The notes beneath the pieces are model-generated. The model was given only the letters and a program-made list of their open reading frames with translations, made no database searches and had not been told where the DNA came from. From Paramoeba atlantica (lineage: Eukaryota; Protista; Discosea), in NCBI GenBank assembly GCA_977017575.1, contig CDRNVI010000167.1, positions 62,001 to 126,000 of the forward strand: DNA of 64,000 nt, in the 5' to 3' direction. The stretch's first letter is position 1, and every line of letters begins with the position of its first letter. Of this stretch, positions 1 to 64,000 are shown in pieces. Both the position numbers and the translations under genes were made by a program.

Positions 1-141
1 AAAGAATAAAAAATAATAATAAAATAATAATAATAATAAAATAATAAAAATAATAAAAAATAATAAAAAATAATAAATAAAAAAATAAAAAAATAATAAA
101 AAAATAATAAAATAAAATAAATAAAAAAAAAAATAAAAAAC

Positions 142-1223
142 ATCCAAGTCAAATTGGAAAGTTGTCCAAATTCAGTCCCCGTGAAATTAGAAACAATGTC
201 TCTAATAATATTATGAAAAGGAGAGAGAGAAGAGAGAGAGAGGAGAGAGAGAGGAGAGAGAGAGAGAGAGAAGAAAGAGAAAGAGAAAAGAGAGAGAAAG
301 AAAGAAAAGAAAAAAATCATCAGAACAGAATAATTTATTCAAAAAATAATCAGAAAAAAAAAGAAAAAAAAAAGAAAAAAGAAAAAAGAAAGAAAGAAAG
401 AAAAAGAAAAAGAAAAAAAGAAAGAAAAAGAAAAAGAAAAACATTTGAGGAAGATCAAAGAGTTGTGCGAATTCAACAGACATTGTCCCTGAAAAGAAAT
501 TCCCTCCCAGTGATCTGATAAAATCAAAAATAATTTCAATAAAAATGAAAGAAATGAAAAGAAATGAAAGAAGAAAGAAAATGAAAGAAAAATGGGAAAG
601 AAAGAAATAAAGAAAAAAGAAGAAAGAAAAAAGATTAAAAAAAGAAAGAAAAAGAAAAAGAAAAAAGAAAAAAAAAGAAAAAAAAAAGAAAAAGAAAAAA
701 GAAAAAAGAAAAAAGAAAAAGAAAAAGAAAAAGAAAAAAAAACAAAAAAGAAAAAAGAAAAAAAAAGAAAAAAAAGAAAAAAAAGAAAGAAAAAAGAAAG
801 AAAAAAGAAAAAAGAAAAAAAAAAAAGAAAAAGAAAAAATTACAAATCAGTTAAAGAACGAAGTTTTGAAATTTTGTCCAAGATTTTTTCTCCTTTCAGT
901 TGATTGGCTCCTAAAAACCTTTTGGAAAAGAAAGAAAGAAAAGAGAAAAGAAGAGAAGAGAAGAGAAGAAAAGAGAAAAGGAAAGGAAAGGAAAAGAAAG
1001 AAAAGGAAAAGAAAAAGAAAAGAAAGAAAAGAAAGAAAATGATAGAATTATTAAAAGAATAATAAAAGAAAAGAAAAATAATAAAATAATAAAATAATAA
1101 AATAATAAAATAATAAAATAATAAAATAATAAAATAATAAAATAATAAAATAATAAAATAAAATAAAATAAAATAAAAAATAAAAATAAAAATAAAAATA
1201 AAAAATAAAAATAAAAATAAAAT

Positions 1224-1255
<32 letters not shown>

Positions 1256-1522
1256 ACATGATTTGGACATGATGAAGATGTTCAATTTCTGATGGAACAA
1301 TCCCTCTCAAAGTATTGTCAGAAAGATCTCGAGAGGAGAAGAGAGAGAAGAAAGAAAAAGAGAAAAGAAAAAGAAAAAAGAGAGAGAAAAGTTAAAAGAA
1401 AAAAGAAAAAGAAAAAGAAAAAAGAAAGAAAAAGAAAAAAAAAAGAAAAAAAAAAGAAAAAGAAACAAATAAACATGAGAATTTCGGTTGGGGTCGTCCC
1501 ACTGAGATAGCCTGCCAAAAGC
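142..1522 (-). pseudogene. LRR-domain gene, copy 1 (plant-type LRR, one repeat per exon), probably disrupted
   Basis: Short exons between GT..AG polypyrimidine introns: 1475-1522 (LLAGYLSGTTPTEIL), 1258-1329 (DLSDNTLRGIVPSEIEHLHHVQI, acceptor reads CG instead of AG), 844-918 (FLGANQLKGEKILDKISKLRSLTD), 443-514 (SLGGNFFSGTMSVEFAQLFDLPQ), 142-201 (DIVSNFTGTEFGQLSNLTW). They fit the LxxLxLxxNxLsGxIPxE consensus. The gene probably continues beyond the window's left edge. Confidence 0.7.
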
Positions 1523-2136
1523 CTTTTTTAACAAAGAATAGAAAGAGAGAGAGAAGAGAGAAGAGAGAAGAGAGAAGAGAGAAGAGAGAAGAGAGAAGAG
1601 AGAAGAGAGAGAAGAGAGAGAAGAGAGAAGAGAAGAGAGAGAGAAGAGAGAAGAGAGAAGAGAGAAGAGAGAAGAGAGAAGAGAGAAGAGAGAAGAGAGA
1701 GAAGAGAGAGAAGAGAGAAGAGAAGAGAGAAGAGAAGAGAGAAGAGAGAAGAGAGAAGAGAGAAGAGAGAAGAGAAGAGAGAAAGAGAAAGAGGAGAGGA
1801 GAGAATGAGAAAGAGAAGAAGAAGAAGAAGAGAGAAAGAAAAAGAGAAAGAGAAAAGAAAGAGAGAAAAAGGGAAAAAGAAAAAGAAAAAAAAAGAGAAA
1901 AAAGAGAAAAAAAAAAGAGAAAAAAAGGGAAAAAGAAAAAAAGAAAAAAAAAAGAGAAAAAAAGGGAAAAAGAAAAAAAGAAAAAAAGAAAGAAAAAGAA
2001 AGAAAAAGAAAGAAAAAGAAAGAAAAAGAAAAAAAAAGAAAAAAAAAAAAAAAAAGAAAAACCAGCAAAAACAGAAACTCTACCATGGGGGTTGTCCAAA
2101 AGCCTCTCCCAAAAAACCTCTCCCCTGAACCCTGAG

Positions 2137-2178
<42 letters not shown>

Positions 2179-2769
2179 GTCTCTCTGATCCTTTTTCACT
2201 TCACAAAAAAAAAAAACATTCAGACCCAAAATAGAGGTCCATCATTTCCCGTTTTTTTTTTTTGGTTTTTTTTCCGTGGGGTTTGTGTTTTTTTCTCTTT
2301 CTCCATTCTTCTCTTTTCTTTTGGTGTGTTGTGATTTCTTTCTTTCTGTTTTTTTTTTTCACATCCTTTTTCTTTTCTTTTCTTTTACTTTTTTCTTTGT
2401 TCTTTCTTTCTTCTTCGACCATCACTCTCTCTTTCGTTGATTTGTTTTTTGTTTTCCATTTTATGTTTTTCCTTTCAGTCCTGTTCCTTTTATTTCAGAT
2501 TAAAACAAGTTTTTTATTCTGAGAAAAGAGTTGAAACAAGAAGAGATCACAAAGAAATTCTTTTCGTCAAACCTTTGTCCAAAAACAAAATTGAGGTTTT
2601 TTCTTTTCTCTTCTTCTTTTCTCTTCTTTTCCTCTCTTTTTTCTTTTCTCTCTCTCTTCTTTCTTTTCTTTTCTCTTCTCTTTTCTCTTCTTCTTTCTTT
2701 TTCCATTTTCTTTTTTGTTGATTTTGAATAATTGGATTGATAAAAAGGAGAAAAAAAAGAAGAGAAAAT

Positions 2770-2888
2770 GTCTTCGGTCATACCCAGTTGAAAGCACCCG
2801 ATCCCATCAGAACTCGGAAGTTAAGCAGCTGTGGGCTCGGTTAGTAGAATGGTGGGTGACCACATTCGAATCCCGAGTGCTGAAGACC
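2770..2888 (+). rRNA. 5S rRNA gene
   Basis: ~119 nt GTCTTCGGTCATACC...GATCCCATCAGAACTCGGAAGTTAAGC...GCTGAAGAC. The ends pair (GTCTTC/GAAGAC), eukaryotic 5S signature motifs are present, and a T-rich Pol III terminator follows. Confidence 0.93.
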
Positions 2889-3196
2889 TTCTCTTTTTCT
2901 CTTTTTCTCTTTTTCTTTCTTTTTCTTTCCTTTTTTTCTTTTTTTTTCTTTGAATTTTCTTTTTGTTGAAAAACAGGTCCGAGGGAAACACAAATTTGAT
3001 TCTGGTTCAGTCTTTTTCTTGTTGTTCTATTCACAGATTGTGGTGTGCCTCCAACAAATATTCGAGAGAAAATATTTAAAATAAGGAGGGTGTGTTTTGT
3101 TATTTTTGGTTCCCTCTCTTCTTGATCATTTCCCCAAAAGATGTCCCACAAAAAAAGCAAAAAAGAGTTTTGAAGGCATAGAATTATTATTATTAC

Positions 3197-3242
3197 TACT
3201 CTCTGAGTTACGAATTTTCACAAATTAGCAACTCAGAGAGTA
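3197..3242. repeat. Dispersed ~45-nt hairpin, copy 1
   Basis: TACTCTCTGAGTT pairs perfectly with AACTCAGAGAGTA (13 bp), with an inner AATTT/AAATT stem. Related copies at 19087-19122 and 22393-22436. Confidence 0.7.
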
Positions 3243-3502
3243 TTACAAGAAGATATCCCTCCACAGTGGCCAACATCCCCTTTCTTTCATCTAAATTATG
3301 ATTTTTAAAGAAGAAAAAGTAAGAGTTATTGGGAGACTTAAACAGAGAAAAGAAGGAAAAAAGGGAGAGTGTGTGTGTGTTGTTTGTTGTTTGACAAGAT
3401 GCACCCCAACAATGTGAGAGAAAAGAATAAATAAATAATGGAATATTCAAAAAGAGAGATTTTATTTTGAAAGGATGATTTTGAAGATCTCCTTTTCTAT
3501 TT

Positions 3503-4460
3503 CTATCTTTTTTCCTTTGGGGGAGAATAATTCTTTTTGGAAGAACCACGAGAGTAACGGGAATGTTGACAACGACCATCTTTTCCTTTTCTCTTATTCA
3601 TAAAAAACTTCTCATCCTTCTGTTCTTCTGATTGTTCTTCCACTTCAGTCAGGGCCAACCTCTCCGTGATTTCTTCCAAACGCCTCTTGAGAATAATTTC
3701 TGTTTCTATCATCTTTTTTGACTTCTTTTCTTTCGCTTCAAAGTCTTCTTTCGATGTTCCGTTGTTGATTCTGAAGTTTTCTCAATTGTCCAAACAATCT
3801 TGGTTTACCACAATCTTCTTTTTCCTCTTCCTCTTCCTCTTCTTCCTCAGACAATTGGATTTCTTCGATCCCCTCTTCCTCTTGTTTGTTGTCAGCAATG
3901 TCGTCCTTTTGACTTTTCAAATCAACAAGATTCTCTCAAACTTGGGTTTTGTTTTCAGTCAACTGTTCCTTTCTTCGTTGGAGAGCCACAATCTTTTCTT
4001 CAAGAACATCGATTTGATCTGCCAGTTTCTCATCACGTTTACTGAGCATTTCAATCTTCTTCTCTCTCTTCTGTTGTTCCTTGAGTCTTTTCTGAGGGTT
4101 CTCAGAAATCTCATCCCCCACTTTCTCTTCATCATCATCCACTCGATTTTCAACCTCTTGGATTTCATTTTCGATTTCTTCTTTGACTTGACTCTCCACC
4201 ACTCTTGTTGTCTTGTTCTTTTTTGGGAGAACAAACAAAGCGTCTTCCAAGTCTCGATCACGTTTCACAAAGACGACATCACACTCATCATCAAAATAGA
4301 ACACTCGAACCGCAGTTGAAGTTCCATACACATCCTGGATCTTCCTTCACAGACTTTGAAAATCTTGAGCTTGAATCAAACACACTTCTCCGTTCTCAGT
4401 GTTTCAAACTTCCCACTCTCCTTCTCCTTCGACAATCGACATCAACTGAACTCTCATCAT
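3503..4460 (-). pseudogene. PB1-domain plus coiled-coil protein, disrupted
   Basis: AQDFQSL*RKIQDVYGTSTAVRVFYFDDECDVVFVKRDRDLEDALF resembles the PB1 fold with the acidic OPCA motif (YxDxEGDxVxxxSDxDLxxA). E/K-rich coiled coil follows. One in-frame TGA and several frameshifts. Confidence 0.55.
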
Positions 4461-5545
4461 TGTGTTGTTGTTGTTTTTTCTGTTTCAAGTTATCCAGAAA
4501 AAAGAAATGTTTTGAATTAAAAACAAAACCTGCCTGAGGGGTGGGGTGGTTGATTGTGTTTGTTGTCGTTCATGAGGGAATGAAAGGGGGATGTGGCGAG
4601 AAGGAACACCAATCACACAAACAAACAAAAAAGAAATCACCGAAAGAACAACCAACACACACCGAAAAAAGAACAACAAAAAAAAAAGAGAACCCACCGG
4701 GTTCGATTCTGGGTGGGTTTTTTTTTTCAGTGAAACCCAATTTTTTTTTTGTTTTGCGTTTGGAGAGAAGAGGAATGAGAAAGAGGAGAGAGAGAGAAGA
4801 GAGAGAAGAGAGAAGAGAGAGAAAGAGAGGAGAGAAGAGAGAGAAGAAAAGAGAGAGAAGAGAGAGAAGAAAGAAGAGAGAGAAGAGAGGAAGAGAGAGA
4901 GAAGAGAGAGAGAAGAGAGAGAGAAGAGAAGAGAAATGGTCCATACATTCAAGAAGTGGTTGGGAGAAGGGGGGGGGGGGAGGAAGGAAGAGGGGACAGA
5001 TGAGAAAGAGGTGGTTGTGTGCATTCCTCATTAATGTATTTTTGGTCTTCTCTTTTGCTGGTTGTCCTCAGAAAAAGTTTTCTTTTCTTCTCTTCTCTCT
5101 TTTCTTTCTTTCTCTCTTTTCTTTCTCTCTTCTCTTCTCTCTTTTCTTTCTCTTTTTCTTTCTCTTTCTTTTTCTCTTTTTCCTTCTCTTTTTCTTTTTC
5201 TTTCTTTTTCTTTCTTTTTCTTTCTTTTTCTTTCTTTTTTTTTCTTTTTTTTTCTTTTTTTTTCTTTTTTTTCCCCTTTCTTTCTCTTCCCTCTTTCCTT
5301 TTCTTTTTCTTTCTTTTATTGAATTTTGAGACTGAAAAAATGAGAACAATGAGAGAAAAGCACCATTTAAGGAGCATTGTTCCCTTCAGATAAACAAAGA
5401 TAATTGAAAAAAAATTCATTCCAACAAGATAATTGAAAAAATCAATAAAAAAGAACATAATTGAATCCAAAAATCATTTATATGAAAAAAAAATTCAAAA
5501 ATCATCACAAAATTACTTTCAATTTTCACCCAAGGTGGCTTGAAC

Positions 5546-6355
5546 TCATTGCCCACCATTTGGCTGGAACGTCACAGTTACTGTCACAGGAGGGGTTTCT
5601 GTTGGTGGTTGTGCGGTTTCAGCTTGCTCGGATTCAACGATCCGGTTGGCACGTTCACCTGCGGCTCGTTCAGAATCTTCATAATATCCACGAGCAACCC
5701 GCTCGCTTGTCCACCCACCAGACACCATCAATTGGTCTGTGGTGCCTCCTCCTTCCACCATGGCAGTGGCTCCCAACCGACGAAAACTGTGCGATGCATA
5801 ATTTTCTTCAGGCTTCTCGAGAAAGCATGCTATTTTCTTTGCCAATTTTGCAAGATAGTTTTTTCCTAAGTGCTGAGCTGCAAAGTTCTCTCGGTTCTTG
5901 TTCCACTTCCACCAAAGGCAAATACCAGGGGGGAGGTTCTCCAGGTGATCCTCCAACACTTCAGAAGGAATAAACCCATCAAGCACAGGGATGACCACTT
6001 TGGTTTTCCTCAAAGATTTCGATTTTGCGCACCGTTCCATGGTGAAGCATACACTCCCATTTTTCTTTAACTTCACTTCATCACGAGAAATGTTAATAAC
6101 TTCAACACTTCTGGCTAATCCAAAGAAAGCAAAAAGAGCCAACAGAGAGTCTTGTAGATCTCCCCCATTCATTATCCCTCGAGACAAATATTGTTTTATC
6201 TCCTCCAAGGTAAAAACATTCTTCTTATTTGGCTGATAACCAGCTGTTTCTCCCTTTAGGATTCGATTTAACTGCCAAGTCTCACCGAAATCAATTGCAT
6301 ATTTACACAAAACATAGCGTTTCACGAGCAAAATCACTGGAAAGAATGATGACAA
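5546..6355 (-). CDS. Tyrosine recombinase, Crypton-like (catalytic domain open; N-terminal part in another frame up to ~6640)
   Basis: Catalytic motifs FFGLARSVE (R), KSK (K), SHSFRRLGAT (HxxR), GGWTS (W) and VARGYYEDS (Y). The C-terminal HxFRR..GGWxS..VAxGY.EDS pattern matches my recollection of CryptonI-type YRs. Upstream frame reads ...QKAFLTAASRFEDFL...VINEALLVEFYQKYL with two TGA stops. Confidence 0.82.
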   Translation of the reverse strand: MSSFFPVILLVKRYVLCKYAIDFGETWQLNRILKGETAGYQPNKKNVFTLEEIKQYLSRGIMNGGDLQDSLLALFAFFGLARSVEVINISRDEVKLKKNGSVCFTMERCAKSKSLRKTKVVIPVLDGFIPSEVLEDHLENLPPGICLWWKWNKNRENFAAQHLGKNYLAKLAKKIACFLEKPEENYASHSFRRLGATAMVEGGGTTDQLMVSGGWTSERVARGYYEDSERAAGERANRIVESEQAETAQPPTETPPVTVTVTFQPNGGQ

Positions 6356-8849
6356 TTCGTAAACACAGAAAGGACAAACAAATATTTTTGGTAAAACTCG
6401 ACCAACAATGCCTCATTTATCACATAATCTCAGTGTTCTTCCTCGTTTTTTTTATAAAAACGTGTCAAGAAATCCTCGAAACGACTTGCAGCAGTCAGGA
6501 ACGCCTTTTGAGTCGCATGCGGGCCATTCAACACCATCCGAATAGAATGGCGTGTGGAGTCAAATTCAAAGTGGTTCCATTCCTTCGCTCAGAGGGACAC
6601 AATCAGTGGGTTTTCCACTCTTCGTGCAGGGTTCATCTCTCGCAAGAAAATGAAAAAATGCCCACAGGGCTTTTTCTTTCAATTGTTGTCACACAATCAT
6701 CCCAAAACAGACTCAAACCAATCGAAATACACCATATTTATTGCTCTCATTTTTCCCAGCCTCAAAATTCAATAAAACGTTGTAGCCAATGTTTGAAAAG
6801 GCTTATCATGTCTTGAGTGTTTCTGATCAGTCTCGACCAGGATTCTGTGGTCTCGTGCCGCAAGCGGCCCTCGACCTCAAAAATCCTGGGTCTTGACATC
6901 AAAAACACCCTCGACAATAAACTGCCTTTTTTTAAACATTGGCTAAATAGCTATTCTCTTTCCTCTTTTTGGGAGACAAAAAAAAAAGAATAAAAGCTTT
7001 TCTCTCCTCCACATTCTTTGTCCTTTCAGAGAGTATCTCATCACATGTATAGATGGTGATGGTTGTATCGACTTTATAGGTGTTCTATTTTGACAATTCA
7101 AGATATCCTAGAGAGTATGAAAAGAACCCTTTCATCAAAACAAAATTCTCATCAGAGAAAATCCATCCAAACATGAGAAGAAAGAGTTAAAGGAGGAAAA
7201 AAGGCTGACTGTTGGATCCAAAAACCTGAAACATTCAGAAAAAGAAAAGAAAGAAAAGAAAGAATGAGAGAAAAAACAAAGGAAGAAAAAGGGGGGAAAA
7301 TAGAAAAAGGTGAAGAGAGGGGGAAATGATATGAAAAGAAAGAAAAAAAGAGAAAAGAAAGAGAAAAAAAAAAGAAAAAGGAGAAAGGAGAAAGGAGAAA
7401 AAAAATAAAGAGGGAAATCTATGGTTCTTGGATGGGAAGAAAAACTGAAAAAAAAAACCAAAAGAGAACAAAAGAAAGAAAAAAAAAGAAAAGAATGAGA
7501 AAGAGAAAGAGAAAAGAGAAAAGAGAAATAAAAAGAGAAAAGAGAAAAGAGAAATAAAAAGAGAAAAAAAGAAGAGAAAAAGAGAAAAAGAAAAAAAAGA
7601 GAAATAAAGAAATAAAAGAGAAATAAAGAGAAAAAAAAAAGAGAAAGAAAGAGAAACAAAGAGATGTGGTGGGGAGACAATCAATACACACATTTTTTCA
7701 ATTCTCTTTTCATTTCTTTTTTTTCTTTTTTTTTCTTTTTTTTTCTTTCTTTTCTCTCTTTTTCTCTCTTTCTATTTTCATTTCTATTTCTCTTTTATTT
7801 CTCTTTTTCTCTCTTTTTTTTCTTTTTTTTTTCTCTTTTTTTTCTTTTTTTCTCTTTTTTCTCTTTTTCTCTTTATTTCTTTTTATTTTTCTCTTTTATT
7901 TTTCTCTTTTATTTTTCCCTCTTTTTTTCTTTTTTTCCCTTTTTCTCTTTTCTCTTTTTTTTTCCCCCTTTTTTTTCTCTTTTTTTTCTCTTTTCTCTTT
8001 TCTCTTTTATTTCTCTTTTATTTCTCTTTTTTTTCTTTTTCACTTTTTTTTTGCTTTTTTTTCCCCTTTTTTTCTATTTTTTCTCTCTTTCTTTTATTTT
8101 TTATTTCTCTTTTTTTCTCTTTTTTTCTTTTTTCTCTTTTACTTCTCTTTTTATTTCACTCTTTTCTTTTTCTCTTTCTAATTCAAGGATTTGTCATTGG
8201 GAAAAAAAAGAGAAAAAAGACAAAGAAAAAAAGACAAAGAAAAAAAGACAAAGAAAAAAAGACAAATAAAAAGACAAAAAAAAAAGACAAAAAAATAAAG
8301 AAAATTAAAAGAGAGAATGTTTGGTTTCGAGGAGCTGACATTGCAAATATCTTTTATTTGTTGGTTTTTTCTGATTGTTCAACTTTTCTACTGTTTTTCT
8401 AAATAAAACTTCTTGGCCTCTGTCACATCTCCACCTCCTCTCTTTTTGTTTTTTTATGTGCTTGAAAGTACTCAAGTAACACCCCTGAGCGTTTATTCCA
8501 AAAAGAGACAGTCAACAAAACAACACAGCCAAACAACAAAAAACCATACTCAAATCCAAAAACAAAATCCAAAAATCCAAAACAGACAAAAAGAATGGGA
8601 AGAAAATAGAAACAAAGAGACAAGGAAGGAAGAAATCCAAACCAGCACAAGAGATGGAGGAGAGAACAAAGAGAGATCCAAAGCAAGACAAAAAGGGGAA
8701 GGAAAGGACAAAGAGGGAAGCAAGAAGGAACAAAAGCCACACAAAGGAAAGGCAGATGCTCAAAGGCGAGGGAGCCACACCATCTTTGATCTCTTTTGGA
8801 GAGCTGCTGGATGAAGCCCTTGTGCCTGGAGATGGTTTCCTCAGGGAAT

Positions 8850-10400
8850 TCAACACCACTTATGAATAATTCATTGAGTTTCATTCCTTCCAAGTTCAAG
8901 AGCTTGTAAAACTTCATTTGGATAATTCCAATCATTCATAAACTGAGATCCAGTTGACTTAAATCATGCCAAGTATGCCAATAAAAGATCCCAACTCTTC
9001 ATTTAAGGGTCAATCAGTCCACAAGAGAATCCAATCCTTACCCAAATATTTTTTCTGCTATCGCATGGTACATTATAAATGACACCAAAACTGTTGAAAA
9101 AAATATCATTATATTAAATCTTAAGGAGAGTACTAACCCTCACATTCTGCCACATAGATATCAACATCAGTCATAAACATCTATCCAAATATCCTGATGA
9201 GGCTCTTGTGGTCAGAACTGGAAAGTTGAAATCCACTTTGCCTGCCAAAGTTCATTGATCTGAAGGGGTCAGGGATGCCAGAGATGATCAACAGCCCTTG
9301 GCCATTGTCAGAATGTGGAAAAATACTTCAAGTTATGTTGTGAACATGGTTTTGGTGACCTGTAAAACTTTTGTGTATCCTCGAAAAATATATCTTCCAT
9401 ATGCGCTGAATTGGGCCAGAATCCTTCTGTTGTGCTTTTAGAAAGCACTGTGTCCCCAAACTTCTCAAGAGCCAGCTCTGCAAGAAAAATCAGCCATACC
9501 AAAACAAATACCATCACTTACTCCAAACAGGGGGAGTTTGCTTGCAGAGTGAAAAACAGATCCAAACAAATTCCAGCCAAAACCAATTGTTTTCTTAAGA
9601 GCATACAATTCCACATATCTCTGCAATGACAGAGTTTCTCAGGAAAATTCGATGACTTCACCATACAATATACCATATCTGCCAAACAAATTTTGAGAAT
9701 CAGTAAAAATAAATAAACCTCTTAATATTGTTAGAACCTCTGAAAAGCATTGAATATTCCAGTGAGAACTCCAGGGAATACAGGAATGTATCAAAGCAGA
9801 AACCAGATCAGAAAAAATAACTTTTGTAGTGACCTCTAACTTCTTGACAGCAAACCACAATGACATCTCCTCAAAAAAGAGAAACACAATCCTGTTGTTA
9901 ACCCCCAATGTAGGAAATAGATCCAATCATCTCTCAAAAATGCAACACTTTGCTATCCCCACAATAAACTCTTCCTCATCGATAGCTGTATAGACAAAAT
10001 CATCAATGTAAAATACTGAACAAAAGTCAACCTCCTCATGGTCCCTCTTGCATAGTTCCAATAAAAAAGCATTGTTATCCTTCTCATGACTGAATCTTGA
10101 ATCCCCAGAGGGGCTTGTAGTGATATGACCAGAGAAAAGGTCGAGCCAAATACAAGCCAATGTGCTTTGTCATTCGCCATTTCTCTTCACCCATTGATAG
10201 ATTGTTGGTGTTACCAAACTCATTAGGTCTAGAATAACAAATGAGTGAGAAGAGATTTGATACATCAAAAGAAAAGAAGAAAACATCCTGATTACCATTA
10301 AAAATGTATTTCTTTTCCTCTGGGGAGAATAAACAAAACGATTTTGGTTTTATCCCCAAACACCCAGGTTCGCCAAAGCTCATTCTAACATGTTATCAAC
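8850..10400 (-). mobile_element. Degenerate DIRS/Ngaro-like tyrosine-recombinase retrotransposon (RT, RNase H, YR remnant)
   Basis: Frameshifted motifs in order: SFDVSNLF (RT A, ~10260), APLGIQDS (RT B), FYIDDF (9996-10013), LFIFTDS..GRYG (RNase H, ~9700). A YR-like WHDL(RR)TGS...LQAL(G)TWKE..SMNY can be rebuilt at ~8860-8970, but only by assuming frameshifts. Confidence 0.55.
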
Positions 10401-10977
10401 TACATCAGAGTGTCCATACAAATCAAAATAGACTCCTCGAACATCATCATTGTATCACTTTCAACACCCCCTTTTCATCATTGCCACTCTCTTTGTCCTT
10501 TCCAAACACATCCCCTCACAACCCAAACTTTGAAACACCTGGAACCCCAGGTGCTATTCCTACCCCAATCTCCATTCCTTTACACCCTGGTCTCTCCCAC
10601 AATCATTAAACATTACCAAAGTCATAATTTCAGTCCATTCCCCATGATAATTCCGATCACTCTAATGATCTTTATATCCGTCACCCCACAGTCATAATAA
10701 TGGTCATGACCACAAACAAAATCATGTTCATAATCTTGGTAACGAGCTGAGTCATAACCTTTGTCTCTCTCTCAACCTCATCAACTCTCTTTTGAGTGAC
10801 TTCCTCTTCTGAAGAAAAATTCTCTTTGGACACTTTCGAAATATTTCCACAAGCTTTTAGATCTATCACCACACACAAAGTACATGCTTCGATGAGAGCA
10901 CTTCTTCTCTGAATTTGAGCAGAAGCGAACCACACATATATTTGCACCACAAAAGACTTTACAGCTCTTTGGACTGT

Positions 10978-11368
10978 TGTGGGGGGAACCACACTCACAA
11001 TGAAGACACAAGGAAAAAGGAGAGAAAAAGGAAAGAAACTAAACTCTGGACCAAAACCTTTATAGGAATGACCCCAACCAACACACAAGACCAAGCCAAA
11101 ACGAAACCAGAGAAAACGGCGTGAAAACGTGAAAGCAAATAAAAAGAGCACTAAAAAACTTGTGATTCTGGCAAAAACACCAAACTGGTGCACGGGCTGT
11201 CTGTGAAGCTCCTGGCTCATCAGGAAGGCCAAAACCCATGACAAAAGGCATCCAGAGAAGCTCTGGGAAGGCTCAAAGAAACTCAGGGAAGCTCAGAGAA
11301 GCTCAGGAAAGCTCAGAGAAGCTCTGGAAAGCACCACTAATGTGTTGGAGGCAGGTTTCACTCCAACA
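10978..11368 (-). mobile_element. Solo LTR (391 bp) of a family related to the main chromovirus LTR
   Basis: TG...CA ends and 4-bp TSD CTGT (10974-10977, 11369-11372). It starts TGTTGGAGTGAAACCTGCCTCCAACAC, versus TGTTGGGGTGAGACCTGCTTCCAACAC in the main family. The flanks rejoin in frame (SLIYYS-PKSC). Confidence 0.8.
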
Positions 11369-13329
11369 CTGTAATAGATCAGAGAGGTACATTTGGTATT
11401 GTCGCAAAGATAATCAATCACTTCAGTTTGGCCATCTGAATTTCTGATCCTGCATCCACAAATTCATCTTGCATGATCTGACATATCTTTAAACCAGAGG
11501 AGAATAAAGCAAAGAGGCAAGACAAGAAGTGGATGAGGGGGCAAAATGGACAAAAAGCGCACACATTATTAGAAGGAACGCAATATTCTCAAAAGATATC
11601 CTTGCATCGAAAGACTGAGCACTTTCCGCACATAAAAAGCACTCTCATGCCTCATCATGTCTCGCCATGGTCAAATTCGTGTAAGCACAGCCAGGACTTG
11701 AGAAGGAAATAGAAGAGAGACACATATGAGAATGGAAAGGATGAGAAAGTGAAATTTGATTTAGGAGAAATCTTTGATCCTATCAACAGAACAGAAGAAA
11801 ATGATTCTCTAACACCAACTTTAGGAAATTCAAGGATCTCAGAGGTGAGGTGGATGTCATTGAATGAGGTTCAAGGAGATTCCAAAGAAAGTGACAAAGA
11901 AATATGAACCCAAGAGCAGACCAGAGAAATTCGTAATGCCAATCAGCTCAGCTGGCCAGAAGGCCTAAAATTTCCATGAATTGACAATGTTGCTCACTCC
12001 CGATGAGGGTCACTGAGATCCTCGGGGGGATGCTGAGGGTCTGGATTTGAGACCTTTTGTCAAGCCACCTTTTGGACAGTTCAGGAAGCAGCCAACAACC
12101 TATTTGAATGTTGAATTGGCCCAATTAGTTCAGAGGAAGAAGAGAACAAAGGAGGTTTGGAGTTGGCTCGAGAAACTCTACTTCAAAAGGGGAAGAGACC
12201 AAAACCAAGGATAATCAAGGGGATAATGATGCGAGAAGGAGGCTGGAGAAAGTACTCAAGAAGAAGGAACAGGAGGAGTTAGGATTCACAGTGGAAGAGG
12301 AGACTTCACCAGCAGCGGTATCTCCAGCCTTTGTTGTACCAAAGAAAGAAAGAGGGAAATGGAGATTAAACAAGAGAAAAGGAACAAAGAAAAAAAAGAG
12401 AAAAGGAAAAAGAAAGAAAAGAGGAAAAAGAAAAAACAAAGGAAAAGGAGAAAAACAAAGGAAAAAAAAAAGAAAAAAACAAAGAAAAGAGAAGAAAAAA
12501 AAGAATAAAAAAAAGAACCTTGTTTGGTGGGATCTCAAGTCTCCTTGACTCCCTAACTCCCCGACTCCTCTCTCTCTCTTTCTCTCTCTCTCTCTCAGTG
12601 AGAATTGGATCATCTTCTGGGACATTCAGTCTTGAGGGGTCAAATAGCTTAAAAATATCAAAGAAAAAAGAGTTGTTTGAACAAATCAAAAGAACTCTTT
12701 AATTTGTTCATAAAACTCCAAAACATCACCACAAAAATCCCTTCAATTGTTCTGTTTTTCTTGTTTTTTGATTATATTATCATCTAACAGAAAAAGAAAA
12801 AAGAAAAGAAAGAAAAATTAGTTTTCCAATTCAAAAAAAAACAAAGAAAAACAAAGAAAAAAACAAAGAAAAACAAAGAAAAACAAAAAAAAGAAAAAAA
12901 CACATCACCACAAAACACCCAACAAAATAAAGGTTTTTGATCTTAGATTGGTGGAAAGAAAAAGAGAACGAAAAAGAAAAAAAAAAAGAAAATGGAAAAA
13001 GGAAAAAGGAAAAAAAAAAAGAAAAAAAAAGAAAAGAAAAAAAGAAAAAAAGAAAAAAAGAAAAAAAGAAAAAAAGAAAAAAATACATTTGAACAAGATT
13101 CGTGAGTTGTCCTATTTCAGTTGAAAGTGGTCTTGTGAATGAATTCTTACTGAAATACCTACAAAGAGAAAGAAAGAAGAGGGAAAGAAAAGAAATAAGA
13201 GTTAAAAAGGAAAAAAAGAAAAAGAAAAAGAATAAAAAAAGAATAAAAAAAGAATAAAAAAAGAATAAAAATAATAAAATAATAAAAATAATAAAAATAA
13301 TAAAAATAATAAAAAAATAAAAAATAAAT

Positions 13330-13590
13330 AATAAAAAAAATAATAAAATAAATAAAATAAATAAAATAAATAAAATAAATAAAATAAATAAAATAAATAA
13401 AATAAATAAAATAAATAAAATAAATAAAATAAATAAAATAAATAAAATAAATAAAATAAATAAAATAAATAAAATAAATAAAATAAATAAAATAAATAAA
13501 ATAAATAAAATAAATAAAATAAATAAAATAAATAAAATAAATAAAATAAATAAAATAAATAAAATAAATAAAATAAATAAAATAAATAAA
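13330..13590. repeat. Intronic 9-bp tandem repeat (AAATAAATA)n
   Basis: Nearly 30 near-perfect copies directly downstream of the last visible LRR exon of copy 2. Confidence 0.85.
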
Positions 13591-13591
13591 C

Positions 13592-14925
13592 ATCCAAGTC
13601 AAATGAAAGTTGTCCAAATTCAGTAGGCAAAGACTCCGTGAAGTTATTAGAAATGATGTCTAATAATATTATGAAAAGGAGAGGGAGAGAGGAGAGAGGA
13701 GAGAGGAGAGAGGAGAGAGAGAGAGAGAGAGAGAGAAAAGAAAGAGAAAGAGAGAGAAAAGTGAGAGAGAAAAGTGAGAGAAAGAAAGAAAAGAAAAAAA
13801 TCATCAGAACAGAATAATTTATTCAAAAAATAATCTGAAGAAAAAAAAGAAAAAAAAAGAAAAAAAAAAGAAAAAAAAAAAAGAAAAGAAAAACATTTGA
13901 AGGAGATCAAAGAGTTGTGCAAATTCAACAGGCATTGTCTCTGAAAAGAAATTCCCTCCCAGTGATCTGATAAAATCAAAAATAATTTCAATAAAAATGA
14001 AAGAAATGAAAAGAAATGAAAGAAAGAAAGAAAATGAAAGAAAAATGGGAAAGAAAGAAAGAAAAATAAAGAAAAAAGAAAAAAGAAAAAAAAAAGAAAG
14101 AAAAAGAAAAAAGAAAAAAGATAAAAAAGAAAAAAAAGAAAAAAAGAAAAAAAGAAAAAAAGAAAAAGAAAAAAAGAAAAAGAAAAAAAAAGAAAAAAAA
14201 AGAAAAAGAAAAAATTACAAATCAGTTAAAGAATGAAGTTTTGAAATTTTGTCCAAGATTTTTTCTCCTTTCAGTTGATTGACTCCTAAAAACCTTTTGG
14301 AAAAGAAAGAAAGAAAAGAGAAGAGAAGAGAAGAAAAGAGAAGAAAAGAGAAGAAAAGAGAAGAAAAGAAAAGAAAAGAAAAGAGAAGAGAAGAAAAGAG
14401 AAGAAAAGAGAAGAAGAGAAGAGAAGAGAAGAAGAGAAGAGAAGAGAAAAAGAAAGGAAAGGAAAAGACAGGAAAGGAAAAGAAAGAAAAGAGAGAAAAT
14501 GATAAAATTATTAAAAGAATAATAAAAGAAAGAAAAAAAATAAAATAAAAAGAAAAATAAAAATAAAAATAAAAATAAAAATAAAAATAAATAAAAATAA
14601 AAAATAAAAAATAAAAAATAAAAAATAAAAAATAAAAAATAAAAAATAAAAAATAAAAAATAAAAAAACATGATTTGGACATGATGAAGATTTTCAATTT
14701 CTGATGGAACAGTCCCTCTCAAAGTATTGTCAGAAAGATCTCTAGAAAGAGAAGAGAGAGAAGAGAGAGAGGGAGAGAGGGAGAGAAAAGGGGAGAGAGA
14801 GAGAAAAGGAAGGGAGGGAGAGAGAAAAGGAGGGGAGAGAGAGAAAAGGGGAGAGAAAGAAGAAAGAAAAAGTTAAAAGTTAAAAGAAAAGAAAAAAGAG
14901 AAAAGAGAAAAGAAAGAAAAAGAAA

Positions 14926-14957
<32 letters not shown>

Positions 14958-15084
14958 GAAAAAGAAAAAAGAAAAAAGAAAAAAAAGAAAAAAAAGAAAA
15001 AAAAGAAAAAGAAACAAATAAAGAGAAGAAAGAACTCCAATTTCGGTTGGGATTGTCCCACTGAGATAGTTGTCCGCCAAAAGC
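13592..15084 (-). pseudogene. LRR-domain gene, copy 2 (paralogue of 142-1522)
   Basis: Same five exons in the same order: 15016-15084 (LLADNYLSGTIPTEIGVLSSLY), 14670-14741, 14219-14293, 13895-13965 (71 nt, frameshift), 13592-13659 (68 nt, frameshift). Confidence 0.7.
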
Positions 15085-18042
15085 CTTTTTTAACAAATAG
15101 AAGAGAAAGAGAGAAGAGAGAAGAGAGAAGAGAGAGAAGAGAGAGAAGAGAGAAGAGAGAAGAGAGAGAGAGAAAGAGAAAGTGGAAGAGAAAGTGGAAG
15201 AGAAAGTGGAAGAGAAAGTGGAAGAGAAAGTGGAAGAGAAAGCGGAAGAGAAAGCGGAAGAGAAAGCGGAAGAGAAAGAGAAAGAGAAAGAGAGAGAGAA
15301 AGAGGAGAAGAGAGAAAGAGAGAGAAGAGAAGGAGAAAATGAGGAATGAGAGAATGAGAAAGAGAGAAGAAGAAGAAGAGAGAAAGAAAAAGGAAAGAGA
15401 AAAGAAAGAGAAAAAGGAAAGGGAATAAAAGAAAAAAAGTATTATTTCAAAGGTTTTTTCTTTTTAAAAAAGAAAGAATTAAAAAAAAAGATTAAAGAAA
15501 AAGAAAAAGAAAAAGAAAAAGAAAAGAGAAAAAGAAAAGAGAAAAAGAAAAGAGAAAAAAAAAAGAGAAAAAAAAAAGAGAAAAGAAAAGAAAAGAAAAG
15601 GAAACCGACCACCCCACAGAAAGGAAAGGAAGGGAAAGGAAAGGAAGGGAAAGGAAAGGAAGGGAAAGGAAAGGAAGGGAAAAGTAAAAAAGAGAAAAAG
15701 AGAAAGAGAGAAAGAGAGAAAGAGAGAAAGAGAGAAAGAGAGAAAGAGAGAAGGGGGGAAAGTAGCGAAAAAACAGAGAGAGAAAAAAAAAAAGAGAGAA
15801 AAGACGCTGGATCCAAAAATTTGGAACATCCAAAAAAGAAGAAAATGTACTCAGGGACAAAAAAAAGAAGAAAGAAAAAGAGGGAAAAGAGGGAAAAGAG
15901 GGAAAAGAGGGAAAAGAGGGAAAAGAAAAGAGGAAAAGACAGGAGAAAAAAAGAAGATAGAGGTTTTCGGACCCGAAATAGGGGTCCGTCATTTGGCTGC
16001 TATTTTTTTTCTCATTTTTGGTTCCTCTTTCTTGGTTTCTTCTCTCAGTCCTTTTTTTTTCTCTCTTTTTTTTTTTTTCTCTCCAAAAAAGAGAAATGGG
16101 CGTAAATCAGAGATTTATTTCAGGGTTGAAAGTCAACAAACAAGAACGAAAGTTTCAATGGTAAAAGCAAAAGCAAAGCAAAAAGCAGAAAACAAAGAAA
16201 AGGAGTGAAAGCAGGCACAGGCTGGCTGCAACGCTAAGAAGAAGAAAGAGCAACAAAGGATTCAACGCGTGTGTTGCCAAAAGAGACACAAAGAAGGGAA
16301 AAAAATGAATTCGAGAGCTAAATCTAGCGCGGCAGAATGAGATAAATTCCTATATTAGGGAATTCCTTGTTCGTTTCCGTTTGGTCTCTTCTTCGGGGAC
16401 CTCTTGTTCAAAAAACAAAATCGCCAACTCTCTCTCTCTCTCTCTCTCTCTCTTTTGTGTGGGGTACAAAGAATTCAGCAAAATCTTCAAAAAATCGTGG
16501 GGTGTTTGTTTTTTTCTTATATTTCTCTAATTTTCTTCTTCTTACTTTCTTTCTTTTCTTTTCTTATTTCTTTTCTTTCTTTTTTAGATTGTGGTGAGAG
16601 ACTAAATCAAGAGTTGTTTTTGACCTTTGGTTATGCTCTTTGATCCAGAACAAAAGAATCTTTGTTGATGGATCACTATTACATTGGTGAGGGATATTGG
16701 TGAATCTTGTTGTGTGTTGCTTTTTTCATTGAACATGAGAAAAAAGAAGAACTTTTTTTGATGGTGGTTTTGCGCACACAATGTTAACATTCTTTTCTTT
16801 TGTGGCCAATTTATCGTTGTGTTTGCTGTGTTTTTTTTTTTTCTTTTCCCCTTGTTTCATTTTTGTTGTTTTTTGAGTGGGTTTTCTTTTCTCTTTCCCT
16901 CTTTCCCTCTTTCTTTTTCCTTTTCTTTTTTTCTTTCTATTGATAAACTCTTTTCAGGGGAAATGTGGAAAAGACCATTCAAGATTTCTTTTTTTCTCTT
17001 TACTCTTTTTTATTCTTTTATTCTTTTCTTTCTACTTTTCTTTTTCTTCTTTTTCTTTTTCTCCCTTTTGATGGTGTTCTTCAAAAATTGTGAATACTAA
17101 TTTTTCTTTCTTTTCTTTCTCTAACCTCTCGAGATGGTCCCTAATGAGATATTAAAATAATCTGGCTGCATGTTCAGAGACCTCTGTTTTGTTTCGTGCT
17201 CCACTCCATTGCGGAAAGAAGAGAAAGAAGGGGGTTAAGTTTGGCAAGAAATTTGGAGAATATGGCTATTTTTTGACTTCTTTTAACCTCCTTCTTCTTG
17301 GCGATGATGAATTAATTAATATATTAAGAGGTACCATGAATTTTGCTTGAACTCAGAAGTGGAGTCTATTCCCACCCAACAATTCACAAGGAGAGGGAGT
17401 TTGCCACTCTTGTTACATCACCACAGGTTTCTTTTTTTCCCCTCTTTATTTTGTTATTTTGTTGTTTTGGTGTTTTTGTCAAGTAGTTTAATTGTTTGTT
17501 TTTGTGTTTTTGTATTTTGTTTTTATTTTGTTTTCTTCTTCACTTACAAACCTTCTTCTTAGAGTTTTGAGTTGTAAACTTTTGGTGTTTCGTTTCTTCA
17601 CTGTGTAGTGTTCAGGTTTTATTTTGGTATAAATGTGATTGTTTTGATTGTTGTTGCTATTGTTATTGCTGGATGTTATTGATTGTTTCAAAAGAGCCAA
17701 GAGAAGTGTTTTTTGAGAGCTTGTTGTTGGTTGTCGGTCGGTTGTTGGGTTGTTGGTTGGTTGTTCAGGACAATCCAAGCCAATCCAGACAAGACAACCC
17801 AAAAGAGAACCCAAGAATATGGTGGTATCCTAGAAACTAGAGTTTGTTTGCTAGAAAGAAAAGTGTTAATAGAGGTTGGTTTTCTTTTTCTTTTTTCTTT
17901 TCCCTTTATTTCTTTGATATTTTAGTATCATGTTTTTTTCTCTTTTCCCCTTCTTTTTCTCTTTCTCTCTCTTTTTCTCTTGTTTTTGTTTTTTGTTTTT
18001 TCTTTCATTCCCTTTTTTCTCTTTTTTTCATCATGCAATATA

Positions 18043-18324
18043 CACTACGGGGAAAACGCCCCAAAGATGTTTCAAATAGCCCTTGGCGTCGACAGCCCCT
18101 ATTCTTTGGACAATTTATTTGATTTCTGAAACCTGTGATTTTGCTCTCTTCTTTCCGTTTGAATTTTTTCAAACTGAACTGGATTTTTCTTTCGAAAATG
18201 GAGGAAAACGGGTTTTCGAAAATGGAGGAAAACGGGTTTTCCTCCCAAATCAAATAAATTGTCCAAAGAATAGGGGCTGTCGACGCCATATTTGAAACAT
18301 CTTTGGGGCGTTTTCCCTGTAGTG
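18043..18324. mobile_element. CACTA/EnSpm-type MITE (282 bp)
   Basis: Begins CACTACGGGGAAAACGCCCCAAAG and ends CTTTGGGGCGTTTTCCCTGTAGTG. TIRs are ~80 bp and there is an internal 24-bp direct duplication. Flanks (ATA / CAA) do not give a clean TSD. Confidence 0.7.
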
Positions 18325-18325
18325 C

Positions 18326-18715
18326 AAGAATTTTTTTTAAAGTGGACGCTTATTTTCCAGGGCCCCTTTGAATGGTCCCTCTCTTTGGTTAGTTTTTCGA
18401 AGAATGAAGTTTCGAAATCATTTTTTTTCGAAAAATCAAGTCTCGAAAAATTTTTTTTCGAAGAATGAAGTCTCGAAAACATTTTTTTTCGAAGAATTAT
18501 GTTTCAAAACCATTTTTTTTCGAAGAATCATGTTTCGAAATCATTTTTTTCCAAGAATCACCTTTCGAAACATGATTCTTCGAAAAAAAATGGTTTCGAA
18601 ACATAATCCTTTGAAAAAAAATGTTTTCGAGACTTCATTCTTCGAAAAACTAACCAAAGAGAGGGATCATTCAAAGGGGCCCTGGAAAATAAGTGTCCAC
18701 TTTTAAAAAATTCTT
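18326..18715. mobile_element. Foldback-like inverted-repeat element with internal ~29-bp subrepeats
   Basis: AAGAATTTTTTTTAAAGTGGAC...TTTTTCGAAGAATGAAGT pairs with the right end over ~85 bp. The interior is tandem TTTTTTTCGAAGAATCATGTTTCGAAA-type units that switch orientation near 18560. Confidence 0.75.
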
Positions 18716-18971
18716 TCAATTTATTTATGTATTGCCATTATTGGGTTAATGCTTTGTCATTTTTACAACAGACCCCAAAAAAAACACTCTCCCTCCCCAA
18801 AAAACAAAAATGCAAGTGGAACCATGATTTCTTTTGATTTTCCCTTTTTGCTGGAATTCTGGAGGTTTGCCTTAAAGAGTCTCAATTGGTTTTGATTTTG
18901 TGGTTTTCTTCTTTGTTGATTTCTTCTCATTTTTTTCACTTCTTAAAAAAGAAAAAAGGAAAGGAAAGTAT

Positions 18972-19001
18972 GTCATACCCAGTTGAAAGCATCCCAATCC
19001 C
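18972..19001 (+). pseudogene. 5S rRNA 5-prime fragment
   Basis: GTCATACCCAGTTGAAAGCATCCCAATCCCA matches positions ~8-38 of the 5S gene at 2770. Confidence 0.7.
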
Positions 19002-19086
19002 AGTACCAAAAAAACATTCTCTTTTTTCTTTTTGAAGGAGACATCAATGGTCTAATTTGGTTTCTTAGTTTGAGTAAAATTCATAT

Positions 19087-19122
19087 TCTCTGGGTACAAA
19101 TTTTCAAATTAGTACCCAGAGA
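19087..19122. repeat. Dispersed hairpin, copy 2
   Basis: TCTCTGGGTAC pairs perfectly with GTACCCAGAGA (11 bp), with the same inner AATTT/AAATT stem. Confidence 0.7.
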
Positions 19123-19257
19123 GAATGATAAAATACCAACAAAAATACCAATGAAATGTGAGGCAAACAACAAAGAAAAACTAAAAAAAACAGCAACTTT
19201 TTGCACACTTTTAGTGAACTAAATTTTTATTAGGGGTTATTTCCTCTTTCTTTTTTC

Positions 19258-19725
19258 TCACTTCATTGTAGATTGTGCCAATGCATGTTCCAAAACTTTC
19301 ATCATAATCAACAGATGCAACTGAACCACCCTGAAGTTAACAAGAAATTCCACCTTCTCCAATCTTTCCAACAATTCCATTTGCAGTAAAAGAAACAACC
19401 ATCTTTTCTTTTGATTTTAGCTCTTGTATGGTGCCCACATCACAAATACTAATTTACTCCTTTCACGTGTGATCAGAAGGAGAGATATATTTTTGATGTG
19501 AGTCAATCCATATGCACATTTGTCTCTTGGGAGATGAGTTGTGAATTCAGTCCATTTTCTGTTCGTCCATCCACCACATCCCCACTTTTTGATAAATCAT
19601 GATAATTCAGTTCGACATTTTCCATGTTGTTGATCAAGAAGATACACCCCTTTTGACTTCCCAAATTTGACAGACTGAGCAATAGAGAGGATACATTCAT
19701 CAGAAAATTGAACCACAGAAGCCAT
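19258..19725 (-). pseudogene. ADF/cofilin-like remnant (intronless, frameshifted)
   Basis: MASVVQFSDECI...VKFGKSK, KWTEFTTHLPRDKCAYG, RSKLVFVMWAP and KMVVSF...LQGGS follow the ADF-H consensus. At least three frameshifts are needed. Confidence 0.65.
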
Positions 19726-20399
19726 AGTAGTTGTATTTATTGATCAATCACACAAGAAGGGATTACTTTGTTTTGTTTTGGTTTGGTTGTTTTTGATTGT
19801 TTTTGATTGGTTTTTGTTTTTTGTGTTTTGAGTTTTTGTTTTGAGTTTTTTTTTGTGTGTGTGTGTTGGGTCAAGTCAAGGAGGGGGACGAAGAAACCTG
19901 TGTTTTTTGGAAAAAGTTGGCTCAGTTCAGTGAAGTGTCTATTGGTGCGTTGGGGCAAAGCCAAATAATAATAATCCAATTGCATTGAGGACCGCTCAAA
20001 ATTGCTGTCTGAGAATCACTCAACTTGATCCTCTTCTTTTTCATCACACACGAATTTGCTCAGAATCCAGAACAACAGGATGCACATCCCAAGTTTTACA
20101 CATTTGAGACACAGAAAGGAGATTCATCTTGCATTGAGTGTTTCTCATTTTTCGAAGACAACTCTCCACAACCAACCCCTCACTTCGAAAAAAAAACCAA
20201 ACCCGCCCAAACCAAACCCGCCCAAACCAAACCCCAATCAATGCTTTCACTGAACAAAAAAAAAGTCAAAAAAAAAAAGGAAAATTTTGTGAGAATTGAA
20301 CCACCCCTCCCCAAAACCACCCTCCTTTTTTTCCAGTCTAAGTTTTGTTTTTTGTGGTGGTGTCTTTTTGGTGATTTTGTTTTTTGTTTGTTTGTGGGA

Positions 20400-20800
20400 T
20401 TGTTCTGTTCAAGCTCAAAGATTTTCAAAGCCTCTGAAGGAACATCCAGGATGTGTATGGAACTTTCAACTGTAGTTCTCAAGTGTTCTATCTCAATGAT
20501 GAGTGTGATGTGTTGTCTTTGTGAAACGTGACCAAGACTTGGAGAAGATGCTTTATTTCTCCTCCCAAAAAAGAGCAAACAAGATGGTGACAGCAGTGAA
20601 GAGTCATCAGGAGATCGAAAATCGAGTGAATGATGATGAAGAGAAAGTGGGTGATGAGAAGAATACTGATGATGTTGATTCAGTTTCTGAGAACTCCAAG
20701 AAAAGCCTCAAAGGAACAACAGAAGAAGAGAGAGAAGAAGATTGAAATGCTCAGGAAAAGTGTGATGAGAAACTGGCAGATCATATTGATGTTCTTGAGA
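20400..20800 (+). pseudogene. PB1/coiled-coil paralogue 2 (inverted relative to 3503-4460)
   Basis: Nucleotide homology, e.g. ATCCAGGATGTGTATGGAAC and GATGAGTGTGATGT..TCTTTGTGAAACGTGA, continuing into the EIENRVNDDEEKVGDE segment. Confidence 0.65.
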
Positions 20801-22392
20801 GTAACACACAACCTCCCCCCCTCCCCTGCACACACCACAAAAGTCTCTATCTTTTTGTTGGTTCTTTTTCTTTTTTTCTTTTTCTTCTTTTCTTTTTCTC
20901 TTTCTCTTTTTCTTTTTTTTCTTTTTCTTTTTCTTTTCTTTTTTCTTTTTTCTTTTTTTTTCTCCTTTTTTTTCTCCTTTTTTTTCTCCCTCTTTTCTTT
21001 TTCTCTTTTTCTTTTTCTTTCTTTTTTCTCCTTTTCCTCTTTCTTTTTTCTTTTTTTTTCTCTTTTCTTTTTCTTTCTTTTCATTTTCTTTTTTTTTTTT
21101 CTTTTTCTGTTAGTTAGGTGACAATTTTTGAGTTTTATGAACAAATTAAAAGTTTTTTTGATTTGTTCAAACAACTTTTTTTCTTCTTATGATACAATTC
21201 TTGCTGAGAGACTTGAGACCACACATCCAAGGTTCTTTTTTCCCTTGCTTGATCTGCTTTCAATCAGAGGTTTTTCCTTCTCTTCCTCTTGTTTCTTTCT
21301 TATCTTTCTCCTTTTTCTCCCTTTTTTACTTTCCCTTTTTCTTTTTTATCTCTTTTGTTTTCCCCCCTCTTTTCCTCCTTTCTCTTTTTCCTCTTCCTTC
21401 CTTCCCTCCTTTCTTTCCCCTTTGTTTTTTTTAAAATTCATTGACTTTCCTTTTGAATGAAGGGAGCTTCTTTATTTTGTGTTTTGTTGTTCCTGGAGTA
21501 TTGTGCATTGTTTGTGGGGGGGGAATTGTTGTTTGTTGTTTTGTTGTTTGTTATTTGTTATTTGTTGGCAGTTGTTTATAGGTGGTTGTTTCTTGGGTGG
21601 ATATTTGGGTTATGGTTATTTGGTTTTGTTGAATACCTGTGGTGGAGGGAGGGGTTTTGGTGTTTTGTTGTGATGATGATGTTTTTTTTTGTTTTTTGTT
21701 TTTTTTAATCAAAAAAACTAACTTTTTTTCTTTTCTTTTCTTTTAAAAGGGATAATTGCTTTCCTCTTTGTATAATATTTCCACTTTGTACTTGGCTTTT
21801 AATAATTTATTTGTGATTAACATTCAAGATCAAGAAAGGCAAAACAAATTGAAAAGATTGTAAAGAGTGTTATAAACAAGTTAAAAAGTTCTTTTGATTT
21901 GTTCAAACAACCCTTTTCTCTTTGATGTTATAAGAGGATTAAACCTGGTGGACCCTTGAGAATTTCAATTATTTCTTCAATTATTTTATGACTCACCCCA
22001 GTTCAATGTTGGGAACCTTTGATTTGGCATTCCTTTGTCTTCTGAGAAAGAAGAGCTTCAAGAGAAATGGAACCTGACTCAGATGGTTAAGCTGTGAGAC
22101 TATCAGCTTACTAGGGTTCTTTTTTCTTTTTTCTTTATCATTAGATTTTTTTTGTTTGTTTCCATTTTATTTCCCCTATTTCCTTTATCTTACTCTTCTG
22201 ATCTTTTCTTTTTGCCTCCTTTTTCTCATTTTTTTTGACCAGAGAACTCTTTTTTTTTGTTGAAACAATCAACTTATTGGATAACCATAAAAAGAACTTT
22301 CATTCTTGAATGGATGAAGAAGTGTTATTTTGGTTCTTTTCCTATCAGTGGTGATCCAAGCAATGCTCAAATGACCTCAAGGAAGAAAACTT

Positions 22393-22436
22393 ATACTCTT
22401 TGGGTATGAATTTTCAAATTAGCACCCAGAGAGTAT
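22393..22436. repeat. Dispersed hairpin, copy 3
   Basis: ATACTCTTTGGGT / ACCCAGAGAGTAT (one T:G pair), same inner stem. Confidence 0.65.
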
Positions 22437-22679
22437 GAAAATCCTAGGTTCATTTTGGTAACCCTGGTGACTTTGGTTTGTTATTTTTCAAATAATGTCT
22501 TCTATTTTTGTCTTCTCTTCTTTGGAGGAGGATTGAAAGACTTCTTTTTTGAACCTAGGAGAGTAAGGAGAAGGGCAAGAACCATCTATTCACCTGACGG
22601 GTTCAATTCCCACATATTGAATTTTTTCATTTTTCTTCATCTTTTTGTTCCAATTTTCTTCAATCCCTTCTGTTTGAGT

Positions 22680-22750
22680 GTTTTTTTTTGTCTTGATGAT
22701 GAGTGTGATAGTGTCTTTGTGAAACATGACCAAGACTTGGGAGATGCAAA
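22680..22750 (+). pseudogene. PB1 paralogue 3 (OPCA-motif fragment)
   Basis: Translates CLDDECDSVFVKHDQDLGDA. Confidence 0.55.
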
Positions 22751-23946
22751 AAGGATTGAAAGGAAACAAAAAAAACAAAAAAAACAAAGGATAAAAAAAA
22801 TTGTGAAACCCCAAAATCTTTTTTTTGTGGCTAAAAAAAGAGTGTTGCACCTTCCCCACTCTAGTTTTCTGTTTTTGTTCTTGCCATCATCTCTTTTCTT
22901 TTCTCCTTACTTCTCTTTTTTTCTCCCTTCTTTTCTCCCTTTTTTTTCTTCCCTTTTTTTTCTTTCTTTTTGTTTCTTTTCCTTTCTCTTTTTCCTTTTC
23001 TCTTTTTTTCTCTTCTTTCATAGGTCACTGTGATCATGATTGGGTTAAATATGTTGCTTCAAGTTGTGGTTTCTTTTTCTTTCTTTTTTTTCTTTCTTTT
23101 TCTTTCTTTTTTTTCTTTCTTTTTTTTTCTTTCTTTTTTTGTTTTCTTTCTTTTTTTCTTTTTTTCTTTTTCCTTTTCCTGTTTTTTTGTGCTTTCTTTT
23201 TCTTATTTCTTCTTTTCTTTGGTGGGTTACTTCTCTTTTTTGTTACCAGAGAGCCAGAGGGTTGATGGAGAATCTGAGAGTTAGGTTTTTTTTGTTTTCT
23301 TGAATGAAATTCAAAAAAAAAGATATCCCCCTCCAAAAGGGAACAAGAGTGAGGTGAGGGATTGAATAATTACTGATGTGAGTTTTTTGGACTGTTTTTT
23401 CTTGCTTGTGTTTGTTGGAACTTGTGTGATCTATTCTTTTTTTTCTTCAAAAAAGGTTTTTTTTGTTATGTTTGCTTTTATTATTATTTGGTTTTCTTTT
23501 GTTGGTTGGTTGAGATGTTGTTGGGAGAGTTGTTTAAAAGTTTGGATCCTCAACTTATCTTTGAGAGAGAATTACTGTTTGGGTTATTTTTATGGATTGT
23601 TGTTTCTTTCTTTATTCTAGGTTTTTTGGTTGTGTCACATATATTATTTAAAACTGTTTGGAATGATTTCACCCTGAAAGTGTTTGTTGGCAAAGAGTCT
23701 GTGTGAATGTTGCTGTTGTTGTTTTGTTTGATTCTCTCCAATAGTGTACTTTGTTTGGAATATTGTTGTTGTTATTTTGTTATTTTATTATTGTTGTTAT
23801 TTATTGTTGTTATGATTATTTTTTTCTCAGCCTGGCTCACTCTCTTGTCGATATTATTTTTTATTTTTATATCCATTTCCATTTCCTTTTTCCTTTTTGT
23901 TTTTATGTGACATCTTGTTTTTTTTTTGTTGTGAAGCTTTCTTGGA

Positions 23947-26900
23947 TGAAGCAATCCTTTGTAGATTTTGTTTTATTTCTGAGGTTTCAAAGAAGTACAG
24001 TTGAGAAACTGGGAAATCAACAAGTGAGAGAGTAGAGAGGAGAAAACACAGTGACAGGATGTTGACAACAATGAACTGCAATCAGTTGAACTGAATTTAA
24101 CAAGGATTCAAATAAAGGTGTTATATATATTTATAATATTTCATATTTGGATATTTAATTATTTACACCCCCCCTTGCAAGCAGAGTTTTGAGCGCAGCT
24201 TTGTCAGTTCTGAACAAAATTCAAAGTTCTTACAGGGAAAATCCACCCATTATTGATCAGTCTGCCCACCAATAACCTTTTTGAGGCTTCTTTGCCTTGA
24301 GGTAATCTTTCAACTCTTTTGTACCTCCCAGGTGTTCTTTCTCCCACCACTTATGTCATTTTCTTCCAGTAGGTGGTTGGATTTCCATACAATATTGTTG
24401 ATAACCATCAAATTCTCTTTCTGAGATAATTCTATATCTCAGACTTCTTCATCCATCTCCTGGTGGGAGTTCTTTCTCCTTTATCAGGTTTTGTTCCTTT
24501 TCAATTTCAACCCTTTCATATTAATTCACTTCCATGAACAGGTTGTGGAAGAATCCATCTTGTTTTGAGATTCCTTAATCGATATATTTGAGCTGAAACA
24601 ACCTCAGTTATCATATGGACATCACCTTGTGTCCTTGGATTGAATTTTTGGTTAAATTTCTTCCTTTTTTCATGATTTAGAAGAAGGACTCAGTCTCCAA
24701 CCGATAGAATTTGAGTTCTTTGATGAGCATTATAGTCATCAACTCTTTGTTCCTTGGAATCTCTTCATTTTTCATTTACCAGTTGAAAGATTTCTAACAT
24801 CTTATCCCTCACATTAGCCACATATTCATCTGAAGTAACCAATTTTGGGTTTGATGTTCCCAGTGTAACATTGATTGGATATGTTGGTATTCGACCAAAT
24901 TGTAACATGAAAGGTTTTTGTTTTGTTACAAAATGAACTTGGGTATTGTAAGCAAATTCCACCAATTGGAAGGAGCAAATCCCACAGTCCCTTTGATATT
25001 TCTGGACATAAAGCCCTCATCATGTTTTTAACAGGTGAATGAATTGTTCCCACTTTGCCATTTCCTTTGTGGTTATAGAGGGAGACCTTTGCATGGTGTG
25101 TTCCTCAGATTTGTGTCAATTCCACAAAGAGTTCTTTCTGGGCCCCTCCATCAGTCACTATTTCCGGTGGCATTGAATGGATTGTAACATATTTCAAGAG
25201 GCATTGTGCCATCTCTTTTGTGATGACAGCTTTCAGTGGAAATAATGAAAAGTACCCTGTGAAGGCATCCACAATTGATAAGATATGGGTATATGTATTA
25301 TTGAGACAATAATGTCACCTTGTTTCCAATAATTTCTGAATGTCTTTACAAAACTCAGGTATTCTCTAATTAAGATCAAATTTCTCATTCTTTGACAAAA
25401 TTGATCCTTCATATTGCTCCAGTATTGTTCTTGGTCCTTTATGATCCATTGTTTTTCTGAATCATTCTGATTCTCAGATCCAGTGTGGCCAGCACCAGTA
25501 TCTGACAGTTTTGCTCCTTCTGGCTCCTTATTTATAAGAGGTTGTATTTCAGGCACTGTATGAACTCTGGTAGGTTCACCTGGTTGTGTACTTGACCTAA
25601 ATTCATCCTCACTTCCAGAGTCAGAAATGTCATTACACTCAGTCTTGCTGGGAATTGTCTGAAGCTAACCCATCACACTGCCCAGTGTCTTACATGAAGC
25701 TGACCCAACAGCTATCCCAGATAGTCATCCTTGAGAGAGTCCCCTGCTCCTTCCTTGAGCAGATTGGCCACCAAGCTGACCCATGCTTTCTGTGCACTGA
25801 CCCATTTTAGCCAATAACTCCTTTCCATCTCTGGTGGACTCATCTACCCTATGACAGGTTTTTGAGAGAGAACAGAGCTTCAATATTGCCATTTTTTGTT
25901 TGTTAAAATGTTGTTTTGTTTTCCACATTTTTAACTCCCAGTCTCTCCAGGACTTCTTAATTGGAGTTTGAGCATCTTCCTCTTGATAGGATACATGATG
26001 TGCTCAACTGAGTGTATCAGGAATAACCAGTGTTTTCCCAGGTTGGTGTAGAATTTGACTTGCAACTGCTGCTATTTCCAGCAGCCACCCACAGATAAGT
26101 TTGCTTCTTGTTTGCTTACTGTGGAGTTGCACAGTTTGACTGTTGACTCTGGTGCTCACTAAAAATCACCACATCTCTTCCCATAATGAATTCCTTAAAC
26201 TTGTTAATTGCCCAGTAAGCCTCATAACATTCTTGTTCAGAATTTGTATATTTTTATTGTGTTTTGGCAAAGCCAGACTTGTGAAAGCGACTATTTTGTG
26301 CTTTTTTGGTATTCCTGACCTTTTTGGTGCTGGTTTATCAAGAGGATCATCAGGGTGTTGTGTCAGTATTGAATCATAACCATTTTTTGATGTGTCCACA
26401 TGAATATAGAATGTTTTTCTGAAATTTGGCATTGGTATTCTTGCAATTGTTTCCTTCATTTCCTGAAATTCATTATCTGCCTTCTTAACCCATTCAAATA
26501 ATGGTTGTAGCAGTAATTCTCGAAGGTGGTATGTTTTTTGAGAACAATTGTGGATGAATCTCCTACACCAACTAACCAATCCTAAGAGTGATTGTAATTC
26601 CTTTTGATTGGTTGGTTGTGGAAAATGTTTTATGGCCTTGACTTTCTTGTCATTAGCCAAAATTCCATCCTTTGTTGCTGTATATCCAAGTAATGTGAAA
26701 GATCTTTCACCACTTTACTCAGGTTAATTTGCAACTTATTTTCCTTTAATCTATCCAGCACTTTCTCTACTAGTGATTGAATATGTTTCTCAAAGGTTTT
26801 TGAGAAGATAACTATGTCATCAACATAATTAATACAGATATATATCATTGCAAGCCAGCAAGTATTGTATCTATAAAATGTTGCTGTGTTGCCAGAGCAT

Positions 26901-29380
26901 TTGTTAATCCAAATGGCATTGAATTCCATTCCCACAGCCTGAATTGTGAACAAAAGCCATTTTTCCCTTGTCCTCCTCTTGGATTGGGATTGACTAAAAT
27001 GCTGCAGTCATATCCAATGTTGAAAAGAATGAAGATTCACCCAGGTATAACAACACATCATTAATTTTTTTGGTATTAGATAACTCCATTTCTTAGTCCT
27101 TTCATTTAATTCTCTGTAATCCACACAGAATCAGACTTTTTCATTTGCTTTTTTGCCACTAACATGGTGAATTTGATGATTGGATGACTCTTCTCTTGGC
27201 CATCTCTTGGATTTGATTCTCTTCAATTGTCCTTTGTATAATAAGCTCATCTAAAAGGCTTTTGAGTTTCATCTTTAAGTTCAATTTTGAACTCTGTTGC
27301 ATCTGTATGCATGATTGGAGCATTGCTAAGTATGTCCCACATTTCTTTGTATTTTTCAAAGAGTTTACAGAGTTGAATCATTTGATCAAGATTGAGATCA
27401 CTAAGAGTGAGGTCAGTTTTCTTTGTGAACTCCTCATATTCCTCTGGAATCATCTTTTCATCTTCTTCCAGATTTTTCTGACCATCTCTCAACAGGATAT
27501 TTGCTAAAGAACATTGATGCTATTTCTTCTGAGAATCCCCAACCTCCTTGATTGCACATGTGTTTTGCCATTCCATGGCAGTCCTCTTGAGGCTGTAGTT
27601 CTGGAGTGACCAATTTATCTTTATACATTCTTTCATCTGACTTCTTTTGGTGAAGTTTTACTGGTCTTTTATCAAGAGGTTTTGCAATGGTTTGTTCTGC
27701 ATTCTTTTCTGTAACATTAATGTGTTTTACAACATGTAGACCCTTTTTCAAGTGAGAATGAGGTATTTCCAACATTCATAATCTCAATTCAAGTAGTGTA
27801 GATATATTGTCTCACATGATCAAATCTCAGTTGTAGAGCTTTTTTTTTCTGTCTGACCTCAACTGCTAAGATTGATCTAGGATCCAATCTTGTTTGTGTA
27901 GTTATTTTTAATTCTCCAATCTCTCTGGGATTGGGAAGGAGTGAACTTCTTCAGTTGGCATTATTGATGATTTGTCAGCTAAGGAAATGTAATTTCCTTT
28001 GTAATGGTCTCCAAAGTTTGGGAATTGCTTTATTCAGGAATGTTCTTGCCACAACATCTATCCTGCAAGCCCTAGAATCACAAAGTGCTTGTGTAGTAAA
28101 TATCATTGACCATGCAAGGTATGTTGAACAGTTTATTATTTATTTGGTATATTTTAGGATTCAAGTCTCTTACTAGGTTGCCAATATGGATTGTGAAGCC
28201 ATTTTCACTCATCTTGACCACCATCTTGTCTTGTTGCCAAGTATTTTGAGTAAATTCCTTTTTACTCTTAAAAGAATTGACAAACCATTTGCTTTTTCTT
28301 TAAGTTCTTCAAGAGTTAATATCCCACATCCAAGGAGTTCACAAGTAAAGTATTTTCCAACTGAAATCCCCACATCCTCTCTTTCTTGGAACTCTTTTGT
28401 TCCAATTAACAAGACTCATATGTTTATATTTCCTTGCTGCAGCATCACCATATCTATCCACAGTGCTCATCCAGGGATGAAAGAAAACAGGTTATTGGTT
28501 CACTCCTCTTCAATTTTTCTTTGGTTCTTTAATACTCATCTGTTCCCCCCCTAACAGACACTTTATTTAGACCTTGGAAGATTGGATTTTTGAATTCTCA
28601 CATTGCTTCCTTCACATAGATTTCCTGAAAGGGAGTTTCTCTTATCTTCAAGAACAGGTGCAAATATTCTGTAGTTACCACCTGAAATTCTTGATTAGTA
28701 ACTTTTTTATCAGGTACTCAAAAAAGATCAAACTTCTGCTGTTCCATAAGGACAACTTTCTCACCAAAGAATCTATTAAGGGTACACAACAAATTCAAAG
28801 GTAATCCATCCAACTTTTGGCCTAATGACTTTCAATTGCCCTTGCAAACTTGATTTGTTTTCTGAACTCAAGTATGTTTGGTCAAATATCTTGTTTAATA
28901 CTCTTTTTTTAGATGCAAAATTGAGAAGCTTGGACTGGGTTTTGGAAATTCACATCTTTAATTACCAATTTCCAATGTTGTTTCTAAGATTTGTAATTTG
29001 ATTCTTTCATCTTTAAAAACTCCTTCTTTATTCACACCAACTCTTCATTTTGTACAACCAGGAAATGAATTGCCTTCACCAATTGTTCTGCTTGGAGTTT
29101 TCTCTAAGCAATTTCTCAAGATCAAATGCTTCTTCTATTGGTTATTCAAATTGAAGCATTACCAAGGTAGATTTTATTTTACTTCTAAGGTTTCAATAGT
29201 TTAAAGAAGTACAATTGAAAACTGGGAAAATCAAGAAGTGGAAAAGTGAAGAAAAGAAAATGTAGTAATAAGAATATTAATGATAATGAACTTTAATTAA
29301 TTGAATTGAATTCAACAAGAATTTAAATAAAGATGTTATATATATTTATAATATTTCATATTTGAATATTTTTTTAAACT
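23947..29380 (-). mobile_element. Ty3/Gypsy LTR retrotransposon family 1, ~5.4 kb, degenerate
   Basis: ~220-bp LTRs at 23947-24166 (3-prime) and ~29152-29380 (5-prime), with a G-run PPT at 24167-24174. RT (FSTLDMTAAF, NYVDDIVIFS) at ~26650-27200, RNase H (FYIHVDTSKNG) at ~26150-26450, integrase (PEIVTDGG, NGKVG, WDLLLP..EFAYNT) at ~24750-25300, possible chromo-like tail at ~24290-24440. Confidence 0.88.
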
Positions 29381-29681
29381 TAATTAAGATTTAAAGTTTG
29401 AATAAAAAACTTTTTTATATGATAAAATAATATTTTGAAAAGTTTTTAATTTAAAAAGTAGTGAAAAAGATATTAGTTTTAGATTTTATTTTGAAGAAGA
29501 AATATAAAAGATTAATACAAAAGAAATGATGTTAAAAGAGAAAAAATAAAAAAAAATTTAAACTAATCTCATTAACTTTCTTATTTTTTTGTTTTTTTAA
29601 AGATGAGTATGATAGTTTAGTTGTTCTTTTCTTCAATTTCTCATTTTTGAAGTCTCAAGTTCAATTCTTTTAATTTTTCAA

Positions 29682-29785
29682 TTTTCCAATTTTCCAATTT
29701 TCCAATTTTCCAATTTTCCAATTTTCTAATTTTCCAATTTTCTAATTTTCCAATTTTCCAATTTTCCAATTTTCCAATTTTTCAG
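29682..29785. repeat. 8-bp tandem repeat (TTTTCCAA)n at the left edge of the satellite
   Basis: About 13 copies, some TTTTCTAA variants, followed by a few (TTTTTTAG) units. Confidence 0.85.
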
Positions 29786-29817
29786 TTTTTTAGTTTTTTA
29801 GTTTTTTAGTTTTTTTT

Positions 29818-31330
29818 ATAAATAAGTTAAATAAATTGTAAAATTGTGTAAAAAGTACAATTTTATTTGTAACTTGTTTGGAAATGAACTTTTAAACATC
29901 AAAAACTAAATAACAATTGAGAAAAAATGAAAATAGAAAATAATACAAATAAACATTGAAAAAAGTGGTTGGAAAATAATCAAAAACAAAAGGAAATATG
30001 TTTTTTTTTTTGTAAATAAATCAAATAAATTGTAAAATTGTGTAAAAAGTACAATTTTATTTGTAACTTGTCTGGAAATGAACTTTTAAACATCAAAAAC
30101 TAAATAACAATTGAGAAAAAATGAAAATAATACAAATATTGAATTATACATTGAAAAAAGTGATTGGGAAATAATCAAAAACAAAGGGAAATATATTTTT
30201 TTTTTTGTAAATAAATCAAATAAATTGTAAAATTGAGTAAAATATTCAATTTTATTTGTAACTTGTTTGGAAATGAACTTTTAAACATCAAAAATTGAAT
30301 AATAATTGAGAAAAAATGAAAATAATACAAATAGACATTGAAAAAAGTGGTTGGGAAATGATCAAAAACAAAGGGAAATATGTTTTTTTTTTTGTAAATA
30401 AGTCAAATAGATTGTAAAATTGTGTAAAAAATACAATTTTATTTGTAACTTGTCTGGAAATGAACTTTTAAACATCAAAAACTAAATAACAATTGAGAAA
30501 AAATGAAAATAGAAAATAATACAAATAAACATTGAAAAAAGTGGTTGGGAAATAATCAAAAACAAAGGGAAATATGTTTTTTTTTTTGTAAATAAGTCAA
30601 ATAAATTGTAAAATTGTGTAAAAAGTACAATTTTATTTGTAACTTGTCTGGAAATGAACTTTTAAACATCAAAAACTAAATAACAATTGAGAAAAAATGA
30701 AAATAATACAAATATTGAATTATACATTGAAAAAAGTGATTGGGAAATAATCAAAAACAAAGGGAAATATATTTTTTTTTTTGTAAATAAATCAAATAAA
30801 TTGTAAAATTGAGTAAAATATTCAATTTTATTTGTAACTTGTTTGGAAATGAACTTTTAAACATCAAAAATTGAATAATAATTGAGAAAAAATGAAAATA
30901 ATACAAATAGACATTGAAAAAAGTGGTTGGGAAATGATCAAAAACAAAGGGAAATATGTTTTTTTTTTTGTAAATAAGTCAAATAGATTGTAAAATTGTG
31001 TAAAAAATACAATTTTATTTGTAACTTGTCTGGAAATGAACTTTTAAACATCAAAAACTAAATAACAATTGAGAAAAAATGAAAATAGAAAATAATACAA
31101 ATAAATATTGAAAAAAGTGGTTGGGAAATAATCAAAAACAAAGGGAAATATGTTTTTTTTTTTGTAAATAAGTCAAATAAATTGTAAAATTGTGTAAAAA
31201 GTACAATTTTATTTGTAACTTGTTTGGAAATGAACTTTTAAACATCAAAAACTAAATAACAATTGAGAAAAAATGAAAATAATACAAATATTGAATTATA
31301 CATTGAAAAAAGTGATTGGGAAATAATCAA
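29818..31330. repeat. AT-rich satellite: ~190-bp monomers in a 576-bp trimeric higher-order repeat
   Basis: Anchor TTGTAAAATTG at 29836, 30030, 30225, 30412, 30606, 30801, 30988, 31182. Spacings are 194, 195, 187, 194, 195, 187, 194. Confidence 0.95.
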
Positions 31331-31678
31331 TAATAAAAAAATGAAAAATCAAAAAAAAAAAAAAAAGAAATAATCTTAAAAATTAATTTCTTTAAATTTA
31401 AATTTTTTACTTAAAAAAAAAATCATAAAATAAATTAATTAAAGAAATTTTTTTTTTTTAATTTAAATATTAAAAATATTATTTATTAAAATAAAGTGTA
31501 ATTTAGATATTTAAGAATATACTTAAATTAAATTGTTATAATCAAGTAAAATTAACCCACTTCAATACTAATTTAATAATTAAAAGTTTTAATATATTTT
31601 TTTATTTTTTATTTCAATCTTTTTCAAAATTCTTTTTTTCTCATCAACCTTAATAGATCTAATAATCTTCTTTATAAT

Positions 31679-32900
31679 GTGGCCTATTCCTTGGTTTTTT
31701 TGAAGGGATTATTCTCTACAAAAATATCAAAAAAACCTTCTTTTTTTGGCTGCTTTTTGGTTGTGATGGTTTTAGTGAAAAAGAAATAAAGAAAGAAAAT
31801 TGTTTCATTGCTGGGAAAGGTTGTCTCCAAACCTCTCTCTTTCTCAAATATAAAATGGATTGTTGAAACAAAGCTTTCAAAGAACCTACTTGCTAAGTTG
31901 ATTGAGTTTTTGAAAAGGCAAGAGGATATAACGAAACTGTGGAATCTTAAATAGCCAAGAGGGTTCACTGAGAAGATGATCACTTTCTGCCTTTTCAAGA
32001 ACCTTAAAGGGGTTGGTTATTTATAGATTGAAAAGAATGTTAAATTTACTTTTGCTTTCTATACAAAGTGTTTGGCCCACAACACAAAGTTGATCCACTA
32101 TCTTCTTCTTCATTGAGCAGTTCCTTAGATCAAAAATGAGGAGCAACAAAGTTGGAATGAACAAACAAAGAATTTTTCCAAAAGAAGGGGATTGAAGAAA
32201 GTAAATCTTTCTCTTAATTCAGCAAACTTCCAATTATCCAAAAAACAGTCCACTTCTAAAAAGAGTTAAACTTGGAGTTACAAGGTAAATGGCTTTGCTC
32301 AAAGGTTTCAATTTCTTTTTGATAGAAATAAGATTGTTCAAAGGATTTGAGGTGGATATAGTCTGAAAGTGTATGATGGGGAGTGGGTAAAACTTGTTAA
32401 ATAGGACTTGATTGATAATTTTAAAAGGTTTATATTATTGTTAATACTCATTATGAAACAGCTAACAAAACTTTTAAAGCAATAAATGGTGAACATGATG
32501 TCAAGTTTTATACCCCAGTTGTCAAACCTTGAGGAGGGAAAAGAAAAGTTGATCCCCATCTTTCTCCTGATTTATCTCAAAGAGCAGCAGTTCTAACTGA
32601 AGAACAAGAGAAGTAGAACAAAAATGTGAATCATCTCTGAACTCAAGCAGAAACTCCTTTTGGTTCAGTATAAAATAGATGGAAGGTACTGGAGGAGATA
32701 TTTTGGGAGGATGAAAAATAACAAATGTACATTGTATACTTGGCAGTTGGAGTCCACAACTACCTTAAAAGAAATAAAAAAAAATAAATTTCATTTTTTT
32801 CTCTTTTTTCTTACAACCAAAAAAGTAGTTTCAAAAAAGGGGAATTTTTGATGTTTTTCTAAAGAATAATTCTTTCAAAAAAAACCAGGGAATAGGCCAC
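31679..32900 (+). mobile_element. PHIS-superfamily (PIF/Harbinger/ISL2EU-like) DNA transposon with dead DDE transposase
   Basis: ~86-bp imperfect TIRs (GTGGCCTATTCC...; 31679-31764 and 32813-32900) with 3-bp TSD AAT. One reading frame with nonsense codons and one frameshift gives LSLNSANF..TWSYKVNG..QRF..D..IVQRI*GGYSLKVYDG and T.EQEK*NKNVNHL*TQAETPFGSV*NRWKVL...IVYLAVGVHNY, which fits a DDE_Tnp_4-type C-terminus. Confidence 0.75.
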
Positions 32901-33052
32901 AATAGAAAATCTTATTACACTTTTCAACTAGTAGTTTTTTGCTTGCTCATACTTTTTTCTCTACTTTTGGTTTTTTTTCTCAACAAAACTTTCTAACATT
33001 TCACCAAATGCAACTCTTTTAAGAAACCACTTAATAATATTATTTGAAATAA

Positions 33053-33477
33053 TTTGGGTTGGCGCCTGTAGTTTAGTTGTAAATTCAACTATGTCCAACC
33101 CTAGGGGGGGCGAGTTCAAATCCCAGTTTTTCAATATTATAGAAAATTTTTCTGGTGCTGTAGAGTGATTTGATTGGAGTGAGGAGCTTTTGAAGAAGTG
33201 TGAAAATCAGAACAGGTTACATCTCAGCCCTGTCTGCTAAAAAGTTGAGGATAAATTCCCTTGGAAGGAGCTTTGGATTATTCTCCCTTCTGATGTGCAT
33301 CCTCCAGCCTGAACTTGCAGAAGTTCTAAAGTTCAACATAAAGACCAACTGAACTAAGCTGAAGTTTAAAACTTCACCTCTTGTTAGAGGTTAAAAACAA
33401 ACATAATTTAATGTAATTCAAATGGCTTAGATTAAGAACTACTAATTGAATAAAGTCTGCCTCAAAAAAAAAAAAAA
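33053..33477 (+). mobile_element. tRNA-head SINE 1 (~425 bp)
   Basis: A-box-like TAGTTTAGTTG and B-box-like GAGTTCAAATCC, poly(A) tail, 16-bp TSD ATATTATTTGAAATAA (33037-33052, 33478-33493). Confidence 0.85.
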
Positions 33478-33517
33478 ATATTATTTGAAATAAATATAAG
33501 AAAAATTATTAACCCAT

Positions 33518-36500
33518 CCAGTACAGCTTGTACTAGAAAGTAAATATTATTAATTATAATCATTTTATTCTTAAACCTCCTCTTAAACTGAACTTTCTTT
33601 ATAAGGAAGTTTTAATTTAAATCTAATAGTTTCATCACCCATTTTTATAACTTGGAATTTTCAATAATCCATTCTTCACTAATTGTTATTAGTTGCTTCA
33701 ATCTTGAATCTTAGTTTTTATTAAATATAGCTTCCATTTCATCTTTTTCAAAGTAACTTATTGTTGTTGTAATCACATTTGATCTTTTATTGAATTTATG
33801 ATACACATAAGTATACTTCACTTTGATAAATTTACTCTTAACAATATTTTTAATCTCAGATAGAATCTCATTAAATTCAAAATTATTAATTGACTTCATT
33901 TTAGATGCTACCTTAGTTAAAATTTTACAATCTCTCACTATCTCTATGTGTTGTCCAAAACCAATAACTTATTGTAGACCAACTAAGCATCTTAAAAACT
34001 CACCCAAGTTATTTAAACTTAATGGAATTGTTTCAAATCTATTTTTAACTTTCAAACCAATAATCACATCTCCAAATTCTCCAATACAAAGATTTACATG
34101 TTTAGAGTCATTATAAAACACTTGCAAAGTAAAGTATTTGAACTTTAGTTATTTCACTTTTTTTTTACCTTTGGAAGAAATTTTTCTTATAGTCTAAAGT
34201 TTGAAGATCATTTTGTTTGTTTTAGCAATTTCATCAAAAATTTTAATAATAAAGCTTGGAAACTTAGATTCTTCTACATATACAATAAGCCACAAGCTCA
34301 ATAGGGCTATACTCACTACAGATGCATTAGCCTTCTTTAAATACTAATTTATGAATTCACACACAAAGTCAGCACTCTCCCACCCAGGAATCTTTAAAAC
34401 AAAGCATTTCTTCTTAATAGTTTTTAAAATCACCTTAGCTTTTAAACATTCTTTGAGAAGGTGCACCTTTGACTCTTTGGCTTTCCTATACAGCTGACAA
34501 AGTAAACTCACAAATGTGAAATGGATAATCTTATCCATAGTTGAGAGGCTCCTCAAGAAGAACTTCAGAAGATTTTGCTTAATTTGGAGTCTTTGTGAAA
34601 GAGATAAATTATAGATTACATATTTTAAGCAGCCATCCTCTACATAAAAATTCTTCACTCCCATAAAAATGTTCTAAGATAGAAGAGAGAAAGATCTCTT
34701 GGTTTTGGAGCTCATTCTTATTTATTTTAAGATAACCCTATTAGCTTCTAAAGCATCAATTCTTATAGCTCCAATAGACAATAGATTCTTATAATAATCT
34801 TAGAGAAGCTTTCTTGATACTAGTAGAGCTCAGTTGAACAGAATAGGATGTTTAACTTAGGGTTTTTCAAAGAACAGGGAATAAAGAGAAGTCATTACAT
34901 AGAAGTTTAGATTTGCATATGCATCTAAGGCTGAATGAATGGCTTTCCACATCTTTGAGAAGATAGCTTTTGAGATAAGCTTAAATTTTATCAAATAATC
35001 CATACAAGGAATAAGATAAATATTAATCATCTAAACTCTCTCATTGAAGCTGCCTTTCTTTTGTTTAATTGCTGTTCCAACCTTTTGTATTTTCTTGATC
35101 ACCTCTTCTCAATCTTTAATTGGGTTTATTCTTTAAGAAATTATAATTCCCAAGTATATAGTCTTTTCTCTCAAATAATTAGCAAGGCATTTCAACTCAA
35201 GGGTCTTTTTCAATTGATAATACAAAACATTTATTGTAGTTGAGTTTAGCTTTAGTTCTTTGTTCATATTCTTGGAAGATTAAAATTAAGGAATTTATAG
35301 ATTGGATCTTGTGAAGGAAAAGGGCTAAATCATCCATAAACCCAGCAAGCTTCTTAAAGTCATCTCCATTGTTTTGAACAATAGAAGTGAAATGAAGCAG
35401 CTTTATTATACACCAGTCCAACTCTTGATGACTTTCTTTTGTATCTTATCATTCAATCCTACAGTTGAAAGCCATATATCTAACTCTTGCAGTACTTTAA
35501 ATATAACTTCAAAGGCTTAGAGTGAAGTATTCAACCTAATCAACAATTTTATAAAAGCTTTGTGGTTAATATAGTCATAGGTCTTACAAAAGTCAGTTTG
35601 GAGGATGATCATATCTTTGCCCTTTACCACAGTTTCCATAAACCCATCATGTATCAATTCCACTATATTATCAATAGACCTTCCAGCAAACATAGCATTT
35701 TGTTCAAGGAAAATCACCTCTCTAGCACTTTCCATCAATTACTTGATCTAATATCTCATTACAATCCAATAATCAGAATTAATAATACTTATTGGTTGAA
35801 ATTGGTCACGATAAGAAATATTCTCAATCTTGGGTAGCAACATAAGTTGACTCTCCCCAAATGATTTAAGAAAATCTATTAATTCTCCAGCTCTTTAGAT
35901 AAGTTCACACCACATATCACACAATTGTTCACTTGTCACTTTGTAGAGAGTAAAGGGAATACCATCTGGGCCAGCACTTGAATTATTACACCATTGCAGC
36001 AGTTTATCAACCTTGACCCCATCAACAATATGATAATCAACCTTAAGAAACTAAGGTTTATAGTTTTCAATCAACTTCTAAAGAAAGTCCTTGTTGTACA
36101 GCCTCACTGAGCTTAAAAGATTCCCTCAAAATTCTTTAATTGCTTTCTAGACCATACCATTATCTCTGGAAATGACCCCATCCACAACAATTCCTTTAAC
36201 CCTTAGGGATGATCTCACTTTAGGCCTCACAGAGTGATTGTTAATAAAGATCCCCAACTGTTCTTCAATACATTCAATCTTCTTGAATGCTGCAGAAATC
36301 ATTCTAAGGATTATTCCTCTCCTCCACAACTTCCCTTTCTTCAGACTCTTCCAACCAAAAGAGGTTTGATCCAACAGACCCATTTCAAGGGAAGAGTATG
36401 GCCTCTGAACAGTAGATTTTCTAAAAATGTGAGAATTGCAAAGGGATCTTACAAGAGAATGGATCTTTCACAGTTTTCTAAACAATGCTATCTCAATGTT

Positions 36501-36565
36501 TCTCTCTCTCCAGTAGGGAACTAATTCCCAAGCTGTAATCTTGAACTTAATCAAAGTACTGATTG
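33518..36565 (-). mobile_element. L1/Tx1-type LINE family 1, copy B (5-prime truncated, heavily C>T/G>A mutated)
   Basis: Colinear with copy A (~53700-56789) from the post-endonuclease region through RT, zinc finger and RNase H to the 3-prime UTR. Confidence 0.9.
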
Positions 36566-36574
36566 CTTTTTCAT

Positions 36575-36846
36575 AGAAGATTGAACAGCCTTGTCAAACT
36601 TCAGTTCTACATAATAGAGTCTGCAAGAGAGGAGTGAGGTTTTCCTCCAATTGAGGCTAACCAGGTTTTAGAGGGGTGAAGTACTTTTTCAATCACAAAA
36701 ATGGCTTGAGAAGGAATCTTCAACCTCTTTAAAATGTGAATCAGAGCATCACAGTTTATATAATCATAAGCCTTGCAGAAGTCAGTTTGGAAGAGAGTAA
36801 GATTTTGTTCATTGGCCAAAGCCTTATAAAAGGCATCATAAATAGA
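36575..36846 (-). mobile_element. LINE family 2, RT fragment (continuation of 62109-64000)
   Basis: SIYDAFYKALANEQNLTLFQTDFCKAYDYINCDAL...V*QGCSI. It resumes close to where the 62109 segment stops (AMFKGRS). Confidence 0.7.
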
Positions 36847-39800
36847 TGTTGGTGAATTCTGCCTATTTTCCCTGACTGATTTTGGATTATTAGTGAGAAA
36901 GTTCTAGTTTTTGTGATTTTTCCCTCCTTTTCTTAAGGTGGTGACTTTCAAACCTCTTCTTTTGTGACTTCTTTTGTTTTGTTTCATCCCTTTGTGACTT
37001 TTGAGGATATTTGAGACCTAAATAACATTTGGAAACTTGTTTCTCTTTTCTTGGCTCTGTTTTGGTCAATTTTTGAGAAAAAGAACCTTGATTTGAAGCA
37101 CTTGTGTTTTGGAATCGATTTTTGCATTGATTTTGTGCCTCATTCTCTTTCCTTGTTAATTTTCAAGGTTATTTAAAGCTTCAAACAAATTTTTGGAAAT
37201 TTATCTTGATTTTTGACCTTGTTTTGTTGGAATTTCTAGAAATTTCCTCTCTTTGGGTGAATTCTGTTCCAAGGCTGTTTTCTTGTTGGTTTTTCCCTCT
37301 TTGTTTGTTTTTTATTGATTCTCAAGGTGATTCAAAGCTTTTGACAAATTTTTAGAATTCAATTCTCTCTTTTGACTTTGTTTTGGTGGAATCTCTGAAA
37401 AAAGAAAAATACTCTTATTTGAAACAATTGAGCTTCAAAGTTGTTTTCTTTTGATTTTGCTTTTCAACCTTGCTTTTTGACGATTACTAGAACAATTCAA
37501 AGTCCCTTGTGAATTTTCAGAATTTGATTCTCTCTCTGGACCTTATTTTGAATTGGATTCCCCTTTTAATCTTGTTCTTGTGGAATTTGCAAAAAGACTT
37601 ATTTGAATCAATTGTGTTTCAGACATGTGTTCTCAACAGTTTTCTCTTTTATTTTGTTATGGGCAATTCTTGAAGTGTTTGGAAGCTTTTGGTGACCTTT
37701 CAGAAATTTATTCCTTGTTTTAACCTTGTTCTGGTGGAATTTCTAAAAGATTTCTCTCTTTGAGTTCTTGTGTTTTGAAAGATTTCTCTCTTTGAGCCTT
37801 TTGTGTTTTGGAATTGTTTTTGGACAGTTTCTTTTCCCTTTCTTGTTTGTTGGTGACTCTTGAGGTGTTTGGGAGTTACCAAGTGGCTTTTCAGAAGGTT
37901 ATCCTTTATTCTGATCTTGTTCTAGCAAAATTTTCAAAGAACCTCTGTTTTAGACAATTTGAGACAATTATGTTTGGACTTGTTTTCTCTAGTGATTTCT
38001 TTCTCTTTATTTTGTCCCCTAGCAATCTCCAAGACATTTTAAACAATCCTTGTAATTTTTAGAAATTTATCCTCCTTTCTAGGTCTGTTCTCATGGAAAT
38101 TCAAAAACTTCCCCACAATGATTAGATCTTGTTTTGAACTGTTCTTTTAAGTGGTTTTTTCTTCCCTTCTCTTGCTTTTCAATGATTCTAGTGGCAACCT
38201 TAAGACTCTTGATAATTTCTGAAGTTCTATTCCCTTTTTGAAGTTGTTTGAGCAATATTTTGGAAACACCTCATTTTGGTTGGTTCTGAGCAAGGTCATC
38301 CAGATCAGTTCTATTCTGTGGTTTTCTTTCCTCTTATTTTGTTCTTAGTTGATCTTTAAAACATCTTGAACAATCCTCATAATTTTTGGAAATTTACCTA
38401 CTGTTTTGTGCCCTGTTTACAGAATTTTTAAGAACCACACATTGACTGGATCATCCTCTGAATTGCTCTGCTCAGTAGCTTTATTGTTTTTATTTTGTTC
38501 TTTGATGATTCTATTAGCATTAAAAGGTTTTCAACAAATTTAAGAAGTTTGTTTCCCTCTTTTGAGCCTGTTTGAGTGACACTCCAGAAATACCCTGTTT
38601 GGCCAATTTTTAAGTTAATTAAATTTGAAGTTATTTCCTTTAGTGGTCTTTTGGTTCTCTGCTTACTCCTTTGGCAATTTGCAAAACATTGTTACTCCTT
38701 TTGATGATTTCTTAAGAAATCCTTTTGATGATTTCTTAAGAAATTACCCTCAATCTCAGTTTTGTTTTGGTGGTATTTTGGAAAGTTTTGTTTGTGTGAC
38801 TATAAGGATTCTTGATTTTTCTTTTGTGACCTGTTGATTTTGAGTGTGTTCTCCCCTTCATCCTTGAGTTGAATTTGTGGACAATCTTTCTTGTAGAATT
38901 TTGTGGGACAGGAAAGACCTTTCTAAGATCATATTCTTTCTGAATCATTTTTGAGCCAATTCTTGGATTCTCAAATATTTCATCTGATTTCCTAAGTTTG
39001 CAATTGAATCTTGCATGGTTTGAGTCAGTATTGGTGACAAATCACTTCTAAATTTATTGAAGTTCTCTCTTGGATTGGACTTTCTTTAGAAACAATCCCT
39101 TTATTGGTTATTCTGGACTCTCATTGTTCTATGGGCTCTAAGTTTCAGATATTCTCTTGTATTTTCTGCCAGAGTGACTTCCTGTTTTTGTATTTGGATT
39201 ACTGAGTTCTTTTGTGGTTTTGTTTGCTCTTTACCCAAGCGAAACAATGAGACACTCCTCTCTTTTGAACTCTTTTCCATTGTTTTAGAGTGGAAGTTTT
39301 GGAATTTCTCACTGTTTTTCAGTCCTGAAACCTTACAGTTCCATCCTGCTTGGCAATTTTCGAGTTTCTGGCATCTTGTTCCTTTTTTCTTTTGAATTGA
39401 GTGACAACATAAGACATTTTTGAATTATTGCTGTTGGATAATCATTTGTTTGCTGGGATTTTTTAGGATTATTTTTTTCTTGATTCCTTTGATTCCTTCT
39501 GTGTTGTTTCTAGTCACTGAACTTTCTTGTATTTCTCTGATTTGTTCATTATTGGAACTGTTTGTGACAAAGTCCTTTCGAACTCTTTCTATTTTTGGAT
39601 TTTGTGGATTTTTGAGCATCTCAGAAGTCTAGTTTTCTTCAATCAGTATTCATTTTGGCAAAATCCCTTGAATCTTTGTAGTTTAATTCCTTTGCCTGGA
39701 TTGAGGAATTGAATTTTCTAGAAATCTTCTTTGAAATTACTAGCTTATTATATAGAGAATCCTTTGTTTTGATTTCTTTCTTGAGTTACCTTGTCTAACT

Positions 39801-40007
39801 AGACCAACCTTGAATTATACACTGTATTTTGTGACTCTAGGATATTTTGTTTTTTGTCCAGCCTGAATTGGATCTATGACTTTTGTGACTTCTGTGACTT
39901 CTGTGACTTCTATGAGTTCTGTGACTTCTGTGACTCCTGTGACTACATACAACTATTTCGTTTGTTTGGAATCTTGGATCATATTTTTTTTTCAAGAAAT
40001 TATCATC

Positions 40008-42593
40008 ATGCCAACTGAGAAGCGAAACTGTAATGAGCCCACAGAAGAAGCCAAGAAGAGGAGGAAGATGTTGATGGAAACCATAACCTTGAAATAAGTT
40101 TTGAGTTTCACTACAAAGTTGGATTCACTCACTGGAGATTTTGTACAGTTTACAAAGGAATTGCAGTGCTTGCAAGATATCCATGGTTGGGACAACTTTC
40201 TCACCTTCAAGATTTTCAACACAAAATGGATCAGCAATCAATTTGTAGATCTTGATGAAATCCACAGTTTTGAGGACCTCTACTATCTTCGAAACATTTT
40301 TGGTGCTTCTGTTGGGGTGAGACCTGCTTCCAACACGGAAGTTGTGCCTTTCAGTGCCTTTTCAGTTCCCTGAGCCTTCCCTGAGCTTCCTTGATGCCTT
40401 TTATCATGAGTTTTGGTCCTTTCGGAGAGCCCTGAGCCTCACAGACAGCCGCGCGCCATTTTATCGTGATTTTAGCCAAAATCACGAGATTTTTAGCGCT
40501 CTTTTTATTCAGTTTTCGCGTTCGCGTTTTTGCTTCCTTTTCTTGCCGCTTTGCCGCTTTCTGCTTTCTTTCTGCTTTCTTGTCGCTCTCTCTCTCTCTT
40601 TGCTTTCCTTTGTGATCTTTTGGCTTGCTTTGCTTGCTTTCTGTTCTCTTCTTTGGTTGTCATCATCTTTTGTTGCTTTCTTCCTTCTTTGGTTGCTGTG
40701 TAGACTTGGGATTCCGATTTGAGTTGAGTTTCGGCGATTCTGTGCTTTTCTCAGTTGTGATTCCTTTTGTTGTTCTTCTTCTTGCTTTTCTGTTTCTTTG
40801 TTGTTGTTTTCTTGTTCTGTTTGTGTTGGCTGGGGATCTTTCCCATAAAGGTTTTGATCCAGAGTTTCTGTTTCTCTTTCTTTTCTCTTGTTTTCTCTGT
40901 TGATCCTGCTCCCCTCCTCACACTTCAACCCCTCCAGAGGTGGCAGAAACTCAGGCAATACAAGATTTACAGAAGCTGAAACCTGAGGATTTCAAAACCT
41001 GTGTAGACTACAATTGGGCCTTCTTCAATTTCACCAACAAAACAAAATTGCTAGTTAAAGATGTCCAAAAGATTTATGCTGGGAAGCTCCCTTTCAGCCC
41101 TAATGAAGTGTCAAGAATAGTAAAACACAATTCAGGGAACAACATGAAATTTATGGAATGGTTGAAGGACAAGGAGTATGTGGACAGAGTGTGGCAGAAA
41201 GCAAAATCAGAATCCAAGTCTTCAAGCTCAAAGAACAGGGATCCTGACCAACATGCAGTGGTGAACACTCTTTCAAAACAGTCAGATGCAATGCAAGCAG
41301 TTTTGCAGAAGGGGACCTCTTTTCAATGTTCATTTTGCAGGCTGTTACAACATTCCACCTCAGATTGTCAGTACAAGGCAAATATTGAGGCTCTCCAAAA
41401 ACAATAAATATAACAAGCACAACAAGCTCTTCAGCAACAAATCTATCAATCTTCTCAGCAACAATTTCAACAATCTCCAGTGCAACAATTTCCCCAAGGA
41501 CAATTTCAACAATCTCTTGTGCAACAGTTTCCAACAGTTTTAACTACAAGTGGACAACCAAACTCTCTTCAACCTCCAACAGGAAGAGGGAGGATTTGTG
41601 ACTTTTGTGGGAAATCTGAACAGATGTGGAAGATTGTTACTCATGATGCTGAGGCTGGGGCTGAGGATGTGGTAGAGGTCAGTTTGGTTCTTTTCAAGGG
41701 AAGTGCTTCACATGTGGTGCCTTAGGACATAAGGCCATGCATTGTCTGAAATCTGGTGCAGCTGGACCTCTATTTGAAAATACACCCCTGACAACAGCAT
41801 TAACCCAACAAAATTCAAGACAAGCTGGCATCTTACCAACACCCCAAGCCATAACACATCAACCACCTGAGTTTTGGAATCCAAGCACAACTGTGGGAAC
41901 AATCCAACCAACCCCTGGTACAACATTTCTTCCTATACAACCAACTGAGACCAACAATACTCCTGTCACACCTTGTCAGGCAATACAATACCAACAACCT
42001 CAGGAAGCCTTACCACAACTTGAGCAAGCTCTATCTCAATCTCAACCACTGGCATCACAACCTCAATCCCACACTCTTGCTCAATTACAACAACTTCTCC
42101 TTGATTCCCAACAAACAACCAGTCAACTCAATCCTCAAATCCTTCAAAGGTAACAACAACTAATTTTGGATCAAATACAACAATAGCAACAGTTACAGAG
42201 ACAGCAACCTCAACAACCTTGAACTCAATCAACAAAACAGGATTTTCAGCCTGGGGGCACAGGGAACACCCCCTCATAAAATCTTCTCATTTAACTTCCA
42301 CAGATTTTGTACAATTCTCTCAACAATCTTCTTTCAGGTTTTCTCAATTTTCTCAACTCTCTCAACTGGTTCAACAAGTTCCTCAACAACCTTCTCTTGA
42401 ATCTCTGCAATTCTCTCAATCTACTCAACCTGCTCAACAAATTCCTTGACAATCCTCTCTCGAATCTTCTCAACTCTCTCAATCTCTTCTTTTGGTTTCT
42501 CAACAATCTCAATGTCAAACCTCTCAATTTCCCCAATCTGAAGTGCAACTTCCCCTGACTTGTGTTGCACCACCTGTTCAACCAAATCTCTAA
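40008..42593 (+). pseudogene. gag: Gag of outer Gypsy-2 with zinc knuckles and Q/P/S-rich tail
   Basis: CSFCRLLQHSTSDC (~41330) and CFTCGALGHKAMHC (~41705), plus a damaged CDFCGKSE knuckle (~41600). Split by the solo LTR at 40310, rejoining as GAS-TPPEVAETQ. Confidence 0.8.
40310..40922 (+). mobile_element. Solo LTR, family 2 (613 bp, CpG-rich)
   Basis: TG...CA ends with TSD CTTC (40306-40309, 40923-40926). Confidence 0.95.
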
Positions 42594-42699
42594 TTAAAGA
42601 ACTCACAAGTCAAGACACAATCTGTTTCAGTGATTCAAGGCCCTCCCAACTCAGTGGAAGTGACAAAACAAAGAAAAAAGTGGAAAACCACCTTGAAAT

Positions 42700-43059
42700 T
42701 GATGCAGTTGAACTTAACACTGATACACCCTTATTGGTGAAAGGAAAATTGGGAAACAAAGAAGTGGTGTTTGCAATTGATTCTGGAGTGACAGTTGACT
42801 GCATTAGTAGTGATTTTTACTAGAAACATTTTAGTCACTTAACCTTAGAAAAAGCGAGAACATTTGAGTCAATTTCTCTCAGCTGGTGGTGATGCTTTAC
42901 AACATTTGGGGAGAGTAGCCTTGCCAGTTGTTTTGGGATCTGTGAAGAGGAACATTTATTTCTTTGTCTTGAACAATTTGACTTTGGATGTGATTTTGGG
43001 CCTGGGTTACCAAGTTGATGTGGGTTTGGATATTATGAACAGCTATGGATTTGTGATTC
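42700..43059 (+). pseudogene. Aspartyl protease of outer Gypsy-2
   Basis: LLVKGKLGNKEVVFAIDSGVTVDCIS...DVILGLGY. Continues at 48330-48347 and 48977 onward as GFVI-PHGGIP-VPFFV. Confidence 0.85.
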
Positions 43060-44265
43060 TGTGAGGAGGGGAGCAGGATCAATAGAGAAAACAAGAGAAA
43101 AAAAAGAGAAACAGAAACTCTGGATCAAAACCTTTATGGGAAAGATCCCCAGCCAACACAAACAGAACAAGAAAACAACAACAAAGAAACAGAAAAGCAA
43201 GAAGAACAACAAAAGGAATTACAACTGATAAAAGCATAGAATTGTCAAAACTCAACTCAAATCAGAATCCCAAGTTTACACAGCAACCAAAGAAGGAAGA
43301 AAGCAACAAAAGATAATGACAACAAAAGAAGAGAACAGAAAGCAAGCAAGGCAAGTTAAAAGATCACAGAGGAAAGCAAAGAGAGAGAGAGAGAGTGACA
43401 AGAAAGCAGAAAGAAAGCAAAAAACAGCAAAGTGGCAAGAAAGGGGGGAAAAATGCAAACATGAAAACTGAATAAAAAGAGTGCTAAAAATCTCATGATT
43501 TTGGCTAAAATCATGATAAAATGGCATGCAGCTGTCTGTGAGGCTCAGGGCTCTCCAAAAGGACCAAAACTCATGATAAAAGGCATCAAAGAAGCTCAGG
43601 GAAGGTTCAGGGAGGCTCAAGGAACTGAAAAGGTACTGAAAGGCACAACTTCCATGTTGGAAGCAGATCTCACCCCAACACCTCCCCCTTTAAAACAAAA
43701 CAAGAGTGTGGGGTTGCAGGGGCCAAGAGAAAAGAGGCCAGAAACTCAACAGGGTCCAAAAAGATGAAAGAAATCCATGGGAATCCACAAAATCAGAATC
43801 AATTCTCTGACCATGCAATCAAAAGAAGGGAATCAGCAGCAGAAGACCCAAGGAATCAATTCAGGGTGTCAACAAATTGCAAAATGCAGCTCACCAAGGG
43901 GGATGACAGAAGAATAAAACAAACAAAACACAAAACAAAACACAAAAAAGAGAACAAACACAAAACACAATGGCTGGGGACTTACTTGAAAAAAAAATGT
44001 TTTGATATATTTAGGACCTCTGTCCAGGGAAACCAGTAAACCCAAATCTTCATCATATTTACAGCATTCACAATATTTACAGTCTCCCAGGGAAAGCATA
44101 ACAGGATTGCAATTCTTGAAACCAATATTCCAAACCAGTCACATAGTCAAAACAATCTTCAAAATTGATTAATAGCAAAGACAACCAAATCTCAAACAAC
44201 AAAAGAAAGGAAACAACTCAATAAAGAGAAGCAATGTGGGTCATCCAACCACAAAAGTTAATTTC

Positions 44266-44955
44266 TCATCCCAGAAAGTCTGAATCCGAGTCCTCATCCA
44301 ATACCAGCCTGTTCAACTCAAAACTTTCCTTTTCACTTGTCTCCATTTCTGAATCTGGACTTTCTTTTCTTTCACTTAATTCTTCCTCAAATCTTGAATC
44401 TTCCTCTTCCAACTCAATATCAGAACTTGATTCTTCTTCTCTACCTACTGCTGAAGTGATTGCATTTGTTCTCCTAAACTGGAAAAGAAGGTGATTTCCT
44501 TTCAATGAAGCTGCTCCAACCCATGAATTCTTCTTTTGGCCATAACCTAACCATTCAACTAAATATTCTTTTTTCTCATTACCTCTTTCAGCAAGTATTT
44601 TTGTTATCTCAACTCCTGGTACATCTTGCAAAGTTGTGACTCTACATTTCTGAACTCTTCTGACATTCATGAGGTGCAGCAGTATTTCTTGAGAATGGAT
44701 GTTTCTGAGGGCAACAGCATGATTATTGGGCTTTTCTACCACCTGGTAAATTACATTCCCATATCTTGGTAATAATTTCAGGTTGAGGCCTTTCTTCTTG
44801 AGTTTTCTCTTACACAAAACTAAATCTCCAGTGAGTGAATCCAACTTTGTAGTGAAACTCAAAACTTGTTTCAAGGTTGTGGTTTCCATCACCATCTTCC
44901 TCCTCTTCTTGGCTTCTTCTGTGGGCTCATTACAGTTTTGCTTCTCAGTTGGCAT
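44266..44955 (-). CDS. Open Gag-N/chromodomain fusion ORF (229 aa): basic NLS-like motif, chromodomain, acidic tail
   Basis: MPTEK...AKKRRK...LDSLTGD|LVLCKRKLKKK...VEITKILAERGNEKKEYLVEWLGYGQKKNSWV...EEESSSDIELEEED. No stop codon. Expression is unknown. Confidence 0.55.
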   Translation of the reverse strand: MPTEKQNCNEPTEEAKKRRKMVMETTTLKQVLSFTTKLDSLTGDLVLCKRKLKKKGLNLKLLPRYGNVIYQVVEKPNNHAVALRNIHSQEILLHLMNVRRVQKCRVTTLQDVPGVEITKILAERGNEKKEYLVEWLGYGQKKNSWVGAASLKGNHLLFQFRRTNAITSAVGREEESSSDIELEEEDSRFEEELSERKESPDSEMETSEKESFELNRLVLDEDSDSDFLG

Positions 44956-47683
44956 GATGATAATCTCCTGAAAAAAAAATATGATCCAAGATTCTAAACA
45001 AATGAAATAGTTGCATGTAGTTATAGGAGTCACAGAAGTCACAGAACTCATGGATCCAATTCAGACTGGACAAAAAATAAGATGTTCCAGAGTCACAAAA
45101 TACAGTGTATAATTCAAGGTTGGTCCAATCAGACAAGGTAACTCAAGAAAGAAATCGAAACAAAGGATTCTCCACACAATAAGCCAGTAATTTCAAAGAA
45201 GATTTCCAGAAAATTCGATTCCTCAATTCAAACAAAGGAATTGGACCACAAAGATTCAAGGGATTTCACCAGAATGAATACTGGTTGAAGAAAACTAGAC
45301 TTCTGGGATGCTCAAAAATCCACAAAATCCAAAAACAGAAGGAGTTTGAAAGGACTTTGTCACAAACAGTTCCAATAATGAACAAATCAGAGAAATACAA
45401 GAAAGTTCGGCAACTGGAAACAGCACAGAAGGAATCAAAGGAATTAAGAAAAAATAATCCCAGAAAATCCCAGCAAACAAATGATTATCCAACAGCAATA
45501 ATCCAAAAATGTCTTATGTTGTCACTCAATTCAAAAGAAAGGGGAACAAGATGCCAGAAACTCGAAAATTGCCAAGCAGGATGGAATTGTAAGGTTTCAG
45601 GGCTGAAAAACAGTGAGAAATTCCAAAACTTCCACTCTAAAACAACAGGAAAGAGTTCAGAAGAGAGGGGTGTCTTGTTATCTCACTTGGGTAAAGAGCA
45701 AACAAGACCACAAAAGAACTCAGTAATCCAAATACAAAAACAGGGAGTCACTCTGGCAGAAAATACAAGAGAATATCCAAAACTTGGAGCCCACAGAAAA
45801 ATGAGAGTCTAGAATAACCAACAAAGGGATTGTTTTTGAAGAAGGTCCAATTCAAGAGAGAACTTCAATAAATTTAGAAGTGATTTGTCACCAATACTGA
45901 CTCAAACAATGCAAGGTTCAATCACAAACTTAGGAAATCAGATGAAATATTTGAGAATCCAAGAATTGGCTCAAAAATGATTCAGAAAGAATATGATCTC
46001 AGAAAGGTCTTTTCTGTCTCACAAAATTCTATAAGAAAGGTTGTCTACAAATTCAACTCAAGGATGAAGAGGAGAACACACTCAAAATCAGCAGGTTACA
46101 AAAGAAAAAATTAGGAATCCTCACAGTCACACAAACAAAACTTTCCAAAATACCACCAAAACAGAACTGAGATTGAGGGTAATTTCTTAAGAAATTGTCA
46201 AAAGGAGTAACAATGTTTTGCAAATCGCCAAAGAAGTAAGCAGAGAACCAAAAGACCACTAAAGAAAATGACTTCAAATTTAATTAATTTGAAAATTGGC
46301 CAAACAAGGTATTTCTGGAGTGTCACTCAAACAGGCTCAAAAGAGGAGAACAAACTTTTCAAATTTGTTAAAAACCTTTTAATGCTAATAGAATTGTTGA
46401 AGAACAAAACAAAAACAATAAAGCTACTGAGCAGAGCAATTCAGAAGGTGATTTAGTCAATGTGTGGTTTTTAAAAATTCCGCAAACAGGGCACAAAACA
46501 GTGGGTAAATTTCCAAAAATTATGAGGATTGTTCAAGATGTTTCAAAGATCAACTAAGAACAAAATAAGAGGAAAGAAAACCATGGAATAGAACTGATCT
46601 GGATGACCTTGCTCAGAACTGGCCAAAACAGGGTATTTCTAAAATATTGCTCAAACAACTTCAAAAAGGGAATAGAACTTCAGAAATTATCAAGAGTCTT
46701 AGGTTGCCACTAGAATCATTGAAAAGCAAGAGAAGGGAAGAGAAAACCACTCAAAAGAACAGTTCAAAACAAGATCCAATCACTGTGGGGAAGTTTTCGA
46801 ATCTCTGCAAGAACAGGCCCAGAAAGGAGGATAAATTTCCAAAAATTACAAGGATTGTTTGAAATGTCTTGGAGATTGCCAGGAGACAAAATAAAGGGAA
46901 AGAAATCACTGGAGAAAACAAGTCTAAATATAATTGTCTCAAATTGTCCAAAACAGAGGTTCTTTGAAAATTTCACTGGAACAAGATCAGAATAGGGGAT
47001 AACCTTCTGAAAAGCCACTTGGTAACTTCCAAACACCTCAAGAGTCACCAACAAACAAGAAAGGGAAAAGAAACTGTCCAAAAAACAATTCCAAAACACA
47101 AAGGGCTCAAAGAGAGAAATCTTCCAAAACACAAGAACTCAAAGAGAGAAATCTTTTAGAAATTCCACCAGAACAAGGTCGAAATGAGGAATAAATTTCT
47201 AAAAGGTCACCAAAAGCTTCCAAACACTTCAAGAATTGCCCACAACAAAATAGAAGAGAAGACTGTTGAGAATACACATCTGAAACACAATTGATTCAAA
47301 TAAGTCTTTTTGCAAATTCCACAAGAACAAGGTCAAAAGGGGAATCCAATTCAAAATAAGGTCCAGAGAGAGAATCAAATTCTGAAAATTCACAAGGGAC
47401 TTTGAATTGTTCTAGTAATCATCAAAAAGCAAGGTTGAAAAGCAAAATCAAAAGAAAACAACTTTGAAGCTCAATTGTTTCAAATAAAAGTATTTTTCTT
47501 TTTTCAAAGATTCCACCAAAAAAATCAAGAGAAATGAAAAACCAATTTTCGCCATAAAATCTGGGTCCAAAAACATAAAAGAAACATGGGGAGAAAGGCC
47601 CAAAAAATGCACAGCCACTTTAGAAGGAGAAGAATCAAAAAAAGCAATCCTTGATAAATCGGAGTGCAATCAGTCTCACTGAA

Positions 47684-47699
47684 GTCACTGGGAGCACCA
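47684..47699 (-). promoter_or_regulatory. Primer binding site of Gypsy-2
   Basis: TGGTGCTCCCAGTGAC starts 2 nt after the 5-prime LTR end and is complementary to a tRNA ending ...GGGAGCACCA. It resembles tRNA-Ile(UAU) 3-prime ends; this assignment is unverified. Confidence 0.75.
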
Positions 47700-48347
47700 C
47701 ATGTGAGGAGGGGAGCAGGATCAACAGAGAAAACAAGAGAAAAGAAAGAGAAACAGAAACTCTGGATCAAAACCTTTATGGAAAAGATCCCCAGCCAACA
47801 CAAACAGAACAAGAAAACAACAACAAAGAAATAGAAAAGCAAGAAGAAGAACAACAAAAGGAATCACAACTGAGAAAAGCACAGAATCGCCAAAACTCAA
47901 CTCAAATCAGAATCCCAAGTCTACACAGCAACCAAAAAAGGAAGAAAGCAACAAAAGATAATGACAACAAAAGAAGAGAACAGAAAGCAAGCAAGGCAAG
48001 CCAAAAGATCATAGAGGAAAGCAAAGAGAGAGAGAGAGAGTGACAAGAAAGCAGAAAGAAAGCAAAAGGCAGCAAAGTGGCAAGAAAGGGGGGAAAAATG
48101 CAAACATGAAAACTGAATAAAAAGAGTGCTAAAAATCTCATGATTTTAGCTAAAATCATGATAAAATGGTGTGCAGCTGTCTGTGAGGCTCAGGGCTCTC
48201 TGAAAGGATTAAAACTCATGATAAAAGGCATCAAGGAAGCTCAGGGAAGGTTCAGGGAGGCTCAAGGAACTGAAAAGGCACTGAAAGGCACAACTTCCCT
48301 GTTGGAAGCAGGTCTCACCCCAACAATTCCTCATGGTGGTATTCCTG

Positions 48348-48972
48348 TGTGAGGAGGGGAGCAGGATCAACAGAGAAAACAAGAGAAAAGAAAGAGAAAC
48401 AGAAACTCTGGATCAAAACCTTTATGGGAAAGATCCCCAGCCAACACAAACAGAACAAGAAAACAACAACAAAGAAACAGAAAAGCAAGAAGAAGAACAA
48501 CAAAAGGAATCACAACTGAGAAAAGCACAGAATCACCGAAACTCAACTCAAATCGGAATCCCAAGCCTACACAGCAACCAAAGAAGGAAGAAAGCAACAA
48601 AAGATGATGACAACAAAAGAAGAGAACAGAAAGCAAGCAAGGCAAGCCAAAAGATCACAAAGGAAAGCAAAGAGAGAGAGAGAGAGCGACAAGAAAGCAG
48701 AAAGAAAGCAGAAGGTGGCAAAGCAGCAAGAAAAGGGGGAAAAAACGCAAACGCGAAAACTGAATAAAAAGAGTGCTAAAAATCTCGTGATTTTGGCTAA
48801 AATCATGATAAAATGGTGCGCGGCTGTCTGTGAGGCTCAGGGCTCTCCGAAAGGACCAAAACTCATGATAAAAGGCATCAAGGAAGCTCAGGGAAGGCTC
48901 AGGGAGGCTCAAGGAACTGAAAAGGCACTGAAAGGCACAACTTCCGTGTTGGAAGCAGGTCTCACCCCAACA
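48348..48972 (-). mobile_element. Solo LTR, family 2 (625 bp)
   Basis: TG...CA ends with TSD CCTG (48344-48347, 48973-48976). Confidence 0.95.
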
Positions 48973-49679
48973 CCTGTTCCCTTCTTTGTGAAAAAAAAAA
49001 AGGAAACTGTCATTGCAAGCGTGGTTCCCAATCCTCAACCTGTTGCTTTTCTTTACCCACAAGCTGTGAAAATCCCACCCTGTTCAAGAAGAGTTGTGAA
49101 ATTAAAAGTTTCTGAAAAAAAGTCCAAAGATACAAATTACCAAGGTGAAAGTGATGGTTATGTTATGCCAGTCCATAGATATTGTTGAGATCTCGTACTC
49201 CAAGAGGGCCTAGTAAGAATCCTTGCTTTCGAGAAGTTTGATTGGACAATTCCAAGCCAATTGCTTGTGTTGTTTATTGTGAGAAAAGTGATTTTGACAA
49301 CATCATAATTACTGAGATCCCAAACTCCAATCTTTTCCAAGAGTGCACCCCTAAGTCCATTGATGATCTCAATGAGACTAGTTCCATTGATGATTTCAAG
49401 AATTTGAAGAGTGTAGTGGCAGAAGATGATGATGAAATGACTTTGGAAGATACCAATATTTTGAATGCAATTCTTGTCAAAAGAGCCACTACTGCCAGAG
49501 ATAGGAGTGACAAGGGTGTCACAAAGGAAGAATTGAAAGATTTTCATGCTGATTTCCCAAAGATCTTAAATGAATTCAAACTGGAGGGTTGTGTTTTGAA
49601 GCCTGACAAGTTGAAAAAGTTGATGCAAACCTTGATGGACTATGAAGATGTTTGGACTAAACAAGAAAAACTCCAAAGA

Positions 49680-50537
49680 ACAACCTTAGCTGAACACCCA
49701 ATCGAGGTGGAACCTGGCACCCAACCAATCTGAGAAAGAGTGAGGAAGATGACTTTCACTCAAGACCAATTGATTCATGGCCATATTTTGGCTATGCACA
49801 AAAGAAATGTGATTGAACCCTCAAACTCTCCCTGATCAGCCCCAATCCACTTGGTTGATAAGAATGGAAAAATTTGATTTTGTATTGACTATCAACACCT
49901 CAACAAAGTCATCAAGAAAGATACCTATCCTTTGCCTAGTTTGAATGATATTTTGAACACCTTGGGGAATGCAAAATATTACTCAACTGTCAATCTGAGC
50001 TTTGCTTTCTGGTCCATTCCAATCAGTAAGGAAGATAGAGAGAAAACTGCTTTCATTTCGAAATATGGTCTTTGGCAGTGGATCAGTATGCCTTTCAGTT
50101 TGACTAACACTCCTGCAACTCAACAAAGATTTATTGAGAAAGTCTTGGATGGAATGCTTTGGGATTGTTGTATGGTTTATGTTGATGACATTGTTATTTT
50201 CTCCCAAACAGAAGAAGAGTACATCGAAAAAATCAAACAATTGCTCCAGAGATTGCAAGATGCAGGCCTTACAGTGAATACTAAGAAATGTTCATTTGCT
50301 CAACCTGAATTTGAGATTCTTGGACACATCTGTTCTGGTGATGGTGTTTCTCCAAATCCTAAGAAGGTGTCTGCAATTCTTGATTACCCAATGTCAGAGG
50401 ATCAACCTGCCTTGCACTGATTTTTGGGACTTGTTATCTGAGTTGCAAAATTTATTCAGAATACTTTATCAAAAACAATTAATCTCCAGAAGTTGTTGCA
50501 TGGGAAAGAGCCTTTCAAGATGGAAGAAGATCACATT
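49680..50537 (+). pseudogene. Reverse transcriptase of outer Gypsy-2
   Basis: IEPSNSP*SAPIHLVDK..KI*FCIDY..LNKV..KDTYPLP, YSTVNLSFAFWSIPI, MPFSLTNTPAT, VYVDDIVIFS. Confidence 0.92.
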
Positions 50538-53500
50538 AAAAAAAAAAAAAAAAAAATAGGAGGTTCAAGATACAATTGTCTGAATTTTCTATCTTTTGTT
50601 GTAGTGTGTATTCTTGTGGCTGGTTGCTACAGAAAATATTATGGAAACCTCTTCACCCAGTGTAAAGGAAGGAGAGGGTTTTCCTGCCAGAAACACCTGG
50701 TCAGGACAAGCAGATAGTGAATCATTTGCTCAAGTTGTTAAAAAAAGTGAAAGAAAGAAAAGACCTCTTGAATCCAAGGAAGGCTTTCCAGCCTCCAAAG
50801 GTCTCAGCGATGTGTTACACAAGATCGATCAAAACATTAGTTGTGTGTCTGAACCCAAAAACTGTTATTGGAGCCAAGTCAAGATCAACAAAGTTAGTGG
50901 GATCACTGGATTTTAGACCAGGACTTTCCAACTTCAACAAGGTTATCAAAGTGATTGAAAATGTGACTTCTCTAAAAGGAAAGATTTTTGTGAACATCAA
51001 GCAGGGCCATTTTGTGATCTCAGCACTTGAGAACATGGATGCTGCCAGTGTAGAAAAAGAGTTTTTGAACAAAGGTGATGAATTGGCAAAAAAACTCAAG
51101 AAATCTTTTGTCTGGAGGAACAATGAGGATGCAAAATTGTGGGGGCTCAAAATCAGGGTTCCCTTTGAAGCCAAGGGTGTGGAGTGGATCCAGAATCTTT
51201 TTGCTGGCCCAAATTCTCTTTTGAGACATAACTTGAAAGAAGTGGTTCAAATAGCCCAGAATTGTATTGTTTTGGTTTACACCCAAATTCCCATTAACCT
51301 TGTCTGTCTCATTGCCCACACCAAGGGGTGGTTGGGGATTAGTTGAAGGAGTCCTCTCATCCTGTACCCCCCTTGGTAAAACTGGTGAGTCTATGGTGGT
51401 GGGCCCTGAGAGAATAGATCAAACTCCCCCCAAGTCACAAGCTTCTAAGCCTTCTGAAGGTCTCTCCCCCATTGGTGTTAAAAAAGATGGCTCAAATTTA
51501 CCTGCACATAATTCTGGTGGCCAAGGGTTGGTGTTTTGTTCATTTAATGTTATTCCTGCTGAACCTACCCCTCTGAAGGGCCCCCCTCCTGTGAAGAAGA
51601 GCCATGAAGCTGTACCCAACAACTTCAAAGTACCTTCTTCCACAACTAAGGGATCAGCTGTCCAAAGGAGTTCCTCTGTGGGTCCAGTTAAGCATGATGC
51701 TGCAGCTCTGATTAAGATGAGTTCGTTTTCTCCCATTGGGACCAAAACCTCTTCTAAAATTAAAACATTAAATGGGATCAGCAAACAAGTTAGTGGATTC
51801 TCAGTGCCTCACATATTACCAGCCCAGTGATCACAAGCTCAACCAAAAAAGAAGGGTACCCGAACATCAGTGAACACATGTTCCAACCCAGTAGTCTCTT
51901 CCTTTAAGTCTGTTTCTTCACAACCAAAAGAGACTGTGGACAAGTCAAGAAATTGTGCTGGTTCTGTGATCCAGAAGAAGGAGAACAGAAGAAGCCAACC
52001 TGTTTCTGGCCCTGCTTCTATCTTCATCAACAAAGAAGATTTACCAGTTGAAAATGGATTGGTGGAGGAACCTGACAATAGAAGGGAGGTGAAATCAATG
52101 TTAAAGAAATTGAACCTGAACATCAAATGGGCAAGCACAACTGAGGATTTTGGAAGAGTTTATGAGGGGTTGGAGAATGACTCAATTTTCCTAAAGGATA
52201 GAAGATTAAGGTGTCAAGCTTTTTATTTGGTTGAGTACCTTGTGAAGACAGGATGCACTAAGAGGAAAAAGGGCAGATCAGAAGAGGTGATTAATGTTAG
52301 AGTAGGGTGGGAAAAAGGAAAGAATGAGAGTGAAGAGGAAAAAGGAAAAATATTGCAAAAAAAAAGAAGAATCACATAAGAAAAGGAGAGTGGGGAAAGA
52401 AAGTCAGTGAATTTTCCAAATGAGGAAGGGGTGGGTGTTGTTCATCCACTTATGGAAAAACCCAAGGAAAGAAGTGGTGGTGTCCAAGACAGTGTCCTCT
52501 TTTCTTTTTCGTTTGAAGAGTCAGATATGAGAGTGGAAGGAGAAGAGGAGGAAGAGGGGGAGGCTATGGAGATCAAAACAAACAAGGAGTTTGCCAGAAC
52601 AACCCAAGCAAGGAGAGAGAGTGAGGGAGGGAAGTTAGTTGTTTAAAAAAAAAACACACAAAAACACAAAAACACAAAAACACAAAAACAAAAAAAAAAC
52701 AAACAAATGATGACTAAACTCAGGAAGAAGAAGAATAAGAAGAGAAAGGAAAAGGGATTGGTGGATATTAGAAGTAGCTTTGGTGTGGGCCCCCAGGTAG
52801 CTCCTCCCCCAACAACAAACTTACCTAATGTATCCCAGTCAGAGTGCCTCCCCCCAGGTTCTCCAAGTGAGCCTGGAGTTGACCCCTGTGATAGGTTCTC
52901 AGCTAATTTAAGTGAGAGTGATGAATGTAGGTTTCCTGATGTATGTGTTATTTCCTGAAACATGAATGGGATTCAAAATTTCAAAAAATTGAGAACCCTT
53001 CAGAAGATGGCTGGGAGTTGTCAGCCTCTCTTCATTTTGATTCAAGAATCTCACTCTGATTTTGAATATGACTTCGATCTCATCAGGAACCAATTGAGGA
53101 AGTATATCTGGTTGAGAGACAATTTCTCTGGAAAGAGGAGGGGTCTGCTCATTGGAGTTAGGTGGATGGAGGGGGTGAAAGAGATTTCTCCCTGTTTCTT
53201 TGACCAGACCATGAGTGGATTATTTGGTGTCCATGTGACTATTGGATTGACAAACTATTCTGTCCTGAATATATACTGTCACCCTGACCTCAAAGTAGCC
53301 ACCATCTTGCAGGAGGCTGCTCAATTCTTCAGTCAGAACCCCAGGAGCATAAATATCTTTGGGGGTGATTTCAATTGGGATGTGAAGGAAAAACAGATGG
53401 GGGAAATTGAAAAGTGTTGTGCTTCTCTCTGTATGTCATGCTTGAAATGGGATGAACCCACCCATTATAAAGGGAAGTGTATCGACCATATCTTCTTCTT

Positions 53501-56500
53501 GTCCAAGGCTCCATTAAAACTTTTGTTTATCAATGCCATCCTGTCTGGCTTCAAAGATCATGCACTGCTGATTGGAGGATCCTTGTTTAAGGAATGGGAG
53601 ATTCGGATGAATAAGAAATCCATCCCTGAGTATCTGATTAATGACCATGGGTTCATCAACACTCTTATTAAGAGGATGGGTACCTTCTCCAAGGGTGATG
53701 ATCCCAATGAGTATTTGACCAGATTTAAGACCACAGCTTGGGAATTAGTTCCCTACTGGAGAGAGAGAAACACTAAGGCAGCATTGTTTAGAGAACTGTG
53801 GAAGATCCAATCTCTTGTAAGATTCCTTTGCAATTCTCACATTCTTAGAAAATCTACTGTCCAGAGGCCATATTCTTCCCTTGAAATGGGTCTGTTGGAC
53901 CAGGCCTCCCTTGGTTGGAAGGGTCTGAAGGAAGGGAAGTCATGGAGGAGAGGAATAATCCCTAGAATGATTTCTGCAGTGCTCAAGAAGATTGAATGTA
54001 TTGAAGGACAGTTGGGGATCTTTATTGACAGTCACCCTGCAAGGCCTAAAGCGAGATCATCCCTAAGGGTTAAAGGAATTGTTGTGGATGGGGTTATTTC
54101 CAGAGATAATGGTGTGGTCCAGAAAGCAATTAAAGAATTTTGGGGGAATCTTTTGGGCTCAGTGAGGCCATACAATAAGGACTCTCTCCAGAAGTTGATT
54201 GAGAACCATAAACCTCAGTTTCCTAAGGTTGATTACCATGTTGTTGATGGGGCCAAGGTTGATAAACTGCTGTGACAGTGCAATAATTCAAGTGCTGACC
54301 TAGATGGTATCCCCTTTGCTCTCTACAGAGTGACAAGTGAACAACTGTGTGATATGTGGTGTGAACTTATCCAGAGAGCTGGGGAATCAATGGATTTCTC
54401 TGAGTTGTTTGGGGAGAGTCAACTTGTGTTATTACCTAAGATTGAGAATATTCCTCATCTTGACCAATTTTGACCAATAAGTATTACCAATTCTGATTAC
54501 CAGATTGTGATGAGATATTGGGCCAAATGGCTGATGGAGAGTGCCAGAGAGGTGATTTCCCCTGAACAAAATGCTATATTTGCTGGAAGGTCCATTGATA
54601 ATGCAGTGGAATTGATACATGATGGGTTTATGGAAGCAGTGGCAGAGGGCAAGAACATGACCATCCTCCAAACTGATTTCTGTAAGGCCTATGACTATGT
54701 TACCTGTGAAGCCCTTATGGAGTTGCTGGTTGGGTTGAATGCTCCACCCCAAGCCCTTGAAGTTGTATCTAAAGTTCTGTGAGAGTCAGATACATGGCTT
54801 CCAACTGTAGGATCGAATGATAAGACACAGAAGGAAGCCATCAAGAGCCAGACTGGTGTGTGACAAGGCTGCTCCATTTCACCTCTTTTGTTCATTATCT
54901 TTTTGATGTTTTGTTGGTTAGTTTGAACAATGGGGGTGACCTTGAGAAGCTTGCTGGGTTCATGGATGACTTAGCCCTTCTCCTTCACAGGGTCCAATCC
55001 ATAAATTCCTTGACTTCTATCTTCCAAGAATATGAACAAAGAACTGAAGTCAAACTCAACTACAACAAATGTTTTGTATTGTCAACTGAAAAATTCTCTC
55101 CTGTGGGCCCTTGAGCTGAAATGTCTTCAGTTAATTATTTGGGAGAGGAGACTGTGTACTTGGGAGTTACAATTTCTTGAAGAATGAACCCAACTAAAGA
55201 CTGGGAAGGAGTGATCAAGAAAATGCAGAAGGTTGGAACAGCAATTAAGCAAAAGAAAGGCAGCTTCAATGAGAGAGTCCAGATGATTAATACTTACCTT
55301 ATTCCTTGTATGGGTTATTTGGCAAGATTCAAGCTTATCTCAAAAGCTATCTCCTCAAAGATGTGGAAGGCCATTTGTTCAGCCTTAGGCGCATATGCAA
55401 ATCTAAAGTCCTGTGTAATGACCTCCCTTTGTCCCCCTTTCTTTGAAAAACCTCAAGTTAGACACCCTATTCTGTTTAACTGGGCTCTGCTGATATCAAG
55501 GAAACCTCTCCAAGATCATTATAGGAATCCATTGTCCATTGGGGCCATGAGGATTGATGCTTTGGAAGCTAGCAGTGCTATCTTAGAACAAGTGAGGATG
55601 GGCTCCAAAACCAAGAGATCCTTCTCTCTCCTCTCTCAGAACATTTCTGTGGGAGTGGAGAATTTCTATGTGGGGGATGGGTGCTTGAAATGTGTGATCT
55701 ATAATTTGTCTCTTCCACAAAGACCCCAGATTAAGTGAAACCTTCTGAAGTTCTTTTTGAGGGGTCTTCCAACTGTGGATAAGATTGCCCATTTTACATC
55801 TGTGAGTCCACTTTGTCAGCTGTGTAGGAAAGCCAAAGAGTTAAGGGTGCACCTCCTTGAAGGATGTCTGAAAGCTAAGGCAATTTTGAAAACTATTGGG
55901 AGGAGATGCTTTGTTTTAAAGATTCCTGGGTGGGAGAGTACTGACTTTGTATGTGGATTTACAAACTAGTATCTAAAGAAGGCTGAAGCATCTGCAGTGA
56001 GTGCAGCCCTATTAGGCTTGTGGATCACTGTATGTGCTGAAGGTTTGAAGTCCCCAAGCTTTGCTGTTAAAATTTTTGATGAAATTGCTAAGACAAACAA
56101 GATGATCCCCAAACAAACTATAAGAAAGGCTCCCCCCAAAGGTAAAAGAGAAGTGAAACAACCAAAGTTCAAGTACCCTGCCCTGCAAGTGTTTTATGAT
56201 GGCTCTGGGCATGTAGATCCCCATATCAGGGGATCTGGGTATGTGATTATTAAGGAAGGTTTGAAGGTTGGAGGTGGATTTGAAACAATTCCACTAGGCT
56301 CAAATAATTTGGATGAGTTTTTGGGATGCTTAGCTGGTCTACAACAAGTTATTGGTTTTGGGCAATGTGTAGAGATGGTGGGAGATTGTAAAATTCTGAC
56401 TGAGGCAGCACCTAAGACAAAACTGATTGATAACTTTGAGCTCAATGAGATCCTATCTGAGATCAGAAATATTGTTGAGAGTAAATTTGCCAAAGTAGAG

Positions 56501-56808
56501 TACACTCAGGTGTATTACGAATTCAACAAGAGGTCAGATGTAATTGCAATGGCAGCAAGTCACTTTGAAGAGGATGGGATGGAAGCTGTGTTTGATAGGA
56601 ACTGGGATCCAAGATTGAAACAACTAGCAACAACCAGTGAGGAATGGATTATTGAGAATTCCAAGTTGTAGATGGAACTGTTGGATTTGGATTGGAGCTT
56701 CCCTGTGAAGAAAGTTCAGTTTAAGAGGAGGTTTAAGGACAAAGTGATTACAACTAATAATGTTTACTTCCCAGTACAAGCTGCACTGGGAAGGAAAAAT
56801 CAGCCTCT
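50538..56808 (+). mobile_element. L1/Tx1-type LINE family 1, copy A (near full length, ~6.3 kb)
   Basis: ORF1-like region at ~50640-52380 (SFAQVVKK) followed by ORF2. Flanked by a 104-bp duplication of the Gypsy pol target, with an A19 run at the left junction. Confidence 0.9.
52962..56671 (+). pseudogene. LINE ORF2: APE endonuclease, RT, zinc finger, RNase H
   Basis: Endonuclease: ILIQESH, LNIY, GGDFN, PTH...IDHIF, KDH. RT: F*PISITNSDY, QTDFCKAYD, GV*QGCSISP, FMDD. Zinc finger: CQLC-x7-H-x4-C. RNase H: VFYDGSG, SNNLDEF, VGDCK, EFNKRSD. Confidence 0.9.
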
Positions 56809-57400
56809 TTACCTGGGTTGCAAAATTTATTCAGAATACTTCATCAAAAACAATTAATCTCCAGAAGTTGTTGCATGGAAAAGAGCCTTTCAAGATGGAA
56901 GAAGATCACATTGAGGAATTTGAATCTATCAAGAAAGCTTTAGCAGAACCTCCCATGTTAGCTTACCCTGAATTTGAGAAACCTTTCCATGTTTATGTTG
57001 ATGCCAGCAAGAACGGTTTGAACACAATCCTTACTCAGTTGGATGAAAATGAGCATCACAGAGTGATTGCCTTTGCAAGTGCTCCCCTCAAAGTTGCACA
57101 GAAGAAGATGACAGCTTCTGTTTTGGAATGTATTGGTGTTGTTTGGGCTGTTACTTATTTCAGACAGTAGGTCCATGGGCACTCTTTCTATGTGAAAACA
57201 GACCATTTGGCTTTGGTGACAACATTTAAGACTCTTTTGACAAGTCAGACACTTGACAAATTAGCCACTCACCTGTTGGGTTATGATATGCACATTATAC
57301 ATGCTCTTGGAAGTAAAATGACTGGTCCTGATGCATTGAGTCGAGCCAATTATGTGAAATATGAAGGTGATCCTCCTGAATATTGTGGAAAGATTGGTGA
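56809..57400 (+). pseudogene. RT connection and RNase H of outer Gypsy-2
   Basis: LAEPPMLAYPEFEKPFHVYVDASKNG, LECIGVVWAV, KTDH, GPDALSR. Confidence 0.9.
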
Positions 57401-58899
57401 TTTGCTTCTTCAATTTCTGGGCCAAGGAATTGATGTGGATGAATGAGTTGGTAACCTCAGAGGAAAACTAAACCATACAGTTAACTCTATTGTGGAAAAT
57501 CAGCCAATAACGGAATATGATTTGGTGGTAAGAACTTCAAGTGATGGAAGTTGTACAGAGTGGATATTTGAACCTGTCTCAGAGAAGAAAAGTGGTACGA
57601 TGGTGAATGCAATTTCTGCAAAGAAACCAAGAAGAAAAAAGTCAATCCAGTCAGAAGAATTGAGAGATAAACCATTAGAAGAAACTCCTTGCTCCCCAGA
57701 ACTTGTTGGGTCTTCTAAACCTGTTTATAGTAGTGAGAAAGATGATATTCAAAAACTTGGGGAAAGAAGTCTGTGCATTCAAGATTTGAGAGTAAAAGTT
57801 GGTCCTTGGGAACACAAGATTCAGAATTTAGGTGTTCAAAGGCCAACAACAAACCAAAAGTCCTCAGGTCAATCATACTCTGAACTCCAGATAATTGAGG
57901 ATTCAAGTTCAACTGAATTGGGGATTATGAATGGCTCTTTAACTGGAGACCCTTTGTTTGATCTAATGAAGGAGAATGAGATGAATCAAGGGTTTGACAG
58001 GAATCCTGCTTTGGGTGATGGAGACTGTATTTCAATCAATCCAGTTTCTGTTTTCTAAGCACATAAGGAATCCAATGTTGATGAGAACTCAAGGGAAGTT
58101 GAAATGGATGCTCAAGTCAATTGGAAATGTTCTGGGAAATGATATGAGATAGACAGAAGAGAATTTGTGTTTGGCACAGCCCCTCTCCCAGGTTTGAGAG
58201 TGGAAGACAAAGTCCTGGGACTGGCAGTTCAAGAATCATTGTGTGATTTGAAAAAGAAAACCCATGTTGATGGTATGAAATGGTGTCCATCCAGTGGAGA
58301 TGGATGTAGAAGTTTATTTGATGATGATAGCTATTCTATTGAGACAAGCAATAAGCCTGAGAGTGTCAATATTCATGATGTACAAACCCCTGCTGGTTTC
58401 AATTCTGAAAATTGTTCTTCTCAGTTGGTTAGTGGAGATCCTGATACTCAAAATCTTTATAAGAATCCTGATACTCACAAATTGTGCTGTGAATGTACAA
58501 ATGTGTTGTCTGAGCCCTGCCAGCCTGTCCAAGAATCTTCCAAAACTGTGACTCACAGATTGAGAACTAGAAAACAGAAGGAGAGAGTGAAAAGTAAAGG
58601 AATGGAGATAAGTGAAGAAGAACAAGATTCAGAATCAGGAAAAAGAAAAGATTCAGAAGAGGAAAGTGAAACTAACAAACCATTAACAGATTACAAGAGC
58701 AAACACCCATCAGAATTCTTAATAGATGATAGGAAACTAATCAAAGAACAGGATAAGAATAACTGGATCAAATCAATTAAGAGAAGATTGCAAACAGGAA
58801 AATGGCCAAAAGATAAGAATGAGAAGAACAGATTGCAGAGAAAGGAAGGAGATTTTTACCTTGCAGATGGGATTCTCAGAAAAGTAAAAACAAATGTCC

Positions 58900-60900
58900 T
58901 CTCAAATGCACTTCCACCAGCAGTACTTCCTGACCATTTAATAGGTGCAGCACTTCTCCAATTTCATGTTGATCCAATCACTGGACATCTTGGAGGTTTA
59001 TTAACTTACTTAAAAATCAAATCCAGATTCTATTTCCCAAAGATGTACACTGTGGTGTGACAATTTTGCAGAACTTGCCTAACTTGCCAACTCAACAAAA
59101 CTGGAAGAGTGGACCAACCTCCAGCTGGAGAAGAAATAGAACCAGAGGAATTTCCAAGAATCATTTTGCATGTTGATAACACCCAAGTTAGCAGGACAAC
59201 CCAAGGCAACAATCACATTCTAAATATTTCAAACAGGTTCACAAAATTTCACAGATTCTATGCTGTTGGGGTGAGACCTGCTTCCAACACAAAAGTTGTA
59301 CCTTTCAGTGCCTTTTCAGTTCCTTGAGCCTCCCTGAGCCTTCCCTGAGCTTCCTTGATGCCTTTTATCATGAGTTTTGGTCCTTTCAGAGAGCCCTGAG
59401 CCTCACAGACAGCCATGTACCATTTTATTGTGATTTTAGCTAAAATCACAAGATTTTTAGCACTCTTTTTATTCAGTTTTCGCATTCATGTTTTTGCCCC
59501 CCTTTCTTGCTGCTTTGCTGCCTTCTGCTTTCTTTTTGCTTTCTTGTTGCTCTCTCTCTCTCTCTTTGCTTTCCTTTGTGATCTTTTGGCTTGCCTTGCT
59601 TGCTTTCTGTTCTCTTCTTTTGTTGTCATCATCTTTTGTTGCTTTCTTCCTTCTTTGGTTGCTGTGTAGACTTGGGATTCTGATTTGAGTTGAATTTCGG
59701 TGATTCTGTGCTTTTCTCAGTTGTGATTCCTTTTGTTGTTCTTCTTTTCTCTTGTTTTCTTTGTTGATCCTGCTCCCCTCCTCACAATGCAACAAAAGGA
59801 GTTTTGGCCATTCTTACTGCAAACAAACTGCTGGATTATGTCTGTACTTTCAGCTGCCCAGTGAAGATTATTTCAGATTAGGGATGTGAATTTGATGCAA
59901 AACTGACAACTGAGTTTGGAAAGATGATGGGAGTGAACCTGAAATGCACAACTAGTTTTAATCCAAGAGCAAATGGAGCAGTCAAGAGACCCTGAAGAAC
60001 ACTCAAGGACATGTTCAAAGCTTATGTTAATACAAGACAGGATAATTGAGACACATTCTTACTGCTTTTGCAGCTTGCATTCAACACTGCCCAGAGTTCA
60101 ACAACAAATTTCACTTCTTATTTTCTAATGTTTGCAAGACAGGCCATATTACCCTTGGAAGTTCATTGGGACATTGCATCCAGACCTACAATGACAAGAA
60201 GCAAGTATATTAAATCTTTACAACAGGAATTGCCTGTAATTTTCAAATTAGTTAGGGAACATGTTAGTTCTTCAAGGAAGAAATCACAGTTGGATCAGGA
60301 GAAAAGAAACCCTGTGAGAGAAACTTTGCTGGTCAGAGATTTAGTTTTGTGTAAGAGAAAACTCAAAAAAAAAGGCTTCAACCCAAAATTATTACCAAGA
60401 TATGGAATGTAATTTCCAGGTGGTAGAAAAGCCCAATAATCATGCTGTTGCCCTCAGAAACATCCATTCTCAAGAAATGCTGCCACACCTCATGAATGTC
60501 AGAAGAGTTAAGAAATGTAGAGTCACAACTTTGCAAGATGTACCAGGAGTTGAGATAACAAAAATACTTGCTGAAAGAGGTAATGAGAAAAAAGAATATT
60601 TAGTTGAATAGTTAGGTTACAGCCAAAAGAAAAATTCATAGGTTGGAGCAGCTTCATTGAAAGGAAATCACCTTCTTTTCCAGTTTAGGAAAACAAATGC
60701 AATCACTTCAGCAGTAGGTAGAGAAGAAGAATCAAGTTCTGATATTGAGTTGGAAGAGGAAGATTCAAGATTTGAGGAAGAATTAAGTGAAAGAAAAGAA
60801 AGTCCAGATTCAGAAATGGAAACAAGTGAAAAGGAAAGTTTTGAGTTGAACAGGCTGATATTGGATGAAAACTTGGATTCAGACTTTCTGGGATGAGAAA
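58900..60900 (+). pseudogene. Integrase (HHCC, DDE), chromodomain and acidic tail of outer Gypsy-2
   Basis: H.DPITGHLG...C.TC.TC, LHVDN, IISD*G.EF, NP.ANGAV.R, QLAFNT. Chromodomain at ~60550-60690 with nonsense codons. Split by the solo LTR at 59264. Confidence 0.88.
59264..59786 (+). mobile_element. Solo LTR, family 2 (523 bp, internal deletion)
   Basis: TG...CA ends with TSD ATGC (59260-59263, 59787-59790). Integrase rejoins as RFYA-TKGV. Confidence 0.95.
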
Positions 60901-61480
60901 CTAACTTTCATGGTTGGATGACCCTCATTGCTTCTCTTTATTGAGTTGTTTTCTTTCTTTTGTTGTTTGAGATTTGGTTGTCTTTGCTATTAATCAATTT
61001 CAAAGATTGTTTTGACTATGTGACTGGTTTGGGATATTGGTTTCAAGAATTGCAATCCTGTTATGCTTTCCCTGGGAGACTGTAAATATTGTGAATGCTG
61101 TAAATATGATGAAGATTTGGGTTTACTGGTTTCCCTGGACAGAGGTTCTAAATATATCAAAACATTTTTTTTCAAGTAAGTCCCCAGCCATTGTGTTTTG
61201 TGTTTGTTCTCTTTTTTGTGTTTTGTTTTGTATTTTGTTTGTTTTATTCTCCTGTCATCCCCCTTGGTGAGCTGCATTTTGTGATTTGTTAACACCTTGA
61301 ATTGATTCCTTGGGTCTTCTGCTGCTGATTCCCTTCTTTTGATTGCTTGGTTAGAGAATTGATTCTGATTTTGTGGATTCCCATGGATTTCTTTCATCTT
61401 TTTGGACCCTGTTGAGTTTCTGGCCTCTTTTCTCTTGGCCCCTGCAACCCCACACTCTTGTTTTGTTTCAAGGGGGGAGG

Positions 61481-62108
61481 TGTTGGGGTGAGACCTGCTT
61501 CCAACATAGAAGTTGTGCCTTTCAGTACCTTTTCAGTTCCTTGAGCCTCCCTGAGCCTTCCCTGAGCTTCCTTGATGCCTTTTATCATGAGTTTTAATCC
61601 TTTCAGAGAGCCTTGAGCCTTTCAGACAGCCGTGCACCATTTTATTGTGATTTTAGCCAAAATCACAAGATTTTTAGCACTTTTTTTATTCAGTTTTCAT
61701 GTTTGTGTTTTTTTTGCCCTTTTTTCTTGCCACTTTGCTGCTTTCTGCTTTCTTTCTGCTTTCTTGTTGCTCTCTCTCTCTCTCTTTGCTTTCCTCTGTG
61801 ATTTTTTGGCTTGCCTTGCTTGCTTTCTATTCTTTTCTTTTGTTGTCATCATCTTTTGTTGCTTTCTTCCTTCTTTAGTTGCTGTGTAGACTTGGAATTC
61901 TGATTTGAGTTGAGTTTTGGCAATTCTGTGCTTTTCTCAGTTGTGATTCCTTTTGTTGTTCTTCTTCTTGCTTTTCTGTTTCTTTGTTGTTGTTTTCTTG
62001 TTCTGTTTGTGTTGGCTGGAGATCTTTCCCATAAAGGTTTTGATTCAAAGTTTCTGTTTCTCTTTCTTTTTTCTTGTTTTCTTTGTTGATCCTACTTCCC
62101 TCCTCACA
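61481..62108 (+). repeat. 3-prime LTR of outer Gypsy-2
   Basis: Preceded by the PPT. Starts TGTTGGGG, ends CTCCTCACA, followed by GATC. Confidence 0.93.
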
Positions 62109-64000
62109 GATCTCCCCTTGAACATTGCATGTTGAGTATCAGAGATTACTCCACTTGCAATTTCAGAAAACCAAAGAGCCCAATATTACATTACAATTCA
62201 ATAATCAGAGTTTGTTACACTTATAAGTCTGAACTGGTCAGGGTGAGGAATGTTCTCAACCTTAAGAATCAATTGTAGCATAATGGCTTAGTTGGTAAAA
62301 CAGCTATTGCTTCAATTCAAGATTGTAGGTTCAAATCCCAAAGAGGAAAATATTAAAAATATTAAAAACATAATTGTGGTATGATGGCTTAGTTGGTAAA
62401 ACAGCTATTGCTTCAATTCGGGGTTGTAGGTTCAAATTCCAAAGAGGAAAATATTAAAAACATTATTTTCTCTTTTTGCTCACTTGAATGTGAAAAACAG
62501 AATAGGTTATCCTCTGCTCTGTTTGCTAAAAAGTAAAGAATAAATTCCCTGAGAAGGAGTTTAAGTGAATTAAAGGTTTTTGGACCATTTGAACCTAAAG
62601 AGGTGAAACTCTATCTTCATTATCTTTAACCTTAAAAAATTAGTGGCTTTGGGTTAGGTTATCATTTAATAAAGTCTAGTGTTAAAAAGAAAAAAACCTT
62701 GGGAATCAAACACAATTGGCTCTTTCCAAAGAAGTCAGGGAATTTCATACTTTCTCCTGCTTGTTGGATCAGTTCAACCCACATTTCTTGATATTTTTTA
62801 TAAGTTTTCTGATAGAGGGAGAAGGGAATTCCATCAGGGCCTGCACTGGTATTGTTGGCTTGAAGAAGTAGCTTCTCAACTTTCAGAAGGTCTACTGTAT
62901 GATTTTCAGAGTTTGGAAAGTGGAAGGGGTGGTTGTTAAGAAGTTCATCAAGGGCTTTAAGATCATAAGAACATTCAATTCCCAAAAGATCACCCCAAAA
63001 GCCTTTAATAGCTTCTTTCATAGTAGATAAGTTATAAGACAAGATGGCCATCAACAATCACTCCTCTCATCTTGGGGGAGACCAACTTTAATCATCTAAG
63101 AAATAATCTTTAATCTCCATTTCTGCCCTTTCAGAGGGTTATCCCAATTCTCAGCAGCTGCTTCTCTCAGTTCAGCTTCTAAGGAGGTGAAGGGGTGGGC
63201 TGGGCTATCCTTTCTAAGGATTCAAGTTGTTCTCAGCTTCTTAACTAAAGTTTGTAGTTTCTAAAATTTCTTAAAGAAATGAGCTTCCTTGTGCTTGCTC
63301 TTCTACAGAGCAGTGAATATCCAGGCTTCAAATTTCATTTTATTAAAACAAGTCATAAGGTCGCCCACAGAGTAGTTTCCAACAGCTTCAGAGAGAGCAG
63401 AAATAAATTTGGGGTTATTAATTAGATATTCAGGAATCCTTTTCTTCTGAGAGTTAATCTTTCACTCTTTTACACTGGCCCCTCCAATCATTACAGTATG
63501 ATCTTTGAATTCAAATGGGATTGCATTCACAAACAAATGATCTTCAGGAGCCTTAAAGGGAAAGAAGATGTGGTCAATGCATCAGCCTTGAAAATGGGTA
63601 AGTTCTAACCAATTGAGGCAAGATAGATTCAGATCAGAGAGGTGTTCAATTAATTTCTGGCAATTGGTTTCATTCAAATTCCAATTGAGGTTCTCAACTA
63701 GAATATTTTTGCTCTGGGGGAAAAAAAACCAGGAGTTAGTTTCAGACCAGAGTGGTGATAAACATTGAAGACTGAGAATTCCTGATTTTGGATGAAAACT
63801 TTTAAACCAAACAATCTACCTTCATTTTTCTCAAAAAAGAAGGGAGAGAGATCTCTCAATCCTTCCACACATCTAATCCCAATCACAAGGTCACATTTCC
63901 TCTTGGAGAAGGAGTTACGAAACCAAATGTACTTCCTTAAATAGTTCTTGAGATGATCAAAATCATTTTCAGATGTTGTATAGGTTTCCTGGAGGAAGAT
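62109..64000 (-). mobile_element. LINE family 2, endonuclease to start of RT (runs off the window)
   Basis: FSVFNVYHH (endonuclease), SAGPDGIPF, QLCLIPK-VENIPHPDQFRLISVTNSDY. It is a diverged relative of family 1. Confidence 0.8.
62273..62694 (+). mobile_element. tRNA-head SINE 2 with duplicated head (~422 bp)
   Basis: Two heads at 62273 and 62374 (A box TGGCTTAGTTGG, B box GGTTCAAAT), A-rich tail, 15-bp TSD AACCTTGGGAATCAA (62695-62709; the left copy 62258-62272 has GG>AA). The body is homologous to SINE 1. Confidence 0.85.

Follow-up and report, generated by a model that had tools for sequence, protein, structure and literature searches.

The window, the whole 64,000-nucleotide stretch of Paramoeba atlantica DNA analysed here, contains an AT-rich satellite array flanked by decayed mobile elements. 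The features used below are given by position in the window, or by contig position where a contig is named.

9215-31337: multi-copy block of at least 22 kb with the satellite at its end; at least nine occurrences in the assembly, with inverted pairs on contigs C167 and C184.
23947-24166, minus strand: 3' LTR (LTR1) of a Gypsy element; little decayed, 6/67 G/C sites lost; polypurine tract directly inside.
24167-29150, minus strand: Gypsy interior; many stops, GC 36.5%, CpG o/e 0.04, RVT_1 and RNase H matches on the minus strand.
29151-29377, minus strand: 5' LTR (LTR2) of the Gypsy element; 24/67 G/C sites lost.
29378-29783: AT-rich flank, 18% GC, containing an 8-bp microsatellite.
29820-31337: 194-bp satellite, 19% GC, in a three-monomer (582 bp) higher-order unit.
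31338-31677: host AT DNA, 10.6% GC, near the predicted 7-9% equilibrium.
31678-32909, plus strand: Harbinger/PHIS-type element, 1.23 kb, 32% GC, terminal inverted repeats of about 95 bp, with DNA copies.
33055-33478: young SINE-like insertion of 422 bp; about 40 copies at 94-98% identity, missing from the mirror arm.
33518-36565, minus strand: retroelement copy B (earlier called LINE copy B), with graded G/C loss.
53705-56789, plus strand: retroelement copy A, the reference, standing for at least 12 copies, each with 81-82% identity to B.
C167:137113-139574 and 145505-146121: mirror copy B'.

The preliminary description had placed a single Gypsy insertion beside a unique AT block, which proved incomplete: the Gypsy element, its decayed LTR and the satellite form one block present in at least nine places. 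Block loci are about 1% apart, and the near-identical arms within one contig, which span 10-22 kb, are 0.04-0.07% apart (99.93-99.96% identical). The satellite array is longer in other block copies; its own spectrum is uninformative, with only four higher-order units in register. Positions 29784-29819 were left out, in that local alignments end at 29783 or those columns were not used for any claim, and majority states served only for counting. The Harbinger/PHIS-type element is 88-91% identical to four other copies, and PHIS-type copies elsewhere match DDE_Tnp_4 (one, at C164:127382-128604, has a 408-aa open frame); a Pfam search of the open frames of 31.3-33.6 kb gave no PHIS transposase match, and the element was located through its DNA copies only.

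Alignment of the two LTRs (23947-24166 versus 29151-29377) revealed 24 G>A/C>T against 6 A>G/T>C differences, with 9 transversions; in the sub-range of about 80 nt for which a bias of 16 versus 3 had been reported, our recount gave 15-16 versus 3. Over 67 inferred ancestral G/C sites, the heavier loss from LTR2 was significant (Fisher p=3e-4; binomial p=0.0014), and a distant relative (L019) sides with LTR1 at 8 of 9 informative sites, the ninth being a C>T in LTR1. Within LTR2, 20 of 39 G/C sites (51%) are gone from the outer part (29239-29335) versus 3 of 25 (12%) from the inner part (29151-29238), whereas transversions and indels follow the opposite trend, being at least as frequent in the inner part (Fisher p=0.0026). 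These opposed trends indicate that the extra decay is specific to C>T and is not an age effect. Block copies align with one another at 95-99% identity over the LTR2 region, one further C>T, at 29298, occurs in this contig's lineage alone, and the Gypsy interior has the lowest inter-locus divergence within the block. Sequence comparison places the copying of the block to at least nine places after the LTR decay.

Comparison of copy B with copy A over 3.1 kb gave 283 C>T-type changes, 60 reverse changes and 14 transversions, bearing out the bias reported for this pair; the two quoted 14-mers exist at 54856-54869 (plus strand) and 35400-35413 (minus strand), with four non-CpG C>T-type differences between them. 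The 283 changes are common to B', and B-type relatives lie on C184, C141 and C182. All 15 new stops in copy B arose at Q (10) or W (5) codons. G/C loss in copy B declines from 44% at 33.5-34.0 kb, facing the block, to 13% at 36.0-36.5 kb, 3 kb off (p=2.5e-13), with the odds of loss dropping 0.55-fold per kb (p=1.6e-12); copy A itself has lost about 7% of its G/C sites, evenly along its length. Dead mobile elements around the satellite are thus eroded nearly only by C-to-T change, and worst on their satellite-facing sides. The position dependence claimed earlier holds for these old changes, in LTR2 and in copy B alike, but not for changes that followed the duplication, which show no gradient. 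A cDNA-editing gradient along the retroelement was also considered and was ruled out by strand symmetry.

Across block copies, B and B', 299 of 349 polarised changes (86%) were C>T/G>A, on both strands: 109 of 134 in block copies (with 15 T>C and 10 transversions), 112 of 123 in copy B and 78 of 92 in B'. Between the arms at 31338-33052, all 34 differences are transitions, and the ten youngest arm-to-arm differences outside 29784-29819, polarised by other loci, are all C>T. Old and young layers share this C>T-dominated spectrum. Loss affected 16 of 43 G and 8 of 22 C in the LTR pair, and copy B carries 136 C>T versus 147 G>A with a modest per-site strand effect (p=0.006); we observed no strand flip across the core of the kind seen at replication origins, and strand effects are modest at most.

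An assembly or basecalling artefact at modified bases is exceedingly improbable as the source of this spectrum. Errors of this kind could in principle account for singleton differences between near-identical copies; however, the identity of the LTR2 region holds among independently assembled block copies, B and B' share their 283 changes, the 15 stops were created at Q or W codons, and the layers agree in spectrum. The judgement of implausibility is owed only to the LTR2 identity among copies and to four sequencing runs of one study that contain 54-72% of the stretch's words.

The transition rate per lineage-site was 7.6% at CpG versus 0.3-0.65% in other contexts, so that CpG decays 12-20 times faster than the remaining contexts. 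Context-specific rates showed no CpA, TpC or WRC preference: the 5' base effect stays within about 2.7-fold (0.28-0.76%), ACA is mutated as frequently as TCN, and CpA is not favoured over CpC or CpT. Non-CpG C>T runs at about 10 times the T>C rate per site, transversions are very few, and the non-CpG transition:transversion ratio is about 30. These results confirm the earlier claim of one-way C>T in all contexts and on both strands, as well as the argument that CpG-only decay does not suffice, since most events are non-CpG. CpG o/e is 0.44-0.63 where elements keep long open frames and drops to 0.01-0.07 where they are broken, and TG/CA o/e reaches 1.39. The measured rates predict an equilibrium GC of 7-9%, and the host AT stretches have 10.6-12.8%. 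The decay is real and still under way, slow, and fastest at CpG. Gene loci have a CpG o/e of 0.96-0.99; they are located on the kinetoplastid contig class and hence cannot serve as a within-organism control. The idea that duplex stability sets C loss was rejected, GC within 5-50 bp on either side having no effect (p=0.25-0.77).

The same rates bear on the RIP-like mechanism proposed in the preliminary description, which is refuted: no dinucleotide besides CpG is preferred, and the RIP substrate index (CpA+TpG)/(ApC+GpT) is 1.09-1.63 in every part, against a RIP threshold below about 1.03. Furthermore, the 22-kb duplicates, in at least nine copies, are nearly untouched, and the decay is slow and continuing, with no burst. 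True homology-triggered bursts (e.g. premeiotic) that leak from the tandem satellite into its flanks would yield one-way C>T on both strands, heavier beside the array, and the graded part, being old and shared, could be read as a single past episode; yet such bursts are very improbable in view of duplicates that remain 99.93-99.96% identical, the lack of CpA preference, an LTR pair in which one LTR was struck four times harder, and gradual decay that persists at unique and single-copy positions. The assembly, in which the window's contig class is apparently a partial genome, gave no RID or DIM-2 homologue with PF00145 and TIGR00675. The decay is not triggered by duplication and is hence not RIP, and RIP can be excluded at this locus.

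Inter-locus C>T climbs toward the core from 7% to 15% of G/C sites (p=0.006), and other substitutions climb too (p=0.02); we read this recent rise as uneven homogenisation and see in it no evidence for a mutational field. Inter-locus divergence across the Gypsy element is U-shaped for all substitution types, indicating that conversion does act here, and copy B may itself be an age mosaic from gene conversion. Extended to the whole locus, such a reading needs no local field: a uniform, strongly AT-biased neutral spectrum would prevail throughout the repeat compartment, and parts of the Gypsy element (LTR1 and interior) and of copy B would have been overwritten by younger copies via ectopic or cDNA-mediated gene conversion, leaving old parts that face the AT block by chance. 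The step-like loss profile of copy B (about 0.43, 0.24 and 0.13), its least decayed, far 566 bp with zero transversions or indels (P=0.025), its flat distribution of post-duplication changes, the U-shaped divergence, and graded arm-to-arm identity that reveals active conversion all favour this reading. For two elements, the probability that both old ends happen to face the core is p=0.25. Against this reading, the C>T excess of LTR2 is limited to the outer part, and the transversions and indels of the inner part mean that the latter is not simply younger. Likewise, the proximal and middle tracts of copy B are equally dense in transversions and indels while C>T differs 1.8-fold, the assembly holds no further copy of this Gypsy family as a donor, A-type copies reach no more than 82% identity with B, and there are no partial matches of high identity that would point to a recent conversion. 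We regard the mosaic as doubtful, though deserving real weight.

Searches for enzymes gave no match to a C5-methyltransferase (PF00145, TIGR00675) or to an SRA or MBD domain in the assembly, in which the window's contig class is apparently a partial genome. The APOBEC-like deaminase families PF08210, PF18778, PF14421, PF14428 and PF14441 (APOBEC_N, NAD1, LmjF365940, DddA-like, OTT_1508) likewise had no match in the assembly, with several controls also silent and the genome partial. The sole deaminase-fold genes, which resemble dCMP deaminase, ADAT2 and ADAT3, all belong to the contig class other than the window's. A second genome, partly represented and distinct from the kinetoplastid-gene contigs, is apparently the source of the window's contigs, and for this reason the absence of enzymes is weak evidence; claims of 'no enzyme found' for this assembly are unsafe until each contig class has been attributed to an organism. 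JBP1 and JBP2 likewise belong to the class other than the window's. A link of base J to the decay was rejected in view of this location and of the fact that they modify thymine.

A DNA cytosine deaminase of an unrecognised family, recruited to satellite and repeat chromatin as genome defence with no prior methylation, would fit the very high purity of the spectrum (86% overall, reaching 34 of 34 and 10 of 10 in the youngest layers), the involvement of all contexts and both strands, and the lack of a DNMT match in the assembly. It is quite unlikely nonetheless: the families searched were not found, the only candidates are the dCMP deaminase-, ADAT2- and ADAT3-like genes, the rate is slow, and a CpG preference as strong as the one observed is a textbook mark of 5mC and does not typify known deaminases.

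Our best explanation, to which we give a probability of about 0.5, is a slow in-place C-to-T erosion of repeats that is furthest advanced in and beside the satellite core and is not triggered by duplication. A slow, continuing process would turn C into T at the repeats of this locus, on both strands equally, with a 12-20-fold higher rate at CpG than elsewhere and no further context preference. The likeliest chemistry would be that cytosines carrying a methyl group or some other mark deaminate within silenced repeat chromatin. Erosion would be most advanced in and beside the AT-rich core, where host DNA of 10-13% GC is about at the rate-predicted equilibrium, and elements inserted beside the core would have lost more cytosines on the core-facing side. 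Most of this graded loss would predate the copying of the block (Gypsy, satellite and retroelement B) to at least nine places, after which decay would have gone on at a fairly constant pace. The best reading is probably still dense cytosine modification or a chromatin-state-linked process, with no enzyme candidates found.

Several observations weigh against this explanation: the positional signal is carried by two elements only, post-duplication changes lack a gradient, the steps and the clean far 566 bp of copy B fit a conversion mosaic, the inter-locus divergence across the Gypsy element is U-shaped for all substitution types, the non-CpG transition:transversion ratio of about 30 exceeds what methylation-driven decay usually shows, and the assembly yielded no C5-methyltransferase, SRA or MBD match. 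The earlier observation of heavier decay beside the AT block holds. Of the earlier suggestion of an undescribed genome-defence or chromatin-linked process, the chromatin-linked part agrees with the best reading, and the 'genome defence' part is not supported. A stronger version, in which a non-fungal protist C-to-T mutator without canonical DNMT or APOBEC targets the chromatin of repeats and satellites instead of duplicated sequence, acts on every cytosine (CpG fastest) and most strongly at satellite cores, and thereby builds cores of 10-20% GC, is unlikely. The locus also offers a good natural clock, as the two-LTR insertion, the mirrored arms and the block copies, at least nine, supply three time layers of polarised mutations.

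CpG decay is known in vertebrate and plant repeats, and methylation-driven decay is usually less pure than the non-CpG transition:transversion ratio seen here. The locus resembles the 5mC-deamination decay of methylated transposons in its one-way C>T on both strands with CpG fastest by far, in a CpG o/e that drops as elements decay, and in being slow, in place and continuing. In the amoebozoan Acanthamoeba, repressive 5mC made by DNMT1/DNMT3 is documented on repeats (PMC12344493). The locus differs from such decay in its tenfold excess of non-CpG C>T over T>C, its few transversions, its peak beside a satellite core, and an assembly in which no DNMT, SRA or MBD was found.

The RIP of Neurospora targets CpA dinucleotides, and 'leakage' of RIP into flanks is known. 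Besides Neurospora, RIP operates in further ascomycetes, and basidiomycetes show a RIP-like hypermutation targeted to CpG (PMC3318451, PMC12543289). Our locus shares with these systems the C>T/G>A hypermutation in repeats, the AT-rich blocks that it produces and the stop codons arising at Q and W; unlike in RIP, we found no duplication trigger, CpA or TCG preference, burst or RID here, and the genome is not fungal, in agreement with the earlier view that it is not an ascomycete.

With AID/APOBEC editing of retroelement cDNA the locus shares C>T/G>A changes in retroelements and stops at W and Q codons, but here the strands are equally affected, a TC, CC or WRC context is lacking, mutations accrue after integration and after duplication, and an APOBEC-like gene was not found in the assembly.

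AT-rich regional centromeres include the S. pombe-type layout and the AT-rich repeat centromeres of trypanosomes. Like these and their pericentromeres, the locus has an AT-rich tandem array flanked by decayed retroelements, with inverted arms that are near-identical and shared between loci and inner regions that are locus-specific; here the core would be a candidate centromere. To our knowledge, no C>T-specific decay gradient has been established for AT-rich centromere cores. Should a true local mutational field underlie the position effect, the locus would show that cytosine-specific decay, in addition to recombination loss, can create and broaden AT-rich satellite cores (candidate centromeres), and it would represent a protist system linking repeat silencing with mutagenesis outside fungi.

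The Gypsy element at 23947-29377 lies on the minus strand, with RVT_1 and RNase H matches at 26.2-26.95 kb, and its polypurine tract falls just inside 24166, so that LTR1 is the 3' LTR and LTR2, which adjoins the AT-rich satellite core, is the 5' LTR.

Layout of the locus (window coordinates)
23947-24166, minus strand: Gypsy LTR1 (3' LTR), polypurine tract just inside 24166
29151-29377, minus strand: Gypsy LTR2 (5' LTR), paired with LTR1
29378-29783: AT-rich flank with 8-bp microsatellite, GC 18%
29820-31337: 194-bp satellite in 582-bp higher-order units, GC 19%
31338-31677: host DNA, GC 10.6%
31678-32909: Harbinger/PHIS element, 1.23 kb, inverted ends of ~95 bp, GC 32%
33055-33478: SINE-like insertion, 422 bp, young, GC 37%
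33518-36565, minus strand: retroelement copy B (the "LINE copy B" of the preliminary description), GC 31%
53705-56789: copy A, a less decayed relative of copy B

The SINE-like element is present in ~40 copies (94-98% identity), confined to assembly contigs numbered C137 and above, and its presence in one palindrome arm only indicates recent activity. A sister copy of the Harbinger element (C164:127382-128604) retains a 408-aa open frame matching DDE_Tnp_4, a domain with 123 matches in the assembly, in families divided between both contig classes (C1-C100 and C137 upward). The LINE label for copies A and B is doubtful; a Pfam search of the 3.1 kb common to both gave no RT or endonuclease match, an open frame 3' of copy A has an integrase zinc domain (58167-59060; region 52962-59060), and a weak RVT_1 fragment adjoins copy B (36610-36903). 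Further B-type copies lie at C184:89567-91657, C141:6830-8920 and C182:161561-163031, and copy A represents at least 12 A-type copies.

The C>T decay of these elements is genuine and far exceeds chance expectation. The one-way G>A/C>T bias previously described for the LTR beside the AT block holds over the full LTR alignment, with 24 transitions from G/C in LTR1 to A/T in LTR2 against 6 in reverse, and 9 transversions. From 67 inferred ancestral G/C sites, LTR2 lost 24/67 and LTR1 6/67 (Fisher p = 3e-4; binomial p = 0.0014); a distant relative (L019) matches LTR1 at eight of the nine informative sites, and the remaining site is a C>T change in LTR1. For the retroelement, whose two 14-mers are present in copies A and B as originally quoted, changes were polarised with copy A as outgroup and with B', its mirror copy on the contig's opposite arm, which is the counterpart of B. 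C>T/G>A accounts for 112/123 private changes of B and 78/92 of B', and the branch shared by both carries 283 C>T-type differences, 14 transversions and 60 reverse differences, the last being mostly decay of copy A itself. All stops gained by B within the open frames of A (15/15) fall at Q or W codons.

Searching the whole assembly with LTR1 revealed nine places with LTR1 at 97-100% identity, each with an LTR2-type partner 5.2 kb off at 78-80% identity; the decay of LTR2 therefore preceded the spread of the sequence around it. Homology extends far past the Gypsy element: window 9.2-31.3 kb forms one block of at least 22 kb, with at least nine occurrences in the assembly (two inverted copies each on C167, the window's own contig, and C184; others on C144, C141, C182, C177 and C149), always ending in the 194-bp satellite.

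Block copies on C167 and C184
Window 9215-31337: block copy containing the Gypsy element
C167:148826-160962: block copy
C184:30001-52447: block copy
C184:114675-137121: block copy

The inverted pairs flank locus-specific inner regions of 55-60 kb, and block divergence is ~1% between loci and 0.04-0.07% between the two arms of one contig. Much of the block's outer part consists of very long, low-complexity polypurine/polypyrimidine tracts with strong strand skew (window 1-2100, 7300-8300, 12300-15900, 20850-21110 and 23070-23220).

Because several block lineages exist, later mutations can be polarised. Singleton changes among four lineages (n = 134) comprised 109 C>T, 15 T>C and 10 transversions. 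Over the LTR pair and copy B, both strands are affected equally overall. Mutation per lineage-site was 7.6% at CpG, 0.36% at CpA, 0.65% at CpC and 0.32% at CpT, and the effect of the 5' base stayed within ~2.7-fold (0.28-0.76%, minimum after C); in B and B', where CpG is already gone, each trinucleotide was affected at 4-17%. With other loci used for polarisation, the youngest layer, the arm-to-arm differences, was entirely C>T (10/10, counted outside places 29784-29819), and at 31338-33052 the arms differed by 34 transitions and nothing else.

RIP destroys long, nearly identical duplicates. Here, arms of 10-22 kb are still 99.93-99.96% identical and at least nine block copies remain ~1% apart; we therefore reject RIP proper, and the multi-copy palindromic setting excludes a duplication trigger. 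The RIP-like mechanism put forward in the preliminary description is further ruled against by one LTR having decayed four times harder than its partner, by the absence of any dinucleotide target except CpG, and by the gradual build-up of mutations. The RIP indices proposed there gave no RIP signal, the substrate index being 1.1-1.6 in every part against a RIP threshold below 1.03.

We then consider position. As had been described, C>T is heavier toward the AT block: LTR2 lost 20/39 G/C sites in the part facing it (29239-29335, 97 nt) and 3/25 in the part facing the interior (88 nt; p = 0.0015), and G/C loss on the shared branch of copy B was 43.5% at 33.5-34.0 kb and only 13.2% at 36.0-36.5 kb (odds x0.55 per kb; Spearman p = 2.5e-13). 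Copy A's own decay was flat along its length. The GC content of the 5-50 bp on each side of a site had no effect on C loss. The main rival, which we consider rather unlikely, is that an age mosaic produced by gene conversion explains the apparent position effect. Gene conversion does shape this region, as indicated by two patterns. In both palindromes the arms become sharply less alike toward the inner side (divergence climbs from zero to 14% over 2 kb between C184:59400-61300 and C184:104100-106000; identity runs 99.9%, 98%, 95% and 91% between window 31338-36565 and C167:137113-147867), with almost all differences being transitions, and inter-locus divergence is U-shaped over the Gypsy element for all substitution types, with a minimum at 25.4-27.8 kb, as if its middle had been homogenised among block copies most recently. 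An age mosaic would also suit the loss profile of copy B, which resembles three plateaus and has zero transversions or indels in the 566 bp of lowest decay (P = 0.025), and the lack of a gradient among changes after the split of B and B'; for copy B, the data reject neither an age mosaic nor a uniform model. In LTR2, however, transversions and indels run the opposite way (outer 5 versus inner 9; C>T versus others p = 0.0026), so that the outer excess is confined to C>T and is not explained by age. Recent C>T also rises toward the core (p = 0.006), but other changes rise too (p = 0.02), and given gene conversion we assign this rise no weight as support.

The per-site ratio of GC-to-AT over AT-to-GC change, ~13, predicts an equilibrium GC of 7-9%, near the 10.6-12.8% measured in stretches of AT-rich host DNA, which suggests that the AT block is what this decay ultimately leads to. 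Within the window's contig class, CpG o/e declines from 0.44-0.63 in elements that keep long open frames to 0.01-0.07 in those that are broken; gene-locus values of 0.96-0.99 come from the other contig class and are not a within-organism control. The least decayed element seen in the window's class is a Copia element (C144:398816-404368, spanning the stretches L034:8816-10000 and L035:1-4368) with open frames of 887, 568 and 395 aa and a CpG o/e of 0.44-0.48. Taken together, we favor, at a probability of about one half, a decay of marked repeat DNA that is slow, ongoing and specific to cytosine, with a real but only moderately supported local excess beside the satellite core. Repeat DNA would carry a cytosine mark, marked C would be lost slowly and continuously, and younger elements would land in the AT core thus formed.

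The assembly, probably partial for the window's genome, gave no match to a C5-methyltransferase (PF00145, TIGR00675), and no SRA or MBD domains or APOBEC_N, NAD1, LmjF36.5940-type, DddA-like or OTT_1508 deaminases were found in it; its deaminase-fold genes look like dCMP deaminase, ADAT2 and ADAT3. UDG is present, as are JBP1 with a J-binding domain and JBP2 with SNF2, the latter two being marks of a kinetoplastid-type organism. Contigs C1-C100 hold, in allelic pairs, all those housekeeping genes, histone tandem arrays and 10/11 tubulins, their kinetoplastid genes (JBP1, JBP2, histone arrays) being intron-free. The window's repeat families have 122/122 matches on C137 and above, and C137-C248 carry their own H3 of more canonical form (C196:45803-46183), besides an H4-like gene on C201 and a single tubulin on C169. 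The assembly may hold two organisms, the window probably belonging to a second genome only partly present; alternatively, it may lie in a distinct repeat compartment of a single organism. Under either, the missing DNMT match is weak evidence.

The present analysis adds a test of position dependence, the palindromic multi-copy setting, an argument from equilibrium GC for the AT core and the warning about two contig classes. In an amoebozoan, repressive DNMT1/DNMT3 methylation has been documented on repeats (PMC12344493). The palindromic arrangement of the block is reminiscent of a regional centromere whose outer repeats are shared.

Follow-up and report, generated by a model that had tools for sequence, protein, structure and literature searches.

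A mirror-symmetric repeat locus with a transposon core as a candidate regional centromere in Paramoeba atlantica

Does the AT-rich satellite block on a contig of the Paramoeba atlantica assembly mark the core of a centromere, the flank of one, or a silent island of repeats that plays no part in chromosome segregation? The window, the whole 64,000-nucleotide stretch of DNA analysed here, lies on the 161-kb contig CDRNVI010000167.1 (C167 below). Window position 19217 is position 81217 of C167, and coordinates refer to the window unless a contig is named. A sequence-only reading had taken the block for a candidate centromere or pericentromeric core, flanked by nested retroelements.

The assembly also contains the amoeba's kinetoplastid symbiont, whose part (C1-C136) carries HSP83 tandem arrays 80% identical to Perkinsela. 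By the gene and repeat content outlined here, C167 belongs to the nuclear genome of the P. atlantica-like amoeba. Its cofilin gene is 97% identical to a transcript labelled P. atlantica in EukProt, and in a PDB search the best scores for this gene were cofilins and actophorins, with no match labelled kinetoplastid. The transposon families and identical 5S genes occur only on C137 and above, and TTTAGGG, the telomere repeat of the amoeba contigs, appears among the matches listed only from C138 upward. A kinetoplastid origin of C167 was rejected on this telomere, transposon, 5S and cofilin evidence. A search for the paraflagellar-rod family, which matched no contig of amoeba or symbiont, was uninformative.

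The GC profile, Tandem Repeats Finder (TRF) and monomer splitting all confirm an AT-rich block of about 2.4 kb that carries a nucleosome-sized satellite. GC content is 0.206, 0.191 and 0.208 in the three successive kilobases from 29 to 32 kb and 0.29-0.36 in both flanks, which delimits 2.4 kb of DNA with a GC of about 0.20 between decayed retroelements. Other stretches of the window are equally AT-rich (1-2 kb and 13-15 kb). These consist of strand-skewed polypurine low-complexity DNA, whereas the satellite block combines a balanced skew with a long-period repeat: at 29810-31337, TRF reports a period of 194 in 7.9 copies, with 90% matches and a score of 2497. The array resolves into 8 monomers of 185-195 bp (GC 0.18-0.19) in the order A-B-C, and the three monomers (194+195+187) form a 576-bp higher-order repeat. 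Copies of this unit are 99-100% identical and the monomer types 89-95% identical in the identity matrix. Nucleosome-size monomers in higher-order repeats, as expected of a satellite centromere, are thus found both in this trimer and in the 381-bp dimer of related arrays. The satellite pattern had no match in the JGI metagenomes, and a low-stringency BLAST search for its origin in a neighbouring transposon returned only A-rich noise outside the arrays. The array and its surroundings are as follows.

29810 to 31337, forward strand: satellite array, the inner array of the left arm (TRF and monomer identity matrix; 98-100% matches on C167, C184, C182 and C144)
31338 to 31610, forward strand: decayed continuation of the satellite, ~70% identity (BLAST comparison)
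29672 to 29815, forward strand: (AATTTTCC)n and (TTTTTTAG)n microsatellites at the left array edge (TRF)
29150 to 29670, forward strand: AT-rich left flank, found beside 9 arrays on 7 contigs at 97-100% identity
26166 to 26660, reverse strand: RT-RNase H fragment of an old LTR element directly left of the array (Pfam domain match)
2770 to 2888, forward strand: 5S rRNA gene directed toward the core, in the DNA that separates the outer from the inner array (5S gene search)

Several of these flanking sequences recur. The first ~105 bp of the decayed continuation also adjoin arrays on other contigs, and the 180 bp to the left of the inner array are found, 85-88% identical, beside outer arrays. Within the AT-rich left flank, 29152-29371 is a decayed copy (78%) of 23947-24156, 5.2 kb leftward, and the two form an LTR-like pair that is present at all loci. 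The copy adjoining the array has a GC of 0.21, compared with 0.31 in its partner, and the differences are mostly G>A and C>T. We found no tRNA genes within the window that might serve as boundary elements; the nearest lie 20-37 kb beyond the outer array.

A distance of 2.8 kb separates the satellite block from the inner end of the arm that contains it, one of the two arms of a giant inverted repeat.

19217 to 34140 (C167 81217-96140), no strand assigned: left arm of the giant inverted repeat (self-BLAST), with its mirror at C167 160962-145505, outside the window

Outside the array the arms are 99.93% identical, with 7 mismatches in 10,593 bp; on the core side identity falls to 98.0% and then to 95.2%. 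The mirror array on the right arm has 13 monomers where the left has 8, and 64 of the 66 differences between the arms are transitions. Because the array lengths differ, and because the core-side segments diverge by 2-5% through transitions only, the two arms are, on this comparison, real and separate sequences. The comparison with fungal RIP covered the transition excess only, which is seen between the arms and, as G>A and C>T, in the array-adjacent LTR-like copy. This excess bears out the earlier description of AT-rich, mutated DNA. Inverted repeats around a central domain, the hallmark of fission-yeast-like centromeres, are present on C167 and, by coordinates, on C184 and C182 as well.

Between the arms of C167 is a 49-kb core that consists of transposons only, a mosaic of retroelements and other elements, of which the window holds the left part.

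34141 to 64000, no strand assigned: leftmost 30 kb of the non-palindromic 49-kb core, whose remainder lies beyond the window (C167 96141-145504; self-BLAST, Pfam and genome DNA search)
44266 to 45051, reverse strand: chromodomain ORF (PF00385) of a core-enriched LTR element (Pfam)
49932 to 50420, forward strand: reverse transcriptase fragment, RVT_1 (Pfam)
56760 to 59060, forward strand: Ty3-type element fragments, RT-RNase H at 56760-57170 and integrase zinc-binding domain at 58167-59060 (Pfam)

No ORF of at least 120 aa between 32 and 64 kb has a Pfam match other than to a retroelement domain (RVT_1, RT_RNaseH, RNase_H, Integrase_H2C2 or Chromo), in agreement with the proposal that the DNA is gene-free for at least 32 kb to the right of the block. 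On the contig as a whole the gene-poor zone extends from ~34 kb of C167 to the contig end at 161 kb, where the only host genes found are one PB1-like ORF and one 5S gene. Retroelements do flank the satellite, as had been suggested, but the chromodomain integrases attributed to them are borne out only in part: the sole chromodomain ORF, at 44266-45051, contains no integrase domain, and the integrase fragments lie elsewhere. The locus thus combines gene-poor, repeat-rich and AT-rich or mutated DNA, and it does look like a chromosome landmark. A search for piggyBac homologues gave a best match of 43% identity, which did not help to place the contig taxonomically.

Copies of the core transposon families that are 91-95% identical are nearly confined to other loci, where they lie in the core or in DNA on its side, in an order that differs at each.

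C184 65-92 kb, C182 161-171 kb, C144 413-422 kb, and C177, C141, C149 and a few unplaced repeat contigs: core-family copies elsewhere (genome DNA search)

The layout itself recurs in the amoeba part of the 45.7-Mb assembly, which is what our locus count covers. Searches of the genome scored only the best candidates, so that counts of arrays and loci are lower bounds. Among 20 candidates, at least 17 arrays of the satellite family were scored on 8 contigs, corresponding to ~12 arms and ~6 loci. A locus typically has four arrays, two inner and two outer, and reads as an outer array (381-bp dimeric repeat), 31-43 kb of intervening DNA, an inner array (576-bp trimeric repeat), a core of 36-60 kb and then the mirror image, 130-170 kb in all. 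This two-tier layout is present on at least three contigs (C167, C184 and C182); as read from match coordinates only, C184 has a core of 60.5 kb and inner-outer gaps of 31.3 kb on both sides, and C182 a core of 36.5 kb. Arms that are near-identical within the C167 locus are 93-99% identical between loci, and 97-99% next to the inner arrays. Repeats are homogenised between loci, as the common left flank of the arrays illustrates. Some of the satellite contigs may be alleles of one locus, which would lower the locus count, because C141, C144 and the right arm of C184 are ~99% alike.

It is plausible, if somewhat short of probable, that the locus in its full extent of 130-170 kb is a regional centromere, in which the satellite block would belong to the pericentric flank. 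By its position, the block itself is a flank, the inner pericentric-type array of one arm, and not the core: it cannot be "the" core because at least 17 arrays are spread over 8 contigs and because it lies inside an arm, beside a 49-kb transposon core. The original proposal of a centromeric or pericentromeric core thus stands as to the satellite, the nested retroelements, the AT-rich decay and the pericentromere-like position, and fails as to the block being a core. Many blocks per chromosome had been named as evidence against that proposal, and in part they are what we see, with typically four arrays per locus. In the regional centromere that we propose, the transposon core would carry kinetochore chromatin. 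Silent chromatin would flank it on the inverted arms and their satellite arrays, and the chromodomain-bearing retroelements would home to this silent chromatin. Gene conversion from arm to arm would maintain the symmetry, and unequal crossing-over would create and resize the array-specific higher-order repeats. A telomere-capped half-locus on another contig, C141, would be the telocentric form, either a product of centric fission or a fusion partner. The repeats themselves decay by C-to-T-type transitions.

A somewhat unlikely alternative is that these are silent repeat islands that have no kinetochore function, such as relics of head-to-head chromosome-end fusions or duplicated dumps of transposons and satellites. 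On this view, duplication and gene conversion would have produced the satellites and the mirror symmetry incidentally. The evidence in its favour comes from chromosome ends. One contig, C141, carries half a locus. It ends in a TTTAGGG telomere, which is 30 kb away from the inner array and corresponds in position to the midpoint of the C184 core. On C191, C197 and C176, one transposon family of the arm-core boundary occurs no more than a few kb from telomeres, and it is also present on the telomere-bearing contigs C159, C205 and C208, six small telomeric contigs in all. Homology between arms of different loci extends over at least 75 kb, as it does between duplicated chromosome ends. Against this alternative, there is no run of TTTAGGG or TTAGGG anywhere in the 161 kb of C167, and the telomeric contigs C196 (63 kb), C188 (101 kb) and C143 (at least 386 kb) have no satellite. 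Moreover, 5S genes point in toward the loci from both sides and, on C143, away from the plain telomere. Of at least 21 telomere-bearing contig ends, C141 is the only one near satellite, so the loci are not confined to subtelomeres, a distribution that would likewise have counted against the proposal. An origin at chromosome ends is in any case compatible with a centromere, because telocentric centromeres also lie there. Counting against the centromere reading, at least 21 telomeric ends would, in a haploid and complete assembly, imply 11 chromosomes or more, which does not match cleanly one locus per chromosome. The ~6 loci were counted in a fragmented assembly that may contain alleles, by searches that give lower bounds.

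That the satellite array itself is the CenH3-bound core, in the manner of alpha-satellite or the plant 180-bp repeats, is very unlikely. The ~192-bp monomers, higher-order repeats, strong AT-richness and local homogenisation would suit such a core, as would the confinement of the family to few loci. The arrays are short, however (0.26-8.6 kb across loci), the 1.5-kb array of the window being among the smaller, and in place of a single long kinetochore array per chromosome each locus has four, an inner mirror pair 36-60 kb apart and an outer one ~130-145 kb apart. Such an arrangement would imply several separate kinetochore sites per chromosome.

It is also most improbable that the palindromic contigs are assembly artefacts, mis-joins of two similar chromosome ends or haplotypes whose symmetry is absent in the cell. 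Contigs C167 (at 160962), C182 (at ~185 kb) and C184, which is symmetric to both its ends, do stop inside arms, and C141 amounts to a telomere-capped alternative to half of C184. Yet three contigs have the same topology with different dimensions, and the differing array lengths and transition-only divergence mark the C167 arms as distinct DNA. No telomere repeat is present at any putative join in C167, and, by match coordinates, C144 independently crosses the region matching the C184 core midpoint. A giant foldback-type mobile element or amplicon, with inverted tandem-repeat arms around cargo and copied to several sites, would account for mirror arms with satellite arrays in several copies with common flanks, but it is extremely improbable given arm homology of at least 75 kb that declines outward from 99% to 93% identity, arms that include 5S genes and copies of host genes, cores that vary in size and order, and the failure to find termini or target-site duplications.

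If the loci are centromeres, their closest relatives in plan would be fungal. In fission yeast and Candida tropicalis, centromere cores lie between inverted repeats that are homogenised between chromosomes (PMC4741521), and in such regional centromeres, including those of Komagataella phaffii, further repeats lie outside (PMC4741521, PMC5010909). The C167 locus resembles these in having a central domain bracketed by highly similar inverted repeats. It differs from C. tropicalis in being ~10 times larger: the arms (at least 48 kb) and the cores (36-60 kb across loci) compare with 2-5 kb in that species. It differs from both yeasts in lineage, in the two tiers of 192-bp satellite arrays on its arms, and in a core that is a mosaic of transposons common to other cores and not unique DNA. 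Were the loci centromeres, a plan of core plus homogenised inverted repeats like that of fission yeast would have arisen in Amoebozoa also, roughly tenfold larger and with transposons and a 192-bp satellite as its material. The loci would then offer defined targets for CenH3 ChIP, Hi-C and methylation studies in an amoeba with a eukaryotic endosymbiont. Otherwise, we are describing an ordinary silent repeat block with unusually tidy symmetry.

Among amoebozoans, our literature search found a sequence-level centromere description for Dictyostelium only, and none of a Paramoeba centromere. Dictyostelium has telocentric centromeres of clustered transposons with locus-enriched retroelement families (PMC2665215, PMC2995078), which in D. 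discoideum are DIRS-1 clusters at one end of each chromosome. The half-locus on C141, a transposon zone directly beneath a chromosome end, fits this pattern. Most Paramoeba loci, in contrast, are internal, mirror-symmetric and satellite-bearing (three internal palindromes), and the telomeres are TTTAGGG and not rDNA-palindrome caps. Plant satellite and chromovirus centromeres, and alpha-satellite centromeres, resemble these loci in monomer length (~150-200 bp), in having locally homogenised higher-order repeats and in the chromodomain retroelements found among the repeats; the Paramoeba arrays are far shorter and sit in the flanks, not the centre. Subtelomeric duplicated blocks are alike in having long stretches of 93-99% identity common to chromosomes, and one copy here lies 30 kb from a telomere, but most copies are far from telomere repeats.

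A broader possibility, which we consider unlikely, is that the mirror loci are both the Paramoeba centromeres and the convergence points of a polarity spanning whole chromosome arms, with the same locus occurring in two forms, an internal palindrome and a half capped by a telomere. On every arm the 5S genes, and perhaps others too, would be directed from the plain telomere to the centromere, and the palindrome and its capped half would represent a centric fission or fusion caught in one culture. Polarity of this kind would be a new type of chromosome-scale organisation tied to the centromere, and, together with the capped half-locus, it would make questions of centromere-linked polarity and centric fission directly testable. 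The 5S orientation, which also favours the regional centromere proposed above, could have another cause. Of the dispersed, identical 5S genes, 26 of 28 point toward the locus, from both sides, a pattern seen on each of the six satellite contigs with such genes; with effectively 6 contigs, a sign test gives p ~0.016. On C143 all seven point away from the plain telomere.

The AT-rich block with a nucleosome-sized satellite that a sequence-only reading had reported in the window is real, since its GC dip, tandem repeat, higher-order structure and decayed right edge could all be measured. GC is 0.19-0.21 over window 29-32 kb versus 0.29-0.36 in both flanks, and Tandem Repeats Finder gives a period of 194 bp at 29810-31337 (7.9 copies, 90% matches, score 2497) as well as a period of 382. 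Cut at the T-run opening each unit, the array contains eight monomers of, in order, 191, 195, 187, 194, 195, 187, 194 and 185 bp (GC 0.18-0.19); identity is 99-100% three apart and 89-95% between neighbours, a higher-order repeat of three monomers (576 bp). Runs of (AATTTTCC)n and (TTTTTTAG)n adjoin the left edge, and 270 bp of decayed satellite (~70% identity) lies to the right. The window's further AT-rich stretches, at 1-2 kb and 13-15 kb, are of another kind: polypurine tracts with a strong skew. Kilobase-scale, strand-pure polypurine/polypyrimidine tracts of low complexity occupy window 1-2100, 7200-8300 and 12300-16000, among them (AGAAGAG)n, (GAAAA)n and (AATAAAATA)n, with AT and GC skews that reach 0.78.

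The further proposal that this block is a centromere core did not hold: it is a short flank array, of which there are four per locus. The locus consists of outer array, inner array and transposon core, then their mirror image. As a whole it has what one would expect in a regional centromere, being rare, large and gene-free, enriched in transposon families of its own and flanked by homogenised inverted repeats that carry satellites; it is also the convergence point of chromosome-arm polarity as marked by 5S rRNA genes, and is present in a telomere-capped, telocentric-like form on C141 (C plus a number denotes contigs of this assembly, C167 being the one with the window). We tentatively read the whole locus as a regional centromere. 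Its nearest precedents are centromeres of two kinds: those with inverted repeats in fission yeast and Candida tropicalis (PMC4741521), and the telocentric ones made of transposon clusters in Dictyostelium (PMC2665215). What sets the Paramoeba locus apart is its scale, a core that is repetitive and satellites in two tiers.

At least 47 identical 5S genes are dispersed over the amoeba contigs as single units of ~200 bp, to which sharing between copies is limited. They are co-oriented across stretches of 100-500 kb (7/7 on C143, 10/10 on C149, 4/4 on C170), and 26 of 28 face the locus, a pattern that holds on all six satellite contigs that have such genes. C144 carries them on the + strand between 104 and 363 kb, and its locus lies at 390 kb. 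They occupy the - strand of C149 between 144 and 540 kb (locus at 37-46 kb) and, with one exception, that of C177 between 73 and 335 kb (locus at 45 kb). Those of C167, C182 and C141 likewise point toward it. On C143, where a telomere stands at the start, all seven point away from that telomere. The tRNA genes of C167 stand beyond the outer array at a distance of 20-37 kb, none of them at an arm boundary.

5S and tRNA genes
Window 2770-2888: 5S gene, one example of the dispersed set
C167 2571-4251, - strand: cluster of tRNA-Met, tRNA-His and tRNA-Gly genes
C167 20200-20272, + strand: tRNA-Arg gene

The same loci could be islands of silent repeats or places where chromosomes once fused end to end, an explanation that we consider possible and rather doubtful, and on which the distribution of telomeres bears. 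Telomeres and centromeres go unmentioned in published Paramoeba and Perkinsela genome work (PMC5601477). A junction-specific telomere pattern matched 22 sites, every one of them at a contig end, on 20 contigs; adding C138 gives at least 21 chromosome ends. Telomere pattern matches total 4864, the listed ends are all on host contigs, and none of the matches listed places TTAGGG or TTTAGGG on C1-C137. No telomere repeat occurs anywhere in C167. Telomere and satellite combine only on C141, where core-type DNA fills the 30 kb from the telomere to the inner array and 31.3 kb separate the inner array from the outer one. The right half of C184 has a near-identical counterpart in C141 1-62518, whose arrays are far shorter (0.26 and 0.76 kb versus 6.0 and 6.5 kb). 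The C141 telomere falls at the equivalent of the C184 core midpoint, position 1 of C141 corresponding to ~82.7 kb on C184, where the core centre is at 82.7 kb.

Contig ends with (TTTAGGG)n
C138, C141, C143, C159, C163, C174, C176, C188, C191, C196, C197
C198, C205, C208, C212, C214, C216, C218, C230, C235, C239

That the satellite itself is the kinetochore site is improbable, and the block is one of many arrays. A whole-assembly search with one higher-order unit gave 146 matches in arrays on eight contigs, and a search with the dimeric variant returned the same arrays, at least 17 (17 scored of 20 candidates). Only the best candidates were scored, so array, arm and locus counts are lower bounds. 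Inner arrays of C167, C184, C182 and C144 have the three-monomer 576-bp repeat; outer arrays have a two-monomer repeat of 381 bp, with 44 monomers on C167 and repeat copies 99.9% identical.

Satellite arrays from the whole-assembly search
C167 39.9-48.4 kb, + strand
C167 91.8-93.3 kb, + strand: the block in the window
C167 147.9-150.4 kb, - strand
C184 12.3-16.8 kb, + strand: array 1
C184 48.1-52.4 kb, + strand: array 2
C184 112.9-119.0 kb, - strand: array 3
C184 150.3-156.8 kb, - strand: array 4
C182 94.7-102.5 kb, + strand: array 1
C182 144.8-147.7 kb, + strand: array 2
C182 184.3-185.3 kb, - strand: array 3

The mirror was read from the full sequence of C167 (160,962 bp, the window being its positions 62001-126000), reassembled from fetched pieces and aligned to itself; the layouts of C184 and C182 come from match coordinates. 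In the self-alignment 81217-93337 is the reverse of 160962-148826, refined to arms at 81217-96140 and 160962-145505, the right arm being cut off by the contig end. Identity outside the array is 99.93% (7 mismatches in 10,593 bp), and on the core side 98.0% (1.7 kb) and next 95.2% (0.67 kb), so that divergence climbs toward the core (0.07%, 2%, 4.8%). Core-side differences are transitions in 64 of 66 cases (93338-96140 versus 147867-145505; window 31338-34140 and its mirror), and the mirror array has 13 monomers versus 8 in the block. Because array lengths differ, identity is high and the differences are mostly transitions, the arms are separate DNA, both homogenised and eroded. An assembly artefact is a very improbable source of this symmetry; C144, by its coordinates, independently crosses the point homologous to the C184 core midpoint. 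The 49 kb between the C167 arms is non-palindromic. C184 is symmetrical between ~4.8 kb and 164.2 kb; its core measures 60.5 kb, and on both sides the inner and outer arrays are 31.3 kb apart. The C182 core measures 36.5 kb. An inverted, decayed copy (84-85% identity) of a cofilin + PB1 gene segment stands at the arm start, window 19233-20798. The segment itself, C167 32615-34169, lies 5.7 kb outside the outer array, as it does at every outer array of C167, C182, C184, C141, C149 and C152.

Likeness between loci extends well beyond the satellite. The 521 bp left of the block recur at 97-100% identity beside nine arrays on seven contigs, and the last 180 bp of this flank also beside outer arrays (85-88%); to the right other arrays share only ~105 bp, after which comes a dispersed transposon. 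Homology between loci continues at least 20 kb past the outer arrays at 93%. We count ~12 arms in ~6 loci (two each on C167, C184 and C182, and C141, C144, C149, C177, C219 and probably C152). Some of these may be alleles, judging from how alike C141, C144 and the C184 right arm are in sequence.

The retroelements and AT-rich mutated DNA that had been described beside the block were both confirmed. ORFs to its right carry RVT_1, RT_RNaseH, RNase_H, Integrase_H2C2 and Chromo domains, the remaining ORFs being without a domain, and on the left it adjoins an old element of LTR type that keeps a remnant of RT-RNase H. The LTR-like copies of this element are 5.2 kb apart, and the one touching the satellite is more decayed: its GC is 0.21 versus 0.31, and G>A or C>T changes number 24 versus 6 in the reverse direction. 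An ORF at window 5546-6355 (-) weakly matches a tyrosine recombinase (Phage_integrase, E 2e-4, under the Pfam cut-off). The C167 core contains Ty3-type, other retroelement and piggyBac sequences; the closest public relative of its piggyBac transposase has only 43% identity. Copies of the core families at 91-95% are nearly confined to the cores, or the core sides, of the other loci, and their order differs at each locus. That the whole structure is one giant foldback element is scarcely credible.

Core transposon features
C167 132042-134153, - strand: intact piggyBac-type transposase ORF, 704 aa (DDE_Tnp_1_7, E 1e-56), inside the core ~6 kb past the window end
C184 65-92 kb, C182 161-171 kb, C144 413-422 kb, and C177, C141, C149 and C219: core-family copies at loci
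C178, C207, C224 and C234: core-family copies on unplaced contigs

Two eukaryotes are present in the assembly, which has 248 contigs and 45.7 Mb. C1-C136 are those of a Perkinsela-like kinetoplastid symbiont, whose kinase genes lack introns and lie in near-identical contig pairs and whose HSP83 forms tandem arrays of 2.6-kb units (C12, C48, C88, C90); this HSP83 has 80% identity to Perkinsela sp. and 99% to a transcript that EukProt (EP00008) labels Paramoeba atlantica (MMETSP0151). C137-C248 are those of a Paramoeba atlantica-like host. Split genes, every listed TTTAGGG telomere, all 47 scored identical 5S genes and all C167 transposon families are on C137 and above. C167 itself carries polyubiquitin and cofilin genes; its cofilin has 97% identity to another P. 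atlantica transcript, and the top scores in a PDB search were cofilins and actophorins, while no hit of that search bore a kinetoplastid label. These traits and the cofilin assign the locus to the amoeba host.
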